Shown: in pieces, positions 1 through 58,939 of the stretch
How the letters are laid out: each line of letters begins with the position of its first letter
Numbering within the stretch: position 1 is the first letter of the stretch
Origin: Actinomycetes bacterium
GTDB lineage: Bacteria; Actinomycetota; Acidimicrobiia; Acidimicrobiales; JANYDT01
Assembly: GCA_031368095.1 (NCBI GenBank)
Contig: JANLQX010000514.1
Coordinates: 1-58,939 of the forward strand
Direction of reading: 5' to 3'
Length of the DNA stretch: 58,939 nucleotides
Translations under genes and position numbers: made by a program
The notes under the pieces: model-generated
What the model was told of the DNA's origin: nothing
Seen by the model: only the letters and a program-made list of their open reading frames with translations
Databases searched by the model: none

Positions 1-141
1 AATATTCGGCGACTCAAAGGGCGCTTGGAAGCCCTTTCCAAAACTAAGACCCAAGAGGAAACGGAAACGATCGGCGAAGCCGCCACCGTGAACGATTGCC
101 CGGCAGAAAACAGGATCCGCTTGACGTTCCCGGGCAAGCCC
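1..141. repeat. Terminal direct repeat copy 1 (identical to 58799-58939)
   Basis: nt 1-141 (AATATTCGGCGACTCAAAGG...CGGGCAAGCCC) occur again, base for base, at 58799-58939. Confidence 0.95.
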
Positions 142-279
142 AGTGAGGAAGTCCGAAAGGAATTAAAGTCGGGAGGCTTTAAGTGGACTCCTTCTTTGGG
201 GGTGTGGCAGGCTTATCGCAACCAAAGAACAACCTCTCTGGCAATGAAAATTGCCCAGGTAGGCGCGCGCGCGGAGTAG
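1..279 (+). CDS. C-terminal part of a DUF3560-like protein (continuation of 58142..58939 across the junction)
   Basis: Frame 1 is open from nt 1 (NIRRLKGRLEALSK...) and is in frame with the ORF starting at ATG 58142. Stop is TAG 277-279. The C-terminal FPGKPSEEVRKELKSGGFKWTPSLGVWQAYRN looks like the conserved DUF3560 module. Confidence 0.7.
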   Translation, partial: NIRRLKGRLEALSKTKTQEETETIGEAATVNDCPAENRIRLTFPGKPSEEVRKELKSGGFKWTPSLGVWQAYRNQRTTSLAMKIAQVGARAE

Positions 280-303
280 TAGCTGCCTTAATTCAATGGA
301 ATA

Positions 304-340
304 ATAAAGGTGTTGACAGTTATCCACCTATAACTATATT
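304..340 (+). promoter_or_regulatory. Early sigma70-type promoter P1
   Basis: ATAAAGGTG (304-312) abuts TTGACA (313-318), followed by a 16-nt spacer and TATATT (335-340). The core is nearly identical to the promoters at 54031-54067 and 57369-57405. Confidence 0.7.
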
Positions 341-365
341 TCAATCTTAAACCAACGGAGGAAAA

Positions 366-1166
366 GTGTTAGAGACAACAATCAAAAGGGCGGCAGGCGG
401 GAATGCTTGGAGACGCCTTGGCAAAATAAAATTGGGGGTAAAAGTCCCAATAGGTGATCCCGCTGACGGGAAATCAAGACCACAAGACTTGGAGTACTTC
501 GTAATTCCGGATGCTTACAAGGAAACCCTTGGAGAAAAGCCGCAGGAGCTTTCGATCGTCCTTGCCAATCCTGACCTACGGCAAAATTTCGATTCCCGCG
601 CCGTGATGTACTTGGGAAATGGATCCAAGGCCTGCCATACCGAGGACGATAGGACTGCGCACCGATATATGAAGGTGCCAGGCGGGGATCAAAAATACAG
701 GTGGTGCGATATTGCATGCCCAAATGTGGAATGCGAGTATCGGCTTTCTAAGCAGTGCCAGGAGCGAGGCTATTTCAGCTTTATGGTTCCGGCATGCGGG
801 GAAATCGGCGTGTTCCTTCTCATTCTGGCGTCAAAGGTCGGCATCACCCAAATTTATACTGCTCTCAAGGTTCTGGAATCTCTTTGCGTTGGTCGTCCAA
901 ACGGTATGGCCGGCATCAGGCTTAAATTGCGAAGGGAACGCAAGGAGTTTTTTCAAGACTTTAAGGGCACCGGCCAACAGTCAAAGGTCGTGAAGTGGAT
1001 CCCAATGGTGGAGATCGATTTCGCTTCCCTTTTGGCAGATGACAAGCGCAGGCTCGGGCCGATGCTCGGGCAGCCAGTCCTCCTTCCATCTTTTACAGGC
1101 GAGGCTTTGGCATTGGACAGCGAATATGATTTGGACGACGAACAACATGAAGGGCAGGAAACGTGA
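366..1166 (+). CDS. Hypothetical Cys-cluster protein with acidic C-terminal tail (candidate ssDNA-binding or recombination accessory protein)
   Basis: GTG start follows a GGAGG RBS. Cys cluster reads CHTED...CDIACPNVECEYRLSKQC and the acidic tail reads DSEYDLDDEQHEGQET. The stop overlaps the start of the SbcDC gene (GTGA). I have a weak recollection of phiC31 gp3-like proteins; this is unverified. Confidence 0.6.
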   Translation: MLETTIKRAAGGNAWRRLGKIKLGVKVPIGDPADGKSRPQDLEYFVIPDAYKETLGEKPQELSIVLANPDLRQNFDSRAVMYLGNGSKACHTEDDRTAHRYMKVPGGDQKYRWCDIACPNVECEYRLSKQCQERGYFSFMVPACGEIGVFLLILASKVGITQIYTALKVLESLCVGRPNGMAGIRLKLRRERKEFFQDFKGTGQQSKVVKWIPMVEIDFASLLADDKRRLGPMLGQPVLLPSFTGEALALDSEYDLDDEQHEGQET

Positions 1167-4100
1167 AACTCATTATAACAGGCGACTGGCAATTAGACAG
1201 CAACCCAGCTTACGACAAGGTGAACCCGCTCACGAACCGGAGCACTCGCTTTGATGAAAACGTGGAAACCATCGAACGGATGCTGGATGATGGAATGGCG
1301 AAGGGTGCTGACGGGCTTCTACATCTTGGCGACCTAACCGAGAACCGCGATCCGAAGGCGATCGAAATGGCGGCGGCGGCGCGGCTTTTTGAGCATGTGT
1401 TGAGAAAGGATCGCAGAGTTTGGGGAGTAGCAGGGAATCACGACGGGAGCTTTTTCGAGGTTTCGAGCTCCAGCTTTGCCCCTCTGGCAGCCATGCGACC
1501 CGATCAATTCACCTTGTTTCACAAAGTTACCTATGACCCAGGGCTGCGCATGCTCGCGGTACCGTATATTCACCGCGCAACTCCAGCGGAGATTCGTGCT
1601 TTGGTTGAGAGCGCCTATCCGGAGGATATAGGGCACGGTCCTGTTTTCGGAGCTGTCCATTATGGTTTGCGAGGCTGCACTGTTGGCGCCAGGAACCAGG
1701 TTCTACCGGGTGATTATCTAGGCCCAGACGAATTATTAGCACGACCCCTCGATCATGTTTTTGCCGGGCACATTCATAAAGCGCAGGAAGTTGATTTGAA
1801 CGGCGTGCCAGGATGGCATCCCGGATCGCCTATTATTTGCGATATGGGGGAAAGGGTAGACCGAAAAACCTACTTACTTTTTGATACTATTAGCCGAAAG
1901 GTGGAGGTTTTCGACGTGCCAAAGCGTCGAAATTGGGTTTCCGTGGTCTATGGGCCCGATATATCCAATAAAACCCCGGAATGGGGCCCGGAAGACCTTT
2001 TAAGGGTAACCGGTACCTATGAGAAGCCCGATTACCCCAAAGGAACCTTAGAGGCGGCTTTCAAGGCGGGCCTACCACGTCCTTTTGCCCTCGAAGTTGA
2101 GGTGAAAAGCGCCAAAGTCGAAAGGGCATTAAGATCGTTATCCGTGACCAGTGCGGGAGGTTTGCGGGAGGCTTTACAAACTTATGTCCGAGAGAAATAC
2201 CCACGGCAAAGCGATACCCCTGGGCCAATCGGCCCTGCCACAGAATTGGCATTGGCCGCGCTCCAAGAGCAAGGCGGATTGAGTTACTGTTCGCAGATTT
2301 ATCCGTCCGAGATCAGCATTTCGAACTTTATGACCTTTGCAAAGCTTACCCGCCAATTTGCAACAGGAGATCCAATGCTTATCGCCGGCGAAAATGGAGT
2401 GGGGAAGACCAACTTTTTCGAAGCGATTCTGTGGGCGCTTACCGGGCGAACATCCAAAGGCCTGGACTTGGCCGGTGTGGTGAGGCAAGGGACTCAGGAA
2501 GCCGAAGTGATTATGGGTTTACTTGGAAGCAACGACGATGAGGAAGACCAGCATTTCCGGATCTCTCGATCTGTAAAGCTATCGAAGGCAGGAAAGCCGT
2601 CTCAGCGTTTGACGCTTGAAAGGATGCATCCGGTAACCCTTGCATGGGATAAAACCCTTTCCGATGGGTCCCAGGCGGAAATCCAGGGCCGGATTGACGG
2701 ATTGGTTGGCGGATCCTTTCTTACCCTACGCACCACCAATTTCAAGTTCCAAAAGGACAACAGCCCGTTTATTGCGTGCCATCCTACCGAACGAAAGGCG
2801 GTAATCGGGGAGGTCACCGGCCTTGCGCCTTTAGGAAGGGCGTTCAAAGCTTTGGACGCAAAGAGGCTGGAAAGCGCTCGGGCATTTCAGGCGGGAAAGG
2901 ATCGCCTATCCGGAATGGTTGTCGCGGGCGAGGGTAATGACTCGCAAATCGCACAGTATCGACACGACGAAGAAATTGTTTCCGCTGAAATGGAGGCGGC
3001 GCGCGCCGAGGCGCCTTTGGCAGAAGCTGTAGTGGAAGCAGCAAATGAAGCGTCACGCAAGGCCAAGAGCGAAGCCATGGAGATTGAGACGCAATACCGC
3101 GAACAGCCAAATACGGAGGCTATAGCGAAAGCTTCGGCCCAGGCGCATGCCACGTTTGAAGCGGCGTACCAATCCGGACGGGCAGAGAAGGTTAAATCGC
3201 ATGGAGCGCTGAAGGCAAGCATCGCCAGTGCCATGGCAGAGTTAACCGAAACGAAGGTGCCGACGAAGGATGAGTTACAGGTTTTGGAGGCTAATTCGGC
3301 GGCATTGACCGGCGCCAGGGAATCGCTTCGCTCCGAAATGGCTTTAGCCCGCAACGATTTATCAACCGTAGAGGTGAGGGCTTCTGCATTGGGGGCGGCT
3401 GTCGCTACCCACGGGGTTGCTTTACGGAATGCAGAACACGAGCTGCATGCCCTAGGTGAAATCCAGGCCGAAGCGGAGGTAATAGCTGCTCGGGACATGG
3501 CGGAGGCGGAAGCGGCGGAATCCGTGGAGGCCTATAATCTCGCTCTCCAGGAGTGCGTCACAGTAAGAGAAGCGGCCAAGGCTTTGGCGGATAGGGCTGC
3601 ATCACTTTTGGCAGAGAAAAGCGCTTTCTCCGGCAAGGACGTGGGGGCGTGCTCCAGGTGCGGGCAGGCAATCGACTCCACCCACATGCTAATGGAGATA
3701 GCGCGTATCGACGGAGAAATTGAAGCCAACGCGCTGCTTATTCAGGAGGTCGCAACCAAAACCAAAGAGGCTAACACGGCCTTTATTGCTTCGACCGCAA
3801 GGAAAACCACGGCACAGGAGAACGCGAAAAAAGCGAGCGAAGCGTTCCACTCCTTGAAGCTTAAAACCCAGTTACACCAATCCATGACCGTGAAAGCGCA
3901 AGATCTTAAGAATTCCTTAGCTACAGCCGAGGCTGAGCACGCCAAAAAGAAAAGCGAATCGGAAAACTTGGTTAGGGTTGTGGCTAGGGTGTATGCCGAA
4001 CTGGCTTCTTCCGAAGCTCAGGTTGCTAAGGCTATTTTAGAGGCCACGACTGCGAGAGCAAGTGTGCAAAAAGCAGAATCTACCCGGGGGAGGCTGGAAG

Positions 4101-5020
4101 CCTTAAACGCCCAGTTGGAGGAATTGACGGCGGCAGGGATTCGCGAGCGAGCGGAATACGAAGCGGAAATTGTGAGACTGATTGTAGTCGCCGAGGAAGC
4201 GAAGCTAGCGCATGACGGGCAGGTAATTTTGTTGAGCATCCTTCGGGAAAAGATGGAGGCGGCCCGATTGGCGGTTGAGGCAGCCAATACCAATCTGACA
4301 ACCGTGACGCTGGCGCTCCATGCTTTGCGCACAAGGATCAGTGTGGCGGAGCAGCGAGCGGAGAGCATCAAAACCGCAATTGCTAGACTTGTCTCGCAGC
4401 AGAGCACGTTGGTAGAAGCCCGGTTCGAGTTGGGCTTGATGAAGGAGCGCTCGGAGATAGACGAATGCGCCGCAGGGCTCCTGGACGCGCGTAGCGGGCT
4501 ACCCGTGTACCTGATTGACCAAGCACTTCCATTCTTGGAGGATCGAATCAACTACTATTTAACCATGCTTGGCATGGAGCGCCTGGTCGTGCAGCTTAGT
4601 ACTTTGGCGGAGGATAAGGAAACCCTAGCGGTATTAATCGACAATGGGCGGCCAGGGCCCAGGCTGGACGTGGCGGCCTATTCCGGAGGCCAGCTTGACC
4701 GCGTGGAATACGGTGTTAAATGTGCCCTTGCGGACTTGGCAAGGCAGAGCAGAGGGGTAACCTTTGGGCTCGTTTGCTTTGATGAACCGAGTGGCGGGTT
4801 AAATGCGGCCGGTAAGGATGCGTTGATAAGCCTCCTGTACGAGCGCTGTTCGGCGTACCCCGTCACCATTTTGACCAGCCATGATGAAGCCCTTATACGC
4901 GCATTTCACAATCAAATCCGGTTTGGGCAGGGGCCTGATGAGGAAACTATTGTATTGGGGGAACAAGTAGGGTTAGAAATAAAGGAGAATTTAGTGAAGG
5001 AGATGGCCGCAGTCGATTAA
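1163..5020 (+). CDS. Fused SbcD-SbcC (Mre11-Rad50-like) nuclease-ATPase, 1285 aa
   Basis: N-terminal calcineurin-like phosphoesterase motifs: GDWQLD, LHLGDL, VAGNHDG, AGHIH. Then a Walker A (GENGVGKT), a long Ala/Glu-rich coiled coil with a central CSRC (nt 3650-3661, zinc-hook-like), a signature-like YSGGQ and a Walker B (LVCFDEPSGGL). Confidence 0.8.
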   Translation: MKLIITGDWQLDSNPAYDKVNPLTNRSTRFDENVETIERMLDDGMAKGADGLLHLGDLTENRDPKAIEMAAAARLFEHVLRKDRRVWGVAGNHDGSFFEVSSSSFAPLAAMRPDQFTLFHKVTYDPGLRMLAVPYIHRATPAEIRALVESAYPEDIGHGPVFGAVHYGLRGCTVGARNQVLPGDYLGPDELLARPLDHVFAGHIHKAQEVDLNGVPGWHPGSPIICDMGERVDRKTYLLFDTISRKVEVFDVPKRRNWVSVVYGPDISNKTPEWGPEDLLRVTGTYEKPDYPKGTLEAAFKAGLPRPFALEVEVKSAKVERALRSLSVTSAGGLREALQTYVREKYPRQSDTPGPIGPATELALAALQEQGGLSYCSQIYPSEISISNFMTFAKLTRQFATGDPMLIAGENGVGKTNFFEAILWALTGRTSKGLDLAGVVRQGTQEAEVIMGLLGSNDDEEDQHFRISRSVKLSKAGKPSQRLTLERMHPVTLAWDKTLSDGSQAEIQGRIDGLVGGSFLTLRTTNFKFQKDNSPFIACHPTERKAVIGEVTGLAPLGRAFKALDAKRLESARAFQAGKDRLSGMVVAGEGNDSQIAQYRHDEEIVSAEMEAARAEAPLAEAVVEAANEASRKAKSEAMEIETQYREQPNTEAIAKASAQAHATFEAAYQSGRAEKVKSHGALKASIASAMAELTETKVPTKDELQVLEANSAALTGARESLRSEMALARNDLSTVEVRASALGAAVATHGVALRNAEHELHALGEIQAEAEVIAARDMAEAEAAESVEAYNLALQECVTVREAAKALADRAASLLAEKSAFSGKDVGACSRCGQAIDSTHMLMEIARIDGEIEANALLIQEVATKTKEANTAFIASTARKTTAQENAKKASEAFHSLKLKTQLHQSMTVKAQDLKNSLATAEAEHAKKKSESENLVRVVARVYAELASSEAQVAKAILEATTARASVQKAESTRGRLEALNAQLEELTAAGIRERAEYEAEIVRLIVVAEEAKLAHDGQVILLSILREKMEAARLAVEAANTNLTTVTLALHALRTRISVAEQRAESIKTAIARLVSQQSTLVEARFELGLMKERSEIDECAAGLLDARSGLPVYLIDQALPFLEDRINYYLTMLGMERLVVQLSTLAEDKETLAVLIDNGRPGPRLDVAAYSGGQLDRVEYGVKCALADLARQSRGVTFGLVCFDEPSGGLNAAGKDALISLLYERCSAYPVTILTSHDEALIRAFHNQIRFGQGPDEETIVLGEQVGLEIKENLVKEMAAVD

Positions 5021-5057
5021 AATATTATTCCAGTTATTCCATAAAAGGAGCAACAGA

Positions 5058-5474
5058 ATGACCAGTGAACAACCAGGACAGGTAGAAGGAGCAGGGGAAA
5101 TGAACGAGCAAAAGCCGGTGGATATTGAGGCAATAAGGGCCAGAGCAAACGCAGCAACTCCAGGGCCATGGGGGACAGGCCATAATGATACCTATGTATC
5201 TGGCCCGTTAACGGATGGGGAATGGGACTGGATTATAGGTGATATTCCGGTCGATGACGGGCAAGAGCAAGAGGATTACAGAGGACATCGGATAAAGGAA
5301 AATTGCATATTTGTGGCCAATGCCCGCCAAGACGTTCCCGCCCTATGCGATGATGTTGAAGCCCTGCGCTATACGCTAACCGTTTTACGCATCATGGCTG
5401 TACAAGCGCAGTCCATAGGGAAAGACATAAACCCAAGTAAAATACTAGAGGAGTTAAACCGTGAGCATAGATAA
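5058..5474 (+). CDS. Ea22-like hypothetical protein
   Basis: RBS AAAAGGAG upstream. The motif IEAIRARANAATPGPW and the C-terminal ALCDDVEALR are reminiscent of ead/Ea22-like prophage proteins. Confidence 0.6.
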   Translation: MTSEQPGQVEGAGEMNEQKPVDIEAIRARANAATPGPWGTGHNDTYVSGPLTDGEWDWIIGDIPVDDGQEQEDYRGHRIKENCIFVANARQDVPALCDDVEALRYTLTVLRIMAVQAQSIGKDINPSKILEELNREHR

Positions 5475-5691
5475 ACCGGTGGATTTGGACGCATTGATCG
5501 AACAGCTACTAGATGATGACCAGGACTTCCCAGGGCCAAACGTCCTGGTTAAAGTTTTGCGGGAATTAAAGGATGCCAGAGCCCTATGCGATGAGGTTGA
5601 AGCCCTGAGGGAACGGGTGAAGGAGTTGGAAAAAAAGAACCGTGACATCTTAGACTCTTTAGATGACGATATTCCTGAGTACAACGATTGA
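5461..5691 (+). CDS. Hypothetical coiled-coil protein (shares the ALCDEVEALR motif with the upstream gene)
   Basis: GTG start with a 14-nt overlap on the upstream gene. LKDARALCDEVEALRERVKELEKKN resembles the C-terminus of 5058..5474. Confidence 0.55.
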   Translation: MSIDKPVDLDALIEQLLDDDQDFPGPNVLVKVLRELKDARALCDEVEALRERVKELEKKNRDILDSLDDDIPEYND

Positions 5692-5870
5692 AAGCCTTGC
5701 GTGTAGTTAAATGCTGCGTTTGCGGACTCGGAACCGTTGAATCGTTAGGGTATCCATTGGGAGGTGACCCAGATAATGTTATCGGCCCCTTTTGCTGGAA
5801 ATGTTATAACATTAGATACGAGAGAAGAAGAATAAAACAGGAACCAACCAAAGGAACGGAGAAGGTATGA
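5688..5870 (+). CDS. Small Zn-finger-like protein
   Basis: TTG start overlaps the upstream stop. Contains CCVCG...CWKC cysteine pairs. Confidence 0.5.
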   Translation: MKALRVVKCCVCGLGTVESLGYPLGGDPDNVIGPFCWKCYNIRYERRRIKQEPTKGTEKV

Positions 5871-6079
5871 AGCGGATAGAAACAAAATGGGCAGAGGTAA
5901 GCAAACAATTGAATCCATTGAGGTCTAAAGAAGTTAAAGAATCTCAACGGCTTATGTTTTTTGCTGGTGCCTGTGCAGTCGCTGAATTGTTGGTAGAGGC
6001 TGAGAAGTCACCCTATGGCGTACAAATCATAGAGGACTTTGGCCGAGAATTGGCCGAGTGGGGAGAAATGAATGGATAA
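5867..6079 (+). CDS. Hypothetical protein
   Basis: ATGA overlap with the upstream gene; 70 codons. Confidence 0.55.
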   Translation: MKRIETKWAEVSKQLNPLRSKEVKESQRLMFFAGACAVAELLVEAEKSPYGVQIIEDFGRELAEWGEMNG

Positions 6080-6111
6080 GGCTACAATCACATGAAATAT
6101 GAATGTTTATA

Positions 6112-6624
6112 TTACCAATTGCTTTTTTCTTTTGCGTGCGACAGTGATGCCTTAATTTGAGCACCAAATGCCAGGAGCTTTGGCTTAATGTCGCTCATCT
6201 GCCCTTTGGACCATACAGGGTTTTCCCCTGCCGATATAGTGGTAACAGAATTCGAAAAATAGGGGTGATAGACTTTTAAATTTGAAAAGCTCAATCTAAA
6301 CTTTTCATCCTTCACTTCCACTTTCATTGTGAATAGAACTTTGTTCCCCTCCTGTCCGATGCAGCTAAGACCTTCGCATGGATAGCCTACCATTCCATTG
6401 CCTATCAAACTTCCATCTTCTTTGTTTTCATACTCCAGAACCGCTTTAGAGGACTTAAAATTCTCTGCGATCCAAATCTTAACTCCATCGAATAGCGAGT
6501 CCTTTGCAAACCCAGGAACCTGAAAAACCTGCTCTATTTCGAGCTCTTGTGGTTTTGCTTGTTGCGAGCTGGCGCAGGCCAACATAAGGATTGGCGCTAA
6601 AATGATGAAAAGATTCTTAAGCAT
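6112..6624 (-). CDS. Phage-encoded lipoprotein (DUF4468-like); candidate superinfection-exclusion or moron product
   Basis: Signal peptide with lipobox (MLKNLFIILAPILMLAC). The body (VFQVPGFAKDSLFDGVKIWIAENFKSSKAVLEYENKEDGSLIGNG) resembles DUF4468 lipoproteins. It lies immediately downstream of the repressor on the minus strand, in a visibly AT-rich patch. Confidence 0.7.
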   Translation of the reverse strand: MLKNLFIILAPILMLACASSQQAKPQELEIEQVFQVPGFAKDSLFDGVKIWIAENFKSSKAVLEYENKEDGSLIGNGMVGYPCEGLSCIGQEGNKVLFTMKVEVKDEKFRLSFSNLKVYHPYFSNSVTTISAGENPVWSKGQMSDIKPKLLAFGAQIKASLSHAKEKSNW

Positions 6625-6674
6625 AAGGTCCTTTTTTTATCGATTTGACTGGGTTTATCTGGAAATGGAGAAGT

Positions 6675-6974
6675 CTATTTACGGAGGATATCAAGCACTT
6701 TTTCCAATTTATCTTTCAACATGGAAATATCCGCCTTCAGCGATCCAAGGTCGCCAGCAATCTCCTCTCTGGTGACCCAAACATTCTCGGATCTTGTCTC
6801 ATGGGGAAAGCTATCGGCATAGCCCATTCTCCTTAATTTTCCCTGAATTTTTCCGGGAACGGAAACTCTTCCGGTCTCGTACGCCGAGTAGGATTTTTGG
6901 TTAGATCCAAGTTTTTGAGCCATTTCGGTTTGCGTCAAACCCTTTTCTATACGCCAATTCTTTAAATTTTGCAT
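6675..6974 (-). CDS. XRE-family HTH repressor (CI-like)
   Basis: HTH sequence WRIEKGLTQTEMAQKLGSNQKSYSAYETGR. It is divergent from the + strand gene at 7092, and a minus-strand promoter sits just upstream. Confidence 0.8.
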   Translation of the reverse strand: MQNLKNWRIEKGLTQTEMAQKLGSNQKSYSAYETGRVSVPGKIQGKLRRMGYADSFPHETRSENVWVTREEIAGDLGSLKADISMLKDKLEKVLDILRK

Positions 6975-6986
6975 AATTTAGCCGTT

Positions 6987-7071
6987 TCTATAAATACTTT
7001 GGTAAATCCGAGCAATTACTTGACATACCCAAGTAATCTAGAGTATCTTTATGTATGTGCAATTTGGTAAA
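6987..7071. promoter_or_regulatory. Divergent immunity-switch promoters and operators
   Basis: Minus strand: -35 TTGCTC (7010-7015) and -10 TATAGA (6987-6992) with a 17-nt spacer; the -10 ends 12 nt before the repressor ATG. Plus strand: TTGACA (7020-7025), with a weak -10 TATCTT (7044-7049). The inverted repeat ATTACTTG (7015-7022) / CAAGTAAT (7030-7037) overlaps the + strand -35. TTTGGTAAA occurs at 6998-7006 and 7063-7071. Confidence 0.6.
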
Positions 7072-7091
7072 CAACAAGAAAGGCTTAAAAC

Positions 7092-7280
7092 ATGAGTTCC
7101 ACAAAAAAGACCCCCTCTCTAATAATTGCAGTAGATAAAGAAACCAGTATGAAAGTTAGAGAGCTTCAATTTGAATTTTTCATAAAAACCGATGGGGGAA
7201 GAGTTTCCCAAAGCGCTATAGCCAACAAGGCGTTTTCCAAAATTACCATAGCGGATTTTCTTCCTAAAAAAGAATCTTAA
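7092..7280 (+). CDS. Small DNA-binding-like protein (RHH-like, Cro analogue candidate)
   Basis: First gene divergent from the repressor. SLIIAVDKETSMKVRELQFEF looks like a strand-helix RHH N-terminus. AT-rich. Confidence 0.45.
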   Translation: MSSTKKTPSLIIAVDKETSMKVRELQFEFFIKTDGGRVSQSAIANKAFSKITIADFLPKKES

Positions 7281-7327
7281 TAACACTATAACCGTCTGTC
7301 AATAAATAAAATAGAGAGAACCAACAA

Positions 7328-7765
7328 ATGCTAAACACAATAAATAAACCATTACACGACAGTCATAATCGGTTTTCATCAATTCAAGATGTGTTTCCAA
7401 TCGATTTAGGTCATGCTTTAGAGCCAACACAGTCGAGTGAGTGTAGAGAGTACTCTACTCCATTCCGGATTTTTCCGACTAAAGGGAAGCCTGAATGCTA
7501 TTCGATTTTGTTCGCGTGCAGCTACCAAACAAAATATGGGTTCTATGATCTTTTAGGTGAAGGCATTCCAGAAGAGGTGGCAATCATGATTTTGGAGGCT
7601 GTTCACGAAAAAATGAAGAAGCCTGATTCAATCAACATGCGATCGCATTTTGCCCCAAGGTTCATTTTTATGTTGGCTGGTGCCGAAGTATGGGGAAATC
7701 GAGGTGAAACATGGTGGCATGGCTTAGCGTCGAAAAATTCTGTTTGTAAAGGAAATCGATGCTGA
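7328..7765 (+). CDS. Hypothetical protein (AT-rich moron candidate)
   Basis: 145 codons with no recognisable motif, followed by its own strong hairpin terminator. Confidence 0.5.
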   Translation: MLNTINKPLHDSHNRFSSIQDVFPIDLGHALEPTQSSECREYSTPFRIFPTKGKPECYSILFACSYQTKYGFYDLLGEGIPEEVAIMILEAVHEKMKKPDSINMRSHFAPRFIFMLAGAEVWGNRGETWWHGLASKNSVCKGNRC

Positions 7766-7769
7766 AAAC

Positions 7770-7805
7770 AAATAACACAAATACCGCTTGTTATTTGTGT
7801 TATTT
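7770..7805 (+). terminator. Hairpin terminator
   Basis: AAATAACACAAATA (7770-7783) pairs perfectly with TATTTGTGTTATTT (7792-7805) around the loop CCGCTTGT; the 3' arm is T-rich. Confidence 0.6.
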
Positions 7806-7850
7806 AGTATACATTTGTGGAATAAGAGATTCCAGAAATTTAAGGGACAG

Positions 7851-7967
7851 CAAGGCCCCTCACCCAAGTAAGGATTGAAATAAAAAACCGAAACCAAAAA
7901 TAAATTGCCGGCCTCGGGGGGTTAAGCCTTGCAGCCTCCCTTACTTGGGCCTTCCGAGCGCCGGCAA
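7851..7967. repeat. Interleaved inverted-repeat cluster with a central A-rich tract (candidate ori, regulatory element or structured RNA)
   Basis: CCCAAGTAAGG (7863-7873) pairs with CCTTACTTGGG (7939-7949). TTGCCGGC-CTCGG (7905-7917) pairs with CCGAGCGCCGGCAA (7954-7967). AAGGCCC (7852-7858) pairs with GGGCCTT (7947-7953). An A-rich tract spans 7876-7904. Confidence 0.5.
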
Positions 7968-8020
7968 CATATTTGGAGTGTGTATGCGCGATTGCGCTAC
8001 TAAAATCAGATCGTTTGAGT

Positions 8021-9244
8021 ATGAAGCAAGGTAAGCTGCCAGCTTTTCAGTTTTATCCCGGCGACTGGAGAAAAGATCCTGGCGTGCAATCTCTCTCTTT
8101 CCATGACCGTGGGGTCTGGTTTGAAATTATCTGCCTCATGCACGAATCAGAATTTAGGGGAAAACTAATTTTAAATGGCAAGCCTATGCCACAAGACGCT
8201 CTTGCCCGCCTGCTCGGTTTGGATAACCAAATTCTAACCAAAACAATCGACAACCTGTTAAACTATGGCGTAGCATCCCTATGTGATGAGACCGCCGCCC
8301 TTATCTGCCGTAGAATGTTGCGCGATGAAGAGGTCCGTATTATACAGAAAAATTTCGGCAAGCAGGGAGGAAATCCGGCGTTGTGCGAAAATTACAATAT
8401 GCCTGGTTTTGTTTATCTCATTCAGAGATCAGGAGACGGCAAAACGAAAATAGGAATTAGTGAAAACCCAACTCGGAGGCTTTACAGGCTTCGGTCAACC
8501 CATAAGGGTCAATCTCTGGAAATGCTAGGCTCGTTCCATGTTCAGGATATGGGGTATACGGAATCATGCCTACACAAAAAATATGCCTCAGTCGCTGATG
8601 GTGAATGGTTTTCAATAGGAAATAGCGAAATTGAAGAAATTAAGCAATATTTGATAGAATTACCCCATAAGGGTCAATCCAAGGATAATGAAACCCCTTC
8701 ATCTTCATCTTCATCTTCGGATCAAGATAAAGATAAGATCACCCACCCCGCGCGCGCGCATGTGCGCGTTGATGGATTCGAACCGGTGAGACCTGTTGAA
8801 TCTCCGCCTCCGACAACTCAGTTTTGCGCCGATCGTGCCTTGAAGGTTTTGAACCTCTATCCGTCTGTTGCCAAAAAAGACGGTAGGCCGGTTAGCAAAT
8901 CTATGCACGCTCAAAACCTCCTGGCGGCCCGTATAGCCAAGAGTCCGGATTACCCATGGGAAGAGCATGCCCAACTCATGGAGTTGAACCACACGCCCCC
9001 TGACGCCCATAAATGGGCGGATACGTTGCCGGATCAAATTGCCTTGAATGGACTCAGGAAAAGCAAAATCGAAATCAACAAAGGAGCCGCGAATGGAAGC
9101 CATCAAGCAGGCGCTAAACGCTTTGAATCTGAAATCCAAAGAAACGCGCGTCGAGCAAAGGAAATTTTCGGACCTCGATCGAATGCGGATAATACGCGGG
9201 ATGATAGCGGGGTTTTTCATAGCCACGGGGCGGGGGATTCCTGA
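8021..9244 (+). CDS. DUF1376 (YdaU-like) - T5orf172/GIY-YIG-like fusion protein (replication-associated)
   Basis: N-terminus FQFYPGDWRKDPGVQSLSFHDRGVWFEIICLMHES matches the DUF1376 pattern. The middle region GFVYLIQRSGDGKTKIGISENPTRRLYRL...GEWFSI matches the T5orf172/MUG113 pattern. A poly-Ser/Asp linker (SSSSSSSDQDKDK) follows. ATG 8021 is preferred over TTG 7973. Confidence 0.7.
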   Translation: MKQGKLPAFQFYPGDWRKDPGVQSLSFHDRGVWFEIICLMHESEFRGKLILNGKPMPQDALARLLGLDNQILTKTIDNLLNYGVASLCDETAALICRRMLRDEEVRIIQKNFGKQGGNPALCENYNMPGFVYLIQRSGDGKTKIGISENPTRRLYRLRSTHKGQSLEMLGSFHVQDMGYTESCLHKKYASVADGEWFSIGNSEIEEIKQYLIELPHKGQSKDNETPSSSSSSSDQDKDKITHPARAHVRVDGFEPVRPVESPPPTTQFCADRALKVLNLYPSVAKKDGRPVSKSMHAQNLLAARIAKSPDYPWEEHAQLMELNHTPPDAHKWADTLPDQIALNGLRKSKIEINKGAANGSHQAGAKRFESEIQRNARRAKEIFGPRSNADNTRDDSGVFHSHGAGDS

Positions 9245-9593
9245 TGCAGATTACCTGGAGCCAGCGGTGGAGATGGCTATGATTGATTGGGCGAGAATTC
9301 CTGCTGGCGATCTTCCCGAAGTTTGTGCAAGAGCCAGGCTTCTTGCCACTGGTAAAAACGGAAACTGGCCAGCCACTACAACGGAAGTGATGCAAGCATG
9401 GCGAAGCATTTCCTCCGAGTACCATCGAACAGCTTACCAGAGGATTCAAAAGGAGCGCGAGGCGCTTATTGAGTCCGGTACCGCACTGGCGGAGCCTACC
9501 ATCACAGAAATATCCGATCAAGGGCGAGAAGATTTTTTCGATGAATTGTACGCAAGCGCAGGCCTGCGGCGCCATAAGGTTACACCAAACTAA
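9093..9593 (+). CDS. Hypothetical protein (replication-module partner)
   Basis: ATG 9093 follows an AAAGGAG RBS. It overlaps the 3' end of the upstream gene by 152 nt in another frame. The start is uncertain. Confidence 0.5.
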   Translation: MEAIKQALNALNLKSKETRVEQRKFSDLDRMRIIRGMIAGFFIATGRGIPDADYLEPAVEMAMIDWARIPAGDLPEVCARARLLATGKNGNWPATTTEVMQAWRSISSEYHRTAYQRIQKEREALIESGTALAEPTITEISDQGREDFFDELYASAGLRRHKVTPN

Positions 9594-9642
9594 GGGCTGA
9601 TTTTGGAATGAGAGTTGAAGTAAACCAAATAAAGGCGATAAA

Positions 9643-10287
9643 ATGAGCAGTACAGGCCGTGGATCTATCCGAGTCGAAAATGATTTTTACCCAACACCGG
9701 TCCAAACCATTCAATCCATTTTTGACAGGATCCATTGGGGCAAGGTCGAAACATTTTTAGAGCCATGCCGAGGTGACGGAGTGATTCTGAACATGGTTCC
9801 CGATCCAATCGTAAAACATTCTTGCGAGATAATGGACGGGCAGGATTATTTTCTTACGGCAACCCCTTCGGTCGATTTGACTCTAACGAACCCGCCATTC
9901 TCGTCCGCGCTGGAGTTTCTTTCAAAAGCGATCGACGGCTCGAAAACTGTGGTGTTTCTGTTGCGAACCAACTTTCTCGGATCTGCAAAACGAATGCCCT
10001 ATCTTTCCGCTCATAGGCCAACACACCTGTACCAGCTTTCGGAAAGGCCGTCATTTGTGGATGTTTGCAAAGGCGGGCTTGTTCGAACTACCGGAGCGGC
10101 AGGAAAAATACTTAACTCCGAAAAGAAGAAAGGATGTGGTTGGGCTTTTCAGAAAAATGCAGGAGTTAAAGAGTGCCCAAACTGCGGGGGAAATGTTAGC
10201 GCCGGCACCGACTCGATTGAATACGCTTGGTTTTGTTGGGATAACGGACAGATAATGAAAGACATGCCTGGAATTTATTTTCTATGA
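9643..10287 (+). CDS. N6-adenine DNA methyltransferase with C-terminal Zn-ribbon
   Basis: DFYPTP, motif I-like LEPCRGDGVIL and motif IV NPPF. The C-terminal region carries CGW...CPNCGG. Confidence 0.75.
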   Translation: MSSTGRGSIRVENDFYPTPVQTIQSIFDRIHWGKVETFLEPCRGDGVILNMVPDPIVKHSCEIMDGQDYFLTATPSVDLTLTNPPFSSALEFLSKAIDGSKTVVFLLRTNFLGSAKRMPYLSAHRPTHLYQLSERPSFVDVCKGGLVRTTGAAGKILNSEKKKGCGWAFQKNAGVKECPNCGGNVSAGTDSIEYAWFCWDNGQIMKDMPGIYFL

Positions 10288-10321
10288 AAAATCCGGTATT
10301 ATATCAAATCAGCATTTCGGA

Positions 10322-10385
10322 ATTCGTCACCAATTATAATGGTCACGAATATTCTTTAGGAGTGTTCGGTAAAATTTTAGGTAAA
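10322..10385 (+). promoter_or_regulatory. Candidate promoter/operator upstream of the DUF5131 operon
   Basis: Imperfect palindrome ATTCGTCACCA (10322-10332) / TGGTCACGAAT (10340-10350) brackets a perfect TATAAT (10335-10340). It is followed by TTCGGTAAA (10365-10373) and TTAGGTAAA (10377-10385). Confidence 0.45.
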
Positions 10386-10438
10386 GCCTTTTTTAAAATC
10401 GTGTTTCGCGTAACTTATTCTTTTTGATTGGAGCGAGA

Positions 10439-11263
10439 ATGAGCAAGAGCGTTGTTGAGTGGGCAGATGCCGTATGGGACCCGTTAGTGCTTTGGCCATC
10501 CAAACTCGAAGAACCAATTTCATTAACAGGCGCATTAAAAATATTTACCGGGCTTCATTCGGACCTATGGGATGATTCCGTTCCTTTTGAATACCTGGAT
10601 AGCATTATGGATGTGGTAAGGCGTTCGGAAAATCACACGTTTCAATTTCTTTCCAGGCGAACCGATCGAATGGCAGAATACTTCCTTACTCGCCCGCCAG
10701 TTGGGTGGCCGTTTCCAAATGCATGGCTTGGAGTGTACGCAGAAAGTCAGCCAGCCTTCAATGCCAGAATGGAAATGTTTAAACCGATTCCGGCAGCTTT
10801 GAAATGGCTTTCGTACCAGCCAGCATTAGGGCCTATTAATCTGAGAAAGGCGCTAAATATCATAGGCGCAGAAGGATCTGCATTGTGGATGCCAGGAAAT
10901 GGCGCGCGTGATTTGGACTGGGTAGTCTGTGGCGGAGAGTTTGGGAAAAATGCAAGAGCCTCAAACCCCGAGTGGTTCCGGCTTGTTCGCGACCAATGTT
11001 GCGCCGTCGGTGTCCCATTCTTTTTCAGCAATTGGGGAGAGTGGGCCCCTGATCACCATGGCTCGTCGATATCTCTCACGCGCATGGCTGTTTTTCATCC
11101 GGAGGATACTGGGGAACCACCTATTTACCTTCGGGATATGAATCCATCAAATCGGTCTGCATGGGCTGTAAATGCTTATGGAGACACTCCAATGTACATG
11201 GTCGGAAAGAAGCATTCCGGACGATTGCTGGACGGATTAGAATGTCAGGAGTTTCCAGAATGA
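10439..11263 (+). CDS. Gp37/Gp68-family (DUF5131) protein, variant lacking the N-terminal Cys cluster
   Basis: EWADAVWDP, HTFQFLSRRTDRM and LDWVVCGGEFGKNARASNPEWFRLVRDQCCAVGVPFFFSNWGEW match the family pattern. The expected GC..GC..CYA segment after WDP is absent. Confidence 0.65.
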   Translation: MSKSVVEWADAVWDPLVLWPSKLEEPISLTGALKIFTGLHSDLWDDSVPFEYLDSIMDVVRRSENHTFQFLSRRTDRMAEYFLTRPPVGWPFPNAWLGVYAESQPAFNARMEMFKPIPAALKWLSYQPALGPINLRKALNIIGAEGSALWMPGNGARDLDWVVCGGEFGKNARASNPEWFRLVRDQCCAVGVPFFFSNWGEWAPDHHGSSISLTRMAVFHPEDTGEPPIYLRDMNPSNRSAWAVNAYGDTPMYMVGKKHSGRLLDGLECQEFPE

Positions 11264-11736
11264 ATATTATGAAGAGCGGTTCGAAGGTGGTATGCCAAAA
11301 GTGTTTTGCAGTTCAGTCGCTACCTGTTGCAAATATTGAAGCTGGTCGGTACGCGGATTACGCCTGTGTGGAATGTTCCGAAAAGATGAATATTCTCAGC
11401 CTAGAAATCGTAGAAAGGCGAGTTTTGGAGCTGAAATGTTGGCCCGACAATTTCAGGCAGATCAAGCGAGGCGTTAAAACTTGCGATATACGAGTCAATG
11501 ACCGAGGCTACAAAGTAGGGGACACTCTTCACCTGCGGGAATGGATCCCCAGTGCCGATTACGATTTAGATGGGAGTGGAGAATACACTGGCCATTTTGT
11601 TTATGTCCAAGTCAAGCATGTGGTATGCGGTCAGCTTGGGATTCCACGGGGCCTCGCCGTCCTGTCGATTTCAAGCCCGCAGTTGTGGAGAAATAAAATA
11701 CTTGGTAAAAAAACTAAAAAGGTGTTGACCGTTTAA
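11260..11736 (+). CDS. Zn-ribbon + DUF3850 (ASCH/PUA-like) protein
   Basis: ATGA overlap with the upstream gene. Contains CQKC...CVEC, then LELKCWPDNFRQIKRGVKTCDIRVNDRGYKVGDTLHLREW, which is typical of DUF3850. Confidence 0.65.
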   Translation: MNIMKSGSKVVCQKCFAVQSLPVANIEAGRYADYACVECSEKMNILSLEIVERRVLELKCWPDNFRQIKRGVKTCDIRVNDRGYKVGDTLHLREWIPSADYDLDGSGEYTGHFVYVQVKHVVCGQLGIPRGLAVLSISSPQLWRNKILGKKTKKVLTV

Positions 11737-11791
11737 AACCTTTTGGGTAATTTAAAGAATATGTTATTCCATAGAATTAATAGGAATCAGA

Positions 11792-12319
11792 ATGTCACTT
11801 AACGGAGCGAAACTTTGCCCTACTTGCGGATCCATCGGATGGAAGGAAAAAGGCTCCCGCATGTACAGATGCAAAAGCGACCACCGCTTTGGGAATAAGT
11901 TTGGTGCCAAGCGCGCCAATGTTGGGCTTGGTACGGATCCGGAATTAACCAGGCGGTTCGGACACTTCGATTCGCGTCTTGAGTTGGATTATTTTAGAGA
12001 GGTGCTTGGCTGGTTGGAAAAAGCGGGAGAGATCACAGAGTTGAGGCACCACACAATTATTCACCTTATCCCAGGTTTCAATTTTGAAACAGACTGGGAT
12101 TACAAAACCAAGGACGGCGTATATCGCATTGCAGATACCAAAGGCGTGGCCGATGCTCGTTTTAAGTGCATTGTTGCCATGTGGCCGTTCTTTGGTCATG
12201 GGCCCTTGGACATCGTGAAGCGGTCAGGAACAAAGTGGCTTATTCGGACGGTCCCAGTAGGCAAGTGGGGAATTAAACCAGGGATCACGGCTCCCTGGGA
12301 ATTCACAAAGGTGGCATGA
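11792..12319 (+). CDS. Zn-ribbon + DUF1064-like nuclease (candidate junction resolvase)
   Basis: CPTCGS...RCKSDH, then FDSRLELDYFREVLGWLEKAGEITELRHH...YRIADTKGV...FKCIVAMW, which resembles the DUF1064 / PD-(D/E)XK-like pattern. Confidence 0.5.
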   Translation: MSLNGAKLCPTCGSIGWKEKGSRMYRCKSDHRFGNKFGAKRANVGLGTDPELTRRFGHFDSRLELDYFREVLGWLEKAGEITELRHHTIIHLIPGFNFETDWDYKTKDGVYRIADTKGVADARFKCIVAMWPFFGHGPLDIVKRSGTKWLIRTVPVGKWGIKPGITAPWEFTKVA

Positions 12320-12531
12320 TGGAAGCAACATCCTCAACAAATGAATTACTCACAGCTACGGACCTTATGGACTGGCTACAGGTTGGGCCAAAATGGGTGG
12401 AGAAAAACACTCAGGCCCGCCGCATTCCCGGTCAATTCAAAGCGGGCCGTGCATGGCGCTATGACCGGGCCGCTATTGAAAAACAACGCTTAGCCACTGG
12501 CCAAATTCTCTTGCCGAAAAAGTCTAAATAA
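12316..12531 (+). CDS. xis: Excisionase / HTH_17-like DNA-binding protein
   Basis: LLTATDLMDWLQVGPKWVEKNTQARRIPGQFKAGRAWRYDRAAIE. It lies immediately upstream of and is coupled (TAATG) to the integrase. Confidence 0.65.
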   Translation: MMEATSSTNELLTATDLMDWLQVGPKWVEKNTQARRIPGQFKAGRAWRYDRAAIEKQRLATGQILLPKKSK

Positions 12532-13673
12532 TGCAACTTTATAATGGCCAGCCCATGGCGCCCATATCCGGAGGAAACTTCGCTATGGGCATTACCAAAC
12601 TAGCGCCAAACCATTTTTTCATCAAAGCACGGCATAAGACCAATGGGGAAGACCGTCGGGAACAGCTTCATTTTACTGGCACAAAAGCCCAGGCGGAAGA
12701 AAAGTACCTCGAAATCCTTAGACGCCTCCGCCGCGAAAAAAAGCCCGCTCAGGCCTTTGGCGACCTTTTAGCCGCATACTGTGAAAGCCGGGGCGGCGTT
12801 ATACCCCGGTCCCAGCGATCGATTTTCGAAGATCTTGCCAGGGATTTGGGCGGTGTAGATTTGGCGGCCATTGGCGACAAACTGCAAGAGTATGCCGGCA
12901 TACTTAGGCGGTTGCCGTCTAAAACCACGGGCCGCAAATTATCGGCTGCAAGCTTAAACCGGAGACGGGCCATGGTGGCAGCCTCATTAAACTTGGCTGT
13001 TGAGTTAAAAATTATCCCACACTCACCGCTTAACGCCGCCGTATGGCCAAAAGAGAATGAAGTCCCTCGGGATCGATTTTTGTCCCACGTCGAGTCTACG
13101 GCCCTGCTGAACGCTATTTCCATGTCGGCCCCGCACCTTTTGCCTGTGACGCAATTTGCCCTTCAAGTGCCGTGCCGCAAGGCAGAGCTTGTATCCATGA
13201 CCCGCGCCGATTTGGATCTCTTCCACAATGCGATCAGAGTCCACAACGGCACAACCAAGAACGAGGCTGGCGCATGGAAACCGATTCCTCCGAATATGGT
13301 GCCCTATTTCCGATCCATTCCTGCGGACTGTCCGTACCTTTTCTATCGCATGGAGCGCGGCCAATACGCACCCCTTGGGGATTTTAAACGATCTTGGGCG
13401 ACAGCCAAGCGTATTGCCGGAATTCAGAACCTGCGTTTTCACGATACTCGGCACATATCCGCTACTGCATTGGTGGACGCCGGCACCCCAGAAAGGGCCG
13501 TCATGGACATAGCCGGATGGCGCACAAATATGCTTTCGACTTATTATTCCAGTTCCAGCAAAAAGGCTTTAAGCCTTGTTAAATTTGGTAACGGAAGTGG
13601 CAACACAGGGGCAACTTTCGAGGGGGTTGGGCTAAAAACTGGTAAGAATGGGACAGAAAGGACGGTTTTGTAA
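12531..13673 (+). CDS. int: Tyrosine integrase
   Basis: C-terminal catalytic pattern LRFHDTRHISATALVDAGTPERAVMDIAGWRTNMLSTYY (H-x-x-R ... Y). It is followed directly by the attP tRNA fragment. Confidence 0.85.
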   Translation: MQLYNGQPMAPISGGNFAMGITKLAPNHFFIKARHKTNGEDRREQLHFTGTKAQAEEKYLEILRRLRREKKPAQAFGDLLAAYCESRGGVIPRSQRSIFEDLARDLGGVDLAAIGDKLQEYAGILRRLPSKTTGRKLSAASLNRRRAMVAASLNLAVELKIIPHSPLNAAVWPKENEVPRDRFLSHVESTALLNAISMSAPHLLPVTQFALQVPCRKAELVSMTRADLDLFHNAIRVHNGTTKNEAGAWKPIPPNMVPYFRSIPADCPYLFYRMERGQYAPLGDFKRSWATAKRIAGIQNLRFHDTRHISATALVDAGTPERAVMDIAGWRTNMLSTYYSSSSKKALSLVKFGNGSGNTGATFEGVGLKTGKNGTERTVL

Positions 13674-13686
13674 CGTGTCCTTTTGT

Positions 13687-13731
13687 CTCTTAATCAGCGG
13701 GTCGAAGGTTCAATCCCTTCAGTACCCACCA
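13687..13731 (+). other. attP core: 45-nt 3' portion of a tRNA-Lys(CUU) gene (anticodon loop to CCA)
   Basis: CTCTTAA (anticodon loop, CTT at 13689-13691), TCAGC, GGGTC (variable loop), GAAGG-TTCAATC-CCTTC (T arm), AGTACCC-A-CCA (acceptor, discriminator, CCA). No complementary 5' anticodon-stem or acceptor strand lies upstream, so this is a fragment and not a gene. Confidence 0.75.
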
Positions 13732-14048
13732 TTTTCTCCTGGCTTATTGCGGGATTCTGCAAGGAATCGCCATAGTAAGACCCGGGGGCTTGGTGACCAT
13801 CCCTCTCGAAAACCCCCATTGTACCCCCACGAACCCCCACAAAGGGGCAACGTAGGTGGCAACTTCCATTTAACCCGGGCGCCTTGGGCTGGCTTCCCTG
13901 GTACTTCAAATTTTTGCCTTTCCTCCAAGGCCCTGCTAAAACTTTGCCTAAAACCCGTCCAAGCTACCGGATCAAATAGCCAGTCCGTCGTACTGCCGGC
14001 GAAAGGGAATCCCCTTGCCGGTGGCTTGGCTCCCCAGGAGGTTGGCCG

Positions 14049-14804
14049 ATGAAAGAGCGACCGATTTTGTTTTCTGGCCCCATGGTGCGAGCGATACTCG
14101 ACGGGCGGAAAACTGTAACGCGGCGAGTGGTAAAGCCTCAGCCTCCAAGCGATTGTCAGGTATGGGCTGGATGGATCCTAGACTCAACATCAGGTGATGA
14201 CGTTGGGAAAGCCTCCTGGCATGACCAGGTTGGACCACTGGCCTACAAAACCCACCGGGTACGATGCCCCTATGGCCAGTTAGGGGATCATTTGTGGGTG
14301 AGGGAAGCTTGGTCTTATTACCGCCCATTTGCATCGGATCGAACAAACAAAATTCTGTACCGTGCCGACCTAGATAATTGCGGTCAATGCCCAGTCCAGC
14401 TAGATAACGACGTTGTTTTAGTTGATCCTCGGGACGGATGGAAACCATCTATCCACATGCCTAGATGGGCTTCCCGCATATCCCTAGAGGTTACAGAGAT
14501 TAGGGTACAGAGGTTGCAGGATATCACGGAGGATGAAGCCATCCGCGAGGGAGCGGTATGGCACGACTTCGGGCGGGAATGCGGCCATTTTGGAGCATGG
14601 CAGGGCGTGGGCGATTGCAAGGGCGAATTTCACCCCCAGCGCAACGGGTGGACGATGGAGCCACCTGCGGCGAGTGCGGGAAACTGCTTGCCGTCTGCTC
14701 GCATGGCTTTTGCGAATCTGATAAATAAAATCAACGGGCCAGAGACATGGGCATCAAATCCTTGGGTCTTCGTGATTTCGTTTAGGAGAATGTATGCACA
14801 ATAA
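14049..14804 (+). CDS. ASCH/PUA-like domain protein (widespread phage family)
   Basis: ILFSGPMVRAILDGRKTVTRRV...CPYGQLGDHLWVREAW...WKPSIHMPRWASRISLEVTEIRVQRLQDITEDEAIREG. Confidence 0.65.
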   Translation: MKERPILFSGPMVRAILDGRKTVTRRVVKPQPPSDCQVWAGWILDSTSGDDVGKASWHDQVGPLAYKTHRVRCPYGQLGDHLWVREAWSYYRPFASDRTNKILYRADLDNCGQCPVQLDNDVVLVDPRDGWKPSIHMPRWASRISLEVTEIRVQRLQDITEDEAIREGAVWHDFGRECGHFGAWQGVGDCKGEFHPQRNGWTMEPPAASAGNCLPSARMAFANLINKINGPETWASNPWVFVISFRRMYAQ

Positions 14805-15327
14805 ACCACATACCGAAAACGCAAAGGCAAAAATGAGAGCCGCTCGTCTAGGCGTACCAGCTCTCTGGAAGCATCGTCCGTCTAGGATTGTTGGCGGAGC
14901 GGTAGAGTACCGGTGTGGCCGATGCGGTCTTTTTTTCCAGCGCGGCAATTTCTATAAAAACAATCGAACAATTCTTGGTATAAAAAACCAATGCAAGGCG
15001 TGCCATATTGAGGGTTCTATTAGAACGCGAGATATCAAAAAAACAAGAGAAGCAAACAAAATCTACGCTCGCGCCAAACGCATCAAGGATCCGGAGGCGG
15101 TTCGGGCTATGGAGCGCAAAAGAGTTCGCGTCAAGGACGACCGAGTAGAGGCTAGGTCCATACTGAATGATGCCGTAAAATCCGGAAAGATACTAAAGCC
15201 AAGCGACTGCTCTTCCTGCGGCCATCATGGCCGGATTACTGGACATCATCAAGATTATTCTAAGCCCTTGGAAGTCGAGTGGTTATGCTACGAATGCCAC
15301 GGGAAGGAACATCGTCATGCAGTATAA
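14794..15327 (+). CDS. NUMOD3-like + HNH-like Zn/His-motif protein
   Basis: N-terminal HTENAKAKMRAARLG is NUMOD3-like. The C-terminus reads CSSCGHHGRITGHHQDYSKPLEVEWLCYECHGKEH. Confidence 0.55.
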   Translation: MHNKPHTENAKAKMRAARLGVPALWKHRPSRIVGGAVEYRCGRCGLFFQRGNFYKNNRTILGIKNQCKACHIEGSIRTRDIKKTREANKIYARAKRIKDPEAVRAMERKRVRVKDDRVEARSILNDAVKSGKILKPSDCSSCGHHGRITGHHQDYSKPLEVEWLCYECHGKEHRHAV

Positions 15328-15366
15328 ATATTGGATATGGGCGATCAGCTTTAAGAGGGTGGAAGT

Positions 15367-15774
15367 ATGAGAGAAGAACTGCGCGCCGACATAATCGATT
15401 TATTCGAGGAGGCTCTCCCTCTCACAATAAATGAAAATGGCGTTGTATTGGATGGCCCCGGCTTAGAAGTCATTTCAGATCATGGAACGCATAAAGGGAA
15501 ATACCTAGGGTTTGAAATACTTGTCGCTCAGTTTTCAGTTGGCGTGTGGCGTTCGGTTGGATGCTATTACTCCAACAATCTTGGTTTCTCCAGCGCATTA
15601 AGCGTCCACGCTGAAGCGTATAGCCATCGCTCAGGTGCCGTCCTTGGTGCGTGCCAATATCTAACCGATAGGCTGTCTACGGAGCCTAAAACTCCGTTCA
15701 TAACAAAAGTCTTGGGCAATATTGCGAAAGTGGCAAGCCAATTTACTGCACTCGATAGAATGGTGGAAGCATGA
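15367..15774 (+). CDS. Hypothetical protein
   Basis: 135 codons; RBS GAGGGTGGAAG upstream; operon context. Confidence 0.55.
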   Translation: MREELRADIIDLFEEALPLTINENGVVLDGPGLEVISDHGTHKGKYLGFEILVAQFSVGVWRSVGCYYSNNLGFSSALSVHAEAYSHRSGAVLGACQYLTDRLSTEPKTPFITKVLGNIAKVASQFTALDRMVEA

Positions 15775-15844
15775 GTTCGAATACATCAGGTGTGAAATCT
15801 GCAATCCTGATGATGCAACGCCAGCGGAGAAAAGGAGACATCAT

Positions 15845-16078
15845 ATGAGCGCTTACGTTTTGCTGTTCCACATTGATGAAGAAACTGGTGAAATTTGTGT
15901 GCCACCTCTAAAAATGGGTCACGCAGTATGGATTATGCTGCAACGCAAGACAAAAACCGAACTTATGCGCGATTTGGTGCACGGAGAAATGGGTTTCTGC
16001 GAGGAAGATGCTCGGGTCTACTTTAAGCACAAATTTACGGATAGGGTTTACTACGCACAAATGGCGGCAACAACATGA
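15845..16078 (+). CDS. Hypothetical protein
   Basis: ATG 15845 lies 7 nt after AAGGAG. The longer ORF from 15722 would overlap the upstream gene and has no RBS. Confidence 0.5.
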   Translation: MSAYVLLFHIDEETGEICVPPLKMGHAVWIMLQRKTKTELMRDLVHGEMGFCEEDARVYFKHKFTDRVYYAQMAATT

Positions 16079-16332
16079 GCGATGCGCAAAACGATCCTTT
16101 GAGCTCTGATGCGCCAAGTTACGGTCCATGGCGCTGTTTTGATTGCAAGAAAATCATTGAAAAAGGTGGGCTACACGCGTACCGGGCTACAGGGGTTGAG
16201 TTTCCTGGAGTTAATGAGAACGGCTTAGTAACGCATTTTGTGGGGCATAGGTACCTGTGTATTCCTTGCAACAAAGAGCGCGACGACGCGGAAATACGAA
16301 ACCGATTGCACAGGCCACAAGGCAGGAGATAA
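16075..16332 (+). CDS. Small Zn-finger-like protein
   Basis: ATGA overlap with the upstream gene. Contains CFDC...CIPC pairs. Confidence 0.55.
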   Translation: MSDAQNDPLSSDAPSYGPWRCFDCKKIIEKGGLHAYRATGVEFPGVNENGLVTHFVGHRYLCIPCNKERDDAEIRNRLHRPQGRR

Positions 16333-16336
16333 AAGC

Positions 16337-16747
16337 ATGAACCGCATCAACCACCCCATCCACTACGGCGGCGACACCCTATACGAAGCCATAAAGGTTA
16401 TCGAGGCTTGGGGCTTAAACTTCAACCTTGGAAACACTGCCAAGTACATCTCCCGAGCAGAACTCAAGGGAAAGCCCGTGCAAGACCTGGAGAAAGCTCT
16501 TTGGTACTTAGCCCGGGAAGTCCACAACCGGGGCGGAAACATTCACCACGCTATTCCAACCCCTGAAGGTGAAATCTTGGTGGCCCTAAGGTTTGCCTTG
16601 GAACACATCACGGAATGGGAAATTGACGATGACCGAGGAGTGGCAGAGGCGTTCGAAGTCCTCACCAAGGTCGCTGATATTCTAAACAACGCGCTTGAAG
16701 CAGTAACCCCGAACTTGGCGGATTCCAAGAAAACAAAGGAGACGTAA
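16337..16747 (+). CDS. DUF3310-family protein
   Basis: INHPIHYGGDTLYEAIKVIEAWGLNFNLGNTAKYISRAELKGKPVQDLEKALWYL matches the DUF3310 pattern. ATG 16337 is preferred over the in-frame upstream start at 16238. Confidence 0.7.
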   Translation: MNRINHPIHYGGDTLYEAIKVIEAWGLNFNLGNTAKYISRAELKGKPVQDLEKALWYLAREVHNRGGNIHHAIPTPEGEILVALRFALEHITEWEIDDDRGVAEAFEVLTKVADILNNALEAVTPNLADSKKTKET

Positions 16748-16751
16748 CAAA

Positions 16752-17063
16752 ATGCAAAGATTAATGTTTTTCGAAATCGCAGAGGGCCATTTTGCGGATC
16801 AAGCGCAACGAGACTTTGAGGCTGCGCAAAATATTGCGCACTCCAGAGGGGTACCTATTAAGGTGTCCATGGAAATCACAGTCTTTCCCGAGTCCCGCGC
16901 TCACCGTGGCACAGGTAAAGTGCGGTTCAAGACTTCCGTAAGAGAGCCGGCAAAAGACTCGATCGAGTTTATCACCGAAGTGAGCAAGGAAGGCTTGATC
17001 ATGGACTCCGGCCACCGTCAAAACCAATTAAAGCTTAACGACGGGAAAGGCGGTGAAGCATGA
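16752..17063 (+). CDS. Hypothetical protein
   Basis: 103 codons, coupled to the next gene by ATGA. Confidence 0.55.
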   Translation: MQRLMFFEIAEGHFADQAQRDFEAAQNIAHSRGVPIKVSMEITVFPESRAHRGTGKVRFKTSVREPAKDSIEFITEVSKEGLIMDSGHRQNQLKLNDGKGGEA

Positions 17064-17809
17064 GTATTGAAAAGGTGTATTTAACTGCAAGCCCAGACGG
17101 AAAGCTGTCAATAGGAAACCAGGTAATCGAACTCAAGGACGTATCCAGATTGACCTTTTCAACCGACAATTTATTGGCTTTCGAAAAGTTTGTCGCTTTG
17201 AATAAGGAGGAAGCGAATATTTGTTATTCTGCAAAATCCGTTTCTTTAATGCCAAAACAGCCTGAGAAGGCGTATGCGCCTATCGCTATATGCGCTCTAC
17301 AGGACTCCGAGGCCTTAATTCATCTAAACAAAGCTTTAGACAAGGATCTTTCCATTGCGGAATTTGAAAAGCTTCTATACCGCCTAAGAAGATATGGAGA
17401 TTTTCTATCAACCATATCCCACTTGCGATCGTTTAGTGTTGCCAAAAAACAAACCTATGAAAGAGACGTTGACAATTCTGGAAACTTCCGCCTGCTAATA
17501 CAGCGCGAAGCGATGGGGGTAGGTAATTGGGTTCCCCCTGAAAAACTTTCGTTCGTGGTGCCAGTATTCACTTATTTACAAGACGCCTTCAAAGTAGATC
17601 TGGATCTGCTTTTCTCCGTAACGGACGCGGGAATCCCTGTTTTCCGTTTGGAAAACCTAACCTTCGCCGAGGATCTTTTAGCTCGTCGAATCGAAGTTCT
17701 GGACGCTCGCCTGAGTAGCGCTTCCACATGCCCGCAGTATTGGGGAGTTATACAAAACGTCCCCATGGACGATTCCTGGATGTATCGGGAAAACAAAGCA
17801 AACCTTTAA
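17060..17809 (+). CDS. Hypothetical protein
   Basis: 249 codons with no confident motif. Confidence 0.6.
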   Translation: MSIEKVYLTASPDGKLSIGNQVIELKDVSRLTFSTDNLLAFEKFVALNKEEANICYSAKSVSLMPKQPEKAYAPIAICALQDSEALIHLNKALDKDLSIAEFEKLLYRLRRYGDFLSTISHLRSFSVAKKQTYERDVDNSGNFRLLIQREAMGVGNWVPPEKLSFVVPVFTYLQDAFKVDLDLLFSVTDAGIPVFRLENLTFAEDLLARRIEVLDARLSSASTCPQYWGVIQNVPMDDSWMYRENKANL

Positions 17810-17850
17810 CCGCACCAGACGGCCTCTGGGAATAAACCAAAAGGAAGATC

Positions 17851-18141
17851 ATGAAGAAGTATACGAGAACCATCATTGAACACGTGGAAGCCGTTCAGTT
17901 CGACGGAAACGTGCCGCCCGATGTGGATGGACAGCCTACAAGCACTGTTCGGCTTAGCGGTGACGGCATGCCATTTATAAACACGGTCTCTGGACCGCTA
18001 TTCTTGAACACTGGGGATTTCATTGTGTACAAGGGCAGCGATATTTCCATAGTTCCTGAAAGCGAGTTTCTGGATAACTACAAGGAAGTTGCCGAGGAGA
18101 CGAAGGAAGCACTTGTAGAGGCCGCGGGCGTAGAAGCCTAG
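17851..18141 (+). CDS. Hypothetical protein
   Basis: RBS AAAGGAAG upstream; 96 codons. Confidence 0.6.
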   Translation: MKKYTRTIIEHVEAVQFDGNVPPDVDGQPTSTVRLSGDGMPFINTVSGPLFLNTGDFIVYKGSDISIVPESEFLDNYKEVAEETKEALVEAAGVEA

Positions 18142-18261
18142 TCAGAGCATGAGTGGTCATCCAAATGTCTAGGATACAAGGCTTGTTTGAGCAGTCTTGG
18201 ATCAGGGTTAAAACCCCTGCCTCTCATCTTTTAAGTAATCCAATAAAAAGGAAGTGATATA

Positions 18262-18561
18262 ATGCCGTGCTCGGAATGCAATACTGACTCTCCAGAGCCA
18301 TTTGACTGTTATATCGAATCCGATAGCCCAGAAGTAGGCTACTGGTTTATGGTGGCTGGCGGCCTTCACGCGTCTCTGGTCGGCGTCTCGGTTGATGGGG
18401 ATCTTGTTTATAGGTTCCTGATATGCCACACAAAGAACCACCCGGAACCCGATCCAGACCAAGAAATCCTTTGCATAGAATGCTTCGATCGCCTCTACCC
18501 AGAATTTGGAGATGGAGAAGATGAAGATTTCGGTGAAACAAAAGAAAGTTGGCAAAATTGA
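18262..18561 (+). CDS. Hypothetical Cys-rich acidic protein
   Basis: RBS AAAGGAAG upstream. Contains CSEC...C...CIEC; acidic C-terminus. Confidence 0.55.
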   Translation: MPCSECNTDSPEPFDCYIESDSPEVGYWFMVAGGLHASLVGVSVDGDLVYRFLICHTKNHPEPDPDQEILCIECFDRLYPEFGDGEDEDFGETKESWQN

Positions 18562-18728
18562 TGGACAAGATATTCCTTTGGATTTTTATGGCGTTTACAA
18601 TCTTTGGAATAGCGATAATTCTATACGCTTTCGCAGTGATGGCAGTTGGCAAAATCAAAAGAATTCGCCGTCGCATGGGAATAGGCGTGTACCCAAGGAA
18701 GTGGATGGGAGAAGCATGGAAAAGATGA
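18561..18728 (+). CDS. Small single-pass membrane protein (55 aa, below the ORF-track cutoff)
   Basis: ATG 18561 overlaps the upstream TGA (TGATG). Translation: MDKIFLWIFMAFTIFGIAIILYAFAVMAVGKIKRIRRRMGIGVYPRKWMGEAWKR, a hydrophobic helix followed by a basic tail. The stop overlaps the next ATG (ATGA). Confidence 0.5.
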   Translation: MDKIFLWIFMAFTIFGIAIILYAFAVMAVGKIKRIRRRMGIGVYPRKWMGEAWKR

Positions 18729-19024
18729 ATAACCCAGGAAAAGGGCAGGAATTTACGGATCCAACCTGGGAGCGGTTTCACCTGCTAGCTGGAAGGGCCG
18801 GGGCATTTATGGCGTTATTCATCGAGTGCCAGCCGTACATCGAAGAGTTTGGATCTTCGGGTTGGATGGATCCGGAGACAGCAAAGAAGGTTGATTATTG
18901 CTTGCGTGGAATGGAGCATTTTGGTCCGCTCCTGGAAAAATTCAAAGCCTTTATGACGGCGATGGATGAGACTCCAATGGAACTTGTAGATCCGGAAATA
19001 TTAAGCTTTCTCGATTCCTTATAA
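18725..19024 (+). CDS. Hypothetical protein
   Basis: ATG 18725 is in the frame of the 18506 ORF and coupled by ATGA to the small TM ORF. The long version from 18506 would overlap two genes. Confidence 0.5.
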   Translation: MNNPGKGQEFTDPTWERFHLLAGRAGAFMALFIECQPYIEEFGSSGWMDPETAKKVDYCLRGMEHFGPLLEKFKAFMTAMDETPMELVDPEILSFLDSL

Positions 19025-19065
19025 AATTAATACACATAAAGCATAAAGGTGTGCTATATTAAACA

Positions 19066-19392
19066 ATGAAGGCGGATAAAATGAGCGGCAACTCAAAGCG
19101 CGTACTTAGTATGACTTTGCATCGAAAATGGTTCGACGCTATTGCGAAGGGGAAGAAGAAGAAGGAATACCGAGACTCCAAGGATTACTGGCTTAAAAGA
19201 TTTTTCGATCCCGAAGGTCGATTGATCAAGTACGACGAAGTGCATTTCAAGAACGGGTACTCGCCGGAAGCCCCATTCATGCGTGTGGAATGGTTAGGCA
19301 TGAAGAAGATAACGGTTGAAGGATCGGAGGTCTGCGCGATTCAACTAGGAAACGTGCTGGAGATCCTTAATTGGAAGGGGCCGGCAGCATGA
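19066..19392 (+). CDS. ASCH domain protein
   Basis: MTLHRKWFDAIAKGKKKKEYRDSKDYWLKRF...YDEVHFKNGYSPEAPFMRVEW. It is preceded by ATAAAGGTG (19043-19051). Confidence 0.6.
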   Translation: MKADKMSGNSKRVLSMTLHRKWFDAIAKGKKKKEYRDSKDYWLKRFFDPEGRLIKYDEVHFKNGYSPEAPFMRVEWLGMKKITVEGSEVCAIQLGNVLEILNWKGPAA

Positions 19393-20252
19393 ACCGCCCA
19401 ATCTGGACCACCGAAAAGCGTAAAGTCAAAGACCTTATTCCCTGGCCGAGAAACCCCAGGCGCATCACCGAAACAAAGATGATGCACCTCAAGGAAAGCC
19501 TGAATAAGTTCGGGTACGCCGATCCAGTAATCGCAAATGTGGACGAACAGCTTATTGCGGGTCACATGCGCCTCAAGGCGATGGCGATTCTTAAAATGGT
19601 AACACCGGATACCGATGTCGATGTTCGCATTCCTAATCGGCGCCTTACCGAAGACGAAGCCAAAGAACTGGCTGTTCGTCACAATGGCAAATTTGGCGAG
19701 TGGAATATGGAAATGCTATCCGCAGATTTTACCTATGGAGAACTGCTTAATTTCGGCTTTGAAAAATTCGAACTAGGTTTCGACATGGGTAACGAGCCGC
19801 AAAAAGAATCTCATGGGGAAGACCAGGATCCCGAAGACGACGAAGCCGACGGCAAAGAGCCTCAGGACAGCCAGGCGGGCGACAGCGCAGTCAATAACGC
19901 AGAAATTCCATCCGGGAATCGCCAGGGCGGGCCGAGCGTGGAACCGGAGGCTTTGGACCTGAAGGACATCGAAGAGAATAACCCAAAACTACAGGCGTTT
20001 TTAGATCGCCGTCGCGCAGCAAAAGAGCGCGGCAAGGATAAGGGAGAATTGAATTTCTGGCTCTGCATAGTTTTTCAATCCTACGAACAGAAAATGGAGT
20101 TTTCCACCAAACTAGGGCTGGAAACAAAGTACGGCATGTATGCCAATGGAGAGGAGATTGCGAAAAAAATTGCTCTATCCATTACCGAAACGACTCAAAA
20201 ACCTGTCCAGGTGCCGCTAGACAAAGTACTATCAAAGATGGTTCAACAATGA
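19389..20252 (+). CDS. ParB-like nuclease domain protein (IbrB-like)
   Basis: ATGA overlap with the ASCH gene. LIPWPRNPRRITETKMMHLKESLNKFGYADPVIANVDEQLIAGHMRLKA; acidic low-complexity middle region. Confidence 0.7.
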   Translation: MNRPIWTTEKRKVKDLIPWPRNPRRITETKMMHLKESLNKFGYADPVIANVDEQLIAGHMRLKAMAILKMVTPDTDVDVRIPNRRLTEDEAKELAVRHNGKFGEWNMEMLSADFTYGELLNFGFEKFELGFDMGNEPQKESHGEDQDPEDDEADGKEPQDSQAGDSAVNNAEIPSGNRQGGPSVEPEALDLKDIEENNPKLQAFLDRRRAAKERGKDKGELNFWLCIVFQSYEQKMEFSTKLGLETKYGMYANGEEIAKKIALSITETTQKPVQVPLDKVLSKMVQQ

Positions 20253-20268
20253 GTGGAGGTGATACTGA

Positions 20269-21156
20269 ATGGCAAAGAAGAAAGCAGCTAAAAAACTCAA
20301 GCCCGTCCCGCCCAAAAAGCGTGGCGCCAAGCCCCTAAAAAAGGCGGAGGCAAGAAAGGCAAAGGCGGAGGCAAGGGAGGCGGCGGAGGCGGTTAAGCCT
20401 GCGGTGATTCTCGAAACCGACAAGTCTCGTTCGCTCTGCGAAACCATATCGCTTGAGTCGGACGGGACTTGTTTTCTTGGGTTCAGTCGCGGAAAAGACA
20501 GCATTGCTGCATGGCTGTACCTGCGCCGGTTCTTTAAACGTGTAATCCCATTTCACGTAGCGACGGTACCGGGTCTGGGTTTCGTGGACCGAAGCCTAGC
20601 CTATTATGAGGCGTTTTTTCAAACTCCAGTGCTGCGCCTCATGGACGGGGATGTGATCAAGGATTTAAACCGCATGATCTATCAGCCGGAATCGGACGAA
20701 GCCGAGATCGACGATTTAGAGCTTTGGACCTATAACAAACACAATATTTTGGACCTTTTGCGCAAGGTTTACAACATTCCAAATGCCTGGGGAGCGTTCG
20801 GCATCAATATGACGGACAGCCTGGACAGGCGAATATATGTAGCGCAATGCCAAGGCCGCCATGATACGTGGAAGACGTTCTATCCATGCTGGGATTGGAC
20901 GAAGGAACAGATCCTTGCTTCTATAAATGCCGTGGGTCTGGCTCTGCCGGGCGACTATCTGCTCGCTTCGCGCACAGTTGCAGGAACACCGTCTTATCGG
21001 CACATCAAACGCATGCGAGATATGTACCCGGAAGACTTCGAAAAGATAACCCACATGTTCCCGTACGTATACGCCGAATTGGCCAGGCAAGAATTTCGAG
21101 AGGCTATGCCTAGATTCCAGAACGCTGTCAAGACCAAGAAGATCAAGGCCGCCTAA
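20269..21156 (+). CDS. PAPS-reductase-family (PP-loop ATPase, IbrA/DndC-like) protein
   Basis: Lys/Ala-rich N-terminus, then the PP-loop-like segment CFLGFSRGKDSIAAWLYL. Confidence 0.65.
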   Translation: MAKKKAAKKLKPVPPKKRGAKPLKKAEARKAKAEAREAAEAVKPAVILETDKSRSLCETISLESDGTCFLGFSRGKDSIAAWLYLRRFFKRVIPFHVATVPGLGFVDRSLAYYEAFFQTPVLRLMDGDVIKDLNRMIYQPESDEAEIDDLELWTYNKHNILDLLRKVYNIPNAWGAFGINMTDSLDRRIYVAQCQGRHDTWKTFYPCWDWTKEQILASINAVGLALPGDYLLASRTVAGTPSYRHIKRMRDMYPEDFEKITHMFPYVYAELARQEFREAMPRFQNAVKTKKIKAA

Positions 21157-21158
21157 AA

Positions 21159-21602
21159 ATGCTTAAGGACTACAACGGGTTTGGCGGAGACGATCGATAC
21201 CGCTTAAGCATTGCTCATCGTAAGGCAGTGGCCGATAAAACGCTTCCCAATCCAGAAAGGTGCGAAATGTGCTCGCAGACAGCGGGTCTGATTGTTCGCC
21301 ACAACGAGGATTACGATCAGCCAGTAAAAGGGGCTCACGCCCTTTGCGTTGAGTGCTATATCCGCCTGCGCACCAGATTTTTCAAACCCCGCTCCTGGCA
21401 GAACTGGCTTTCTCGCATTTTGGCCGGCGCAATGTCAAAGCCTTATCGAAGGGTCAGCGAATGCTGTTTGGCGCTTATGGGGGAAGACGATCCGAAAGTA
21501 GTCCAATGGGAAAACCCAAGGGCCTTTTGGTACCAAAGGCTTTCCGTTCGCCCACTGGATTTTCGGAAACTGCCAGAGGACGTAAAGGAGAGGCTAAGGT
21601 GA
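21159..21602 (+). CDS. Zn/His-motif protein (same C-x2-C...H-x-EDY...LC-x-EC motif as 14794..15327)
   Basis: CEMCSQTAGLIVRHNEDYDQPVKGAHALCVECY. Confidence 0.55.
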   Translation: MLKDYNGFGGDDRYRLSIAHRKAVADKTLPNPERCEMCSQTAGLIVRHNEDYDQPVKGAHALCVECYIRLRTRFFKPRSWQNWLSRILAGAMSKPYRRVSECCLALMGEDDPKVVQWENPRAFWYQRLSVRPLDFRKLPEDVKERLR

Positions 21603-21784
21603 CAACAGACCGAGAAATTGATTTAGAAGCGGCATTAGAATACTACAAATCCGTAGCTATCGTATGCGGATTTGCGATCAAGGAGTTGACGACATGGGCA
21701 GATGGCGAGGCGTCCAAGGGAAATAACCCGGTACCGAAACAAATTTTGGAGAGGCTGAAAAAAGCTCAGACGGGAGAGCAATGA
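21599..21784 (+). CDS. Hypothetical small protein
   Basis: GTG 21599 overlaps the upstream stop (GTGA). The long ORF from 21353 overlaps 21159..21602 out of frame and is not preferred. Confidence 0.5.
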   Translation: MTTDREIDLEAALEYYKSVAIVCGFAIKELTTWADGEASKGNNPVPKQILERLKKAQTGEQ

Positions 21785-21933
21785 AGCGCTTCTGGGGGAT
21801 TCGACATGTGCGGTGGGCATGGTGCTGGCTAAACTACCTGATTTTCTTTAGCGTAATCGGAGGGGATTTCTGGAGATGGGTTTGCCCGAGCGACTGGGCG
21901 TACCTTCAGGACGTTTGGGATGGAAAGGCATGA
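21781..21933 (+). CDS. Trp-rich 50-aa protein (below the ORF-track cutoff)
   Basis: ATGA overlaps at both ends. Translation: MKRFWGIRHVRWAWCWLNYLIFFSVIGGDFWRWVCPSDWAYLQDVWDGKA. Confidence 0.45.
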   Translation: MKRFWGIRHVRWAWCWLNYLIFFSVIGGDFWRWVCPSDWAYLQDVWDGKA

Positions 21934-22124
21934 AAATGGAGAAACAACCCCAATTCACGGACACCACCAGCACGGCTAAAATGACAAAAGCGCCAAAGGG
22001 CCGAGCGGAACTGGTGGCGGACTACTACCGAGAGCTACGGGCTGATGCGAGGATGCCAAGAGCTGTAAGGCGACAGCTTCTTCGCGATTTTGAAAAGGAA
22101 TTACGGAAAGCAGGCGTCAATTGA
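21930..22124 (+). CDS. Hypothetical basic protein
   Basis: ATG 21930 is coupled by ATGA. MKMEKQPQF...RAVRRQLLRDFEKELRKAGVN. Confidence 0.5.
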   Translation: MKMEKQPQFTDTTSTAKMTKAPKGRAELVADYYRELRADARMPRAVRRQLLRDFEKELRKAGVN

Positions 22125-22297
22125 CCAGAGAGACATGGTATTTCTTTCCGCATAGATGCCTATTCTTGATCATTTTTTGGGTGCTTATTGTTTTGTGTTG
22201 CGTGGGTCTTGTTTTGATTAGCCCATTTTACTTGGCTAAAGTTTTGTTTAGCGCAAAACCCTTTGACGGAAAAAGAAAAATCTAAAAGGAGTTCGAC

Positions 22298-22618
22298 ATG
22301 TTAATGGAAATTGAAATGTTCACAGAGGACGAGTTAAAAGGAAAAGTGGCAGTGATCCGGGTATCCTCGGACGAGGAGGTCCATAGCGTCATGAACCAGA
22401 TCAACGCCTTCCAGTCCCGCAGACCGGACCTAGCTAAAGTGTTCAGCTTCATGGTGCTCCCGAAAAACATGGAAATTCGGGATGTGATGGACGTGGCTCA
22501 GGAAATGGCGCGAAAAGCAAAGGACGCACCGGCATCGCATCCTATGGTAGAGAACACAGCGGCAGACAGGGCTGAAATCGTCATACCAGGAAAGTCAAAA
22601 GCCGATGCCAAGAGCTAA
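22298..22618 (+). CDS. Hypothetical protein (first gene of the late operon)
   Basis: RBS AAAAGGAG lies 7 nt upstream. It follows a 173-nt T-rich noncoding spacer. Confidence 0.6.
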   Translation: MLMEIEMFTEDELKGKVAVIRVSSDEEVHSVMNQINAFQSRRPDLAKVFSFMVLPKNMEIRDVMDVAQEMARKAKDAPASHPMVENTAADRAEIVIPGKSKADAKS

Positions 22619-22790
22619 GCTTCGCGATCTTGAAATAAACGCCATAGAGACAAAGCCTGGGTGGTGGCAACTGGAATTCGAATCCGGAGAAATCCACCAC
22701 GTTGAAGGGGATTTGTTTCGCGCCTTATTTAAAAAGGTGGTGGAAGAAAATTATCCAATAAAACTTGAAAAAAAGGTGGATCAGGTATGA
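22605..22790 (+). CDS. Hypothetical protein
   Basis: Overlaps both neighbours; 61 codons. Confidence 0.5.
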   Translation: MPRAKLRDLEINAIETKPGWWQLEFESGEIHHVEGDLFRALFKKVVEENYPIKLEKKVDQV

Positions 22791-23050
22791 CCGGCTACAC
22801 AATCAACAAGGGTGAGCGCCTGCGCGGGAACGTCAACGAGTCTCATGTGATGCTAAACCTGCCTCCATGCTCCATGCCAATGCCAAACGGAGACGGGACT
22901 AATGCCCCTACCTGGAGCAGCCCCCATCACCATACTGTTTTCAGCAGCGGAGAGCGAGAGGCCAGGAATCGCCGCGTATCAGCGCAGAACAGAAGAGTAC
23001 GCAACAATGCGAAAAAAGCAAGCGAAGTAAAACCCGTGGGAGAAATCTGA
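22787..23050 (+). CDS. Hypothetical protein
   Basis: ATGA overlap at the start and TGATG overlap at the end. Confidence 0.45.
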   Translation: MTGYTINKGERLRGNVNESHVMLNLPPCSMPMPNGDGTNAPTWSSPHHHTVFSSGEREARNRRVSAQNRRVRNNAKKASEVKPVGEI

Positions 23051-23523
23051 TGAACGAGGCAAGTATAATCAAAGCGCCAAGTAGGATAAAACCAGTCGAA
23101 TTGTTTTACAAATGCGTCCATTTCAAGATACAGGAGCTTGTGGACAAGGAAACCTTTCAGGCCCTTGGGGAATCCGCCTGGATGCTTTTTGACCGGAACC
23201 TGCTTGGAGCTATGGACAGGATTCGCGAGAGGTACGATGTGGAAATCACGGTTAACAACTGGGCCACAGGCGGGCCTTTCTCGCAAAGAGGGTTCCGGTC
23301 CAGCGATTCGACAACCGGAGCCAAGCTATCCGGGCACAGAAGAGGCCAGAACTTGGATTTTGACGTGAAAGGCAAGACGGCGGACTGGGTGAGAAAAGAC
23401 ATCTTGGACAACAAGGATCATATTGATTTCATGTTGATTACGAGAATGGAGGTTGGAATCTCCTGGGTGCATATAGGCGTGGAGAACGTGCCTGGACGCA
23501 TTCTGCTTTTTAACCCGGCATAG
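23050..23523 (+). CDS. Peptidase M15-family (DD-/LD-peptidase) cell-wall hydrolase; endolysin candidate
   Basis: SGHRRGQNLDFD (H-x6-D) and a later WVHI give a Zn-ligand pattern typical of M15A/VanY-like enzymes. Confidence 0.65.
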   Translation: MNEASIIKAPSRIKPVELFYKCVHFKIQELVDKETFQALGESAWMLFDRNLLGAMDRIRERYDVEITVNNWATGGPFSQRGFRSSDSTTGAKLSGHRRGQNLDFDVKGKTADWVRKDILDNKDHIDFMLITRMEVGISWVHIGVENVPGRILLFNPA

Positions 23524-23526
23524 CAC

Positions 23527-23724
23527 ATGGCTAAAACAGCAGCAGAGAGAGGAAAGAATTTCAGGCAGAAAAACCCTGAAAAAGTCAAGGCATACGCACA
23601 TGATGCCAGGCAACGAGAAAAGGAATACATGGAAACAAAAAAGAGAGAAAAAAGGGAACGATTGGCCAAAATAGCCCAGGAAGCCAGAAAGTCAACGCAC
23701 GAATTAAGGATGTTGCCGTGTTAG
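23527..23724 (+). CDS. Hypothetical highly basic protein
   Basis: The sequence is rich in Lys, Arg and Glu. Confidence 0.5.
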   Translation: MAKTAAERGKNFRQKNPEKVKAYAHDARQREKEYMETKKREKRERLAKIAQEARKSTHELRMLPC

Positions 23725-24032
23725 GCAAAGTCATGGAAGAAATAGGTCTTGAAGGCCTTTTCGAAACCATTATCAAGGGTGAAAACTTTAGTGGCGAGGC
23801 TTTACGAGTGCTGAAAAAGGCTGAAATATCCGCCAAAAAGGAAGGGCAAAAAGTCGGAGTCACGCACCTGGTTCTTGCCATGCTTTGCGAAAACACCACA
23901 GAAACCAATGCTTTGGAAAAAGCGTTCCAGGCTGGTGAGGCAATAATTGCCGCTACGGAAAGTATTAAAAACGTGATCGAATCCTTTAAAATAGCAAAAA
24001 ATGAGGCGTATCCTCAAAAACCTAAACACTAG
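23718..24032 (+). CDS. Clp_N-repeat-like protein
   Basis: GEALRVLKKAEISAKKEGQKVGVTHLVLAMLCEN resembles a single ClpA/ClpB N-domain repeat. The start could instead be ATG 23733. Confidence 0.45.
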   Translation: MLGKVMEEIGLEGLFETIIKGENFSGEALRVLKKAEISAKKEGQKVGVTHLVLAMLCENTTETNALEKAFQAGEAIIAATESIKNVIESFKIAKNEAYPQKPKH

Positions 24033-24043
24033 GAAAAAGAATT

Positions 24044-24571
24044 ATGTCGGAAGATCTTAAGAAAACAGGGAGGGTTCGAGTTCCGGCAAAGCACAAAAGG
24101 AACTTCGAGGAGACCCATGAAATACTCACGGAAGCCTATGTGACGTTTCTAACCAATGGCTACCCGAAATACCCCAACCCAAAAATGAAGCAGCCGACGA
24201 TCAAGCAGCTTTGCGAAATCGCAGAAATGAACAAGAGGACAGTGGAAAGACACCTGGCGGAACTCGACAAAGACCTGAACTTCACCCGTCGAGCAAGCAA
24301 GTACAGACTGGCATCCGATGTGATTATGAAGTCATGGCTAAAAGCAGCAGTCAAAGGGAACGTCGCTGCCGGTGAGAAATTCATGCAGGTATCCGAACAG
24401 ATTAATTTCGGGTCCATTGTGAAAATAGAGACTGGAGATCTTTATCCCGGGCCGGATTTGGTGAAGCTAGGCAAAGAAGACTTGATAGCCTATAAAGCCC
24501 TTATGAAGAAGATGGCCGGAAAGGCGGAAAGTGGTAACTCTCAACCCGCACCACGAACTACACAGGATTGA
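24044..24571 (+). CDS. terS: Terminase small subunit candidate (HTH)
   Basis: Position immediately upstream of and overlapping TerL. HTH-like segment PTIKQLCEIAEMNKRTVERHLAEL. Confidence 0.55.
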   Translation: MSEDLKKTGRVRVPAKHKRNFEETHEILTEAYVTFLTNGYPKYPNPKMKQPTIKQLCEIAEMNKRTVERHLAELDKDLNFTRRASKYRLASDVIMKSWLKAAVKGNVAAGEKFMQVSEQINFGSIVKIETGDLYPGPDLVKLGKEDLIAYKALMKKMAGKAESGNSQPAPRTTQD

Positions 24572-25973
24572 GGTCGAAGAAGCCCGTCGAGAACTGATTC
24601 CGTACATTAAGGGCAATATTCCCGGGTACATAGACGGTTGGGTGCACCAAAAGATTGCCGCAGCCCTGGAGCAGTTTTCAAGGGATGTGGTAGCCCTGAA
24701 ATCCCCTCGTTTAATGCTATTTATGCCCCCCCGGCACGGAAAAAGTGAATTATCGAGCCAAAACTTTCCAGCCTGGCACCTCGGGCATCACCCCGAGCAT
24801 GAAATCATTGCTGCATCCTACAACATCGACAAGGGCGAGGACTATTCCGAAAAGGCTTTAGAGTACGCGCAGGGCGAGTGGCATAAGCAGGTGTTCCCAG
24901 GCTTCGAATTCAAGGGTAAGAAGCAAAGCCGTTCCCACTGGAAGACCAAAAAAGGCGGAAAGATGCTCGGTACTGGTGTGGGTGGCGCCATTACCGGTAA
25001 AGGAGCGCACATTGTAATCCTGGATGACTTGGTGAAGAACTGGGAAGAGGCTATTTCCAAGACCAAGCGAGAAACAGCCTGGAACTTCTACACGTCCACC
25101 ATTCGCACGCGCCTTGCCCCAGGCGCTGGCATAATTCTGATCATGACCAGGTGGCATGAGGACGACGTGGCCGGCAGGCTCCTCAAAAAGATGGAGGAGA
25201 ACGCGGCAATCCGCCGATGGCAGATAATCGAGTTCCCGGCAATCGCGGAGAAGGACGAAGAGTTCCGAAAGAATGGTGAAGCCCTGCACCCCGAGCGGTA
25301 TGGGTTGCCAGATTTGAAGGAAATCGAGGTTGAGGTTGGGCCCCGCGTCTGGATCTCTCTGTATCAGCAAAAGCCGCGTCCGCTTGGTGGACAGTATATC
25401 CGAGCTTCCTGGTTCAAGCGAATTTCCGTAGCGGAAATGCCAAAGCCGACGCGAGAGGTGCGGTTCTGGGATCTTGCTGTAAAGGCAGCCCAGGCAAACG
25501 ATGAGTCTGCCAGTGTGCGAATGTTCATTGTGTCCAAGATCCCAGAAGGCGGACGGACTCCGTTGACATACGTGTACCTTCGAATGATGACAGCCTACAA
25601 AAAGGAATGGCCGGACAGCAAAAAGACCATTATTGCCCTGGCTTTGGCCGAGAAAATACCGATCGGCATCGAAGCCAATTCAGCTTTCGAAATCGCCGTG
25701 CAGGAGATCCGCGCCGACCTTAAGGGAAAGATCAATGTGACTGGAATCTCGATGTCCACGGACAAGCTCACGCGGGCATTGCCGTGGATGGACTTGGCTG
25801 AGGCTGGCCGAGTGTTCCTAGTTGACGGCGAAGGAGCTGATTGGATACCCGCTTTTCTTTCGGAGTGCGAAAGCTGGGATCCGCTGGAGAGCGCTCAGGC
25901 CGACAATCGAATTGACGCGGTTTCCGGAGCATATATGATGGTTGGAGTTAAAAAAATGGCCAAAATTATATGA
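24531..25973 (+). CDS. terL: Terminase large subunit
   Basis: Walker A-like MPPRHGKSE, Walker B IVILDDLV, and a C-terminal nuclease-like region. GTG start follows GGAAAGG. Confidence 0.85.
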   Translation: MVTLNPHHELHRIEVEEARRELIPYIKGNIPGYIDGWVHQKIAAALEQFSRDVVALKSPRLMLFMPPRHGKSELSSQNFPAWHLGHHPEHEIIAASYNIDKGEDYSEKALEYAQGEWHKQVFPGFEFKGKKQSRSHWKTKKGGKMLGTGVGGAITGKGAHIVILDDLVKNWEEAISKTKRETAWNFYTSTIRTRLAPGAGIILIMTRWHEDDVAGRLLKKMEENAAIRRWQIIEFPAIAEKDEEFRKNGEALHPERYGLPDLKEIEVEVGPRVWISLYQQKPRPLGGQYIRASWFKRISVAEMPKPTREVRFWDLAVKAAQANDESASVRMFIVSKIPEGGRTPLTYVYLRMMTAYKKEWPDSKKTIIALALAEKIPIGIEANSAFEIAVQEIRADLKGKINVTGISMSTDKLTRALPWMDLAEAGRVFLVDGEGADWIPAFLSECESWDPLESAQADNRIDAVSGAYMMVGVKKMAKII

Positions 25974-26097
25974 AATCTGGAATAATAGCTTTAACATGAA
26001 AAGTATATTCCATAAAATGAAATACATTTAGAACGAAAAGGGGGCCTCTCTGCCTTTTAAAACAAGCTTTCCATTCTGGGGGTTAAAAAAGAAGGGC

Positions 26098-28104
26098 GTG
26101 GAGTTTTCCGACTTCATGCGAGATCTCCGTTACGATAACGGCGATGGGACAGATGTTCGTCAGGCCTATAAGAAAAATGTTTGGGTTTATGCATGCGTTC
26201 GAGCCATTTTCAATGGGCAGAATACCGTACCTTGGTACCTCCGCGATGAACGAACCCAAGAGCGCGTTAAAAAAACCAATCCATGGCAGCGCCTATTCCT
26301 GAATCCTAACCCGCTTATGGAATGCATGCAGGTCTGGAAGATGCATACCATACTTTTCGAAACCAAGGGTGAGTCTTTTTGGCTTTTGTTCGATGCGTAC
26401 ATGAAGCCTGTTGCGCTAAATGCGGTTCCGGATTCAATGTGGGTTTACGGGCCCGATAAAGTAACGCCATGGATTGATACCGATACACAGACATTCAAAG
26501 GGTGGAAGTACAAAGCACGCCTAGACCGGGAAGAGTACCAGTACTTCCGACCATGGCAGGTGCTGCGATTCTTCGACGTGGACCCAGACAATGTATTCAG
26601 GGCTTTAGCGCCTATCGAGCCAGCATCAATGTCCATTAAGGTTCAGGGCAAGGCTATGGGATTCAATGAGTCCTATTTGGACAATGGAGCAAAGGTTGAC
26701 GGCGTAATTAATATCGACGCTGAGACTTATCAGGCAATGGGTGAAGAAGGCTTGGAGGCCATGCAGGAACGCTTTGCCGATAGGTACGGCGGATACCGTA
26801 AGAACGGAAAGACCCCAATTATCGCGGGCGGAGATTTCAAGCCTACTGGTTCCGGTCCAAAAGACATGGACTTCCAGAACCTTTCGGAATGGACAAGAGA
26901 GGAGATCATCGGTGCTTTTGGTGTGCCAGAACTACTGGTAGGCCTAACTAAAAATTTAAACATGGCGACTTCTCAAGAAGAAATCAAGATGTTTTTCACT
27001 AACAATGTCATTCCAAAGCTTGACTACTGCGCTTCCGTAATCAACAACAAGCTTCTGCTTGGAACCGGTGTGGAGTTCTATTGGGATAAGCACGCAATTA
27101 AAGCCCTTCAAGATGCCTTGGACTCAAAGGTGGCCAACGCTGTTGAGCTTGTTACTGTTCTCGGGTACTCAACCAACGAAGTAAACAGAAAATTGGAATT
27201 GGGCATGGATGAAATCAAGGAGAAGTGGGCGGATACGCCTGTGGACCCAAGAACACTGAACCAGGCGGCCCCGACTGTTCCTCCAGGAAAAGGCAGCAAA
27301 AAGTCCGAAGAGATGTCCGATCCAGAATTGATTAGCCTGTCCGCCGATCGAGACGTGGCGATGGAATACTGGAACGATGTTGTGAGGCCGGTCGAAAATC
27401 GAATGCGGCCTAAAATTGTGTCGTACTGGCTACGGATGAAGAAAGACCAGCTCGAAAGGTTTGATTCGAAGTTTGGGAAGGAAGCGTCTGTATTATCAAA
27501 GTCATTCGAGGATGATTTGCAGCAGGCGATGTTCGACAGCGAGAAGTGGGACAACAAGCTTCGATCTGAAAGTCTTCCTTTCCACCAACAGGCGTTCACT
27601 AATTCGGTCGCTCATTTGCGCGAAGAAATCGACACGTTCTATGTATTCAAGCCCGGTTCGGAAAAGGTGGCCGCGCTCCTGGCACAAAAGAACAGCCGAA
27701 TCACCGGAGTGAACGACACTTTTAAAGAATCCCTGCTTGCCAGTCTGGCCGAGGGAGTAAAGCTGGGCGAGAGCATTCCTGTGCTTCGCGGTCGAATAGT
27801 CACGCAGTTCAGCGCGAAGATTGACACGGCGAATACCATTGCCAGGACCGAGACGGCGCAAGCCGCTGGAATGGTTCGCCACATGGCAATGGAGGATGAG
27901 GGCCTACTGAAAAGGTGGGTATCCGCCCATGATGGCCATGAGAGAAGCGCCCACCTCCGGTTTAATAACCTGCCGGCAAAAAGCTTGAATTACGAATATG
28001 CCAAGGGCTTGAAATTCCCCTGCGATCCTGATTGCAGTGACGCGGCACAGGTATGCAACTGTCGATGCTTTGAGAAAGCGGAGCGAAGGCCGGAAGCTCA
28101 GTGA
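26098..28104 (+). CDS. Portal protein fused to a Mu F-like (SPP1 gp7-like) minor head domain
   Basis: The N-terminal ~400 aa are portal-like (GESFWLLFD...). The C-terminus TIARTETAQAAGMVRHMAMEDEGLLKRWVSAHDGHERSAHLRFNN...CNCRCF matches Phage_Mu_F. Confidence 0.75.
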   Translation: MEFSDFMRDLRYDNGDGTDVRQAYKKNVWVYACVRAIFNGQNTVPWYLRDERTQERVKKTNPWQRLFLNPNPLMECMQVWKMHTILFETKGESFWLLFDAYMKPVALNAVPDSMWVYGPDKVTPWIDTDTQTFKGWKYKARLDREEYQYFRPWQVLRFFDVDPDNVFRALAPIEPASMSIKVQGKAMGFNESYLDNGAKVDGVINIDAETYQAMGEEGLEAMQERFADRYGGYRKNGKTPIIAGGDFKPTGSGPKDMDFQNLSEWTREEIIGAFGVPELLVGLTKNLNMATSQEEIKMFFTNNVIPKLDYCASVINNKLLLGTGVEFYWDKHAIKALQDALDSKVANAVELVTVLGYSTNEVNRKLELGMDEIKEKWADTPVDPRTLNQAAPTVPPGKGSKKSEEMSDPELISLSADRDVAMEYWNDVVRPVENRMRPKIVSYWLRMKKDQLERFDSKFGKEASVLSKSFEDDLQQAMFDSEKWDNKLRSESLPFHQQAFTNSVAHLREEIDTFYVFKPGSEKVAALLAQKNSRITGVNDTFKESLLASLAEGVKLGESIPVLRGRIVTQFSAKIDTANTIARTETAQAAGMVRHMAMEDEGLLKRWVSAHDGHERSAHLRFNNLPAKSLNYEYAKGLKFPCDPDCSDAAQVCNCRCFEKAERRPEAQ

Positions 28105-28269
28105 GCTTGCTTTGCGTGCAGTCATTCGGATGCCCCTATCAAAAAAATGATGTTTCATGGCAAAAAAAGAGTCAGCACCCCTTTTTTCTTGTTGCAACTC
28201 GAAGTATTATCGAGATGAAGCATTATTCCATAAAGGTGGAATACTGAAAACACAGCGGAGAAAAAGCGC

Positions 28270-29373
28270 ATGAGCTTGAAACTGAAGCAACTCCTCGCAA
28301 CGCTGGCTCTCGAAGGCACGCGCACCATGTTATACGATAACAAGGGTGAAGGGTTCATGCCTGCCGAGGCTTTAGCAAAGTCCTTAGTCACCGCTGGCTC
28401 TGAAATCTCCACCACTGAATACCTGGAGATCTGCGATAAAAACGGTTTCAACCCCGAAGAAGATCCTTTGGATTTGGCAAATCAAACCTTGTCGGCCGAG
28501 GACAGGGCTACCCGCAAAACAGCCTATTTGGCCAAGCTGGTTTCTGAAAACAAAGCATCCAAAGTCTTGGAGCAGGATCGAATCCTTACCTTCAGAGCTT
28601 CCGACGAAAGCGTAGATAGGGCCGGAGACATCGTTCGGGTTGCAGGCTGGGAATTCACCGATTTCGAAAAGAACCCGGTATTTCTGGACGGGCACGACTA
28701 TCGCAAAGCTCCGATTGGCCGAGTGGTCAAGGTCTGGAAAGAGGAAAGCGACTCAGGAGCGGCAACAGGCAAGTCCATCATGGCTCGCGTTTACTTTCCT
28801 AACAAGGACATTTCCGAAGCTTCCGACGCTGCATATCGCGGAGTCAAAGGCGGCTTGTACAGCGCTGTTTCGGTTGGCTTTCAGCCTTCCTCAATCAACA
28901 ACCCAGAAGGCCAAGAAGAGCGCGATGCGCTTGGCCTTGGCCGGTATGGCGTGGAATTCCTAAAGCAAAAACTATGGGAGCTTTCCCTGGTCACCGTACC
29001 AGCGAACTCCAATGCCCTGGTTATCAACTCGGCCGAGCATGCCGAAATCTGTACTAAAATGGGTGTGCCGTTTGAATTAACTGAGAAAACTATTGAGTCC
29101 TCCGCCCCCGATATTTCAGCCGAAATAAAAGGATTCCGCGAAGAAATTTCCGGACTACGAGCGGATATAAAGTCTATCCTGGGCCTTTTCAAAGACCTCT
29201 CAGAAACAGTTAAAACTATCGAACAGTCCTGTGTGGAAATCATAACCCGATCGATTAAGTCAGACGCGAATGACGGCGGAGCTGGCCCCAGCCAAAAGGC
29301 TCCCGATGCTGTTGAAGCGCCAGACAGTTTCGAGAAGGCTTTGGAAGCCATCAAAGGCCTTAAAGTCTCGTAA
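28270..29373 (+). CDS. HK97-family prohead serine protease (S78) with C-terminal scaffold-like extension
   Basis: RILTFRASDESVDRAGDIVRVAGWEFTDFEKNPVFLDGHD...ELSLVTVPANSNA. Confidence 0.8.
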   Translation: MSLKLKQLLATLALEGTRTMLYDNKGEGFMPAEALAKSLVTAGSEISTTEYLEICDKNGFNPEEDPLDLANQTLSAEDRATRKTAYLAKLVSENKASKVLEQDRILTFRASDESVDRAGDIVRVAGWEFTDFEKNPVFLDGHDYRKAPIGRVVKVWKEESDSGAATGKSIMARVYFPNKDISEASDAAYRGVKGGLYSAVSVGFQPSSINNPEGQEERDALGLGRYGVEFLKQKLWELSLVTVPANSNALVINSAEHAEICTKMGVPFELTEKTIESSAPDISAEIKGFREEISGLRADIKSILGLFKDLSETVKTIEQSCVEIITRSIKSDANDGGAGPSQKAPDAVEAPDSFEKALEAIKGLKVS

Positions 29374-29406
29374 TCACATCAAACCATTTTTTAAGGAGTA
29401 TTTAGA

Positions 29407-30597
29407 ATGACACCAGAACAGATTGCATCCCTGAAAGCAGCCCTTGAAGCCAAAGTAGCTGAGGGATTGATCTCCTTGGCATCGGCAAACAAGAGCCTGG
29501 AAGAAACCATTAAGAACATGGGCATCCAGATCGACGCTGTGAAATCCAAGCTCGCCGTCAGCCTGCCTGGCGTGGACCTTGGCACCAAGGATTCTGAGAA
29601 ATTCAGCTTCCTTCGTGTTTTCACCGGCCTCAAGACCGGAAACTGGAAGCATGCCGGCTTCGAAAAAGAAATCATGGACCAGACCCAGGAAAAGGCTTTG
29701 TCCGCTGGATCCGGTTCAACCGGTGGATTCATTGTTCCTGTTGAGTTCTCCCGTCAGCTCATCGAATTGTTCTACGCTCAGAGCGTGGTGATGAAGATGG
29801 GTGCAAGCCGCATCAACCCAACCGGAATTCCTTTCGAAATGCCCAAGATGATTGGCGGAGCTTCCGCTGCATGGGCAGATGAAGGTGCAACCATTTCGGA
29901 ATCCCAGCCCGCCTTCGGCAAGATTTCGATGACTCCGAAATACCTGACGGCATTGGTGCCCATGAGCGACCGCCTGATCGCCTACAGCGATCCGGCCGCC
30001 GAAGCCCTGGTCCGTAAGGACATTGTTCGCGCCTTGGATTTGAAGCTTGACTTCGGTTGCCTGTACGGCGATGGAACTCTTTCCAGCCCCGTCGGCATCG
30101 TCAACCAGGAGGGAATCAATACCCTCGAAGTCGGCGCGAACGGCGATGACCCCACCTATGATTTCATGATCGACATGGAAGGACAAGTGGAAGATGCGAA
30201 CGCCTTGGATGGCGAGCTTGGTTTCATTTCCAATCCCGCTGTCTTCCGTAAAATTCGGAAGCAAAAGGTTGCTCAATACGCCGGTCAGACCGATGGCAAT
30301 CCTTTGTTCCAGCCCATTATGACCAAGGACCAGCTCACTGGTGCAATTGGCAAGTGGGCATCCTCAACCCAGGTTTCCAAGACCAGGGCCAAAGGCTCAG
30401 CCACCACTCTTTCCAGCCTGATCTATGGCAACTGGGCCGAACTGCTTGTAGCGGTATGGGGATCCTTGGTGTTGAAGTCCTCCGACCAGGTGTACTTCAA
30501 GCAGAACATTACTTGCCTCAAGGCAGTGATGGAAGCGGACTGCGCTCTGCGCCACGCCAAATCGTTCAGCTACGCACCTTACGTCACGACCATCTAA
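29407..30597 (+). CDS. HK97-family major capsid protein
   Basis: Coiled-coil delta-like N-terminus, then GGFIVPVEFSRQLIELFYAQSVVMKMGA. A terminator lies immediately downstream. Confidence 0.85.
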   Translation: MTPEQIASLKAALEAKVAEGLISLASANKSLEETIKNMGIQIDAVKSKLAVSLPGVDLGTKDSEKFSFLRVFTGLKTGNWKHAGFEKEIMDQTQEKALSAGSGSTGGFIVPVEFSRQLIELFYAQSVVMKMGASRINPTGIPFEMPKMIGGASAAWADEGATISESQPAFGKISMTPKYLTALVPMSDRLIAYSDPAAEALVRKDIVRALDLKLDFGCLYGDGTLSSPVGIVNQEGINTLEVGANGDDPTYDFMIDMEGQVEDANALDGELGFISNPAVFRKIRKQKVAQYAGQTDGNPLFQPIMTKDQLTGAIGKWASSTQVSKTRAKGSATTLSSLIYGNWAELLVAVWGSLVLKSSDQVYFKQNITCLKAVMEADCALRHAKSFSYAPYVTTI

Positions 30598-30604
30598 ATC
30601 ATTA

Positions 30605-30638
30605 GCCCCTCCTCTGTCGCGGGGGAGGGCGCTTTTTT
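30605..30638 (+). terminator. Rho-independent terminator after the capsid gene
   Basis: GCCCCTCC...GGAGGGCGC hairpin followed by TTTTTT. Confidence 0.7.
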
Positions 30639-30687
30639 CCTTGCGGTGTTTTACTAGACAACAATAAACCTTTTCCGGAGTTATCCA

Positions 30688-31161
30688 ATGAGACATGCAC
30701 TTCATGAAAGAATCAAGCCGATCAACCTGATCACGCCTGCATCCAGGGCATCAGCCGCCGTCACCCATAACGGTCAGGCTGCCGGCAACGTCGGATATGA
30801 CCTTACCGCCATCAAGGCCCGCGAAGTCGCTGTTCTCTTGGTGATGGGAACCATTGCTACCGGTGGCGCTCTCGCTGTCACTCTGAAACACGGCGATGTG
30901 ATCGCAACCACCGATGCGTCCTACGTCACCGTTGTGGATGGTGCCGCTAACCAAGCAGTGCTGAATGTTGCGGACACTGACGGCGGGAAAATCTACCTCG
31001 CTCGCCTCCGGGCTGAGGTACTGAAGAAGTTCCTGGATGTTCAGATCTCGCAAACCGGCGCGGTCGCCATTCTGTACAACGTCGTGTTGCTGTTCGGAGA
31101 CTCTCTTGCGGAAGCCATCGCGCAAACCGCAGGCGTCGTGTTCTTCAGCCACAACCCGTAA
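30688..31161 (+). CDS. Hypothetical virion protein
   Basis: Position in the head module; Ala/Val/Gly-rich; 157 codons. Confidence 0.55.
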   Translation: MRHALHERIKPINLITPASRASAAVTHNGQAAGNVGYDLTAIKAREVAVLLVMGTIATGGALAVTLKHGDVIATTDASYVTVVDGAANQAVLNVADTDGGKIYLARLRAEVLKKFLDVQISQTGAVAILYNVVLLFGDSLAEAIAQTAGVVFFSHNP

Positions 31162-31203
31162 TCAGTACTCGGATTTCATAAGCCAAATAGGAGGGACGAA
31201 CCC

Positions 31204-31581
31204 ATGGCTTTGACGAAATTCCAAGTGAAAGAGGGCTATGCTTTCTTTCACTTGGATAAAAATGGTACCAGGCTCAAGAGCACTCCTACCGGGGGTGTTG
31301 TTGAGCTTTTGGACCAGAATCAATTTGAGCAATCCTGGAAGTTGGAAGCAGTCGAAAAGGACGCTCCTGTTGCACCAAATGACATGGAGCTTCTAGTCGG
31401 TTACCGAGGAAATAAAAATCTTGGAGATTTATTTCATGAGAGCAAAATAAAAACCTTCGTCCAAGTATTGAATCTCGACTCTAAGGAGCTGGACGCCTGC
31501 TTTAAGGGCAACAAGGAGCAGAGAGCTTCACAAAGCAAGGCTCTACTCGAAAGCGCCTATAGCCTGGCTGGGATAGGTTAA
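31204..31581 (+). CDS. Hypothetical virion protein
   Basis: RBS AGGAGGGA upstream; head-module position. Confidence 0.6.
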   Translation: MALTKFQVKEGYAFFHLDKNGTRLKSTPTGGVVELLDQNQFEQSWKLEAVEKDAPVAPNDMELLVGYRGNKNLGDLFHESKIKTFVQVLNLDSKELDACFKGNKEQRASQSKALLESAYSLAGIG

Positions 31582-31584
31582 TTC

Positions 31585-32205
31585 GTGGATATTACTACTC
31601 TGACGCGAGTAAAGCTTCTGGCTGGTGCTGCCAGGGACGGATCTGATGACACAGTGCTCGCTCAGATTATCGTCGGCGTTTCTGCTATGGCAGAGCGCGA
31701 AATGAAAATGGGCGTACACAGGTGCAAACGTAAAGAAACCATGAATGTCATTCGGCATCAGAAGGTTTTTAATCTCAAAAATACGCCGGTTTCAACCATT
31801 GTCTCTGTTAAAAATGATCAATGGGATATTCCTGTTTCCGCAGTCCAATGGGAATCGAACGGGATCATCCGTATCGCTGGCGACGCTATTTATACCTCTA
31901 TGGGAAGGACCACAACGCCGTTCGCTGGAACTATTTTGCGTGGCGAGCTTTACTACGGACCAGGCATGCTGATTGTTGAATATATAGGCGGCATGGCTAC
32001 CGATACTGCTGAATTTTGTGAGAAGTACGAAGATATTGCTTATGAAGCCGACAAGCAGGTGGTTTTTGAATTCCGTAGGATGAAAACGATCACAGAAAAG
32101 TCCGTATCTGCTGGGGGCGCAACTACATCATTTGAAACATTCGATGTACGTCCATCATTCCTAAAGGCTTTGCATAGCCGAAGGCGTAGGGTGTGGCTTG
32201 CCTAG
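31585..32205 (+). CDS. Head-tail connector (gp6-like) candidate
   Basis: N-terminal TLTRVKLLAGAARDGSDDTVLAQIIVGVSAMAEREM resembles gp6-like adaptor proteins. GTG start. Confidence 0.5.
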   Translation: MDITTLTRVKLLAGAARDGSDDTVLAQIIVGVSAMAEREMKMGVHRCKRKETMNVIRHQKVFNLKNTPVSTIVSVKNDQWDIPVSAVQWESNGIIRIAGDAIYTSMGRTTTPFAGTILRGELYYGPGMLIVEYIGGMATDTAEFCEKYEDIAYEADKQVVFEFRRMKTITEKSVSAGGATTSFETFDVRPSFLKALHSRRRRVWLA

Positions 32206-32770
32206 TAAAGAGTGGAAAGATATATCGGTTGGCATTCGCGCAAAGATCTTGCTGATTCGCGACGTTGCTTCAGCGAACTTCTTGAAGCGCGAAGCCCCGC
32301 TTCTATCGGGGAAAATTGCCGAGACGTTTTATACTACTGGGGGTCGCGGCGTAAAGGTTCGATCTGGACATGCCAGACGTGGTTGGACTGAGTTTTATCC
32401 AGCCCCAAACCAGGCTGTTGTTGCTAATACAGTGCCCTATGCCGACTTCACCAAAGAGCGGGTTATTGTCCCAAAAAAAGGAAAGATGCTTGCGATCCCC
32501 ATAGGCAAAGCCTTGACCAACGCAGGCGTCGCAAGGTTTACTGGCCCTCGTGATCCCGCACTTCCTAAGCTATCGCTAATCGCTAGACCAGGAAAGGCCC
32601 CATTACTCGTTGACACCGCAGGAAAAAAGAAATTCGACGTTTACTTCGCGCTTGTCCCAAAAGTTCGCATTCCAGCGTATACTGGCGACCTTCCTGCATT
32701 CATACGCCAAGAAAAATCCGCTATTGCGGAGCGGTTCCTTCCGTACATTAAAAAAGCCTTCGAATCATGA
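32198..32770 (+). CDS. Head-tail joining / virion morphogenesis protein candidate
   Basis: Assigned by gene order only. Confidence 0.45.
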   Translation: MPSKEWKDISVGIRAKILLIRDVASANFLKREAPLLSGKIAETFYTTGGRGVKVRSGHARRGWTEFYPAPNQAVVANTVPYADFTKERVIVPKKGKMLAIPIGKALTNAGVARFTGPRDPALPKLSLIARPGKAPLLVDTAGKKKFDVYFALVPKVRIPAYTGDLPAFIRQEKSAIAERFLPYIKKAFES

Positions 32771-33495
32771 CACCGATAGAAACCCTAATTGTTCGCGCCT
32801 ACGTACAAAGCATTAGCCGTGTTGTTGCAGAATCTTATCTTACTTATGGCGCATCAAATACGAATGACGGTCTTCAAATATCATCATCCGGGATCTACTC
32901 AGGAACAGTCCCTCGCAAGTTTAATTTGGAAGCCACAGGATACGGCACCATGCTTGTTACCGAGATGGCAGACGTAAACAAAAATCCAGACGCGCCGTAT
33001 TCGGTCGCCGTGGTTAGCGGTGTTCCATTCGTTATCACTGGTACCGGGATTTCCGTTACAGCCACTTTTGATTCAGACGGTGTGTTGATGATTGGAGACA
33101 AGTTCCAGCTTAGGGTTGGAAAGTGCAGCACAACGATTCGGGAGGTTATTCCTTGGGAGAAATCCAGAGCCGCTCTCGCTCATCCTGGCGCCATCATTTA
33201 TGTGCCAAGCACAGAAAAGAGCCTTGAGCGTGTCCAGGGGTATATGTGTACTATGGATATGGTGATCGAGTTCTTGACCGATCTAAGATCCAATGATTCC
33301 GAAGGGTTAGCTGAAGATATTGGGTGCATTGAAAATGAGCTAAACCGCGATCTAACCCAGGGAGATGTATGCTGGAAGTCGGAAATCAATAAAGTTCAAA
33401 AGTTTGACACTGATGGGGTTGATGTTGTCGGAGCGCAAATTTTTTGTACCGCGTATTATCGACATACCACAGCCGATGTTTCAGAAAGGTTCTAA
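32767..33495 (+). CDS. Hypothetical virion protein
   Basis: ATGA coupling to the upstream gene; 242 codons. Confidence 0.55.
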   Translation: MTPIETLIVRAYVQSISRVVAESYLTYGASNTNDGLQISSSGIYSGTVPRKFNLEATGYGTMLVTEMADVNKNPDAPYSVAVVSGVPFVITGTGISVTATFDSDGVLMIGDKFQLRVGKCSTTIREVIPWEKSRAALAHPGAIIYVPSTEKSLERVQGYMCTMDMVIEFLTDLRSNDSEGLAEDIGCIENELNRDLTQGDVCWKSEINKVQKFDTDGVDVVGAQIFCTAYYRHTTADVSERF

Positions 33496-33617
33496 TGAAA
33501 GAAATATCAAATTTTGAGCGTAATAAGCCGCTCTATGCACTGATATTCAGAGAATAAAAACTTATACTGATTTGGAGAAAGTCGTCCAAATGAAACAAAT
33601 ATGAAAGGGTTAATACC

Positions 33618-34259
33618 ATGAGCGGATTTATGTCCTTATTCAAGCAAGAGGCACTAAAAGGGACGTACCCCCTCGCCACAGACAACCTGAAGGGCGTGCT
33701 AGTAAAACTCCCTTCCGTGACTTCTGCCATGGTTAAAACCATTAGTGCTGCTACGAATGCAAGCCCTACGGTAATCACTTCCACGGCACACGGATTCGCC
33801 AACAACGACCGCGTGTCTATTTCTGGTGCTGTCGGTAATACCGCAATCAATGGCCGCTGGAAATTGGCGTCCGTTGCCGCAAACACGTTCCAGCTTGTGG
33901 ACATCATCACTGGCGCGGCCGTAAATGGAAACGGTGTTTTCAGTGGTTCGTGCTACGTTGTCAATTTGACCACGCTACAATTCCTGACCTCGATTGACGT
34001 GGCAGCCCGCGCATCGACTTCTGGAAATCTGGGGTCGAAGACTTTTACATTGGGAGTCTTCAGCTTTGCCGTCATCACTTTCACAGCCGTCACCACAGGG
34101 CAAACCAGCCAAGCGGTGGTGTTCTACGACGACACGCCAGCCACTGACGCTACTAAACCCATCATAGCCATGGACGACGGCGCGACGAATTTACCTGTGC
34201 TCTCAAACGGTGGCGACATCACATACACTCCCAATGCCTCTGGCCTTGGGGAAATCTAA
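33618..34259 (+). CDS. Virion protein with E1-FCCH-like beta-barrel motif
   Basis: PTVITSTAHGFANNDRVSISGAVGNTAINGRWKLASVAANTFQL matches the recurrent phage FCCH-like module. Confidence 0.55.
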   Translation: MSGFMSLFKQEALKGTYPLATDNLKGVLVKLPSVTSAMVKTISAATNASPTVITSTAHGFANNDRVSISGAVGNTAINGRWKLASVAANTFQLVDIITGAAVNGNGVFSGSCYVVNLTTLQFLTSIDVAARASTSGNLGSKTFTLGVFSFAVITFTAVTTGQTSQAVVFYDDTPATDATKPIIAMDDGATNLPVLSNGGDITYTPNASGLGEI

Positions 34260-34269
34260 AGGAAGACAA

Positions 34270-34656
34270 ATGGATAATCAAAAAATTGCAATCGACTTGA
34301 TGACCGAAGACAATTTGCAGGGGGCTACTCTTGTGGAGCTTGAGCTCCTGCAAACGGAACTGGGAGCCGTGGCCAATACGTTACGGGCCAAGCAGGCTAT
34401 GGTCGCGAAGGTAACGGAAGCCAAGCAGCTGGCCGCCAATGCCGTGCGCAAGGCTGGCACCTTGACAGAAGAAGAGAAGACCGCGTTGCAGGCGCATTTT
34501 GCGGCGGAAGCCGCTATCAAGGCGTCGGACATTTCGGACGAGGAAAAAATTCTCGCGTTGGACGCGTTGAATAAAACCGAATCCAAACCTGCTGCCCAAA
34601 ATCTTGGTGGTGATCATATTACCAAGGACGCGGATCAAATAAACTCGGGTTCATAG
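34270..34656 (+). CDS. Hypothetical coiled-coil protein
   Basis: ATG 34270 follows AAGGAAG. Ala/Glu/Lys-rich. Confidence 0.55.
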   Translation: MDNQKIAIDLMTEDNLQGATLVELELLQTELGAVANTLRAKQAMVAKVTEAKQLAANAVRKAGTLTEEEKTALQAHFAAEAAIKASDISDEEKILALDALNKTESKPAAQNLGGDHITKDADQINSGS

Positions 34657-34688
34657 ACGGGGCAGCCTTTCTATACGGCGAGAATTCG

Positions 34689-34722
34689 GCCCGCCCTTTG
34701 TTAAGTCAAGGCGGGCTTTTTT
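34689..34722 (+). terminator. Rho-independent terminator
   Basis: GCCCGCCCTT...AAGGCGGGC hairpin followed by TTTTTT. Confidence 0.75.
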
Positions 34723-34747
34723 GTTTTAAGCAAAGGAGGATCTTAAA

Positions 34748-35347
34748 ATGGCTGCAATGGTCAAAACCCAAGCGGTAAGCCTACTCACAATTCAAGCGCT
34801 GGCATCAAACGCTGTTGTCATAAGCACGGTAGTGGACTGGGCTACAAAAATGGCCGCTTCCATTTTCCTGTCCTTAGGGCGAGACGACAGTGCTGGTGCA
34901 TTGGCTGTTCCGTTCAACTTCCGTGTACAGGGGACGCCAGACGCATCAGGCGACCGTCGCTGGATGGATCTGGCGGTATTCCAGTCGGGGATTACTGTCC
35001 CTGAGCCGGAGGCAATCACAGGAACGCAGAGTATTGGGGCTACAACGCTTACCTTAGCCTCTACAGTTAATTTCGCGATTGGTCAACTGGTACTGCTCAA
35101 GAATACCACCATTGGCAATAGCGAGTTTGCTCGAATAAAATCTTTCGTTGCAAATACGAGCTTTTCCCCTATTGACCCAATAACCTCTGCCCAAACAGGC
35201 TCGACGCTTTACACCCAGGCGGAGCAGTTTGTTTTGCAATTGGATTTAACCAGCATCGAAAGGGTGCGTGTAGTAGCTGATAATTCCGGTACGGGCCGGT
35301 CAGTAGTGGTCGAAGCGTATGCCATCACTGGAGACAGCTTTACTTGA
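34748..35347 (+). CDS. Hypothetical beta-rich virion protein
   Basis: RBS AAAGGAGGA upstream. The stop overlaps the start of the giant fibre gene. Confidence 0.6.
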   Translation: MAAMVKTQAVSLLTIQALASNAVVISTVVDWATKMAASIFLSLGRDDSAGALAVPFNFRVQGTPDASGDRRWMDLAVFQSGITVPEPEAITGTQSIGATTLTLASTVNFAIGQLVLLKNTTIGNSEFARIKSFVANTSFSPIDPITSAQTGSTLYTQAEQFVLQLDLTSIERVRVVADNSGTGRSVVVEAYAITGDSFT

Positions 35348-38300
35348 TTTTAAACCACGCGGCCGTACGAAACAAGCGGCCAACTTATCGTGCAGATATT
35401 GATTGTTGCAACCCGCTTGCGCGTGGACTTGTCTTTGCCGCCTACCCACTTGGTGGTAATTTCTATGATGCTATCAGCAAACAGGTGTCGGCGAATTTCT
35501 CCGTAAATCCAACAACCCGCCCAACCATCGATGGGAATAAAGCGAACACCCCTGAGATGCGAGGGACTACAGCAAACTTCCCTCAGTACACCACTCAGTT
35601 GGATCAGTTAGTAGGTAAATACTCTCTATTTGCTGAGGGATCCTTATTAACCAACGCAACGTCCTCACTTGTATTTGACTCTTTCTCGTCCGTATCTGGT
35701 AACGGCCTGGGTTTAAAGTTCGACGATCTCAACTTGATAACGAATGGGTTTTTCCTCTTCCTTCAGAACGGGAACAGCTCTGCCTCAAACGCTGATGTAC
35801 TGGGTCTCAATTCGGAAAATTTCAAGCACCGCGTGATGATTACCGGCGATGGCGCGAATGTTCGGCTGTACGCGAAAAACAAGCTGGATGTTACTGTCGT
35901 AAATGCAGTCACACCGCTAGCATCCACAACTAGGCAAACACGATTACTCTCGAGTGGTACAGCCGCCCTAGGACTAGCGCTTGCGTGGAATCGCGTGCTT
36001 TCGCTGGATGAATACCAATCGCTTTTTAATAACCCAGATCAGTTATTCAAAAGCCTTCCGCGTCGTCGGTATTTTGTTGTTGGCGCTTTCACTAAAAACC
36101 TTAGCGGGGTTTTTTCATCTACAGATGAGCCTTTTGCGATCGGTGCCATTTTAAAAGGAGCGGTCAATCTTAGTGGTGTTACAAACAAAACCGACGAAAA
36201 TGTCAACGCAGGTCTGACGGCCTTCTCAACCCCTATAGGTGGGGCAAGCATAAAAACAGACGAGGCTATTGGGCTTGCGTCCATGCTCGTTGCTCCCCCA
36301 CCTTTATCCGGGCAGAATATCAGCACTGACGAAAAGCAAAACACTGGTAATGTTTTAGTTGGCGCGCGCGCTTTAGCTGGTGCCTCGGCAACCACGGATG
36401 AAAAGACGTACACGGGATTAACCAACTCCTTGCCGTATACCGCACTCTGGGAAGAGAAAGCGAATACCAACCTCGGAAGCGTAAAACCGGCCACAGCCCC
36501 ACTAGGAGCCACCGGGTACACCGCCGTAATGACCGCGTGGGGTGGCGGTGTCTTTGGTGGTGGTTATTTTATGATCGCCTGTAACGGTGGTCACACAGAT
36601 TATGCAGGCAACGAGGTGTACGGCTTGCCTATATCCACCTATGTGCCTGTGCTTTTGCGTCAACCAACCACAAACGCAATCATAGCGGGTTCTTCGACGA
36701 TCGAGGCCTCGGGGCTTTATGCCACGGCAGCCGTAGGCAACACCCCGGACCCACAAGCACCGCGTTCCAGACATGGTTACAGCATGGCGCAGTGGTGCTC
36801 GGTTAAGTCGAAAGTGGCTTTGATGGGTGCATTCGGGGAGTACATTGCGGCTGGCCAATCCTCTGTCATTCGCTATTACGATCCGGTAGCCAATGATTGG
36901 GAAACAGGACCAACCATCCTAACCCCATTCGATGGGGCATATTCCGCAACGATTGAAGACACCTCTGGTAACCTGTGGTTTCTTGGTGCCGGTTCTGGTG
37001 GCCGGTTGAACCGAATAGTACCATCCACTGGGGTGGTCACTGAGTTTGGCGACATTTTCATGCACGCCATGCAAAGCTATCCTCGTACTGGGGTGTATGA
37101 CTCATTAAATAACAGATTTTGGGTCTTCGGTGGCAATGGCACCGTCATGGAGACGGGATACTGGGATTTAAACAACCTAAGTGGAAATGTTGATTTTACC
37201 AGCGTGACGCCAACTGGCGACACAAACATTCTGCTGCAACCAGCCCCCGGCGCCGCGTGGTTTGCTGGTGACAATAAAATTATTCTCTGGAGCGGGGGCA
37301 CATCTGTAACCGTCTTCGACCCAACCACGTTCAAAGCGCAGTCGATCAGCCTAAATTCAGCCAACACCGTGACGCCTACTGCTGCCCAAGGAAACGGCAC
37401 ATACGGCAGATTTAGAGCGATTGGGCCAGACTCGTTTCTTGGTGTCAACTCCATGGACGGAAACTTTTTCAAACTACTGCTGCGCGGGGCGGATGTTTCC
37501 TTAGCTGGGTCAAACTCCCCGTCCGACTCCGTGACGCGCAACGGCAGCGCAGCCAACACAAGCGTCGGCCTATCCGGAAGTTTCTCAACCCCTGACTCGG
37601 ACATAAAACCCGGCACAGCTTTGATATCAAGCCAACCACTGCTGGGGACTGTTGGGGTGACGGATGAGTCTACTTTCCTAGGAGCTTTAGGGCTCGGCGC
37701 ACGGGCTTTGAGCGGCCAGTTTGCAGCGTCAGACATGGTAACAGCTCCTGGGGGCGTGGCGGCTTCCAGAAACATCCCTGGGGCCAATTTACTCACAGAC
37801 GAGGCAGCCAATAGCGGGGTGCTATCCCCATCAACCACGATACTGGGCGCTGGAAATTCCAGCGACGAGAGGGCATATGCCGGAGTCGCCGCCGTTAGTG
37901 CGCTGGCCCTAGCTGGTAACAATAGCCGGACAGATGAAAAAGCAAATATAGGTATCGCCTCTTCAGGATCGGTTAATCTTCCCGGAGCAGCGAACACCAC
38001 GGATGAAAAGCTCAATACCGGAGGCGTATCGCCCGCAACGTCCATACTAGGTGCAGGATGTTCAAGCGACGAGAAGCTTAATGCCGGAGTCTCAACCCTT
38101 GGTGCAACAGGCCTCCTTGGTAATGGCATCCAAACGGACGAAAAGTCAATCGCCGGGATTGCTGGTTTGGGTTCGCTTAACCTCTCAGGAGCGCCAAACA
38201 CCACCGATGAAAAACAGAACCCTGGAAGCGCCTTAGCATCCATAGGGCTCTCCGGCCAGTTCGTTCTCACAGACGACGGGTTTAGGTTGTCCACCATTGC

Positions 38301-39018
38301 CATGGGTCCATTAGCCTTGTCAGCGGCTTTCATCCCCACGGATGAAAAAAGCTATGCAGGCACACTAGGATTAAGCTTAGGGCCACAAAGCCTCTCGGGG
38401 GCCTATGCGTCCAGCGATGATGCTGCACGGGTAGGCACAATACAGCCAGGAGGCATTTCGCTTACCGGGACTTTTGCGCGGAACGATGAGCGTGCATATT
38501 CCGGTGGACTGGCTATGATCAGGGCTCTCCAAGGGTTAAGCATTTTAACGGATGAGCAGGCAAGTCAAGCGTCAATCGCGGTCAGTGCTTTTAACATTTC
38601 TGGTCAAAATATCCGTCCTGATGAAATCGCCGGCTTAGGTCAGGTCGGGGCCCTTCGCGCTTTGCTCGGGGCTGCGTTCGCCTCGGATGAAAAATCCCTG
38701 AGCGGGCTATTTGATTTTGCTACCGGACTTGCAGGTTCGAATATTCGACCTGATGAGAAAACCTTTGCAGGCACATTAGCTTTGGGGCTGGGTCCGCAAG
38801 GTCTATTCGGAGCGTTTACATTCAGTGATGAAGGTAATAGGTCGGGACTAATACATTCGAGCGCAATATCTCTAAATGGATCCTTTTCTTTCACCGATGA
38901 GCGTACTTATTCCGATTCCGGATCTAATGAATTAAGCTATTATGAATTGATAGAATGGGTTTCGGAAATAATTACACTTATTAGAGGGCAGAGCCCGATA
39001 GAATCGAGCGCCGCATGA
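35344..39018 (+). CDS. 1224-aa fibre-like protein: LamG-like N-domain, propeller-like middle, two blocks of ~22-25-aa [ST]DE[KR] repeats
   Basis: LALAWNRVLSLDEYQSLFNNP is LamG-like. GGGYFMIACNGGHTDYAGNEVYGL, RYYDPVANDWETGP and NRFWVFGGNG are Kelch/propeller-like. There are 5 repeats at nt ~36115-36430 and ~19 repeats at ~37650-38920. Confidence 0.75.
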   Translation: MILNHAAVRNKRPTYRADIDCCNPLARGLVFAAYPLGGNFYDAISKQVSANFSVNPTTRPTIDGNKANTPEMRGTTANFPQYTTQLDQLVGKYSLFAEGSLLTNATSSLVFDSFSSVSGNGLGLKFDDLNLITNGFFLFLQNGNSSASNADVLGLNSENFKHRVMITGDGANVRLYAKNKLDVTVVNAVTPLASTTRQTRLLSSGTAALGLALAWNRVLSLDEYQSLFNNPDQLFKSLPRRRYFVVGAFTKNLSGVFSSTDEPFAIGAILKGAVNLSGVTNKTDENVNAGLTAFSTPIGGASIKTDEAIGLASMLVAPPPLSGQNISTDEKQNTGNVLVGARALAGASATTDEKTYTGLTNSLPYTALWEEKANTNLGSVKPATAPLGATGYTAVMTAWGGGVFGGGYFMIACNGGHTDYAGNEVYGLPISTYVPVLLRQPTTNAIIAGSSTIEASGLYATAAVGNTPDPQAPRSRHGYSMAQWCSVKSKVALMGAFGEYIAAGQSSVIRYYDPVANDWETGPTILTPFDGAYSATIEDTSGNLWFLGAGSGGRLNRIVPSTGVVTEFGDIFMHAMQSYPRTGVYDSLNNRFWVFGGNGTVMETGYWDLNNLSGNVDFTSVTPTGDTNILLQPAPGAAWFAGDNKIILWSGGTSVTVFDPTTFKAQSISLNSANTVTPTAAQGNGTYGRFRAIGPDSFLGVNSMDGNFFKLLLRGADVSLAGSNSPSDSVTRNGSAANTSVGLSGSFSTPDSDIKPGTALISSQPLLGTVGVTDESTFLGALGLGARALSGQFAASDMVTAPGGVAASRNIPGANLLTDEAANSGVLSPSTTILGAGNSSDERAYAGVAAVSALALAGNNSRTDEKANIGIASSGSVNLPGAANTTDEKLNTGGVSPATSILGAGCSSDEKLNAGVSTLGATGLLGNGIQTDEKSIAGIAGLGSLNLSGAPNTTDEKQNPGSALASIGLSGQFVLTDDGFRLSTIAMGPLALSAAFIPTDEKSYAGTLGLSLGPQSLSGAYASSDDAARVGTIQPGGISLTGTFARNDERAYSGGLAMIRALQGLSILTDEQASQASIAVSAFNISGQNIRPDEIAGLGQVGALRALLGAAFASDEKSLSGLFDFATGLAGSNIRPDEKTFAGTLALGLGPQGLFGAFTFSDEGNRSGLIHSSAISLNGSFSFTDERTYSDSGSNELSYYELIEWVSEIITLIRGQSPIESSAA

Positions 39019-39332
39019 GTCAGAAAATTGGATCTGATTTCGATCTTGTTCTAGACACTAAAAAAGTGATTATAGGCTATTCAAGCATTAAGATAAAATA
39101 CCAGAAACCAATACTGGAAGGCGCTGTTCCAGTGACTGGGTTTCTAACTGGATCCGTATATGGAACAGGAAGCCTTAAAATAAAAGTTTCAGTTCCCGGA
39201 TCTTTATGGAATGCTTTGGGTATTTGGAGTTTTATAACATGGGTAGAATTTTCGGATGGGCGGATCCTAAAGGGAAATAAGAATTTCGACTTAGAGGCAA
39301 CAGAGGAATTTTCGGATAGTACTTGTTGTTAA
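39015..39332 (+). CDS. Hypothetical small beta protein
   Basis: ATGA coupling to the fibre gene; 105 codons. Confidence 0.55.
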   Translation: MSQKIGSDFDLVLDTKKVIIGYSSIKIKYQKPILEGAVPVTGFLTGSVYGTGSLKIKVSVPGSLWNALGIWSFITWVEFSDGRILKGNKNFDLEATEEFSDSTCC

Positions 39333-39350
39333 ACATTTAAAGGAGTAGCT

Positions 39351-40499
39351 ATGGCAGAAGCAATGTTGGAACGGAAAAGACAGGTCTTAATCAAGCTGGA
39401 AGCAGTAAGCGGGACGCCCGAAACGCTCGCAGCCCCGGAAGGGAAAATGCGCGTCGCCGTCAAGCCTGATGTGACTCCTGATAACAAAAGGAATGCTCGG
39501 GATGTAGCTCGCGCCACAATGACAAACCTGCCTGGCATCCCTGGGGCAAAGTCTTCGTCGATCAAATGGAGATGCGAACTGGTTGGCTCCGGCTCTGTAT
39601 CTACTCCTCCGGCAGAAGACGCTGCGCTCCAGGCATCCGGTATGGTTCGGGCAGTCGTAAACAAGGTGCCAATTGGAACTATATCGGGAGGAACATTTTT
39701 GCGCGGTGATATAGTTACCGCTACCGGAGGCAAATCTGGCGTCCTCTTAATCAGTGCAATCCATACGGCAGGATTCCTATTCATGCGCGTGACGGCTGGA
39801 TCATTCGCGACATCCGATGTTTGCACGAACGGAACGGCGAGCGCCACGGCTTCTGGCAACCAGGCCGTGGCCGGATACTCGTATAAACCGCTCACCAATG
39901 CGCCTCCTACCGCTACAATTCGATCTGAAGAAGATGGGTACCAGAAGTCGATCAGTGGTGCTGCCGTCACTTGGAAAATGTCCATTGATGCGAACAAGCA
40001 GGGCTTCTGGGATTTCGAGGCAAAAGGTCCAAACATCAGCTACGGCGACTTGGCTTTGACGAGTGGCATAACGTACTACTCCACTCTGCCTCCAATACTT
40101 CAGTCTGCGCTCATGCGTCTGGACACGTATACTGCCGTTCTGAAGTCCTTCGGCATGGACATAGCGAATTCCGTCCCGCTCAGGGAAGATGGTAATGCGG
40201 GCACAGGCATCAAGGGTGCGCGCATCGCCAGCCGCCGCCCAATGGCTAGTGCAGGAATTGAAATGATGAACGCCAGTGACTATGATATTTACAACAAGTT
40301 CCTGGACGGTGTTGACGTAAAAGTTCAATGCCGTGTCGGTTCTGTCATAGGCAATTCCTGGTGGTTTTTCGGGGATAGGGCTAATTTCAGCGGCCTCGGA
40401 CAAACCGGAACCGATGGGCTGGTTGTTGTCACTCCGGAAATGGAACTTAACGGATTCGACGCAGGCGGAGATGATGAATTGGAAGTTCTAGCACTCTAA
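39351..40499 (+). CDS. Major tail (tube) protein candidate
   Basis: RBS AAAGGAG upstream. It is the last large gene before the G/G-T chaperone and tape measure. Confidence 0.55.
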   Translation: MAEAMLERKRQVLIKLEAVSGTPETLAAPEGKMRVAVKPDVTPDNKRNARDVARATMTNLPGIPGAKSSSIKWRCELVGSGSVSTPPAEDAALQASGMVRAVVNKVPIGTISGGTFLRGDIVTATGGKSGVLLISAIHTAGFLFMRVTAGSFATSDVCTNGTASATASGNQAVAGYSYKPLTNAPPTATIRSEEDGYQKSISGAAVTWKMSIDANKQGFWDFEAKGPNISYGDLALTSGITYYSTLPPILQSALMRLDTYTAVLKSFGMDIANSVPLREDGNAGTGIKGARIASRRPMASAGIEMMNASDYDIYNKFLDGVDVKVQCRVGSVIGNSWWFFGDRANFSGLGQTGTDGLVVVTPEMELNGFDAGGDDELEVLAL

Positions 40500-40512
40500 A
40501 AAAGGGGATACA

Positions 40513-40737
40513 GTGGAAAAGGAATTTAGCTTTAAGATCAACGCTCAGAAGGCTTTTCAGGCCTTCCTTTTTGGCGCGTTTCCATCCGCTCTGATCTGTA
40601 TGGAGGATGCGACGCGATCGGGAACAGTTGATTCTCGCAAGGTACTGATTGGAGCCGCCCTATCTGCATGTCTCGCTGGAGGCAGGTCGGTACAAAATTG
40701 GATGAAAAACAAGGATGTGAAAGACCCGAACAATTGA
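40513..40737 (+). CDS. Small two-helix membrane protein (r1t/LL-H-type holin-like)
   Basis: AQKAFQAFLFGAFPSALICMED...VLIGAALSACLAGGRSVQNWM gives two hydrophobic segments arranged as in r1t-type holins. Confidence 0.4.
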   Translation: MEKEFSFKINAQKAFQAFLFGAFPSALICMEDATRSGTVDSRKVLIGAALSACLAGGRSVQNWMKNKDVKDPNN

Positions 40738-40800
40738 ACTAGGAAGTATTATTTAAACACCGTTATGGAATAACATATTCCAGAATAAAGGAAGGACGCT

Positions 40801-41217
40801 ATGAGATTCTTAAATCCTAAACAGACTTGGTTCGTTTCTACACCGGAGGATGAATTGCTTCCGGTTGAGGAGAGGACTGTTTTCCATTTGCGGACGCTCA
40901 CGGTTGACGAAGACACCTATCTGCAAGATCGCTTGGGATCGGTGAGCGACGACGGCATGAACATCAAGCTTGGATCACAGGAGCTTATCGCTATCAATAT
41001 TGGTTTGGACAAGGTTGAAACCCCAGAAGTGGATGAAAACGGAAATCCAATCCTATTCGAACGCGACGAAAAAAAGGCGTTTATCCACGGCATCGACAGA
41101 AAGATTCGCCCATGGAAATCCGAGAGCTTGTCTCGGTTGGACAAAAAAACTAGAAGCTTTCTCGCCAAGTCCATTATTGACGGTCCGAAGCTCAAGGAGG
41201 CGGAAGTAAAAAACTGA
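40801..41217 (+). CDS. Tail assembly chaperone G
   Basis: Position directly upstream of the tape measure. It ends ...EAEVKN-TGA with a slippery heptamer on its last codons. Confidence 0.7.
   Translation: MRFLNPKQTWFVSTPEDELLPVEERTVFHLRTLTVDEDTYLQDRLGSVSDDGMNIKLGSQELIAINIGLDKVETPEVDENGNPILFERDEKKAFIHGIDRKIRPWKSESLSRLDKKTRSFLAKSIIDGPKLKEAEVKN
41208..41214 (+). promoter_or_regulatory. -1 programmed ribosomal frameshift slippery heptamer A_AAA_AAC
   Basis: In the G frame the sequence reads GTA AAA AAC TGA. The -1 frame is open from 41181 to 41654. Confidence 0.7.
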
Positions 41218-41654
41218 TACTCTCATCCAGTATTTACTCCGGGCATCTTTCGCCTCACACATGCCCAACTGATGAAGTCAGCAGGGAAGCGTGGGGGTGT
41301 GATGCACCGGCCGCCACGGCAGGGTGGGAGTTGGTTTGTTGGCGGTGCGTCGGTCAAAAATATCAGGAGGAGGCGTGGATATGTCCAGAATGCAAAGGGA
41401 TTGGAAAGGTGCCTCAAGACCGGTGCCCGAACGCGATCAGATCGAAGCCGGGGAGAGAATTGTTTCTGGCCTATCAAAGATTCAAAATGTATTCGGTCCT
41501 GCCTACATCGGGAGGGCTATACGAGCAGTCGGCCGCCTTCCTCAAGACTTTGGAATTGTGCGACACGGCAATAGCATACCTCGACCGGAAGCGGGACGAG
41601 TGGAATCAGTTTCTAAGGGATAAGGCAGAGAAGAGAGCAAATCGAGATGTCTAA
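41214..41654 (+). CDS. T segment of the G-T frameshift fusion (carries a CxxC...CxxC Zn-ribbon)
   Basis: The -1 frame reads LILSSSIYSG...VCWRCVGQKYQEEAWICPECKGIG...LPTSGGLYEQSAAFLKTLEL. Its stop overlaps the tape-measure ATG (ATGTCTAA). Confidence 0.6.
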   Translation: MILSSSIYSGHLSPHTCPTDEVSREAWGCDAPAATAGWELVCWRCVGQKYQEEAWICPECKGIGKVPQDRCPNAIRSKPGRELFLAYQRFKMYSVLPTSGGLYEQSAAFLKTLELCDTAIAYLDRKRDEWNQFLRDKAEKRANRDV

Positions 41655-44286
41655 ATACAGCATTGAAATTCCGATAGAACTCCAGGACAGGTTGTCCCAC
41701 GAGTTTGATCGTCTTTCCGCTGTTGTCAAAGGCAAAGAGCAAGTAATACGCAATGCCATGGCTTCTGTGAAAGACAGAAGCACGGAATCAATGACCGCCA
41801 TTAAGGCTGGAATCGAATCCCTTGGAAAAGCCAAGGTAGACCTGCGAAATTTAGAAGCGCTTAGGAAGGAGATGAGCGAAGTCGCAAACGGTTCTTCGAG
41901 CGCAGCAAATCAGACCCGTATATTCTACCAAGAGCTTTTAAAGTCGAACGCTGCTCAGTCAAAGGCTGCTGGATCTGCAAAAGGGCTTAAGACCGAAATA
42001 GACGGGGTTTCGCAATCAAGCATTCGAGCTGCGAATATTTTTAAGAGTGTTCTTGGAGCGAACCTTGTTACCGGTGCCTTCTATAGCCTTATAAGTGCCG
42101 GAAGAAGTTTGATTGGGACGTTTATAGACGCAAACATTCAGTATGAGCAATCTTCGGTAGCTTTCGAAGTAATGCTAGGTAGTGCGACGAAAGCCAAAGT
42201 GCTTTTGGCACAGGTATCTCAGTTTGCTGCTGAAACTCCGTTTCAGCTTCCCGAACTTAATGCAGCCACAAAAGCACTCCTTGCTTTTGGTTCAGGTGCC
42301 GGTACCGTGGTGCAAGAACTCCGTAGGATTGGCGATATTTCATCTGGGGTAAGCGCTCCTATCGGAGAGATTGCAGCCATTTACGGTAAAGCGAGAGTGC
42401 AGGGCCGCCTCTTCGCGGAGGATATCAACCAGTTCACCGGTCGCGGAATTCCAGTCATTCAAGAGTTCGCAAAGATACTGGGAGTCGCCGAAAATAAAGT
42501 TAAGGATATGGGAGCCAAAGGCCTCATTACTTTCGATACGCTAGATCAAGCATTTGTCAATCTTACAAGCTCAGGCGGAAGATTTAACGGCATGATGGCC
42601 AAGCAGTCCCTAACGCTAGGCGGATTAATCTCGACCATTAAGGACGACTTTACACAGGTGCTTCGCGACATCGGTGAGGGCGGGCTGATGGACAAGCTGA
42701 GGAGTATCGCGAAAGATACGGCAGACTGGTTCTCGGTTAATAGCGAGAAGGTCAAAGCGTTTGCGAATGAACTCGGGTCAAAACTTGGAAATGCAATTTC
42801 ATTTACGCTAAATCACATGGGTGAGCTTCTTGATATCGGAAAAGCGTTCTTCATTGTTTTCTCCGTAGTGAAATTGGCGCAGCTTGTGCTTGGAATAAAT
42901 ACCCTAGGCATCGCTTTGAAGGCGTTGGTGCTGACCAATCCTATATTGGCCGGTGTAAGCCTGCTACTACTTGCCGGAGTCACCGCATACACACAGATCA
43001 CTCGCGCCACGGAAGACTTCAACGATGAGAATAAAAAACTTAAGGAAGGCGAAGATTTATTATTCAGCTACAACAAGCAGTTGGAGCGGACAAAGACGCT
43101 TTCTGAAAAGGTGGCAGATCTCCACAAGAAGGCGATGGAAAACAACCCTTTCGCCTTTGTTGGCACTCCCGTAGAGGAAAAGAAAAAACAAGCATCTGCT
43201 GCTCCTGTGATTCTCACCGAAGCCCAGAAAAAGCACTCTACAGAAATGCTGGCGCTTAAAGAAGAGGCTGCCAAAATTTCCGCTAAAATTAACCTGAACG
43301 GGAAAGAACTGGAGATCGCCGACGAAAAAGCAGCGTATACTAAACGGCTTGCCCTTGCTGGAAAGTTTACGGACTCGATTAAGATCATCAATCAGATACA
43401 TAAGGATGCGCTAACCGAAATAGATCAAAAATATTCCAAATTGTCTGAAGCTGCCAGAAAGGCTGACGCGCTTTCTGTTGGTGCCGAGTACGCTAAATTT
43501 CTAGAGAGCAAATCAAAACTGCAAGACGAGATAGAAAACCTTACGATGACTTCTCAGGAGCGAGAGGTCAAGCAAATAAAAGATCATTACGCTGCACTAT
43601 TGAAAGAGGCCGAGGCTCATTTCTTCAATAAAAAAGAATTGAAAGAGAAAACCGATATAATTGAAAAAGCTCAATCCGAAAGCATAAAAATTCAGGAAAA
43701 GAAGCAAGCGATTGAGAAATATCAGAACGCTTACCAGATGGCTTCCAACATTATGCAAACCGGCGACATGCTTTTCGCTCATAGCCGCAAAAATGCAATT
43801 CTGCACAAAACATTAGCAATTGGAGAAATCGCGGTGAACACTGCAAGAGCGATAATGGCAACATTGGGTACAGGAGGGTACTTAGCCATTCCTCTGGCAT
43901 TTACAATAGGCGCGCTAGGTGTCGCTCAGGCAGCAGTAGTCGCTAGGCAGAAATTCGAGCGCGGCGGTCCAGTTGGTGGTGCAGTCTTTGGTCGGAACCA
44001 TTCCCAGGGCGGCGTACCCATTGAAGTTGAAGGCGGGGAATTCATTTTCAGCAGGCGTGATGTGCAGAACGCTGGCGGCGCTGGAGCGCTTGAGGCGATG
44101 CGCCACAGCCAATTCAAAAATCCAGGTAGCGCAGGAGGCAACAACGTCTCCGTCACCTACGCCCCCGTCTACCCTTCAGGTGCAGATAGTTACGGTCCTT
44201 CTTTCACTGAAGCTGCAAGGAGAGACAAGGTTGAGTTTGGGAGGTTTATGGAAAAGGAACTTAAGGCGAAAGGGTACGTGAACTAA
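41647..44286 (+). CDS. Tail tape measure protein
   Basis: Core FAAETPFQLPELNAATKALLAFG...IGEIAAIYGKARVQGRLFAEDINQFTGRGIPV (TP901-type), with hydrophobic segments and long coiled coil. 879 aa. Confidence 0.85.
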   Translation: MSKYSIEIPIELQDRLSHEFDRLSAVVKGKEQVIRNAMASVKDRSTESMTAIKAGIESLGKAKVDLRNLEALRKEMSEVANGSSSAANQTRIFYQELLKSNAAQSKAAGSAKGLKTEIDGVSQSSIRAANIFKSVLGANLVTGAFYSLISAGRSLIGTFIDANIQYEQSSVAFEVMLGSATKAKVLLAQVSQFAAETPFQLPELNAATKALLAFGSGAGTVVQELRRIGDISSGVSAPIGEIAAIYGKARVQGRLFAEDINQFTGRGIPVIQEFAKILGVAENKVKDMGAKGLITFDTLDQAFVNLTSSGGRFNGMMAKQSLTLGGLISTIKDDFTQVLRDIGEGGLMDKLRSIAKDTADWFSVNSEKVKAFANELGSKLGNAISFTLNHMGELLDIGKAFFIVFSVVKLAQLVLGINTLGIALKALVLTNPILAGVSLLLLAGVTAYTQITRATEDFNDENKKLKEGEDLLFSYNKQLERTKTLSEKVADLHKKAMENNPFAFVGTPVEEKKKQASAAPVILTEAQKKHSTEMLALKEEAAKISAKINLNGKELEIADEKAAYTKRLALAGKFTDSIKIINQIHKDALTEIDQKYSKLSEAARKADALSVGAEYAKFLESKSKLQDEIENLTMTSQEREVKQIKDHYAALLKEAEAHFFNKKELKEKTDIIEKAQSESIKIQEKKQAIEKYQNAYQMASNIMQTGDMLFAHSRKNAILHKTLAIGEIAVNTARAIMATLGTGGYLAIPLAFTIGALGVAQAAVVARQKFERGGPVGGAVFGRNHSQGGVPIEVEGGEFIFSRRDVQNAGGAGALEAMRHSQFKNPGSAGGNNVSVTYAPVYPSGADSYGPSFTEAARRDKVEFGRFMEKELKAKGYVN

Positions 44287-45656
44287 TGGCCACATTTGGT
44301 ATTGAATCCGGATCCGTTGACAACCGCACCTTTTCTTCCTCCACAGGAGTTGGGAAGAAGTTCAAGGATTGGGTGGTCAAAACCCCTGCAAACCATGGGC
44401 CGGGGTGGTTTATTTACGATGACCAGTCTGCCATAGCCACCGATCCGTATATAGTCGTGTGCAACCAAAGCTCACCGACAGCGAATTCGAAAGCCATATT
44501 CGTGCAGGTTATTGTTGTCTCGGCATCCGAAACCATGACCTTAAAGGCTTACCTTGCGTGGGATTCGAGTGCGCACACAGGGCTTGTCTATTGGCAGGGG
44601 ATGAACGTAACCACCAAAACGGGAGCATTTGCTTATTACTTCAGGGGTGGCATTGACTGTTTGATGGTGATTCTTAGGGACGGCACAACCATTACGCACG
44701 CTCGGGTATCGAGGTGGACGGGCATTTGGGATGGGACGAAAGGGACCGAGCCAGAATCCACGTCCGGCGTGCTGACGAACCCGCTTTTTTATGGAACCGA
44801 TCCGGGTGGGTATATCTCGGCTTTCAACCAAATCACCGGCTACAAAGCGAATTTAGATGGAAATGGGAAACTGTATTTCAGCATCGTCCTTGTTTCTGGA
44901 AGCACCTACTTCATTAATATTTACAAGGATTCTGCGCGCACTCAGTTAATTGGCCACACTGCGAATTTTACAAACACCGCCACAGGGTCTAAAACAATAA
45001 CGGCCGACAACGCCTCGGGACTAGGGGGGCTCATTTGGACCGGAATCACGGTTACTGCTGTAACGAATATTGATTGCCGGTTCCTGAGAATAGACTTGGG
45101 ATCAGGTCAGGGAGCAGGGTTTCGGGTTGGGAAGTTTTATTTTATGGTTGACCTTCAAGGCGGTGCTGCACGTGTAAACTATGTGCAAGTTGAATCAAAA
45201 AGCGGTGACCAGCTTGTTCTAACTGCTGTCAATCCGCTTGCGTTTTTAGCTGGGTCCTATATCAGCCCTTACCCACATCGATGGGCAGCAAGTGGAAGCA
45301 CACCGATACTTGACTCCGCAACTCAGATTCCATATTCCTCCAATTTTGGAAACGAGACTAGTGCTAGTAGCGGTTTCTGTAGATGTAGTTACGATTGGCT
45401 AATAAGTGCTTTGAATAGATTGAACCCAGATGATGAAGGCGACTATGCAGCCCAACAGCCTTGGATTGTTGAAATCGCAAACACCTTCGGCCAGCGCGCA
45501 TGGGGCAAAGAAAGCAATGTTATTGTTGGCGCCGGTTCAGGGCTAGCAGCCATGATCGACCGCCGCATTATTAATGGAGTCGCGTATATCGCCCTGACTT
45601 CGGGAAGCGCTGGAACTACAGTCCCTCTAGTCCTCGATACGGAATCACTTTCCTAA
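44286..45656 (+). CDS. Tail protein (distal tail protein position)
   Basis: Coupled (TAATG) to the tape measure. It shares a ~85-aa module with the 1637-aa tail protein. Confidence 0.6.
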   Translation: MATFGIESGSVDNRTFSSSTGVGKKFKDWVVKTPANHGPGWFIYDDQSAIATDPYIVVCNQSSPTANSKAIFVQVIVVSASETMTLKAYLAWDSSAHTGLVYWQGMNVTTKTGAFAYYFRGGIDCLMVILRDGTTITHARVSRWTGIWDGTKGTEPESTSGVLTNPLFYGTDPGGYISAFNQITGYKANLDGNGKLYFSIVLVSGSTYFINIYKDSARTQLIGHTANFTNTATGSKTITADNASGLGGLIWTGITVTAVTNIDCRFLRIDLGSGQGAGFRVGKFYFMVDLQGGAARVNYVQVESKSGDQLVLTAVNPLAFLAGSYISPYPHRWAASGSTPILDSATQIPYSSNFGNETSASSGFCRCSYDWLISALNRLNPDDEGDYAAQQPWIVEIANTFGQRAWGKESNVIVGAGSGLAAMIDRRIINGVAYIALTSGSAGTTVPLVLDTESLS

Positions 45657-46348
45657 TGGCCGACACGAACGGCTTCCTGATAGAGGATCCGGTGCTGCTC
45701 TTTGGAGTCAGCGACCTTTCATCAGGGCCAGTTATTGACACGCCTGGTTTTTTGATTCCTGATGTGGATCTTGTTTTTGGTTATTCGGATCTAGCGAGTG
45801 GAAGCAAAATTGATTCTCCTGGTTTTCTGCTTCCAGATCCGGAGGTTCTTTTTGGCACAGCGATATCCTCTGTCTATCCTGGATATGATACCCCCGGCTT
45901 TTTAATTGACCTCGAAACACTTCCTTGGATGCCAGGAGATACGGCCTTTTTAATAGTTCCGAACGAAAATACAATCCCATTCTTTCCATCGGACCCCACC
46001 ATGACCGAAATAATCTACCCAGTCAAACCCATTTCAGACGCCAACAAAGTCCTTTTCAAAATGGACTCAGAAGAATGGCGCGTCACCCAAAAAGCAACCA
46101 ATCCCAGGAACGAGGAAACCGACACGATCCGTTTCAGAGTGGACACCAGTTACATGGCCACCTTCCTGAACGACCTCCACTCCAACAAAGCGAACCAGTT
46201 CCGCCTTTCAACCCCAGGCTACACTCCTTTCGGGTCCACCTCACAGGACAACTACGTCCGCGTGCTCTCTCACTCCAGACCCCAACGTGAGGATCGGGGT
46301 TTAACCCAGCTCATCGACGTTGAATTCCTGTTCGTGGCGGTGTTCTAA
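45656..46348 (+). CDS. Tail protein with tandem ~25-aa PGFL repeats
   Basis: TNGFLIEDPVLLFGVSDLSSGPVID / TPGFLIPDVDLVFGYSDLASGSKID / SPGFLLPDPEVLFGTAISSVYPGYD / TPGFLIDLETL. Confidence 0.6.
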   Translation: MADTNGFLIEDPVLLFGVSDLSSGPVIDTPGFLIPDVDLVFGYSDLASGSKIDSPGFLLPDPEVLFGTAISSVYPGYDTPGFLIDLETLPWMPGDTAFLIVPNENTIPFFPSDPTMTEIIYPVKPISDANKVLFKMDSEEWRVTQKATNPRNEETDTIRFRVDTSYMATFLNDLHSNKANQFRLSTPGYTPFGSTSQDNYVRVLSHSRPQREDRGLTQLIDVEFLFVAVF

Positions 46349-49300
46349 GTGAAATTTGGCGAGACCGGCGACTCTATCCACGCTTTAAGCTTCTCGGTGC
46401 AAGAGGGGTACTCCACGCCCGCCTGGCCATTTGATAAGACCGTCAAGGTGCTCAAAGCTATCGACGGGACGATCATCGACAGCATCAACTTTGGAGCGAG
46501 GCAGCACAGAACCGCCGAATTCAATATCAATTACATGACCAGGGCCGATCACTACACTCTGAAAACATATTTCGACGCAAACCGTGGCCTCAAAATCCGC
46601 GTTGAACTTGAGAATACCGGAGAGCGAGTATTTGGGGAGCAGTATACCGGAACAGTCTACTATGCTTACCTCCTAGCCGCTGATTCCATGGGGGAGACGG
46701 CGTTCTCCCCATCCCACACCATGTACGGCTATTCCCTAAAGATGGACTTCGCCGGCACTGCTTCAAACTCAGTCCCCAATCCTGCCGACTCATCCGACTA
46801 TGACATCCTGGTGACCATCGACTGCGTCCGCGTGACTGCCGGGTGCCAGGTGGCGAACCTGACCGCGCTCCAGGCCATTCGCAACAAAGATGGCGGTAGC
46901 CGTGGGATGGCCCTGGATACGAGGAAGGTGTACTTCTACAATATTGCTGCATGGACCGAGAGCGGCGACAACAATAATCAGCTTTCACGGTACGAAAATA
47001 TCACCGGCTTTCAGGCGAACTGGGATGCCAACAGGCGTCTTTATTTCTCCCTAGGTGCCCCTTCCGGAGGGGCTAGCGCGTTGAGCATCTTCAAGGATGC
47101 GGCCCGCACCCAATTGATTGGTCATACCATTTCTACCGCCGTTTTCGGGCAGGCCGACGGTAACCTTGTCGACATCATCCCAGACAACAACTCCGGGCTC
47201 GGTGGGAAAATTGCCTTCGACGCACACACGGCAGCGGACACAGACATTCAGATAGACTACGGGTTTTGGGATTACCAGTACACAGCACCAGCCAATGACG
47301 CTGCCCAAGGGCTTAAGAACGGGGTATTCCGCCTCTCAGCCTTCGCGGACATCTCCGGAAGCTCATCAGGTATTTCAGCCACCCTAGGAACCGCCGAGGA
47401 CTTTAAATCCGGCTGGATTGTGGAGAAGTCCATCAAACTCCCACGATATTCCGTTGATGCTCGCCAAGGGCCTGCCATCGAGCACCCGGAGGGGTTCGCC
47501 TTCGCTCTGGACAACTCCTCAAAACGGTGGAAGTACCCGCTTGATAACAACCTTGCTTTCTATGGCGCCTACTGCCAGCTTTACGTCTATGATCGATTGT
47601 CAGGGCAACTGGTCCTATTGAGAAGCGGCTACAACAATAAGAACGGGTTCGACTACACACGGTTTGAGTTTGAAATAGAACCGAGCGTATTCCTTCAGAA
47701 CAAATCCTTCCCTGTCACGGTGATTGGTAAGGGCAATTACCCCAACGCAGCGGATACCATGCGCGGAAAGCCGGTCCTGGCCACGTATGGACGGTGGGAT
47801 AAAGGGCTTCTGCAAACTGTGGCGTTTAATATGGATCCGATTCGGTTTCCGAACAAAAAAAAGAACTTGGCCGTTAAGTCTTGGAATTCGGGCACCCTTA
47901 AAATGGTTATTGACTTACCACCCAGCGAAATTTCCATTGTCCTTGGATCCGCATATACAAGCTATCCTGCTACCATTTACCAATACCTTTATGTTTCAAT
48001 ATTCTACCAACAGGATCAAACGGACCTTAAAAAACTCCGGAAGGTCCTTTCTGTTTCTTCGTCCTCCGGAAATACTGAGCTAACACTTGAAAAAGGCTTT
48101 GCCGATGCTGTCGACACGACGGCGATCGTTGTCCTTTACCTATCTAACGTCCAAATTTTGATAGATGAAAACGCGTCAGTTGGTTTGCGAGAAGTAGACT
48201 ACCTGGTTAAAGGAAATTCAGGCGCAACCCCTCTGGAGCTTTTTGCAAAAGATGGAGAAGTCGTTAAGCCGGTTATTGACACTATGTTTAAAGTTGTCGC
48301 GGATGGAAAGAAAAACCAATTAACCGTCGATACCAACGCAATTTTACTGGATACCACGGGCGACCTAATCGCGGGGCAGTCTACTCCTTTGGATATCGTT
48401 TCTCCTGAAAACCTGCACGCAATAACGGACAAGCGACACGCAAACGGATACGACTACTTCGATTTTGGCTTTTCTCCTAAAGGGGTAGATTCAAATGAGG
48501 TCTCTGAATACGCTGGCGAAGCGGTTCGTGGAAACTGGCAAGGCTACAGAAGCGAGGGGAGGATTCGCGCTATTTTTTCCCCCACGTTTACGACCCTAAT
48601 TTGGACCACATACTTAAATGCCTCAGCTTACACGCTCACGCGGTACCTGTGCACCTATAGGAAGGGTGAAAACAATCTGTATATAGAACCCCAAGGCCGC
48701 GTTCTTGACACCACCTTCGGAACAGCGGGATCGGGCGTAAAATTAGAGAACGGATCCACGGCGTCTGTGTCTGCTGGCGTAGTCACTATTCCGGGTGGGA
48801 GTTCCTTTGTAGCTATAGACCAAAGCGTCAACAACACTGAAACACGGGCTTACGAATATCGTTTACAACCCATTGAAACCACAACCGGACCGGCGTTTCG
48901 CGTTTCTTCCCGTGGTTTTAATAGACCCGTTCCAAGTGGATCCGCTGGGTTGGTTTCCTTAGACGTTAAGGATTTTGTACTTCTGGCGTGGCCCGTCCCA
49001 ACCACACAGGCTGGCTTTACAGTTTTTCAAAAGCAAGATCCAGCAGATTTCGCCCAGGTCGCGGGGATGCCTGTTTCTAGTCCTACGCTTGGATGGTATA
49101 AGACGGCAAGCTTGACCCCAGGGCAAAAATATACCTTCATGGTTTCCATCAACAGCTTAGCCATTGGGTCCGGAGGGGATTCGTGGTTTGTTCCTTCCGG
49201 GTATGCAAGCGATCACGGCATACACCAATTGCTGCACGCTGGCGATGCTTATTCGACGCTGCCGTACCAAACCATGCGGGATTCCCCAAACTGTGACCTC

Positions 49301-51262
49301 CACGATCCAACTGATCTTGGATATGCACGATCGTGGGGGGTCGTCACTAAGCTGAAACTGAATGCTGCTGGTAGTGATTTTCCTGCTGCTGGTGTTGTCT
49401 TTTCAACTATTTGGAAAATTGATAAAGAAAAAATTGGAGACCTTCGAGGAGCAAAAGACGTTCGAATTTTGCAAAACCTTGTCGTTCGTTCATATATAGG
49501 GGCAAACACACCTGTCCCATTCATTATACAACTACGGCTCTTGCGTGCTGACAAGTCTTCCGCATACACAATTCAATACGAAAACATGGCGACGAAAGCG
49601 CCTACGGAAGGATCAAGTTACGGCGCCTACGCCCAATTTTTGAATTTGCCTGGATCAAAAAACGGAACAGGGCTTGATAATAATTACGAAACTAACGACT
49701 CGGCAAGTAACGCTGCCGGTCTTTATACAGGTAAAGACCTATGGAAGCTTCCGGAGTGGCTTTTTGAGGGAGATGCGGCCGAATGGCAGGATGTAGAATA
49801 CCTAATGATCTCGGTCACAAACGCAGCGTCTATTGCTTTTGCCAGCATTAAAAACGCATCAACTGGCTATAGTCTCGGCGTTGGCGGGCCGCCCTTTAAG
49901 ACGTGGGCCCAAGTTTCAAAGCATATTCCGGGTTTATGGATAGAGTATATTCAAAAGATTGACGGTGGCCTGCGCCAACCCTTATACGCCCGCATCGACG
50001 GCGGCCGTATCGACGACGCTTCCGGAACCATCACGGGCACAGCAAACAAAATCATCGAGAAGGCCCGGCACGTAGTCGATCATGTTGTCAACTCCATGCT
50101 CGGCGTCAAACCCGTTTACCTGGGCACTGAGATGAAAAGCCGGGACGGGTGGTTGTGGAGATGGCAGACCAAGGACTCTAAACCCCTCCTTGAAACCCTG
50201 CAAACCTTTGCGAACAACATCCACGGGATCTGGACCCTGACCCCGGATGACAAGCTTTGCCTCCGGTCTCTGGATATCAACGATCCGTCCATCCCCTCTG
50301 TTTTCTCCTTCACGGACTCCAATATTATTATGGATTCCCTGGGAAAGCCTGAGTATCGCAGGAGAAACGAGATTTATCAGCGGTTCAGGCTTAAATACAA
50401 TATCGAACCATCAAAGGGTGGCAAGCCCACAGAGGAAATACTGATTGGCTGGGACTTGGCCACCAGCCTACCCGTCCTGAGCGGATACGCCAACGTAGTT
50501 GAAGACTCTGCCGGTGTCCTGAGTACCGCTGGGGACGGCGACGGCTTAGACAAGACCCTTTGCCGCCTGTCCACGCAGCTCTATGCTGCCGGGCTGGGAT
50601 TAAACGAATTCGGGGCCGGTGAAAACGCTGAAAAGATTTATGAGATGTTCTACCGTCCCACCAAACCTTCCAAACTGACCGGGGAACCTATTGAGCGGGA
50701 CCTACCAAACGTCAGCCCGACGAGCAGTCTCTACGGCGTAAACGTCAAACCCCCAAAGATGGCGATGCAAGACCTGGCGAAGATGGTTGTCAACTTCTTC
50801 TGCTACGACTCTTGGTACTTCCCGATTTCCTGTTCCATGAAAAACCTGATTTACAATCCTTCGATTAACGGGGTCAAGGACGAGGCTGGAACAGTAGACA
50901 GAAAGCTGAAACTGGGGGACGTGGTGACGTTAACCAGCGCCTTCCACACGGCGGGGCTGCCTGTCAGGTGCATTATCCTCGACATCGAGCCCCAGTTCTA
51001 CGATGGGATGGGCACGCTTCACCTGTTCGCACCAAGACCACCTGGTCAACTGGGAACTTTTGTGGATCCGGTTTGGGATGCGGGGGCACCGGGCCCAAGA
51101 AACCCGGCCGATTTCACATTCAAAAGCACCCTGTACGGACTCCTGAACGAGGACGGCACTTTTGCGGATGCGGGCGGCATAGGGTCACGGAATGAAGCAG
51201 TTATGAAGTTCCCGGACGGCACCTTCGCCGATCCAAAAGGCACGGGAAGCGGAAAGGCGTAA
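46349..51262 (+). CDS. Large tail tip / host-specificity protein (1637 aa)
   Basis: Assigned by size and position after the tape measure and distal tail genes. GTG start directly after the upstream stop. Confidence 0.7.
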   Translation: MKFGETGDSIHALSFSVQEGYSTPAWPFDKTVKVLKAIDGTIIDSINFGARQHRTAEFNINYMTRADHYTLKTYFDANRGLKIRVELENTGERVFGEQYTGTVYYAYLLAADSMGETAFSPSHTMYGYSLKMDFAGTASNSVPNPADSSDYDILVTIDCVRVTAGCQVANLTALQAIRNKDGGSRGMALDTRKVYFYNIAAWTESGDNNNQLSRYENITGFQANWDANRRLYFSLGAPSGGASALSIFKDAARTQLIGHTISTAVFGQADGNLVDIIPDNNSGLGGKIAFDAHTAADTDIQIDYGFWDYQYTAPANDAAQGLKNGVFRLSAFADISGSSSGISATLGTAEDFKSGWIVEKSIKLPRYSVDARQGPAIEHPEGFAFALDNSSKRWKYPLDNNLAFYGAYCQLYVYDRLSGQLVLLRSGYNNKNGFDYTRFEFEIEPSVFLQNKSFPVTVIGKGNYPNAADTMRGKPVLATYGRWDKGLLQTVAFNMDPIRFPNKKKNLAVKSWNSGTLKMVIDLPPSEISIVLGSAYTSYPATIYQYLYVSIFYQQDQTDLKKLRKVLSVSSSSGNTELTLEKGFADAVDTTAIVVLYLSNVQILIDENASVGLREVDYLVKGNSGATPLELFAKDGEVVKPVIDTMFKVVADGKKNQLTVDTNAILLDTTGDLIAGQSTPLDIVSPENLHAITDKRHANGYDYFDFGFSPKGVDSNEVSEYAGEAVRGNWQGYRSEGRIRAIFSPTFTTLIWTTYLNASAYTLTRYLCTYRKGENNLYIEPQGRVLDTTFGTAGSGVKLENGSTASVSAGVVTIPGGSSFVAIDQSVNNTETRAYEYRLQPIETTTGPAFRVSSRGFNRPVPSGSAGLVSLDVKDFVLLAWPVPTTQAGFTVFQKQDPADFAQVAGMPVSSPTLGWYKTASLTPGQKYTFMVSINSLAIGSGGDSWFVPSGYASDHGIHQLLHAGDAYSTLPYQTMRDSPNCDLHDPTDLGYARSWGVVTKLKLNAAGSDFPAAGVVFSTIWKIDKEKIGDLRGAKDVRILQNLVVRSYIGANTPVPFIIQLRLLRADKSSAYTIQYENMATKAPTEGSSYGAYAQFLNLPGSKNGTGLDNNYETNDSASNAAGLYTGKDLWKLPEWLFEGDAAEWQDVEYLMISVTNAASIAFASIKNASTGYSLGVGGPPFKTWAQVSKHIPGLWIEYIQKIDGGLRQPLYARIDGGRIDDASGTITGTANKIIEKARHVVDHVVNSMLGVKPVYLGTEMKSRDGWLWRWQTKDSKPLLETLQTFANNIHGIWTLTPDDKLCLRSLDINDPSIPSVFSFTDSNIIMDSLGKPEYRRRNEIYQRFRLKYNIEPSKGGKPTEEILIGWDLATSLPVLSGYANVVEDSAGVLSTAGDGDGLDKTLCRLSTQLYAAGLGLNEFGAGENAEKIYEMFYRPTKPSKLTGEPIERDLPNVSPTSSLYGVNVKPPKMAMQDLAKMVVNFFCYDSWYFPISCSMKNLIYNPSINGVKDEAGTVDRKLKLGDVVTLTSAFHTAGLPVRCIILDIEPQFYDGMGTLHLFAPRPPGQLGTFVDPVWDAGAPGPRNPADFTFKSTLYGLLNEDGTFADAGGIGSRNEAVMKFPDGTFADPKGTGSGKA

Positions 51263-51265
51263 ACC

Positions 51266-52525
51266 ATGGCAAACATCATTGTTCTACTCAGAGAGGAATC
51301 CAGCCTTTCACTCCTTGAAAACGGCACTGCCAGCGTTGGCGGGTTGCAGGTTGGGGAGCTGGGGTATAATGAAGCCTCGCAGGAGTTCAGCTACAAGAAC
51401 CGAGTTTCATCGGCGTTCCGGCATATCACCACCAGGGAGAAAATGCTGCTCGGTGCGGCGGCGGCCACGTCCGGGGCCAAGGGTGTGGGTTACTTCCCTG
51501 CTTCCGGTCTGACATCGGTCACGGTGCAGGACGCCTTAGACGAGCTCCGCACCCAGGTTGCGGCTGCGGGCGATGGATCGGGGTACGTAATCAACGGCAC
51601 CAGTCAGCAGCCCACCAGTAATTTCAACATCTCGGGAGCGGGGGTAATAGGAACGACTCTAGGCGTCGGCGGGATTACAACCCTTGGGAATACGCTACAA
51701 AGAACCATAGCCGGCGAATTTTTAATTCAAAACACCTATGCCAGCGGCGGCACCATAAAACTGCAAACAACCAGCGGTGATATAACGCTTTCCCCCGCAA
51801 CCAATTTGCAGCTGACTCCAGGCGCCTCGTTTAAGGTCAGTGTAAATAACACCAATGACGCTACCTCCATCTCAACCGGAAGCCTAATCACTACTGGTGG
51901 TGTGGGTATTGCAAAAGCGCTATGGGTCGGCGGTCTGGTGAATATTGCTGGAAATATCGCAACATCTGGATCGACAATTAATGCTTCAGCATCCATTAAA
52001 ATTGGTACAACAGGATTGACAGGTGTTGTTCAGTATGGAATAAACGCCGATTTAACATTTAACAGTTCTGCTACGAGCAACTGTCTCGGAATTTTCACAA
52101 AAATAACTACAGCTCCATCAATAACGACTGCCCAAGCGGCAGGATTATACATAGAAAGCAATACAAAAGGGGCGGGAGCAACTTTAAACACGAACTACGG
52201 TATTTACATCGGAGACCAGTCAGGAGTCGGGACTACGAACTGGGCGATATATAGTGGTGGCGGAGACTCTTTTTTCTCAGGAAATTTATTTATTGGAACG
52301 GTAGCCTCTTTAAAAATGAATGTCGCCACCCCTGCCGGAGGGGCCATAGCTGCTAATTTTGGATCATCGGCGCATTGCGGTATAGCCTGGGGCTCCGGTG
52401 CTCCGACTGTATCAGCCCCAAAAGGATGCTTATATCTCCGTACGGACGGAAGCGCAACAAATAATAGGGCATACATAAACACTGACGGCGGTACGACATG
52501 GACCGCATTAACGACAGCGGCATGA
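51266..52525 (+). CDS. Tail fibre protein
   Basis: The N-terminus IIVLLREESS...LQVGELGYNEASQEF resembles the conserved tail-fibre N-terminal motif. The middle is Gly/Thr/Ser-rich. The C-terminus reads GSGAPTVSAPKGCLYLRTDGSATNNRAYINTDGGTTWTAL. Confidence 0.7.
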   Translation: MANIIVLLREESSLSLLENGTASVGGLQVGELGYNEASQEFSYKNRVSSAFRHITTREKMLLGAAAATSGAKGVGYFPASGLTSVTVQDALDELRTQVAAAGDGSGYVINGTSQQPTSNFNISGAGVIGTTLGVGGITTLGNTLQRTIAGEFLIQNTYASGGTIKLQTTSGDITLSPATNLQLTPGASFKVSVNNTNDATSISTGSLITTGGVGIAKALWVGGLVNIAGNIATSGSTINASASIKIGTTGLTGVVQYGINADLTFNSSATSNCLGIFTKITTAPSITTAQAAGLYIESNTKGAGATLNTNYGIYIGDQSGVGTTNWAIYSGGGDSFFSGNLFIGTVASLKMNVATPAGGAIAANFGSSAHCGIAWGSGAPTVSAPKGCLYLRTDGSATNNRAYINTDGGTTWTALTTAA

Positions 52526-53136
52526 TAAAAGTTTGCATCCCATATTATTCAGAATTTGAAACGGTGAAGCCGGGCCTTGAGTCTATGCGTGCGGCTGGCA
52601 TCCAGTTTAGAGATTTCGCAGCGCAGGGACCGTACATCGCCCAATCACGAAACGCATTAATCAACGGTGAGCTGTCCCAGGCCATCAGGCAGGAAGTAGG
52701 GACCGAGTACAGCCACTACCTTTTTATTGATTCAGACATCGGCTTCACGGCTGGTCATGTCGAGGCGTTGCTTGCAATGACCGCCGATGTTGCTTGCTGT
52801 CCCTACCTACGGCATGTATCCAAAACGGAATACCACACGTGGCTATTTTCTGAGCCTGGTTTAATTTCTCACAGATTCACTGCGGCGACTAAAGGCATCC
52901 AGAAAGTGGACGGCTGCGGCGGTGGGTTTATGCTTGTCAAAACCCCTGTGTTTAACCGCATTCCATACCCATGGTTTAGATATGGCCTTTTAGAAAAAGA
53001 TGGATGCGCGGAAATAATAGGGGAGGACATTTGTTTTTCGATGGCTGTCAATGCAGCAAACATCAATATATTCTGCAACTTTGATTTTCCGGTGTTCCAC
53101 AAACCAAGACTCGTAGACTACAAAACAGAAGGATAG
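52522..53136 (+). CDS. GT-A-type glycosyltransferase candidate
   Basis: YLFIDSDIGF (DxD-like), GCGGGFMLVKTPVF and GEDICFS. ATG 52522 is coupled by ATGA to the tail fibre gene; ATG 52498 is also possible. Confidence 0.5.
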   Translation: MIKVCIPYYSEFETVKPGLESMRAAGIQFRDFAAQGPYIAQSRNALINGELSQAIRQEVGTEYSHYLFIDSDIGFTAGHVEALLAMTADVACCPYLRHVSKTEYHTWLFSEPGLISHRFTAATKGIQKVDGCGGGFMLVKTPVFNRIPYPWFRYGLLEKDGCAEIIGEDICFSMAVNAANINIFCNFDFPVFHKPRLVDYKTEG

Positions 53137-53139
53137 ATC

Positions 53140-53322
53140 ATGAATTCAATTTCTGACATTAAAGCGGCATTTTACGACTCTCAGAGAAAAGCATCAAACC
53201 TGTTCGAGGTGATGGTAGAAGAGGTTATCTCACTGAATGAGAAGTTAAAGAAAATCGCTGAACAGCCAAAAGCCTTTGCTGGTGAGGTGGACGGGGCGGA
53301 GTCTATTTCCGATCCTGAGTAG
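53140..53322 (+). CDS. Hypothetical small protein
   Basis: 60 codons; operon context. Confidence 0.45.
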   Translation: MNSISDIKAAFYDSQRKASNLFEVMVEEVISLNEKLKKIAEQPKAFAGEVDGAESISDPE

Positions 53323-53371
53323 AATCTGGAAGGCGTTTTCAAAACCATTAAACAGTGGAAGTAGGGGATAG

Positions 53372-53770
53372 ATGACTCCGGAAGTGGACTCGTTTGTAAG
53401 GTTCTTGGTTGTTTGCGGAACTCTACTAGGCAGCGTGCTTGGATCTTGCAAGATAATCGCTGCGGCAAAAGAGAAGCCTGCTGACCGTGCGCCTTCGCCT
53501 CCCGCGCCATCGCATCCGGACAGGCATCCAGAATATTTGGAAAAGTTCAAGCATGGAGAGAGCCGCATGGATGCAACAGATAAAAGGATGGACACGCAAG
53601 ACGAGAGGATCGCCGTTATGCACAGAGAGCACGTAAACCTTCGTATTGAGTTTGCAGAGCTAAAGCCACACTTTCTGGTGCTTAAAGATTCCTTTGTCAG
53701 TCTCAAGGGCGGCATGGGCTCTATTGAAGATACTCTGGAAGATATTCTGAGACGGCTTCCCGATAAATAA
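53372..53770 (+). CDS. N-terminal TM + Pro-rich linker + coiled-coil protein (i-spanin- or holin-like lysis candidate)
   Basis: FVRFLVVCGTLLGSVLGSCKII, then PADRAPSPPAPSHPDRHP, then a heptad-like region. It is the last gene of the late operon. Confidence 0.45.
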   Translation: MTPEVDSFVRFLVVCGTLLGSVLGSCKIIAAAKEKPADRAPSPPAPSHPDRHPEYLEKFKHGESRMDATDKRMDTQDERIAVMHREHVNLRIEFAELKPHFLVLKDSFVSLKGGMGSIEDTLEDILRRLPDK

Positions 53771-53828
53771 CAAGGGCTGCACTGCTTACGGAATTCGTCC
53801 TTCCTTTTGGCGGTGTACCTTTGGAGAT

Positions 53829-53862
53829 GGCCCGGTGAAGCAATTCGCCGGGCCATTTTTTT
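53829..53862 (+). terminator. Rho-independent terminator (end of late operon)
   Basis: GGCCCGG (53829-53835) pairs with CCGGGCC (53848-53854), followed by ATTTTTTT. Confidence 0.75.
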
Positions 53863-53883
53863 ACCTAAAATGCCTTAATTTTT

Positions 53884-53920
53884 ACCCCTATTTAAACCGC
53901 TTTAAATAGGGGTATTTTTT
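53884..53920 (+). terminator. Perfect 13-bp hairpin with CCGC tetraloop and a T-run
   Basis: ACCCCTATTTAAA-CCGC-TTTAAATAGGGGT followed by ATTTTTT. Confidence 0.7.
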
Positions 53921-53977
53921 GGGGTACTTTTAAGCATGCTCCGATCAAAAGTGCCTAGAAGCGCCTCAAAACCGGGT

Positions 53978-54011
53978 AAAATGGCTTAAATAACGCTATT
54001 TAAGCCATTTT
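53978..54011 (+). other. Perfect 15-bp AT-rich hairpin with ACGC tetraloop
   Basis: AAAATGGCTTAAATA-ACGC-TATTTAAGCCATTTT. No separate T-run lies beyond the stem. Confidence 0.6.
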
Positions 54012-54030
54012 AACGGGAAAAAGATTATTA

Positions 54031-54067
54031 ATAAAGGTGTTGACAAATACCCACCTTTAACTATATT
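54031..54067 (+). promoter_or_regulatory. Early sigma70-type promoter P2
   Basis: ATAAAGGTG (54031-54039), TTGACA (54040-54045), 16-nt spacer, TATATT (54062-54067). Confidence 0.7.
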
Positions 54068-54111
54068 CTTAAACATCGGGCAATGAAGCCCGGCAAACGC
54101 AAGGCGAACAA
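54068..54111 (+). promoter_or_regulatory. Conserved 5' leader with hairpin (copy A)
   Basis: CGGGC-AATGAA-GCCCG (54077-54092), then GCAAACGCAAGGCGAACAAATG. It is nearly identical to the leader at 57406-57449. Confidence 0.55.
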
Positions 54112-54783
54112 ATGAAAATCGTAAGAATCACAGGATCCGAATACATGACCATCAAAACCCTCTTTCACGCAGCAGATGATATTTCAAGCGGGAGACCGGT
54201 TCTTGCCGCCGTATATTACGACCCAACTATAAAATCATTGGTTGCATGCGACGGGCAGATTCTCAGGGTTCAACCCATTGCAACGGTTTTTGATACCCCG
54301 ATCTTCTTCGATCGGGAGCAATTCAAACTAAGCAAGTCCAGCCTGAAGGCAAAGTATGAAAAGGAGTGGGAAACCGTTTTGATTGACGTGCAGACGGAAT
54401 ACAACGATCGGATTTATCCCGATTATAAGCGGATCGTACCAGTGCCCAAAAGCACGGAGGATTTAAAACCTAAAGCGTGGATCGGCGTTGATTTTTACCT
54501 ATTCAATTCCTTTCTTGCGTCTTATACGGAGGATCCAGGATCGTTGGTGGTCGGGTTCAATGAGGGCCTGAAAGGCTTTACGGTTTACAATAAGGAAAAC
54601 GTTTTCCAAGGCATGATAATGCCGTGCAAGTCCGATAAATTCGCGCCATTGGCACCATTCAAAACGGAACCGGTAAAGACAGAAGCCGAAAAAGAAAAGC
54701 CCGCAAAAAAAGCGGTGGTTACTCCAATTGAAACCACAAAGCGCCCAAGAAAATCCAGGGCAAAGGCGGCGGCGGCCAAATAA
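54112..54783 (+). CDS. DnaN (beta sliding clamp)-like protein with Lys-rich C-terminal tail
   Basis: RPVLAAVYYDPTIKSLVACDGQILRV compares with RYYLNG...LRTVATDGHRLAV in DnaN. NDRIYPDYKRIVP compares with GRFPDYRRVLP. The near-C-terminal MIMPCK compares with VVMPMRL. At 223 aa it has roughly half the length of a bacterial clamp. Confidence 0.5.
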   Translation: MKIVRITGSEYMTIKTLFHAADDISSGRPVLAAVYYDPTIKSLVACDGQILRVQPIATVFDTPIFFDREQFKLSKSSLKAKYEKEWETVLIDVQTEYNDRIYPDYKRIVPVPKSTEDLKPKAWIGVDFYLFNSFLASYTEDPGSLVVGFNEGLKGFTVYNKENVFQGMIMPCKSDKFAPLAPFKTEPVKTEAEKEKPAKKAVVTPIETTKRPRKSRAKAAAAK

Positions 54784-54869
54784 CAGAATCGGGCTTGGGG
54801 GTGTTAGGCCAAGCGCGGCCGGGTGAAAGCCCGGCGTCACCAAAAAAAAGGAACAGAAAGGGAACGAAA

Positions 54870-55211
54870 ATGGAAACTGAATGGAGCGAATTTGACAGGC
54901 AAGAAATTAACGCGCAGCAAAGGCAGATCGATGAGGATCGCGAATCTGAAACGGAATTCGAATCCTGCGACATTGAGGAAATTCAAATCATTGAGCGCCC
55001 GGGTTTTGACGGCAAAACTTTGGCTACTGCCGATGTCATTTTTAAGAGCGGCATAGCTTTGAACGGCCTTAGAATACTAAAGGGGAGGTACGGACTCTTT
55101 GTGGCTTTCCCAAGCCTAGGTGGATCGATTGACGTTCTAAAAATGAGAATCAGAATGAGAATCCAGGCCGCAGTATTGCGATCGTACAAACATAAAGGAG
55201 TGATGGCATGA
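54870..55211 (+). CDS. SpoVG-like protein
   Basis: IQIIERPGFDGKTLATADVIFKSGIALNGLRILKGRYGLFVAFPS matches the SpoVG pattern (...GLFIAMPS). ATG 54870 is preferred over the upstream in-frame start. Confidence 0.55.
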   Translation: METEWSEFDRQEINAQQRQIDEDRESETEFESCDIEEIQIIERPGFDGKTLATADVIFKSGIALNGLRILKGRYGLFVAFPSLGGSIDVLKMRIRMRIQAAVLRSYKHKGVMA

Positions 55212-55444
55212 TCAAGCCTAGTTCGAATAAGTTGGAGATGTATACCGAGAGCCATGGCAGGCAGAAGCGCCTTAAAGCGGCCGATGAACTGCTCAACCAG
55301 GCTCGAAAACTGATATTCGAGGCCCAGTTTACTTTGCACAAAAAGCCAGGGTTTGAAGATGAAGCGAGAGTGGCTTGCGGAGCGATCTACGCTCTTATCT
55401 CAGACGTTCGAGAGAATATTGGATTGAGTGGGACGCATGGATAA
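55208..55444 (+). CDS. Hypothetical protein
   Basis: ATGA coupling; 78 codons. Confidence 0.5.
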   Translation: MIKPSSNKLEMYTESHGRQKRLKAADELLNQARKLIFEAQFTLHKKPGFEDEARVACGAIYALISDVRENIGLSGTHG

Positions 55445-55646
55445 GATCAGCCAGCAGGCTTTTAGTATCACCTACGCTCAAGGAACGGCTATCAGGTCAG
55501 CCGTGGTGTACGCGACAGACGAAAAAAACGCGAAGGCAGCCTTTTTAAAATGCTCTCACGCTTCAAAATCTGTTTTGCGGGTGAACAGCCTGGCTGATAG
55601 CCAGAAACAAAAGCGTGAGTCTAGTTCGTTTCGTATTATTCCATAA
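55437..55646 (+). CDS. Hypothetical protein
   Basis: ATG 55437 overlaps the upstream stop by 8 nt. Confidence 0.5.
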   Translation: MDKISQQAFSITYAQGTAIRSAVVYATDEKNAKAAFLKCSHASKSVLRVNSLADSQKQKRESSSFRIIP

Positions 55647-55748
55647 AGGTGTCGTCTATTAAACATTTTAACATTAACTTAAGGGTAAGAATATGAAAAC
55701 CAATTTAATCACGGGAACAGGCTTTTCGGAAGCCGGAAGGAGCGCTAA

Positions 55749-55928
55749 ATGAAAATCCTATTGCTACGAATACTCCACCTGGAGCGCACCATTCTAAAGC
55801 TAAAAGCCGAGATAAAGCGGAAAGACCAGGAAATTCTAGGCCTTATGGATGATCGGGCGGACGCATGTAAGCGGTATGCCAGTCTTCTACACGAATGCGA
55901 ATTGGAGGACAGCAAGTGGAAGGATTGA
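55749..55928 (+). CDS. 59-aa coiled-coil protein (below the ORF-track cutoff)
   Basis: Strong RBS GGAAGGAG lies 7 nt upstream. Translation: MKILLLRILHLERTILKLKAEIKRKDQEILGLMDDRADACKRYASLLHECELEDSKWKD. It is preceded by a coupled 19-codon ORF (55693-55752). Confidence 0.5.
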   Translation: MKILLLRILHLERTILKLKAEIKRKDQEILGLMDDRADACKRYASLLHECELEDSKWKD

Positions 55929-56326
55929 CCGAAAGGCAAACGGAAGAGCCGGTCCCACAGCCGCTTCTGGAAAGACTTAGAAACCTGTTGGCTATCCTTG
56001 AAGGTTCTGAGCTGGACAAAGACGCAGAGAAGGCTCTTTTGAGAGCGCGCATTGCCATTCTGGAGGCGGATGGAACAGCACTGATACGCCGTCTGGTAAA
56101 CAAATCAGGAAAGGACTCTGGTGCCGTGCTTGTCTTGACTAGGTTTGGGCTTTCTTGGAGGCTCCCAGATGGGTCGTGGTTGCCAGATAAGGTGTCACGG
56201 ATTCGAAGGCACGGCTTGAAGCCTGTCTTGCTCAGGACACCGGTATGGGCAAAGCTAACTCGCGGGGAGGTAGAAATCTACCCAGTTTCAGTTAACTATT
56301 TAAGCCCTTTCATCCAAGCGGCATAG
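55917..56326 (+). CDS. Hypothetical protein
   Basis: GTG 55917 follows GGAGGA. The alternative ATG 55895 is in the same frame. Confidence 0.5.
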
Positions 56327-56341
56327 GATTATTAAAAGGTA

Positions 56342-56370
56342 TTGACAATTAACGCCCTTATCAATAAATT
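56342..56370 (+). promoter_or_regulatory. Early sigma70-type promoter P4 giving a near-leaderless mRNA
   Basis: TTGACA (56342-56347), 17-nt spacer, TAAATT (56365-56370). The first ATG is at 56378 and has no SD sequence. Confidence 0.55.
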
Positions 56371-56377
56371 GAAAACC

Positions 56378-56845
56378 ATGAGACTACCCCCGAATCCAAA
56401 CTACCTGGCTGAAATTGCAGCCACCCGTGAAATGGTTCTGACCGCAAGAGCAAAGCGCGGCAATGTATCCCTGGCCGTGATCGCCTCGGAATGCGGCCTG
56501 CATTCAAACCTTGTTATGCGAGTCATGAGCCCAAAGCCAGATACCGGAGAATCTTCCTATACGCCTACCAAGGGAACAGTGGACGCGCTTAGATCGTGGG
56601 CAGAGAAGAATAAGAAGGCCAAGACTGTTGCGCCGGAAAAAGTTCAGAAGGACTTAGGGGCCAGGATCAGGTCGGCTTATGAGGTGAAAAAAGCCCGTGG
56701 TATGAATGCCGAGGAAATGGCGATGGCGGCAGGGGTTAACCGCACAGTGTTTTCGCAGTTGATGAATGGTTCGTATACGCGAACCCTGCGGCCAACCACT
56801 CTGAAGTCATTGAACGCATGGACGGATAAAGCGCTTCGACAATAG
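56378..56845 (+). CDS. Double-HTH DNA-binding regulator candidate
   Basis: Two HTH-like segments: SLAVIASECGLHSNLVMRVMS and MNAEEMAMAAGVNRTVFSQLMNG. Confidence 0.55.
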   Translation: MRLPPNPNYLAEIAATREMVLTARAKRGNVSLAVIASECGLHSNLVMRVMSPKPDTGESSYTPTKGTVDALRSWAEKNKKAKTVAPEKVQKDLGARIRSAYEVKKARGMNAEEMAMAAGVNRTVFSQLMNGSYTRTLRPTTLKSLNAWTDKALRQ

Positions 56846-56859
56846 AGCGCACGCCCGTC

Positions 56860-57162
56860 TTATCTAGGGATGATAGAGCGCTTCGCTGGCATATCTTTGA
56901 TCTTCCGCTTTTTGAAATACTCTTCCAGTATCAAGTACTGAGCTTCGTATATTGGGATGTTCTCCCAGTAGGCCAAACACTTGATTAAATAAAGATGATC
57001 CTTATGGATGACTGCGGAGTGTCTCCGGAACCCTGCCGGAAGATACTTGCTGTCCTTCGGACCTTCTCCAATGGCATCCTCGATTTTTTGGTCCTGAAGC
57101 GAAGGCTTTTTTGGGGCTGCTATGTGGGCGTCTTCTCTTCTCAGTGCATTTGATTTTGCCAT
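56860..57162 (-). CDS. Hypothetical protein (one of three minus-strand genes)
   Basis: 100 codons, convergent with the HTH gene. Tandem short repeats lie upstream of it. Confidence 0.5.
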   Translation of the reverse strand: MAKSNALRREDAHIAAPKKPSLQDQKIEDAIGEGPKDSKYLPAGFRRHSAVIHKDHLYLIKCLAYWENIPIYEAQYLILEEYFKKRKIKDMPAKRSIIPR

Positions 57163-57317
57163 AAACGGATCCGTCCTTTTGTGGCATGAAAAATGCCGAA
57201 ATCGATTACGCCTTAATTTAGTGAAATCAGTGTATTAAGACGTCTCGGAAAAATACTTCCATGGTTTAACGAGCGTCAAATATTGGTCATTTATTGCCCT
57301 AAAAAGATGGCCTTACA

Positions 57318-57353
57318 TTCGGTAATTTCGGTAATTTGAGGGAAAATTGAGGT
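57318..57353. repeat. Tandem short repeats between the minus-strand gene and promoter P3
   Basis: TTCGGTAAT x2 (57318-57326, 57327-57335), then ATTTGAGG (57334-57341) and AATTGAGG (57346-57353). Confidence 0.6.
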
Positions 57354-57368
57354 TTGGCATGTGCATTA

Positions 57369-57405
57369 ATAAAGGGGTTGACAATTATACACCGTTCTAT
57401 ATATT
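57369..57405 (+). promoter_or_regulatory. Early sigma70-type promoter P3
   Basis: ATAAAGGGG (57369-57377), TTGACA (57378-57383), 16-nt spacer, TATATT (57400-57405). Confidence 0.7.
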
Positions 57406-57449
57406 CTTAATCATCGGGTAATAAAGCCCGGCAAACGCAAGGCGAAAAA
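57406..57449 (+). promoter_or_regulatory. Conserved 5' leader with hairpin (copy B)
   Basis: CGGGT-AATAAA-GCCCG (57415-57430). The C-to-T change relative to copy A keeps pairing as G-U. It is followed by GCAAACGCAAGGCGAAAAAATG. Confidence 0.55.
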
Positions 57450-57917
57450 ATGGAAACCAAGAAAATCAAAGGCCAATCCTACATAGTCTATCCAAATGGC
57501 GTGATGGTCCCGGCCGGCTTGGTTAACGAATCTCCTAATAAAATCAGAACCCCGAAAGACATTCTCCCTTTGCTAGAGTCGGAAAAATTTATGAAGCAAG
57601 AGACCGTGATCGTTTTTACTCTCGACGGAAACAACCAGGTGATTAAAAAGCACATCGTAACCATCGGCCTTGCAAACCAGGCGCATATCCACCCGAGGGA
57701 ATGTTTTGCACCGGCTTTTGAGGATAGAGCGGTTTCAATATTCCTGGCCCATAACCACCCATCCGGAAATGTTGAACCAAGCGAGGCAGATCTTGTTGCC
57801 ACCAAAAGGATGGCAGAAGCCGGTAAGCTTTTGGGTATTCCGTTGATCGATCATATTATCGTGTCCCAGAACGGGTACAATTCGCTGCGCGATATGCGCC
57901 CAGACATGTTCGTATAA
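57450..57917 (+). CDS. radC: RadC-like JAB/MPN+ domain protein
   Basis: HPRECFAPAFEDRAVSIFLAHNHPSGNVEPSEADLVATKRMAEAGKLLGIPLIDHIIV, including the HNHPSG...S..D JAMM motif. Confidence 0.85.
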   Translation: METKKIKGQSYIVYPNGVMVPAGLVNESPNKIRTPKDILPLLESEKFMKQETVIVFTLDGNNQVIKKHIVTIGLANQAHIHPRECFAPAFEDRAVSIFLAHNHPSGNVEPSEADLVATKRMAEAGKLLGIPLIDHIIVSQNGYNSLRDMRPDMFV

Positions 57918-57947
57918 AAACCAAAACACAACCCAAGGAGAATTGAA

Positions 57948-58142
57948 ATGATCAGGCCATTTACTGTTACGGAATTGAATTTGTTAGCTGACATTATTTC
58001 TAAGGATTCTGAATCCCTAGAAAATGATTTAGAGTACTTCCCGAAATCGGAAAGGCGAGATATAAAAAGGGGGCTGGCCCGCCGCTTGAGGCTGGCCAGG
58101 CGTGTTGCTGGCATGATTCAATTAAAAAAGGAGATCAAATAA
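57948..58142 (+). CDS. Hypothetical small protein
   Basis: RBS AAGGAG upstream. Coupled by TAATG to the DUF3560 gene. Confidence 0.55.
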   Translation: MIRPFTVTELNLLADIISKDSESLENDLEYFPKSERRDIKRGLARRLRLARRVAGMIQLKKEIK

Positions 58143-58939
58143 TGGAACAGATGCAATTTATAAACGACATCCCCAGGAACTTGGCAATAGCAGCCCATGC
58201 GGGAACCAGCTTTGTGCCGGAAAGGCGCGGGGACGCAGAGCGAGAGTCCTACGCTTCCGAAATGGCGGCGGACTATGCAAGGCTGGCCAAGCACGCTGAC
58301 ACCCCAGAAAAGCAGGCGCAACTAGAAGAAGAGTTTGCTAGGTATCGAACGGGGTATGCGGCCAGAACCAGGCTATACCTTTCCGCAAGGTCTAGGTGCC
58401 TGTCAACAATGATAACTGGCCCTTCAAATTTCAATACTCGCAGGAACACCAAAGCCAACAATTCCGAGCGCAACAAACTGGATGAATTGGTTGGATTCAG
58501 AGAGCGGGCTTTAAAGGCGATTATAAAGAAAATGCACCCTGAGCTCAGGCCTATAATGGCTGGTGATGGCGATGCACTGGAGCGCCTGCAAGAAAAGCTG
58601 GATACGCTGGAATCCAACCAGGAAATGATGGTCGCAGTAAACGCCACTATACGCAAGTACGCCAAGGAAGGGGCGGAAGCCCAGGTGGCCGGATTGATTG
58701 ATCTGGGGGTTTCTAGGGTCAGAGCTGTCGCGCTTCTCGTCCCGGATTTTTGTAAGCGAATCGGCTTTCCATCCTACTCTCTGACCAACAACGGCGCAAA
58801 TATTCGGCGACTCAAAGGGCGCTTGGAAGCCCTTTCCAAAACTAAGACCCAAGAGGAAACGGAAACGATCGGCGAAGCCGCCACCGTGAACGATTGCCCG
58901 GCAGAAAACAGGATCCGCTTGACGTTCCCGGGCAAGCCC
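58142..58939 (+). CDS. DUF3560-like protein, N-terminal part (runs off the window end and continues at 1..279)
   Basis: ATG 58142 with no stop before 58939. The joined gene is 312 codons. Confidence 0.7.
   Translation, partial: MEQMQFINDIPRNLAIAAHAGTSFVPERRGDAERESYASEMAADYARLAKHADTPEKQAQLEEEFARYRTGYAARTRLYLSARSRCLSTMITGPSNFNTRRNTKANNSERNKLDELVGFRERALKAIIKKMHPELRPIMAGDGDALERLQEKLDTLESNQEMMVAVNATIRKYAKEGAEAQVAGLIDLGVSRVRAVALLVPDFCKRIGFPSYSLTNNGANIRRLKGRLEALSKTKTQEETETIGEAATVNDCPAENRIRLTFPGKP
58799..58939. repeat. Terminal direct repeat copy 2 (identical to 1-141)
   Basis: Exact duplicate of the window start. Consistent with circular assembly overlap or terminal redundancy. Confidence 0.95.

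Follow-up and report, generated by a model that had tools for sequence, protein, structure and literature searches.

A DUF5131 homologue without its iron-sulfur site, probably a dead enzyme, in the early region of a temperate phage

The window analysed here, a stretch of 58,939 nucleotides, is a complete circular temperate phage genome of roughly 58.8 kb. A 141-bp exact repeat at both of its termini indicates a circular phage, and the window carries the structural genes for terminase, portal, capsid and tape-measure proteins. Its source is a metagenome-assembled genome bin of 515 contigs that is 92.8% complete. The region considered in this report, 9643-11736, appears to lie in an early, lysogeny-proximal operon that extends from genes for replication and recombination through to xis-int, and it would consist of three accessory genes, each of them independently mobile. 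The excisionase-like HTH and the integrase genes are the last members of the operon. The features of the region and its downstream flank are the following:

9643..10287, + strand: predicted orphan adenine-N6-type methyltransferase (MTase), 214 aa; phrog_799 ("DNA methyltransferase") at 4.7e-37; Vibrio phage K139 orf8/phrog_799 family
10288..10438, no strand: AT-rich 151-bp spacer from the MTase to the DUF5131 gene, defined by composition
10439..11263, + strand: homologue of DUF5131 (Gp37/Gp68, radical SAM superfamily), 274 aa, without CX6CX2C; PF07505 at 4.1e-50
10484..10498, + strand: junction of the in-frame loss, codons P15-L16-V17-L18-W19, placed by alignment
11260..11736, + strand: Zn-ribbon plus DUF3850 (ASCH/PUA-like) protein, 158 aa; PF12961 at 2.4e-17
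11792..12319, + strand: 175-aa ORF with an N-terminal CxxC...C motif, distantly DUF1064-like by tblastn
12316..13673, + strand: excisionase-like HTH (12316-12531) and tyrosine integrase (12531-13673); HTH_17, phrog_1840, PF00589 and phrog_1

An initial annotation had described the three genes of 9643-11736 as a cluster and as a candidate module for modifying DNA or for reading modified bases. Its family assignments (MTase, Gp37/Gp68 or DUF5131, and Zn-ribbon-DUF3850) are borne out by the matches to phrog_799, PF07505 and PF12961, and the ATGA coupling of DUF5131 to DUF3850 that it reported is visible in the sequence, where the DUF3850 start overlaps the DUF5131 stop and has a GGAG upstream. 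All three genes are co-directional; a scan for promoters and terminators did no better than on shuffled sequences and gave no convincing internal signal of either kind within the trio. The spacer between the first two genes has a GC content of 33% (49% genome-wide), its RNA fold is not significant (z-score -0.49), and it has no Rfam match.

The first gene is predicted to encode a methyltransferase of the adenine-N6 type on a Rossmann fold, with motif I and the catalytic (D/N)PP(Y/F) motif IV. This prediction draws on the motifs DFYPTP, EPCRGDG and TNPPF and on an AF2 model (pLDDT 91.5), the top Foldseek matches of which (TRMT61A, Dim1/KsgA, Erm, PacII and HsdM, at a probability of 1.00) number RNA as well as DNA adenine MTases among the closest solved folds. 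The protein matched no Pfam, NCBIfam or PADLOC profile. Alignment of 60 homologues showed Y16, E40-P41 and N83-P84-P85 to be invariant, and a cysteine-rich Zn-ribbon insert at about residues 140-185 (C142, C165, C178, C181) to be present in only some members; this variable insert is probably a target-recognition element. Homologues are found in 436 phage records, many of them annotated as DNA N6-adenine MTase, by similarity only. DNA would be the substrate, and the enzyme would most likely mark the phage DNA against restriction. It resembles the K139 orf8-type MTases (annotated as T1 Dam-like) over its full length, with 32% identity over residues 1-202, in its FYPTP, EPxxGxG, NPPF and C-terminal EYAWFCWD motifs, and those genes too are orphans in a phage early region; however, the insert, roughly 45 residues long here, is present in only part of the K139 orf8/phrog_799 family.

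The third gene's product matches PF12961 at 63 bits (cut-off 22.9), phrog_986 at 2.7e-22, the ASCH protein of PDB 3iuw at an E value of 2.9e-4 and, weakly (0.033), the ASCH profile PF04266; the cysteines of its Zn-ribbon are C12, C15, C36 and C39. It shares the DUF3850 domain with the P2 ORF91-like proteins. In Salmonella phage PHB48 its N-terminal part is matched by the neighbouring TraR/DksA-type gene, and the zinc-finger gene and the DUF3850 gene of that phage are together collinear with it (tblastn). In P2-like phages these are two separate genes and replication gene A comes after DUF3850, whereas here both parts lie in one polypeptide of 158 residues and the DUF3850 gene is preceded by DUF5131. 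The protein is probably a fused version of two P2-like neighbours, the ORF82-like TraR/DksA zinc finger and the ORF91-like DUF3850, and it would act as a small PUA-like nucleic-acid binder. A search for related loci with this protein found nothing. The suggestion in the initial annotation that PUA-like domains read modified bases has a published counterpart for the ASCH group: PMC4738411 puts forward ASCH/PUA-like domains as m6A discriminators found in association with N6A-MTases. Recognition of modified bases by ASCH domains is a prediction of that publication.

The DUF5131 gene between them starts at ATG 10439, with a GGAG 7 nt upstream (an alternative ORF start is TTG 10424). DUF5131, the "phage Gp37/Gp68" family of PF07505, corresponds to COG4422 and to Megacluster-5-2 of RadicalSAM.org, and provides the B component of the PADLOC candidates PDC-M30 and PDC-M41. 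The family is very large (>24,000 representative clusters at E<0.001), entirely uncharacterised, and widespread both in phages and in cassettes that are SOS-linked or candidates for defence. It has been classed as a subgroup of the radical SAM superfamily, beside spore photoproduct lyase (PMC9477430), though its biochemical role is still not established, as the initial annotation had stated; a literature search on PF07505 and Gp37/Gp68 found nothing. Membership of our protein is clear at 171 bits (gathering score 28.9), and like the family it has the scaffold motifs (GGE.G, RDQC, GVPFFF, WG.W, GRLLDG), the N-terminal EW..W.P hairpin and an early-region habitat in a phage. The GGE motif is SAM-binding in radical SAM enzymes; in the comparison with 209 canonical sequences G165-G166-E167-x-G169 is kept and S168 has become F. 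The AF2 model (pLDDT 88.6, pTM 0.88) finds its best structural match in spore photoproduct lyase (PDB 4rh0 and 4fhc), a DNA-repair radical SAM enzyme of a neighbouring megacluster, but the resemblance is weak (E about 0.03, TM about 0.3, 9% identity) and the lyase's cluster is intact. A sequence search of the PDB gave no match.

What sets the protein apart from its family is the front of the domain. About 30 residues are missing cleanly in frame, and the entire CX6CX2C motif has gone with them: where the aligned relatives read WNP-xxGCxxxSxGCxNCYA...(helix)...LxxPLxW, this protein reads WDP-LVLW-PSKLEEP. The PF07505 match spans only profile positions 51-243 of 243, that to PHROG 2045 begins at position 62, and those to PDC-M30B and PDC-M41B begin at position 54. 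The cysteine loss proposed in the initial annotation is real, and that annotation had the canonical form right: 100% of the 209 canonical sequences have CX6CX2C, and each of the three columns, C in 209/209, is a gap here. A frameshifted cysteine segment upstream of the gene was considered and rejected; no remnant of the motif is found upstream in any frame, spacer included.

The CX6CX2C loop after WNP supplies the ligands of the [4Fe-4S] cluster. The protein also departs from the family outside the deletion, differing at 6/23 of the near-invariant columns there, with the replacements K73R, E127Q, S168F, K197S and Q198N; among the 209 canonical sequences the exceptions number 0 for K73, 1 for E127 and 1 for K197. 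In the model the replaced positions come after strands 67-72, 121-126, 161-164 and 194-196, a placement taken from AF2 secondary-structure elements and not from 3-D distances. An independent cluster-less protein, P0107, likewise lacks E127 and K197, and the overlap between the two in changed conserved columns has a hypergeometric P of 0.039; through this convergence a natural cluster-less variant points to both residues as active-site candidates for DUF5131. We envisage that an in-frame deletion removed the loop holding the [4Fe-4S] cluster of a radical SAM ancestor and that residues at the C-terminal ends of the barrel strands, the catalytic face, were replaced afterwards. Since DUF5131 is a radical SAM subgroup and the cysteine motif has been lost, radical chemistry is not expected of this protein; by established radical SAM chemistry it should be incapable of reductive SAM cleavage. 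The initial annotation had named the cluster-less form as a good place to search for an uncharacterised epigenetic or anti-restriction function, but because the cluster was lost together with K73, E127 and K197 we read the change as inactivation and not as the mark of a cluster-free subclass. We consider the protein a probable dead enzyme; its gene is best read as encoding a pseudoenzyme or as decaying.

The loss appears from sequence comparison to be a one-off event. No relative closer than 46% identity is present in collections of 5.8 billion and 1.84 billion proteins, and no close relative in 40 related genomes or in INPHARED DNA. The nearest relative, P0121 (46%), looked at first like a second cluster-less protein; this was rejected, as an upstream TTG restores the missing N-terminal segment, and with the mis-called start corrected P0121 is canonical. 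Among 73 viral DUF5131 homologues, 70 have the motif, one has an expanded variant of it and two are truncated at the ends of their contigs, so that it is absent from 0/71 of the complete ones. Cluster-less variants were also sought among the best 150 of roughly 24,000 PF07505 representatives, and accounting for the seven cluster-less variants on the tree takes seven changes. One ancient loss common to our protein and P0107 was rejected on these seven independent changes, with the placement of the long branches unsure. No terminal branch of the tree is longer than that of our protein (3.23 vs a median of 1.02); its length is not clearly a result of the cluster loss, because the canonical P0121 has a similar divergence at conserved columns (64/86 vs 63/86 for our protein).

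Do the three genes nevertheless work together? A cooperating module, in which the MTase, the cluster-less DUF5131 protein and the DUF3850 protein would modify DNA or read modified bases in an epigenetic or anti-restriction role, seems to us improbable. It has in its favour the single apparent operon of co-directional genes with its ATGA overlap, and the published cases in which ASCH-superfamily domains are fused to, or share an operon with, N6A-MTases (Iyer, Zhang and Aravind, Bioessays 2016, PMC4738411). Our locus resembles those associations in having both kinds of gene in one operon; unlike in them, the two genes are neither adjacent nor fused, and their pairing is not conserved among the relatives examined. 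Two other phages also bring such genes together: in Vibrio phage ZF14_PE001 a DUF3850 gene overlaps a homologue of our MTase by 4 nt, and genes for ASCH, MTase and DUF5131 proteins lie inside 3.5 kb of Gordonia phage Zirinka. Against the module, seven other contigs carry homologues of the MTase (51-74% identity) beside different neighbours, and among 18 loci with homologues at 30-74% identity, DUF3850 is nearby in 0/18 and DUF5131 in one, a canonical gene five genes away and 35% identical to ours. When the two closest genes to either side of the 73 viral DUF5131 genes are taken, about 10 of 275 neighbours are DNA MTases, from four different families, and the 25 commonest families listed per side include no DUF3850 and no ASCH; searches with our MTase, DUF3850 protein and 175-aa ORF gave no match beside 80 viral DUF5131 genes. 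An adjacent MTase accompanies DUF3850 in one of eight phage contexts and is missing from the other seven. The DUF5131 protein differs from its family also in having no adjacent TcmP-type methyltransferase-fold partner: the upstream MTase is not TcmP, the AT-rich spacer parts it from the other two genes, and nothing anywhere in the genome bin matches TIGR04474 (TcmP). The claim that the trio is a cluster thus stands as regards its shared direction and lack of convincing internal signals and fails as regards recurrence. The arrangement is peculiar to this phage and does not represent a conserved system, nor should the apparent module be passed on as one; unless the DUF5131 protein proves to be retained and functional, the region is a set of ordinary early accessory genes of a phage.

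On balance we lean towards three independently mobile early genes of which DUF5131 is retained, most likely as a non-catalytic pseudoenzyme. The protein would then still be made, its scaffold, reading frame, ribosome-binding site and coupling being intact, and it may bind nucleic acid or a partner protein. A recently inactivated, functionless remnant drifting towards loss, beside an independent MTase and DUF3850 protein, is a less likely account, though a serious one. The cluster-less variants found in the best-150 search are all singletons with differing deletion boundaries, and none groups with another in a clade, which is the pattern that dead ends would give; residues with 0 or 1 exception in the canonical set have been substituted; the terminal branch is the longest; and no partner gene is conserved. 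The remnant would, on the other hand, have kept a frame of 274 codons open despite substantial divergence, along with the fold-defining motifs and hairpin, a confident AF2 model, a good ribosome-binding site and a stop codon that overlaps the next start, and all this in a compact and apparently complete phage genome. Compact phage genomes normally purge useless DNA quickly. That the real phage population has a canonical DUF5131, and the deletion reflects faulty assembly or a variant in the minority, we regard as very improbable. The contig does come from a metagenome-assembled genome in many pieces, the protein is a singleton in the 5.8-billion-protein collection, and several other "cluster-less" entries that keep every other conserved residue may themselves be errors; yet the loss is exactly in frame, and other near-invariant residues have been independently substituted elsewhere in the gene, which argues against an assembly error because such an error would not yield those substitutions.

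If retained and functional, the cluster-less DUF5131 protein would exemplify a viral pseudoenzyme of radical SAM descent. We give little credence to one specific version of this idea, in which it still recognises the nucleic-acid substrate or partner of the family, unable to act on it, and serves as a decoy or dominant-negative against host systems of the DUF5131/TcmP type (PDC-M30/M41), or as a scaffold with the translationally coupled DUF3850 protein reading the m6A mark of the MTase.

Just downstream of the trio, the 175-aa ORF had no family match in profile searches at default thresholds. By tblastn it is 36% identical (E 6e-9) to a gene annotated as PF06356 DUF1064 in locus L121, where that gene lies directly upstream of a homologue of the 9643-10287 MTase.

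The window, which makes up an entire contig (C457, one of 515 in the genome bin), begins and ends with an exact direct repeat of 141 bp (1-141 = 58799-58939), and such identical ends indicate that the genome was assembled as a circle, of ~58.8 kb. Among its genes are those for a large terminase, portal, major head protein and tape-measure protein, and directly 3' of the region considered here come genes for an excisionase-like HTH protein and for a tyrosine integrase; on this combination of circular assembly and gene content, the window is evidently a complete temperate phage. A comparison with 50,697 phage records revealed no relative at the nucleotide level. Gene calls and profile matches bear out the initial annotation on the existence of three neighboring genes:

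9643-10287, methyltransferase (MTase) of 214 aa; PHROG 799 "DNA methyltransferase" at 4.7e-37, no Pfam or NCBIfam match
10288-10438, non-coding, AT-rich spacer of 151 bp (33% GC)
10439-11263, homologue of DUF5131 (Gp37/Gp68); PF07505 at 4.1e-50
11260-11736, Zn-ribbon-DUF3850 protein; PF12961 at 2.4e-17

For the DUF5131 gene the most plausible start is ATG 10439, with a GGAG 7 nt before it, and the gene's stop codon is overlapped, in the ATGA coupling already noticed, by the DUF3850 start (ATG 11260), also preceded by a GGAG. Apart from the spacer, the operon is tightly packed; the spacer itself, in which we found no significant RNA fold and no Rfam match, may either mark a junction between modules or serve as a regulatory region inside the operon. 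Just 5' of the MTase, an ORF at 9048-9593 overlaps the ORF at 7973-9244 by ~200 nt in another frame, and its 34%-identical homologue in a 64-kb contig (L118, 2399-2875) is also directly upstream of an MTase homologue. Beyond the three genes, a 175-aa ORF with a Zn-ribbon-like N-terminus (ORF175, 11792-12319) shows distant similarity to a DUF1064 gene of another contig (L121, 4574-4945), which is itself directly upstream of an MTase homologue.

Homologues of the MTase occur in 436 phage records, including orf8 of Vibrio phage K139 and large enterobacterial phages, and many are annotated as DNA N6-adenine methyltransferases; a large protein collection holds 57, with identities up to 74%. Y16, E40-P41 (of EPxxGxG) and N83-P84-P85 are invariant in an alignment of 60 sequences. 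The Cys-containing Zn-ribbon segment of ~45 residues (about 140-185) is an insert found in only part of the family, the other relatives running straight from RPSF into G.DS.EYAWFCWD, and this distribution suggests a swappable target-recognition element. The AlphaFold2 model (pLDDT 91.5) gave matches to adenine methyltransferases that act on RNA as well as to ones that act on DNA (TRMT61A, Dim1/KsgA, Erm, PacII, HsdM); family annotation and habitat make DNA the likelier substrate. Searches with NCBIfam and PADLOC profiles rejected the MTase as TcmP (TIGR04474), the usual methyltransferase-fold partner in DUF5131 pairs, and a profile search of the genome bin detected no TcmP.

The DUF3850 protein weakly matches a solved ASCH-domain protein (3iuw), and among phages its homologues are the "RNA-binding" proteins of the P2 ORF91-like type, encoded just 5' of replication gene A in P2-like phages. 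Its N-terminal Zn ribbon (11260-11430) aligns with a separate TraR/DksA-type, P2 ORF82-like gene, and in Salmonella phage PHB48 (L097, 2423-2920) the alignment runs collinearly from such a zinc-finger gene into the adjoining DUF3850 gene, so that in the window protein two genes that adjoin each other elsewhere seem to have been fused. In Listeria phage LP-101 (L112) and Clostridium phage phiCD211 (L113), both phages of Firmicutes, DUF3850 is two to three genes away from genes of the RNA-repair type (an RNA ligase; the RNA 2'-phosphotransferase KptA), a hint that the domain may have a role connected with RNA.

The central peculiarity of the locus is the DUF5131 copy, from which the Cys motif had been reported as missing. 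The PF07505 match of this 274-aa protein covers only profile positions 51-243, the PHROG 2045 match begins at position 62 and those to PADLOC PDC-M30B/PDC-M41B at 54. Alignments place WDP-LVLW-PSKLEEP where relatives have WNPxxGCxxxSxGCxNCYA and the next helix, a loss of ~30 residues compared with even the shortest canonical members, and the upstream spacer retains no trace of the motif, whichever frame is read. The canonical form on which the initial annotation relied was correct: all 209 canonical sequences examined keep the three cysteines.

How unusual is such a loss? The window protein is a singleton in a collection of 5.8 billion proteins, and searching 1.84 billion representatives exhaustively with HMMER yielded 24,331 matches to the family, none more than 46% identical to it. 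The nearest relative (P0121, 46%) at first seemed cluster-less as well, and was rejected as such; its database start is a mis-called internal ATG, and an in-frame TTG 168 nt upstream of that ATG (L011, 189-1082, a contig of Logan SRR29498874) restores the motif. Start miscalls or truncations at contig ends likewise account for many DUF5131 entries that seem to be "Cys-less". Of 216 sequences whose N-terminus is complete, seven show internal loss of the motif (the window protein, P0107, P0124, P0169, P0216, P0260 and P0238, the last through Cys-to-Tyr and Cys-to-Ser changes). Its boundaries differ in each case, and a maximum-likelihood tree requires seven independent changes, no fewer than with shuffled labels. 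On viral contigs the motif is present in 70 of 73 DUF5131 genes and expanded in one; the other two are cut short by contig ends. Cluster loss is thus rare and sporadic, with no lineage seen to arise from it.

DUF5131 is classified as a radical SAM subgroup, Megacluster-5-2 of the superfamily, beside the Megacluster-5-3 of spore photoproduct lyase (PMC9477430). We found no paper on its function and no solved structure related to it by sequence. A confident AlphaFold2 model of the window protein (112 sequences, pLDDT 88.6, pTM 0.88) matched, of the solved structures, spore photoproduct lyase best and then assorted TIM barrels, all weakly (E ~0.03). In radical SAM enzymes the CX..CX2C loop ligates a [4Fe-4S] cluster that binds SAM and cleaves it reductively; since this loop is missing, the window protein would be incapable of such cluster-based binding and cleavage. 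Outside the deleted segment, 23 columns are near-invariant (no more than two of the 209 canonical sequences are exceptions), and the window protein deviates at six: I6V, F44W, T72S, K73R, E127Q and K197S. F44W and T72S are common to the canonical P0121, the other four are not. S168F and Q198N fall in columns that are 94% conserved. In P0107, a cluster-less protein unrelated to ours, E127, S168, K197 and Q198 were independently replaced (overlap of changed conserved columns, hypergeometric P = 0.039); its gene lies at 8001-8810 of a phage-like contig with Pol III alpha and ribonucleotide reductase (L001, GCA_041890195.1). The other five cluster-less variants retain every conserved residue; they have either arisen very recently or reflect errors of sequencing. 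Active sites of barrel enzymes are located at the C-terminal strand ends, and it is there that the model places the replaced residues, directly after strands 67-72, 121-126, 161-164 and 194-196.

We favor, somewhat, the view that the three genes would be accessory genes of the early region, each mobile on its own, and that the DUF5131 copy would be a derivative that has lost catalysis and is probably still expressed. Its scaffold (EW..W.P, D42, R74, P128, GGE.G, RDQC, GVPFFF, WG.W, GRLLDG) is kept, a pattern that fits a catalytic face released from selection and a fold still under it. The main rival, a gene plainly in decay, is a lesser though serious possibility. The terminal branch of the window protein is indeed long (3.23 against a median of 1.02); this cannot be ascribed to cluster loss alone, because the canonical P0121 is overall as divergent (64 of 86 conserved columns, against 63 in the window protein). 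That the deletion is an assembly artefact seems very improbable.

The initial annotation had instead proposed that the trio cooperates as a modification or modified-base-reading module, which we regard as unlikely. In its favor, the MTase homologue of Vibrio phage ZF14_PE001 overlaps a DUF3850 gene by 4 nt (the one adjoining pair in eight phage contexts inspected), ASCH, MTase and DUF5131 genes lie inside 3.5 kb in Gordonia phage Zirinka, and a published survey found recurrent ASCH-N6A-MTase fusions and operons and proposed ASCH as an m6A discriminator (PMC4738411). These cases make a loose MTase/PUA-like affinity, already known, plausible; a three-gene system is not supported, as the trio did not recur in the neighbor surveys. 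In 18 loci with MTase homologues (30-74% identity) the neighbors differ each time (NinG, a C5 methylase, RusA, small ORFs), DUF3850 is detectable in none, and DUF5131 occurs in one, as a canonical, 35%-identical copy five genes upstream. The 151-bp spacer moreover sets the MTase apart from the DUF5131 and DUF3850 genes. Of the 275 proteins encoded by the two closest genes to either side of the 73 viral DUF5131 genes, Pfam assigned ~10 to DNA methylases of four families and otherwise found replication and recombination genes, with DUF3850 and ASCH absent from the 25 commonest families listed for either side; none of 80 viral DUF5131 loci held a relative of the window MTase, DUF3850 protein or ORF175. 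Elsewhere in the window (19371-21156), a ParB-like protein that also matches MTase-type profiles is followed by a PAPS-reductase-like protein, and a PAPS-reductase-like gene comes immediately after DUF5131 in the Mycobacterium prophage prophi62-2 (L013).

Follow-up and report, generated by a model that had tools for sequence, protein, structure and literature searches.

A cysteine-less PP-loop protein and its partner domain beside phage terminase genes: a possible nucleic-acid modification module

Phage genes for PAPS-reductase-like proteins are routinely annotated as sulfur-metabolism helpers or as "IbrA-like", labels that leave such genes without a function. The locus considered here, part of a window of 58,939 nucleotides (the whole stretch of DNA that was analysed), raises this question in a specific form: one such gene, g3, lies among genes for an ASCH-like protein (g1), a ParB-like protein (g2) and a zinc-finger protein (g4), and it must be asked which of these belong together and what they do. 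The initial annotation had grouped all four as one system, likened it to IbrAB and DndC, and suggested a role in modifying nucleic acid. It had also stated that phage pairs of ParB-like and PAPS-reductase-like proteins have no established biochemical function, and our literature searches likewise found none.

Layout of the locus and its outer genes

A check of the open reading frames places g1–g4 at 19066-21602 as four translationally coupled genes on the plus strand. The ATG of g2 overlaps the stop codon of g1 as ATGA, a gap of 16 nt with GGAGGTGA inside it lies between g2 and g3, and g3 and g4 are 2 nt apart; the description of four consecutive, linked genes behind a ATAAAGGTG box is therefore accurate. 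An alternative start for g1, ATG 19081 (103 aa), has a better Shine-Dalgarno sequence, AAGGCGGA. The features of the locus, with the domain boundaries of g2 set by iterated HMMs, are:

19031..19060, plus strand: promoter-like site, TACACA-18 nt-TATATT with a TG extension, from a consensus scan; putative function only
19066-19392, plus strand: g1, ORF of 108 aa
19389-20252, plus strand: g2, ORF of 287 aa encoding a three-part protein
19398..19781, plus strand: ParB N-terminal (ParB-N) domain of g2, from PHROG, PDB and PADLOC matches, with a Box II-like IAGHMRLKA
19794..19961, plus strand: acidic low-complexity linker of g2 (Asp/Glu/Pro/Gln-rich), from the translation
19962..20207, plus strand: C-terminal partner domain (CTD) of g2, about 85 aa, an uncharacterised family defined by iterated HMMs
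20269-21156, plus strand: g3, ORF of 295 aa, predicted catalytic subunit
20269..20403, plus strand: Lys/Ala-rich basic N-terminal tail of g3, about 45 aa, from the translation; low pLDDT
20485..20502, plus strand: PP-loop motif S73-R-G-K-D-S78 of g3, the ATP alpha/beta-phosphate binding loop
21159-21602, plus strand: g4, ORF of 147 aa

The ATAAAGGTG box occupies 19043-19051, inside the promoter-like site ahead of g1. Six exact copies occur in the window (five on the plus strand, one on the minus strand), compared with about 0.45 expected from a uniform-base estimate, and allowing at most one mismatch raises the count to 27, versus 12.5 ± 3.6 in shuffled sequences. The copies at 19043 and 55643 have a tail in common, ATAAAGGTGt..t.tatTAAACA. 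The gene unit continues past g4: the next gene starts from GTG 21599, overlapping the g4 stop codon as GTGA, and closely packed plus-strand genes follow as far as those for an endolysin-like protein (23050), TerL (24531) and the portal protein (26098).

The domain identities first given to the four proteins (ASCH, ParB-N, PAPS-reductase PP-loop and zinc finger) agree with the profile, homologue, fold and motif evidence, and the motifs quoted from g2, the FSRGKDS of g3, the acidic linker and the Lys/Ala-rich N-terminus of g3 can all be found in the translations. Of the outer genes, g1 encodes a small ASCH-like (PUA-like) protein. It matches phrog_625 at 2e-16 and Pfam ASCH (PF04266) at E=0.006, the latter with 17.7 bits, below the gathering cut-off of 21.2, and over 24 residues only; it has 1795 representative homologues, and 47 of 106 close ones match Pfam ASCH while three match DUF3850. 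It is nonetheless an accessory gene and no conserved partner of g3, contrary to what had been supposed: ASCH proteins of this type are found in none of 137 related g3 loci, and elsewhere they go with ParB-N, a g2-type ParB-N being nearby in 5 of 32 loci, one of which (L141) encodes an ASCH-ParB fusion. ASCH domains as a whole are only sporadic among g3 loci, with another subtype fused to g3 in two homologues (P0039 and P0058).

The product of g4 contains the motif CxxC...HN.DY...CxxC at about 21264-21356, with finger residues C36xxC39, H48-N49, H60 and C63xxC66, and a tyrosine, not a histidine, follows the last cysteine pair. It has no match in Pfam or the PDB; it matches phrog_2340 ("endonuclease") at 3e-4 and is paralogous (BLASTP E=7e-6) to an HNH-type endonuclease encoded at 14794-15327 in the window, which itself matches phrog_2340 at 6e-26. 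Judging from these matches, g4 probably encodes a degenerate HNH-like zinc finger; as its homologues, too, are missing from all 137 related g3 loci, it is not a conserved partner of g3.

The conserved pair and its terminase neighbourhood

The conserved unit is the pair formed by g3 and the CTD of g2, and not the set of four genes. The CTD, which the initial annotation had not noticed, adjoins g3 on the same strand in 76 of 80 viral loci and in 47 of 48 independent bacterial-genome loci, a near-obligate pairing. With g1 and g4 homologues in 0 of 137 loci, and ParB-N in about 20 of the 80 viral loci and 1 of the 48 genome loci, the grouping of all four genes as one system does not hold. The CTD comes in two arrangements, either in a ParB fusion upstream of g3 (about 20 loci have ParB-N fused to CTD) or alone, as a small protein encoded downstream of g3. 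Its family comprises at least 948 protein clusters, mostly stand-alone hypothetical proteins of about 140 aa, from prophages of Actinomycetota, Pseudomonadota, Bacillota and Planctomycetota. It has no match in Pfam, no sequence match in the PDB, and none in PHROG other than the g2-like phrog_9353; likewise, its AF2 model (pLDDT 78) has no fold match. The model does contain a confident unpaired beta-strand, as would be expected if the domain paired with a partner to complete a sheet, and the linkage of the genes is the basis on which we suggest that the CTD and g3 interact physically.

The pair lies directly upstream of the terminase genes in most of about 130 phage and prophage loci. TerL families, from four unrelated Pfam families, are found within 2.2 kb downstream in 53 of about 67 unique viral loci, and the same interval holds 31 matches to terminase small-subunit families; in 42 of the 48 genome loci TerL is 1–3.5 kb downstream. 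The neighbour families listed for g3 loci include terminases, DUF932, and HNH and similar families. Cultured phages with the pair are Pasteurella Pm86, Lactobacillus reuteri LR1, and Gordonia VanLee and Cafasso. In Pm86 the pair follows the Q, holin and lysozyme genes and the terminase genes come immediately next; in the Gordonia phages it is at the genome end, and in two further loci (L084 and L001) TerL (GpA type) lies on one side of it and the portal gene on the other. This striking synteny went unmentioned in the initial annotation; so tight an arrangement is not what is usually seen for generic DNA-modification genes, and it may be a sign of a packaging function.

Indeed, the pair could be a packaging accessory that works with terminase, for instance by adenylating the DNA ends or the pac/cos region or processing them in another way, or by modifying a packaging protein, and places no genome-wide protective mark. 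The proximity of TerS and TerL genes across four unrelated TerL families favours such a role, as do the positions in L084, L001, Pm86 and the Gordonia phages. Among the cysteine-less members of the PAPS-reductase family, FAD synthetase and CysD transfer adenylyl groups to oxygens of phosphate or sulfate, and chemistry of this kind would fit a 5′-phosphate. However, we know of no packaging system with a PP-loop enzyme, and since the pair is missing from most phages that have these terminase families, it cannot be a core packaging factor. Furthermore, accessory genes such as methyltransferases are also commonly found ahead of terS; compare L135, where a ParB-methyltransferase gene precedes a candidate terminase pair (genes that have no terminase annotation) by about 2 kb. 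We regard a packaging role as unlikely, and were it correct, it would mean an ATP-dependent packaging step not previously known.

Chemistry and target of the pair

What, then, might g3 do? By profile matches and fold we assign it to a cysteine-less clade of PAPS-reductase-family PP-loop ATP pyrophosphatases, and we predict that it is the catalytic subunit. It matches PHROG "PAPS reductase" families at 8e-12 and 4.5e-10 but nothing in Pfam at E<=0.1, PF01507 and DUF3440 included; among its relatives, those from LR1 (1e-12, above the cut-off), P0085 (1.4e-5) and Pm86 (6e-4) do match PF01507. The family contains 113 homologous clusters. The AF2 model (pLDDT 88) has the PP-loop ATP-pyrophosphatase fold, and the protein combines the SGGxDS-type motif with the Rossmann-like alpha/beta fold that define this superfamily. 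S73-R-G-K-D-S78 is invariant in alignment A1 and 94–100% conserved across 106 unique family members, among which S-x-G-K-D-S, D183 and R187 are kept at 98–100% and Y230 at 99%; to judge by these residues, the catalytic machinery is intact. The basic N-terminal tail of g3 may contact nucleic acid; extensions like it, basic or rich in Ala, are confined to the closest homologues.

Cysteine is not part of this conservation: no alignment column of the 106 members reaches 40% cysteine, which makes sulfur chemistry of the phosphorothioation type unlikely. The usual annotation of phage homologues in databases and the literature would have g3 be a true PAPS reductase, an auxiliary metabolic gene boosting host sulfate assimilation. 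It is hard to reconcile with the lack of a catalytic cysteine and of any Pfam or NCBIfam match (the CysH equivalog models included), and neither an obligate small partner nor a fixed site beside terminase genes would be expected of such a gene; we therefore reject g3 as a CysH-type PAPS/APS reductase and consider a metabolic role extremely improbable.

A different use of sulfur would be its insertion into DNA, as a phosphorothioate or otherwise, in the manner of DndC, SspD or BrxP. In its favour, DndC and SspD are in the same broad family (PF01507), and Dnd systems include the ParB-superfamily partner DndB (PMC12707154; PMC10853773). DndC, however, requires a cysteine triad and dyad (PMC10853773), of which the 106 members conserve nothing. 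In addition, g3 matches none of the PADLOC models for DndC, SspD and BrxP, to which its relatives show only marginal matches (1.6e-3 to 2e-3), and no desulfurase, DndD/E or SspB/C is present among the neighbour Pfam families listed (25 of 38 and 25 of 31). Sulfur insertion is thus highly improbable. The likening of the pair to IbrAB and DndC stands at the level of the superfamily; closer kinship does not, in view of the missing matches to PF01507, DUF3440, DndC, SspD and BrxP and the missing conserved cysteine.

Foldseek searches with the g3 model return TtuA, NcsA, TilS, LarE, NAD and GMP synthetases and the PAPS domain of FAD synthase (E=1e-6 to 1e-4, probability 1.0, TM about 0.4), as well as viral PAPS-reductase-like models. 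The best of these, TtuA, NcsA and TilS, are tRNA-modifying enzymes and ASCH is classically an RNA-binding domain, observations that run against a DNA substrate. They invite the view that g3 modifies host or phage RNA in a TtuA- or TilS-like way with ASCH as the RNA-binding module, and ASCH and PUA-like domains have been linked to RNA (Iyer et al. 2005, as cited in PMC12704722). Yet the TM-scores of only about 0.4 reflect the common PP-loop core, ASCH is sporadic, and the methyltransferase-linked type of ParB-N points to DNA. Moreover, the closest sequence family is PAPS-reductase-like, and its members that act on nucleic acid, DndC and SspD, act on DNA. An RNA target is, in our judgement, very unlikely.

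The evidence from g2 bears directly on the target. From N- to C-terminus, g2 consists of a predicted ParB N-terminal domain (an NTP-binding fold), the acidic linker, which finds no homologues in HMM iteration, and the partner domain. The motifs PWPRNPRR and IAGHMRLKA are present in its translation. Although g2 itself has no Pfam match, its homologues carry PF02195, and it matches ParB-like PHROGs (1e-20 to 5e-25), ParB/Spo0J in the PDB (0.015, with the GxxR motif aligned) and NCBIfam Noc (4e-4). It also matches phrog_498 "DNA methyltransferase" at 3.7e-24, PADLOC MTase_II matches residues 10-170 at 1.2e-13, and the closest database relatives of its ParB-N carry PF01555 (N6_N4_Mtase). On these profile matches, the ParB-N of g2 appears to be the subtype found at the N-terminus of ParB-DNA-methyltransferase fusions, the methyltransferase domain having in effect been swapped, it would seem, for a linker and a CTD that recruits another enzyme. 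No Pfam HTH or ParB_C domain was found in g2, where linker and CTD follow ParB-N; with ASCH and PP-loop genes on either side, we do not take it for a canonical partition ParB.

A ParB-like protein beside a PAPS-reductase-like one also recalls IbrA and IbrB, for which a 2002 study, as described in a paper citing it, reports genetic co-activation of prophage eib genes. The g2 and g3 products might similarly co-activate late (structural or lysis) phage genes. Besides this genetic precedent, there are transcription regulators in the ParB family such as KorB (as cited in PMC13229309), and the pair heads the late or structural gene block behind a promoter-like box. On the other side, Pm86 already has a Q antiterminator and carries the pair inside the late operon, downstream of the lysis genes; about three-quarters of viral loci and nearly all genome loci are without ParB; and the invariant ATP-pyrophosphatase motif argues for catalysis, not DNA binding alone. 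Nor is g3 an IbrA, whose architecture we take to be a PAPS_reduct domain followed by DUF3440 (PF11922): the expected DUF3440 is absent from g3, whose C-terminal region is a family-specific helical extension. We judge regulation to be quite unlikely.

We favour, tentatively and as possible more than probable, the reading that g3 and the CTD are the core of a module that modifies nucleic acid by adenylation; DNA would be its most likely substrate, and ParB and ASCH would direct it there. This core would have two components, g3 and the obligatory partner domain of about 85 residues. The ParB-N domain, with the upstream ASCH protein and the basic tail of g3, would load or hold the complex on phage DNA, and the partner domain would dock g3. 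Using ATP, g3 would adenylate an oxygen of its substrate, in DNA that of a phosphate or of a nucleobase carbonyl, after which AMP would be displaced by a nucleophile other than sulfur. Progeny DNA would thereby carry a covalent mark, added when and where the genome is packaged, which may aid phage evasion of host restriction or defence. Against this scheme, no amidotransferase or desulfurase that could supply the nucleophile is encoded nearby in the window.

Several observations are consistent with this proposal, among them the conserved catalytic residues, the near-obligate pairing and the methyltransferase-linked type of ParB-N, and a nucleic-acid-modifying role, as originally envisaged, is still plausible. 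Nucleic-acid-targeting modules appear to have attached to the core repeatedly, as ParB-N-CTD, ASCH-g3 and ASCH-ParB fusions and as the basic tail of g3. A phage-encoded ParB homologue that has NTP-binding and C-terminal domains and no DNA-binding domain is required to activate a DNA thymine dioxygenase on dsDNA (PMC13229309), and phage ParB folds frequently occur in fusions with DNA methyltransferases and with PUA-like DUF3850 (PMC12704722); DndC, SspD and BrxP also act on DNA with a DNA-binding partner (PMC12839542; PMC12707154). Against the proposal, we know of no report of a modified nucleotide from a phage that carries the pair. Moreover, ParB and ASCH are both lacking in about 75% of viral loci and in 47 of the 48 genome loci, so the argument for DNA targeting draws on a minority of loci.

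The strongest form of the proposal, a new and widespread two-component phage enzyme that places a non-sulfur mark on DNA by ATP-dependent adenylation and substitution, coupled to packaging and with ParB-N and ASCH as optional loaders, is more doubtful. If true, phage DNA modification would gain a new chemical class, and a second case of ParB folds serving DNA-modifying enzymes would be added to that of the ParB-dependent thymine dioxygenases; if DNA is indeed modified, a new class of enzyme would join those for phage genome modification and anti-restriction strategies, and the emerging part of ParB folds as helpers of such enzymes would widen. The cysteine-less clade, the near-constant partner and the terminase position make this a defined, testable two-protein system.

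Comparison with known systems

It is informative to set the pair beside its closest known counterparts. NinC of phage lambda, annotated to the PAPS-reductase family, is non-essential and its function is not established; it has the same label as g3 and is another unexplained phage PAPS-reductase-like protein, but it shows no profile relationship to g3 (hhalign probability 0.3%) and is located in the nin region, not beside terminase genes. In fold and ATP-binding loop, g3 resembles TilS, GMP synthetase and FAD synthetase, although no sequence relationship is detectable beyond the PP-loop core. Enzymes of these types adenylate without cysteine, followed by attack of an N- or O-nucleophile, or transfer the adenylyl group; given that g3 lacks catalytic cysteines, chemistry of this style is the most likely for it.

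The E. coli IbrA/IbrB pair resembles g3 and g2 in that, in phages or prophages, the gene for a PAPS-reductase-superfamily protein adjoins one for a ParB-N protein, and the biochemical function of neither pair is established. They differ in that g3 is set apart from IbrA by domain content, having no PF01507 or DUF3440 match and belonging to a separate cysteine-less clade, and in that the partner of g3 is defined by a novel CTD, with ParB dispensable in most family members.

DndC, SspD and BrxP, which install DNA phosphorothioates with the DNA-binding DndE or SspB/DUF4007 (PMC12839542; PMC12707154), are of the same PP-loop/PAPS-reductase superfamily and follow a similar logic of a catalytic subunit with a small DNA-directed partner. 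In contrast to them, g3 has no Fe-S or persulfide cysteines, no match to their HMMs and no desulfurase or ATPase partners among the neighbour families listed, and the CTD matches no solved structure.

Like ParB176 of the 5mYOX176/ParB176 system (PMC13229309), g2 is a ParB homologue built of an NTP-binding type of N-domain and a C-terminal domain without an HTH, and its gene lies beside that of an enzyme which it would be expected to assist on dsDNA. There the enzyme is an Fe/2OG dioxygenase, whereas g3 is predicted to be a PP-loop ATP pyrophosphatase; the CTD of g2 also occurs alone, without ParB, and g2 and g3 are known from sequence only. The closest relatives of the g2 ParB-N domain are the phage ParB-N-methyltransferase fusions (PF02195+PF01555; phrog_498; MTase_II), which similarly occupy an accessory region ahead of the structural genes; g2 differs from them in having the acidic linker and the CTD, so that catalysis would come in trans, from g3.

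The four-gene block and its setting

The window is a phage genome whose genes lie nearly all on the + strand, with a Mre11/Rad50-like fusion and a tyrosine recombinase among the early genes, and a nucleotide similarity search of GenBank phages returned no DNA-level relative. The features relevant here are listed below.

366-1166: gene for a Gp3-like recombination directionality factor, upstream of the next gene
1163-5020, + strand: single polypeptide of 1285 aa, a calcineurin-like phosphoesterase (Mre11/SbcD-like) joined to an SMC/RecF-type ATPase head (Rad50/SbcC-like)
10424-11263, + strand: DUF5131 (phage Gp37/Gp68-like) gene, within the co-directional early array
12531-13673, + strand: tyrosine recombinase/integrase gene, within the same array
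14794-15327, + strand: HNH-type endonuclease, 177 aa (phrog_2340, 6e-26), with an N-terminal Lar-like or endonuclease-VII-like zinc ribbon
16238-16747, + strand: DUF3310 protein, 169 aa
19066-19392, + strand: g1, putative ASCH-like protein
19389-20252, + strand: g2, ParB N-terminal domain (ParB-N), acidic linker and C-terminal domain (CTD); its start overlaps the g1 stop (ATGA)
20269-21156, + strand: g3, PP-loop protein of the PAPS-reductase family, preceded by the ribosome-binding site GGAGGTGA
21159-21602, + strand: g4, putative zinc finger, after a 2-nt gap
21599-21784, + strand: 61-codon ORF, whose GTG start overlaps the g4 stop (GTGA)
24531-25973: terminase large subunit (TerL)
26098-28104: portal gene
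304-345, 54031-54072, 57369-57410 and 11716-11757: strong sigma-70-like promoters with a ATAAAGGTG box, which carries one mismatch at 57369 and 11716

The initial annotation described four coupled genes at 19066-21602; these coordinates were borne out, and every peptide motif quoted for them is found in the translations of g1-g4. Because the ORF that begins with GTG at 21599 shares nucleotides with the g4 stop, the coupled chain extends beyond 21602, and the array continues as compact genes up to an endolysin-like gene (23050-23523), followed by the packaging genes.

The ATAAAGGTG box noted ahead of the block, at 19043, is likewise real and recurs in the window: it occurs exactly six times, five times on the + strand and once on the -, against about 0.45 expected from a uniform-base estimate, and 27 copies at one mismatch or fewer against 12.5 +/- 3.6 in shuffled sequence. 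At 304, 54031, 57369 and 11716 the box is directly followed by TTGAC(A/C), with a -10-like hexamer (TATATT in three of these four sites) some 17-18 nt further on. Promoters of this type frequently have ATTATT ahead of the box. Boxes without a -35 element are found at 19043, 28230 and 55643, and those at 19043 and 55643 have t..t.tatTAAACA downstream. The presence of a -35 element at some boxes and its absence at others suggests that one upstream element may underlie two promoter classes. Given the recurrent box and its promoter-like context, a putative transcription unit plausibly begins at the g1-g4 block.

With its recombinase/integrase and DUF5131 genes, the phage is possibly temperate. The DUF3310 segment is what PHROG families with the label 'nucleotide kinase' match, and that label is probably carried over from fusion partners. 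As for the host, the TerL resembles one encoded at 6725-7945 of L097, a related locus in a prophage of the Planctomycetota MAG JAVBTZ010000079.1 (tblastn, 9e-66) that also contains a g3 relative and a CTD, and the three closest genomic relatives of g3 are all in Planctomycetota MAGs; together these matches point to a possible planctomycete host.

A conserved pair: g3 and the C-terminal domain of g2

To ask which of the four genes travel together, related loci were found through peptide patterns from the PP-loop and from FYPCxDW, so that the sample consists of proteins retaining these motifs. Six-frame, stop-to-stop translations of 80 viral loci encoding g3 relatives were then searched with HMMs built up by iteration from each of the domains in the window; ORFs in these loci are stop-to-stop segments and their gene starts are approximate. 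Iteration and counting used the same viral loci, with a set of bacterial genomes (48 independent loci) as an independent check.

The CTD, a domain of ~85 residues, was detected in 76 of the 80 viral loci, always co-directional with g3 and, except in two cases, immediately next to it; in the four loci where it was not found, the g3 match lies near a contig end or the contig is only ~4 kb long. ParB-N was present in roughly 20, and the HMM search found homologues of g1 or g4 in none of the 80. The bacterial genomes gave the same picture (CTD in 47 of 48, the lone exception being a truncated contig; ParB-N in one; g1-type ASCH in none). These counts do not sustain the earlier proposal that ASCH, ParB, PAPS-reductase and zinc-finger proteins form one system. 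Since the CTD is nearly universal at g3 loci and g1 and g4 are absent, the conserved functional unit is g3 plus the CTD, with ParB-N as an optional extra on the N-terminal side of the CTD.

The CTD occurs in two arrangements that track g3 similarity. Among the closest relatives of g3 it terminates a ParB-N protein whose gene directly precedes g3, the window being one such case; most loci, with more distant g3 relatives, encode it directly downstream as a separate protein of ~140 aa, sometimes tandemly duplicated. Cultured phages carry the pair too, as ORF51 and ORF52 in Pasteurella phage Pm86 and as gp166 and gp167 in Gordonia phages such as Cafasso, where gp167 has two CTD copies. In Lactobacillus reuteri phage LR1 the CTD forms the C-terminus of a ParB-N protein with the annotation 'nuclease', encoded two genes downstream of the enzyme; the 141-aa protein that follows the PAPS-reductase gene was considered as a CTD and rejected for poor alignment, the domain being encoded by the final part of the gene after it. 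Stand-alone CTD proteins have a conserved acidic N-terminal motif, P.P......TGD.E.DS.AEL, before the domain, similar in character to the acidic linker of g2.

A profile search yielded at least 948 CTD clusters, nearly all annotated hypothetical. The domain matches nothing in Pfam and, in PHROG, nothing except the g2-like phrog_9353. Pfam and PHROG scans of the stand-alone proteins, likewise, returned nothing; the CTD profile gave no meaningful match to PDB sequences; and Foldseek found no fold match for the AF2 model (nothing under E=3.6). That model (pLDDT 78) leaves a confident beta-strand unpaired, as would be expected of a domain that completes its sheet with a partner.

Preceding the linker and CTD, ParB-N (residues ~4-131 of g2) matches ParB-like PHROGs at up to 1e-20 and the Spo0J/ParB entries of the PDB at 0.015 with the GxxR box aligned. 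Its subtype appears to be that of the N-terminal domain in fusions of ParB to phage DNA methyltransferases: phrog_498 is matched at 3.7e-24, positions 1-170 of the PADLOC MTase_II model are matched at 1e-13, and six of 12 database homologues carry PF01555. In domain order, g2 resembles a ParB-methyltransferase whose catalytic domain was swapped for an adaptor to another enzyme.

The g1 family is large (1795 representative clusters); g1 itself matches Pfam ASCH under threshold (E=0.006), and among 106 close homologues 47 match ASCH and three the related DUF3850, so we describe g1 as probably ASCH-like. The g4 motif, CxxC...HN.DY...CxxC, resembles the HNH-type endonuclease at 14794-15327 (E=7e-6), and g4 is best described as a putative degenerate HNH-like zinc finger; the endonuclease appears as a distant paralogue of this motif. 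PDB sequence searches with g1 and g4 gave noise only. An ASCH domain of another subtype is N-terminal on two g3 homologues (P0039 and P0058), and of 32 loci with g1-type ASCH genes five have g2-type ParB-N nearby, one of them as a natural fusion of g1-type ASCH to g2-type ParB-N, encoded at 934-1707 (+) of L141, a viral contig with neither g3 nor CTD. According to a published survey, phage ParB folds often come as fusions with the PUA-like DUF3850 and with DNA methyltransferases (PMC12704722). The link of ASCH to g3 and ParB thus seems looser, and real as a domain network.

Chemistry of g3 and its place beside the terminase

A 45-residue Lys/Ala-rich tail precedes the PP-loop ATP-pyrophosphatase domain of g3. 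The AF2 model (pLDDT 88) matches TtuA, NcsA, TilS, LarE, NAD and GMP synthetases and the FAD-synthase PAPS domain, as well as viral proteins annotated PAPS reductase. No Pfam, NCBIfam or PADLOC model matches g3 itself, and PDB sequence searches with g3 and its profile gave no meaningful match; its relatives match PF01507, and g3 matches PHROG PAPS-reductase families at 8e-12. Lambda NinC, which bears the identical annotation label, was ruled out as a relative by hhalign.

Conserved cysteines are needed by CysH and TtuA-type thiolases. DndC and SspD also rely on them (PMC10853773). Across 106 unique members of the g3 family, the PP-loop S-x-G-K-D-S is conserved at 98-100%, D183 and R187 at 100% and Y230 at 99%, and no cysteine column exceeds 37%. 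Because there is no conserved cysteine, no match of g3 to the DndC, SspD or BrxP models, and no desulfurase or Dnd/Ssp partner among the Pfam families listed for neighbouring genes, sulfur insertion and true PAPS reduction by g3 both appear unlikely. Most likely, g3 uses one of two cysteine-independent PP-loop modes. In the first, used by TilS and by the GMP and NAD synthetases, a carbonyl or carboxyl oxygen is adenylated, after which a nitrogen nucleophile substitutes; in the second, used by FAD synthetase and CysD, AMP is passed on to phosphate or sulfate.

The most striking new observation concerns genome position. In the 2.2 kb that follow the pair, terminase subunits predominate, with 31 hits to small-subunit families; TerL hits occur in 53 of ~67 non-redundant viral loci and fall into four different Pfam families (TerL_ATPase 24, Terminase_6N 17, Terminase_3 11, GpA 1). 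Of the 48 bacterial-genome loci, 42 have a same-strand TerL 1-3.5 kb downstream. At the related locus L084, and likewise in the L001 group, the pair sits with a GpA-type TerL on one side and the portal gene on the other, in Gordonia phages at the right genome end, and in the lambdoid phage Pm86 after the Q, holin and lysozyme genes, with the terminase genes directly following. This synteny spans unrelated packaging modules and phyla, and common descent of the flanks does not explain it. Such tight synteny may mean that the pair has a packaging-related function, a rival reading that we consider rather unlikely. A regulatory role, as reported for IbrAB, is improbable, fitting poorly both with the Pm86 arrangement and with the invariant catalytic motif; the more specific idea of a late regulator in the position of lambda Q is weakened, as Pm86 encodes Q itself and carries the pair behind its lysis genes.

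Upstream, a DUF932 protein of ~430 aa lies ~1.2 kb from the pair in the actinobacterial prophages L030-L062 (DUF932 accounts for 19 of 141 upstream neighbour ORFs scanned). A Mom-family gene is upstream at one locus, and a GATase, Peptidase_C26 and Amidoligase_2 set at another.

A possible DNA-directed module and its known counterparts

Beyond domain identity and gene linkage, we infer function. Our favoured, still tentative, reading is that g3 and the CTD form a DNA-directed modification module. To our knowledge, no modified base is known from any carrier phage, which weakens this reading, as do the absence of both ParB and ASCH from most family members and the tight synteny with the terminase genes. 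We favour it because the core enzyme repeatedly gains nucleic-acid-targeting modules (ParB-N via the CTD, ASCH by fusion or adjacency, the basic tail), because the ParB-N of g2 appears to be of the methyltransferase-associated subtype, and because those PAPS-reductase-family members that are known to target nucleic acids work on DNA alongside a small DNA-binding partner. RNA modification is improbable. There is, finally, a precedent for DNA-directed modification: experiments have shown that a DNA thymine dioxygenase, to act on dsDNA, requires a phage ParB homologue that binds NTP through its N-terminal domain, also has a C-terminal domain and lacks a DNA-binding domain (PMC13229309).

Literature on IbrA/IbrB, NinC, PAPS reductase in DNA modification and phage DndC yielded no function for the g3 clade and no description of the CTD. 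The protein lies outside the IbrA and DndC families, to which the initial annotation had likened it, and equally outside SspD, BrxP and CysH, as the defining features of each were tested for and are absent; g3 and the CTD are an uncharacterised, widespread two-component PP-loop system. By analogy, the locus may work in the manner of the ParB-assisted DNA-modifying enzymes, and it would share with DndC/DndE and SspD/SspB the logic of a catalytic subunit and a DNA partner. The pair would belong, more broadly, to a known theme, that of phage accessory genes that modify nucleic acids.

Follow-up and report, generated by a model that had tools for sequence, protein, structure and literature searches.

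Phage-specific operator and promoter boxes are common, and as a category they are ordinary. At the PL promoter of phage lambda, the operators OL1 and OL2 lie on both sides of the -35, and each is a 17-bp palindrome bound by a dimer. The p4 protein of phi29 recognizes inverted repeats about 15 bp apart, repressing early promoters and activating late ones; the activating sites lie well upstream of a late promoter that lacks a -35. The proximal subsite of an UP element, known from very strong promoters, is an A-rich stretch that covers -46 to -38, immediately ahead of the -35, and Estrem et al. are said to have given its consensus in 1999 as AAAAAARNR. In cluster A mycobacteriophages (L5 gp71, TipsytheTRex repressor), operator or stoperator sites, which are short asymmetric words, occupy the early promoter beside the -35 as well as short gaps between genes, and they point in the direction of transcription (PMC9283540). 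The PeSL cassettes of T4-type phages consist of a repeated strong sigma-70-type early promoter and a transcription-terminating stem-loop among small early genes, and they are recombination points for module exchange (PMC2839356, PMC4122927). The DNA studied here, from an uncultivated phage and called the window, is the whole 58,939-nt stretch that was analysed. The contig has a GC content of 49%, against 64% for the MAG that contains it, which makes the MAG doubtful as the host.

The nonamer ATAAAGGTG occurs six times in the window, against an expectation of 0.34, and none of 100 shuffled sequences reached six. Five copies lie on the + strand, at 304, 19043, 28230, 54031, and 55643, exactly where an earlier note on this DNA had placed them; the sixth, missed at the time, is at 36299-36307 on the - strand, within the gene for a 1224-aa fibre. 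By a gene model made by hand, intergenic DNA amounts to 2,886 nt, or 4.9% of the window, and all five + strand copies fall within it, on the gene strand (binomial p = 2.8e-7). The nonamer is the top-ranked 8- or 9-mer of the + strand for intergenic enrichment. Under an order-2 Markov model built from the intergenic sequence itself, 0.04 copies would be expected, and none of 5000 simulations reached five. The density of the word is 102 per Mb in the contig versus 1.8 per Mb in the remainder of the MAG. Beyond the five exact intergenic copies and three variants, copies with one mismatch are coding or ribosome-binding sites. The statement that every copy is intergenic holds for the five exact + strand copies; the copy at 36299 is intragenic, the stop codon of the preceding gene falls within the box at 55643-55651, and the near-copy at 11716 is part of the final codons of an ORF. 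When coding and noncoding DNA were counted separately, both this word and the second word described below proved to be enriched in intergenic DNA. The evidence supports the nonamer as a genuine phage-specific intergenic cis-element linked to strong promoters.

At five sites (304, 54031, 57369, 56333, and 11716) the box adjoins the -35 hexamer of a sigma-A-type promoter; three ATAAAGGTG-type copies adjoin TTGACA, as had been claimed. All five have an inverted partner in the spacer at the same spacing, so that a dyad with the core AAAGGT-N14-ACCTTT (0 to 4 mismatches) brackets the -35, its half-site centres 20-21 bp apart, or about two helical turns. Genome-wide, every such dyad with at most three mismatches is intergenic. 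P313 (304-340, + strand) consists of the box at 304-312, the -35 TTGACA at 313-318, the inverted partner CACCTATAA at 325-333, and the -10 TATATT at 335-340; TGGAATA at 297-303 adjoins its box, and the site belongs to repeat families D2 and D3. P54040 (54031-54067, + strand) has its box at 54031-54039, its -35 at 54040-54045, its partner CACCTTTA at 54052-54059, and its -10 at 54062-54067. Here the dyad is perfect from 54032, TAAAGGTG-N12-CACCTTTA with 0 mismatches, and the promoter starts a 108-nt promoter-plus-leader cassette (repeat family D1). Its paralogue P57378 (57369-57405, + strand; -35 at 57378-57383, -10 at 57400-57405) is 82% identical across the 108 nt of D1, with the box degraded to ATAAAGGGG and the partner to CACCGTTC. 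P56342 (56333-56370, + strand), the promoter of a tandem-HTH gene, combines the box variant TAAAAGGTA with a -35 at 56342-56347, a weak partner, CCCTTA, at 56355-56360, and the -10 TAAATT at 56365-56370; given the ATG at 56378, its mRNA would be nearly leaderless. The weaker, promoter-like P11725 (11716-11753, + strand; repeat family D3) consists of AAAAAGGTG, TTGACC at 11725-11730, ACCTTT at 11738-11743, and TAATTT at 11748-11753, with TATTCCA at 11765-11771 directly downstream. It shares just 16 nt with the other box promoters, yet its dyad core is perfect, AAAGGT-N14-ACCTTT at 11718-11743, with the arms AAAAGGTGTT and AAAACCTTTT. In the promoter scan P313, P54040, and P57378 scored 11/12 and P56342 scored 10/12; P11725 (TTGACC-17-TAATTT) scored 8/12, under the scan threshold, and its -10 matches at 3/6 positions only. 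Five promoter-like sites share the word AAAGGTGTTGACA, which ranks among the leading repeat families of the genome (D2, D3). Since P313, P54040, and P57378 are clear paralogues, independent support for the dyad comes mainly from 54031 (with its paralogues) and 11716, and weakly from 56333. In P57378 both half-sites have decayed and the leader is conserved, so the constraint on the dyad is not uniform.

A repeated word, doubled as a dyad, thus overlaps the core promoter at fixed geometry at five sites, as expected of a repressor and its operators. The inverted partner in the spacer of every box that adjoins a -35 points to an operator, and the near-consensus -35 and -10 hexamers do not depend on an activator, which makes a flanking dyad compatible with repression. 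The mosaic relative L124, described below, also speaks for an operator: it retains the box at the very point where its homology to this phage starts. A protein site is favored over a hairpin because differences between the dyad arms are not matched by compensating changes and the RNA folds are weak and inconsistent. Our tentative but most likely explanation is that ATAAAGGTG (core AAAGGT) is a half-site recognized by a putative phage-encoded DNA-binding regulator, and, judged on the sequence, economy favors a dedicated binding protein over the other explanations. Each of the five early promoters would have one half-site adjoining the -35 from upstream and another, inverted, filling the spacer beside the -10; we infer that a protein on both would cover the -35 and the spacer and so shut the promoter. 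The arrangement resembles lambda PL in its near-consensus TTGACA, in having one site against the upstream side of the -35 and another in the spacer at a distance of about two helical turns, and even in local sequence, GGTGTTGACA..ATACC.CAC being found in both. However, the sites here are single 8-9-bp words, two of which form one wide dyad, and the XRE-type immunity switch of this phage lies elsewhere and uses other words. With phi29 p4 it shares inverted half-sites set wide apart, at about two turns, and a box common to early promoters and a late operon head, but here the box is inside the core promoter, and no p4 homologue was found.

The remaining exact boxes, at 19043, 28230, and 55643, stand without TTGACA, and each is followed after 6 nt by an (A/T)T(T/G)AAAACA-like sequence, in agreement with the earlier description. 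The box at 19043-19051 lies in the spacer of a + strand promoter-like site at 19031-19065, TACACA(19031)-18-TGC-TATATT(19055-19060), which scored 9/12 with TG in the promoter scan. This site heads a gap-free operon from 19066 to the terminase genes, with no intergenic gap of at least 20 nt between 19066 and 25973. The composite site at 28221-28252 (+ strand), in the gap that separates the portal gene from the next head gene, reads ATTATTCCA-TAAAGG-TGGAATACT. Its box at 28230-28238 is flanked by everted TATTCCA and TGGAATA, then TGAAAACA; the 10-nt arms are 90% complementary, the last two box bases are the TG of a weak extended -10, and the - strand reads TTTTCA-17-TGG-AATAAT. The composite site at 55634-55665 (+ strand; repeat family D16) reads ATTATTCCATAAAGGTG, 6 nt, and then ATTAAACA, with TTAATA-16-TGG-AATAAT on the - strand and a 19-codon upstream ORF that starts at 55693; no + strand promoter was detectable at 55643. 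The stretches 19042-19065 and 55642-55665 are 88% identical (D16), and the boxes at 28230 and 55643 are fused to the second word, TTATTCCA. A dyad search found no inverted partner for any of the three boxes, and none of them can sit at -40 of a recognizable promoter, which is at odds with the earlier idea of one UP-like upstream box shared by two promoter classes. Under the operator reading, these would be single half-sites in transcription orientation near gene starts, the one at 19043 lying in the spacer of a promoter-like site that would open a late, packaging-proximal operon; at such sites without TTGACA, binding of the same protein would serve to repress weak promoters or to stop read-through.

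The hexamer TATTCC/GGAATA, which had been noticed beside the box, is indeed enriched, with 13 of 55 copies intergenic and a rank of 5th among 307 composition-matched hexamers, but it belongs to a separate, stronger, and longer motif, TGGAATAA/TTATTCCA. Nine of the 12 copies of this motif are intergenic, against 0.29 expected (Bonferroni 3e-5), making it the most intergenic-enriched word of the genome. It occurs in both orientations among neighboring genes that are all on the + strand, and so would act like a protein-binding half-site and not a promoter element; either way round, and paired, it may be a half-site for the same or a second regulator. At 40758-40782 (+ strand), a short way ahead of the ribosome-binding site of gene 40801, the sequence CACCGTTA-TGGAATA-ACA-TATTCCA joins a box-like word in inverted orientation to a perfect 17-bp TGGAATA/TATTCCA palindrome. 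A 27-bp palindrome of the TGGAATA family at 7813-7839 (no strand assigned), ATTTGTGGAAT-N5-ATTCCAGAAAT, has 11-nt arms that are 91% complementary. Upstream of the portal gene, at 25978-26018 (+ strand), TGGAATAAT at 25978-25986 and TATTCCA at 26006-26012 form a pair around the -35 of a promoter-like site, TTAACA(25991)-16-TAAAAT(26013), that scored 10/12. The family is also represented by the direct repeat TATTCCAGTTATTCCA at 5026-5041 (+ strand), continuing into the ribosome-binding site AAAAGGAG of gene 5058, and by a single copy of GGGAATAA at 17828-17835 (+ strand) in the 41-nt gap ahead of gene 17851. Two single-copy positions given before were off by one (the true starts are 5026 and 26006), and GGAATA at 17829 and 25979 had been missed. 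As an extended -10, TGGAATAAT formally fits the - strand at 28222 and 55635; this was rejected as a general reading, since it would have 7 of the 13 copies driving transcription antisense to every gene.

The best surviving alternative, in our judgment unlikely, is that the box is intrinsic to the promoter and requires no dedicated protein: an A-rich, proximal UP-like subsite and flank of a strong promoter cassette that duplication and recombination dispersed across the early region, with remnants or chance reuse of cassette ends accounting for the copies that lack TTGACA. The box spans -44 to -36, and like the proximal UP subsite it would be an A-rich segment adjoining the -35 of a strong promoter. 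With its two preceding bases in P54040, TAATAAAGG, it matches 7/9 of AAAAAARNR, judged by eye against that consensus, and the DNA upstream is A/T-rich, ATTATTAAT. Spread as a cassette is consistent with the paralogy of P313, P54040, and P57378, including the 108-nt unit, and with a junction in L124, a 2.9-kb mosaic relative whose upstream flank is unrelated and whose identity with the window begins at the P56342 box; the L124 box reads ATAAAGGTA, nearer the consensus than TAAAAGGTA of the window. A recombination junction exactly at the box recalls the PeSL cassettes of T4-type phages (PMC2839356), as does the duplicated 108-nt promoter-leader unit. However, a mosaic junction at a cassette was seen in this one case only, and here the stem-loop, a leader element, is apparently no terminator; the hairpin of the duplicated unit (D1) has no U-tract and was not called as one. 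To our knowledge, PeSLs do not bear an operator dyad. The box also differs from an UP element by a conserved GGTG, by its inverted copy in the spacer, and by copies far from any -35. An UP element acts only upstream of the -35, and the exact 9-mers at 19043, 28230, and 55643, which no -35 follows, and the inverted copies within spacers depart from this and are left unexplained, as is the invariant GGT beside the -35. Two of the sites without TTGACA share the 17 nt ATTATTCCATAAAGGTG with the other motif family, which also counts against this alternative.

The earlier note had combined a phage-specific promoter or UP-like element with the binding site of a dedicated regulator. The phage-specific element and the economy of a binder stand; the shared UP-like box does not fit, and the second promoter class is not supported. 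In that model ATAAAGGTG-N6-(A/T)T(T/G)AAAACA, present three times, would define a second class of promoters read by a modified host polymerase or by an unrecognized phage sigma factor or activator, the upstream box being shared with the sigma-A class. The identical spacing from the box to the TTAAACA-like sequence at the three sites fits such a class, as do the 88% identity noted above and boxes 38-50 nt upstream of start codons, which would accommodate leaders of 15-30 nt; in the sigma-A class, too, TTAAACA comes after the -10, where transcription is expected to start, and 19043 is at the head of the late operon. However, the class would number just three sites, of which two are probably paralogous; the hexamers that separate the box from TTAAACA (TGCTAT, TCGTCT, GAATAC) have nothing in common, and an ordinary extended -10 promoter explains 19043. 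PHROG and Pfam scans of about 45 ORFs found no phage sigma factor, RNA polymerase, or known late activator, and no new promoter is required because no terminator lies ahead of 19043, 28230, or 55643. A second class is of low probability. The scanned set leaves small ORFs of no assigned function. A 1285-aa ORF considered as a phage RNA polymerase was rejected, being an SbcCD fusion. Alternative sigma sites (sigma-54, sigma-H, sigma-E/K, ECF, sigma-D), the T4 late box, and T7-type promoters, compared by eye, do not fit the three sites.

Rather improbable as well is a mechanism like that of the cluster A stoperators, in which a monomeric two-domain repressor on an asymmetric site at early promoters and in short intergenic gaps stops elongating polymerase in an orientation-dependent manner. 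As in those phages, the word is short and asymmetric, all five exact intergenic copies are in transcription orientation, and sites occur both beside the -35 and in short gaps (41-165 nt). A candidate regulator with two DNA-binding domains in one chain is encoded next to box promoters. However, there are 5-8 sites here and more than 20 in L5, the promoter site is doubled as a dyad, superfluous for a monomer, and the host is of another type; stoperator function here is putative. No similarity to the L5 or TipsytheTRex repressor appeared in fold and sequence searches of the tandem-HTH protein, no such match came from PHROG or Pfam, and no protein homology was detectable. The immunity repressor is a small XRE protein with other candidate operators; the immunity switch uses the palindrome ATTACTTG-N7-CAAGTAAT and GGTAAA repeats, so the box is not the immunity operator.

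For the operator reading, the binder may be sought among the phage's own proteins. The product of gene 56378-56845, driven by the box promoter P56342, was modelled as two XRE-type helix-turn-helix domains in tandem; its PDB fold matches were not significant (E-value 0.14 or higher), and its own promoter has the poorest box and a different dyad of its own. For the two candidate binders that were modelled, mean pLDDT was about 72 and no fold match reached significance, and candidate proteins that looked ribbon-helix-helix-like by eye gave no significant match. Other small proteins of no assigned function lie near box promoters. As a long shot, this protein, with two different HTH domains and a flexible linker, might read the two 8-bp subsites TTATTCCA and TAAAGGTG, whether fused, inverted, everted, or alone, repressing when they bracket the -35 and blocking read-through at oriented intergenic sites.

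Very improbable, and for the exact copies largely refuted, is the proposal that the words act in RNA, as hairpins or anti-Shine-Dalgarno sequences tuning translation or processing, or as plain ribosome-binding sites. AAAGG is indeed the commonest ribosome-binding core, with 23 of the 82 gene starts carrying it in their ribosome-binding window, UAUUCC is able to pair with GGAAUA or GGAG, and predicted hairpins lie at 28224 (-9 kcal/mol, z = -3.2), 7818 (z = -3.1), and 5035 (z = -3.1). However, no start codon lies 5-10 nt beyond any of the five exact boxes, the promoter boxes lie upstream of the -35 and so outside their own transcripts, the folds at 55637, 19043, 304, and 11765 are not better than shuffles, and an Rfam search gave no match. 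The ribosome-binding-site proposal does hold for the near-copies at 9629, 5041, 40785, and 55192, which are Shine-Dalgarno sequences. Among the near-copies reported before, those at 57369, 56333, and 11716 are thus promoter boxes, and those at 9629, 5041, and 40785 are ordinary ribosome-binding sites; the first of these, ATAAAGGCG, had been placed at 9625 and is at 9629-9637.

The only relatives found were the same phage in another assembly (L125, L126) and the mosaic L124; sequencing run SRR23617214 contains a relative. No usable relative came from megablast against phage records, from related MAGs, from IMG/VR by protein and patterns, or from JGI metagenomes by protein and pattern; tblastn with the portal, TerL, and RadC-like proteins gave at best 24-45% identity, too distant for use. 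GTDB genomes searched by pattern gave three chance matches in coding DNA. In the protein database the best match of the portal was 33% identical, the first early gene had no match, and eight proteins were singletons at 90%. As a search pattern, ATAAAGGTGTTGACA alone was too short (117 IMG/VR matches, the chance level), and in the only match with an inverted partner, the phage L076, none of the four candidate proteins that were tested had a counterpart. Searching the literature for the words turned up primers only.

With no close relatives in the collections searched, the control circuitry of this phage is readable only from its own repeats. A first map of regulation emerges from the two words and the GGTAAA family: five strong early promoters with one dyad, a marked late-operon head, and several internal sites. 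Read from the sequence, the two words are most likely docking sites for the phage's own regulators at promoters, a real but ordinary kind of phage control signal, and they offer short, concrete DNA targets for finding regulators among its many proteins of no assigned function. Greater interest would arise only if elongating polymerase proved to be the target of the oriented single copies, or if both words were read by a single two-domain protein; such two-domain reading would be a POU-like, stoperator-like form of control in a phage unrelated to the mycobacteriophages.

The window is one entire contig of a 515-contig MAG. A terminal direct repeat of 141 bp (window positions 1-141 and 58799-58939) and a primase open reading frame (ORF) spanning both ends indicate a circular genome of 58,798 bp, and the same phage was also assembled in a second public run (L125). 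The contig has a GC content of 49%, compared with 64% in the other contigs of the MAG, which makes the bin a doubtful guide to the host and suggests that the phage contig was placed with the wrong organism. Its genes are those expected of a temperate siphophage: an integrase; on the minus strand, an XRE repressor and a lipoprotein; and an SbcCD fusion, primase, ParB-like and PAPS-reductase-like proteins, endolysin, terminase, and portal. The plus strand carries nearly all of the genes, and in a gene model drawn by hand from the ORF list, intergenic DNA makes up 4.9% of the window (2,886 nt). Searches for relatives of the phage were all empty or gave matches that were too distant, and the phage is an orphan.

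Word counts bore out the intergenic placement described in the earlier note for the box, the nonamer ATAAAGGTG with the core AAAGGT, and showed intergenic enrichment of TGGAATAA/TTATTCCA as well. The window holds six copies of ATAAAGGTG against 0.34 expected. All five plus-strand copies, whose positions the earlier note had right, are intergenic (binomial test, p = 2.8e-7; top 8/9-mer on that strand); a sixth, within a gene on the minus strand at 36299, had been overlooked. Intergenic DNA modelled as an order-2 Markov chain would hold 0.04 copies, and five were reached in 0/5000 simulations. The density is 102 copies per Mb in the contig versus 1.8 in the rest of the MAG. With both strands counted, the box is outranked by TGGAATAA/TTATTCCA, the genome's most intergenic-enriched word (9 of 12 copies intergenic; Bonferroni 3e-5; Markov expectation 0.29), after which comes TAAAGGTG/CACCTTTA, with six of seven copies between genes. 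Scanning every intergenic 12-mer by seed and mismatch recovered both the box and the TGGAATA families, and promoter units ranked highest in an unbiased repeat finder.

At 304, 54031, and 57369, the box directly adjoins TTGACA-16-TATATT, which matches the promoter consensus at 11/12 positions. A variant box adjoins TTGACA-17-TAAATT (10/12) at 56333, and AAAAAGGTG adjoins TTGACC-17-TAATTT at 11716. The abutment on TTGACA at three sites had been recognized before; that each of these five promoters has the word a second time, inverted, within its spacer and at constant spacing, had not. The resulting dyad has the core AAAGGT-N14-ACCTTT, so that two half-sites, 20 to 21 bp apart center to center, bracket the -35. 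With promoters named by -35 position, the arms match AAAGGT/ACCTTT at 6/6 + 6/6 in P11725 and in P54040, where the dyad is perfect over 8 + 8 bases (TAAAGGTG-N12-CACCTTTA), at 6/6 + 5/6 in P313, 6/6 + 4/6 in P56342, and 5/6 + 4/6 in P57378. P313, P54040, and P57378 are paralogues, the last two with a common 108-nt promoter-plus-leader unit, and thus count as about one observation. P11725 has just 16 nt in common with them, yet its core dyad is perfect, and it is the best independent support for the dyad. Differences between the arms are not matched by compensating changes, and predicted hairpins are weak; the dyad is therefore read as a protein site, in preference to a nucleic-acid structure. 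The P313 spacer, directly 3' of the primase gene, also contains GTTATCCACC (319-328), an 8/9 match to the DnaA box TTATCCACA.

Two other sequences bear on the box. A mosaic relative, the Logan contig of 2,943 bp L124 (SRR23617214), encodes a 97%-identical homolog of the tandem-HTH protein gp56378-56845; at its positions 102-656, which hold that gene and its promoter, identity with window 56335-56889 is 97%. The L124 DNA upstream of the promoter is unrelated to the window, as are its flanks in general, where the XRE repressor and the switch are different ones. Identity starts at the box, which in L124 is ATAAAGGTA, nearer the consensus; the box thus moves with its promoter as a module and can coincide with a module boundary. 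An unrelated low-GC phage fragment of 122 kb in IMG/VR (IMGVR_UViG_3300035665_000004) has two paralogous promoters (1771-1815 and 2807-2851) of the form ATAAAGGTG-TTGACA-N4-CACCTTTAT followed by TTGaTACAAT, in which two perfectly inverted copies of the 9-mer enclose the -35. It is the sole hit with an inverted partner among 86 independent hits. No homologues of the four candidate proteins tested were found in it, and we regard the resemblance as one of analogy in operator design and not of kinship.

Two intergenic word families, a fixed geometry on near-consensus sigma-A promoters, and one mosaic junction at the box lead us to favor, tentatively and at somewhat less than an even chance, repression of early promoters by a phage protein on AAAGGT half-sites. 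At the five early promoters the bound protein would cover both sides of the -35, and since near-consensus promoters need no activator, the outcome would be repression. At 19043 it would be positioned in the spacer of a late-operon promoter, and at 28230 and 55643 it would bind alongside, or as part of, a reader of TGGAATA. The earlier note had proposed a promoter or UP-like element shared by two promoter classes plus a dedicated regulator; the tie to promoters holds and the regulator is likely, while the UP-like role shared by two classes does not fit. A promoter-intrinsic UP-like cassette would suit the abutment on the -35 and leaves the inverted spacer copy unexplained; it is unlikely.

The box at 19043 lies in the spacer of TACACA-18-TGC-TATATT (9/12 match, extended -10). 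From 19066 through the terminase genes there is no intergenic gap of at least 20 nt, so this site is plausible as the head of the late operon. The sites at 28230 and 55643 have 17 nt in common (ATTATTCCATAAAGGTG). On the plus strand, 28230 has only a weak extended -10 (TGG-AATACT) and 55643 nothing promoter-like; on the minus strand, both have -35-poor extended -10 sites, which would run against every gene. Neither an inverted partner nor an upstream terminator was found at 19043, 28230, or 55643. Positions 19042-19065 and 55642-55665 are 88% identical, TATTAAACA included, and the same TTAAACA lies 3' of the -10 in strong promoters, at the expected start point. A second promoter class would draw on this likeness and sits poorly with the failure of the ORF scans to turn up a phage sigma factor or RNA polymerase; we regard it as quite improbable. 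Just as improbable is a stoperator-like roadblock system, partly overlapping with repression at operators: like the L5 operator/stoperator sites, the boxes are oriented and asymmetric and occur at promoters and in intergenic DNA (PMC9283540), and site number and repressor homology, tested in the window phage, do not fit that family.

Two features lie near these boxes. Downstream of 55643, a 19-codon upstream ORF (55693-55752; MKTNLITGTGFSEAGRSAK) overlaps the ATG of a 59-aa gene at 55749. The 165-nt gap 3' of the portal gene holds an A-run/U-run stem-loop (28146-28200; GGCAAAAAAAGAG...CCCCTTTTTTCTTGTTGC), noncanonical as a terminator, and the entire gap folds better than shuffles (z = -2.4).

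The TGGAATA family has 13 intergenic copies with the consensus (T)TTATGGAATAA(T/C), six on the plus and seven on the minus strand beside genes that are all on the plus strand, which argues for a putative binding half-site and against a promoter element. The copies tend to pair: as 17-bp palindromes, TGGAAT-N5-ATTCCA, at 7818-7834 and 40766-40782; in direct orientation at 5026 and 5035; and as everted TATTCCA and TGGAATA flanking the box at 28230 (28224 and 28237). Ahead of the portal gene, another pair brackets the -35 of a promoter-like site with a 10/12 match (25978-26018). A TAAAGG-like sequence adjoins 7 of the 13 copies, physically linking the two families. A third intergenic family, T(T/C/A)GGTAA(A/T), occurs on the plus strand at 6999, 7064, 10366, 10378, 11702, 57319, and 57328. 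Some of these copies lie in the immunity switch, and others closely precede P11725 and P57378; two copies of the reverse complement, TTTACC, are present in the L124 switch region. The family is a candidate for the operator read by the XRE repressor or the Cro-like protein.

The ORFs scanned yielded no sigma factor, RNA polymerase, or known late activator. The immunity switch (6975-7091) is marked by words other than the box, among them the GGTAAA family, so the XRE repressor is probably not the box binder. The candidate gp56378-56845 (155 aa) has a box promoter with a predicted transcript that is almost leaderless. It is modelled as two tandem four-helix XRE-type domains (mean pLDDT, 72), with C-proteins, ClgR, SinR, and HipB as best fold matches (probability ~1, E-values of at least 0.14). 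Shared SYT.T and L..W..K motifs suggest that it arose by internal duplication; BLASTP gave no alignment. Its promoter has the weakest box plus a separate dyad, TATTGACAA-N9-TTATCAATA, across the -35 and -10 (56340-56366), which is identical in L124 and may be an autoregulatory site of the protein. The 62-aa Cro-position protein (7092-7280) and a 100-aa protein (56860-57162, minus strand) look ribbon-helix-helix-like by eye only and had no significant matches.

The near-copies at 9629, 5041, 40785, and 55192, several of them listed in the earlier note, lie 4 to 8 nt upstream of start codons and are ordinary Shine-Dalgarno sequences; the most frequent ribosome-binding core, AAAGG, occurs at 23 of 82 starts. 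A role at the RNA level is valid for these look-alikes only and is otherwise very remote. The ribosome-binding site and start region at 19061-19086 and 9623-9648 are near-identical (AAGGCG(G)ATAAAATGAGC), so the ASCH-domain gene probably starts at ATG 19081 rather than 19066.

The arrangement of AAAGGT half-sites recalls lambda PL/PR, where operators likewise lie on both sides of the -35. Promoter-leader units present in duplicate and a junction that falls at a box are features reminiscent of the PeSL cassettes of T4-type phages (PMC2839356), from which the window phage differs in that its leader stem-loop was not called a terminator. The box system belongs to none of lambda PL/PR, the L5 stoperators, or PeSL. 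The two words make up a genuine cis-regulatory vocabulary of this orphan phage and stand on solid statistical ground; this kind of control element is already known, and the example in this phage is new.
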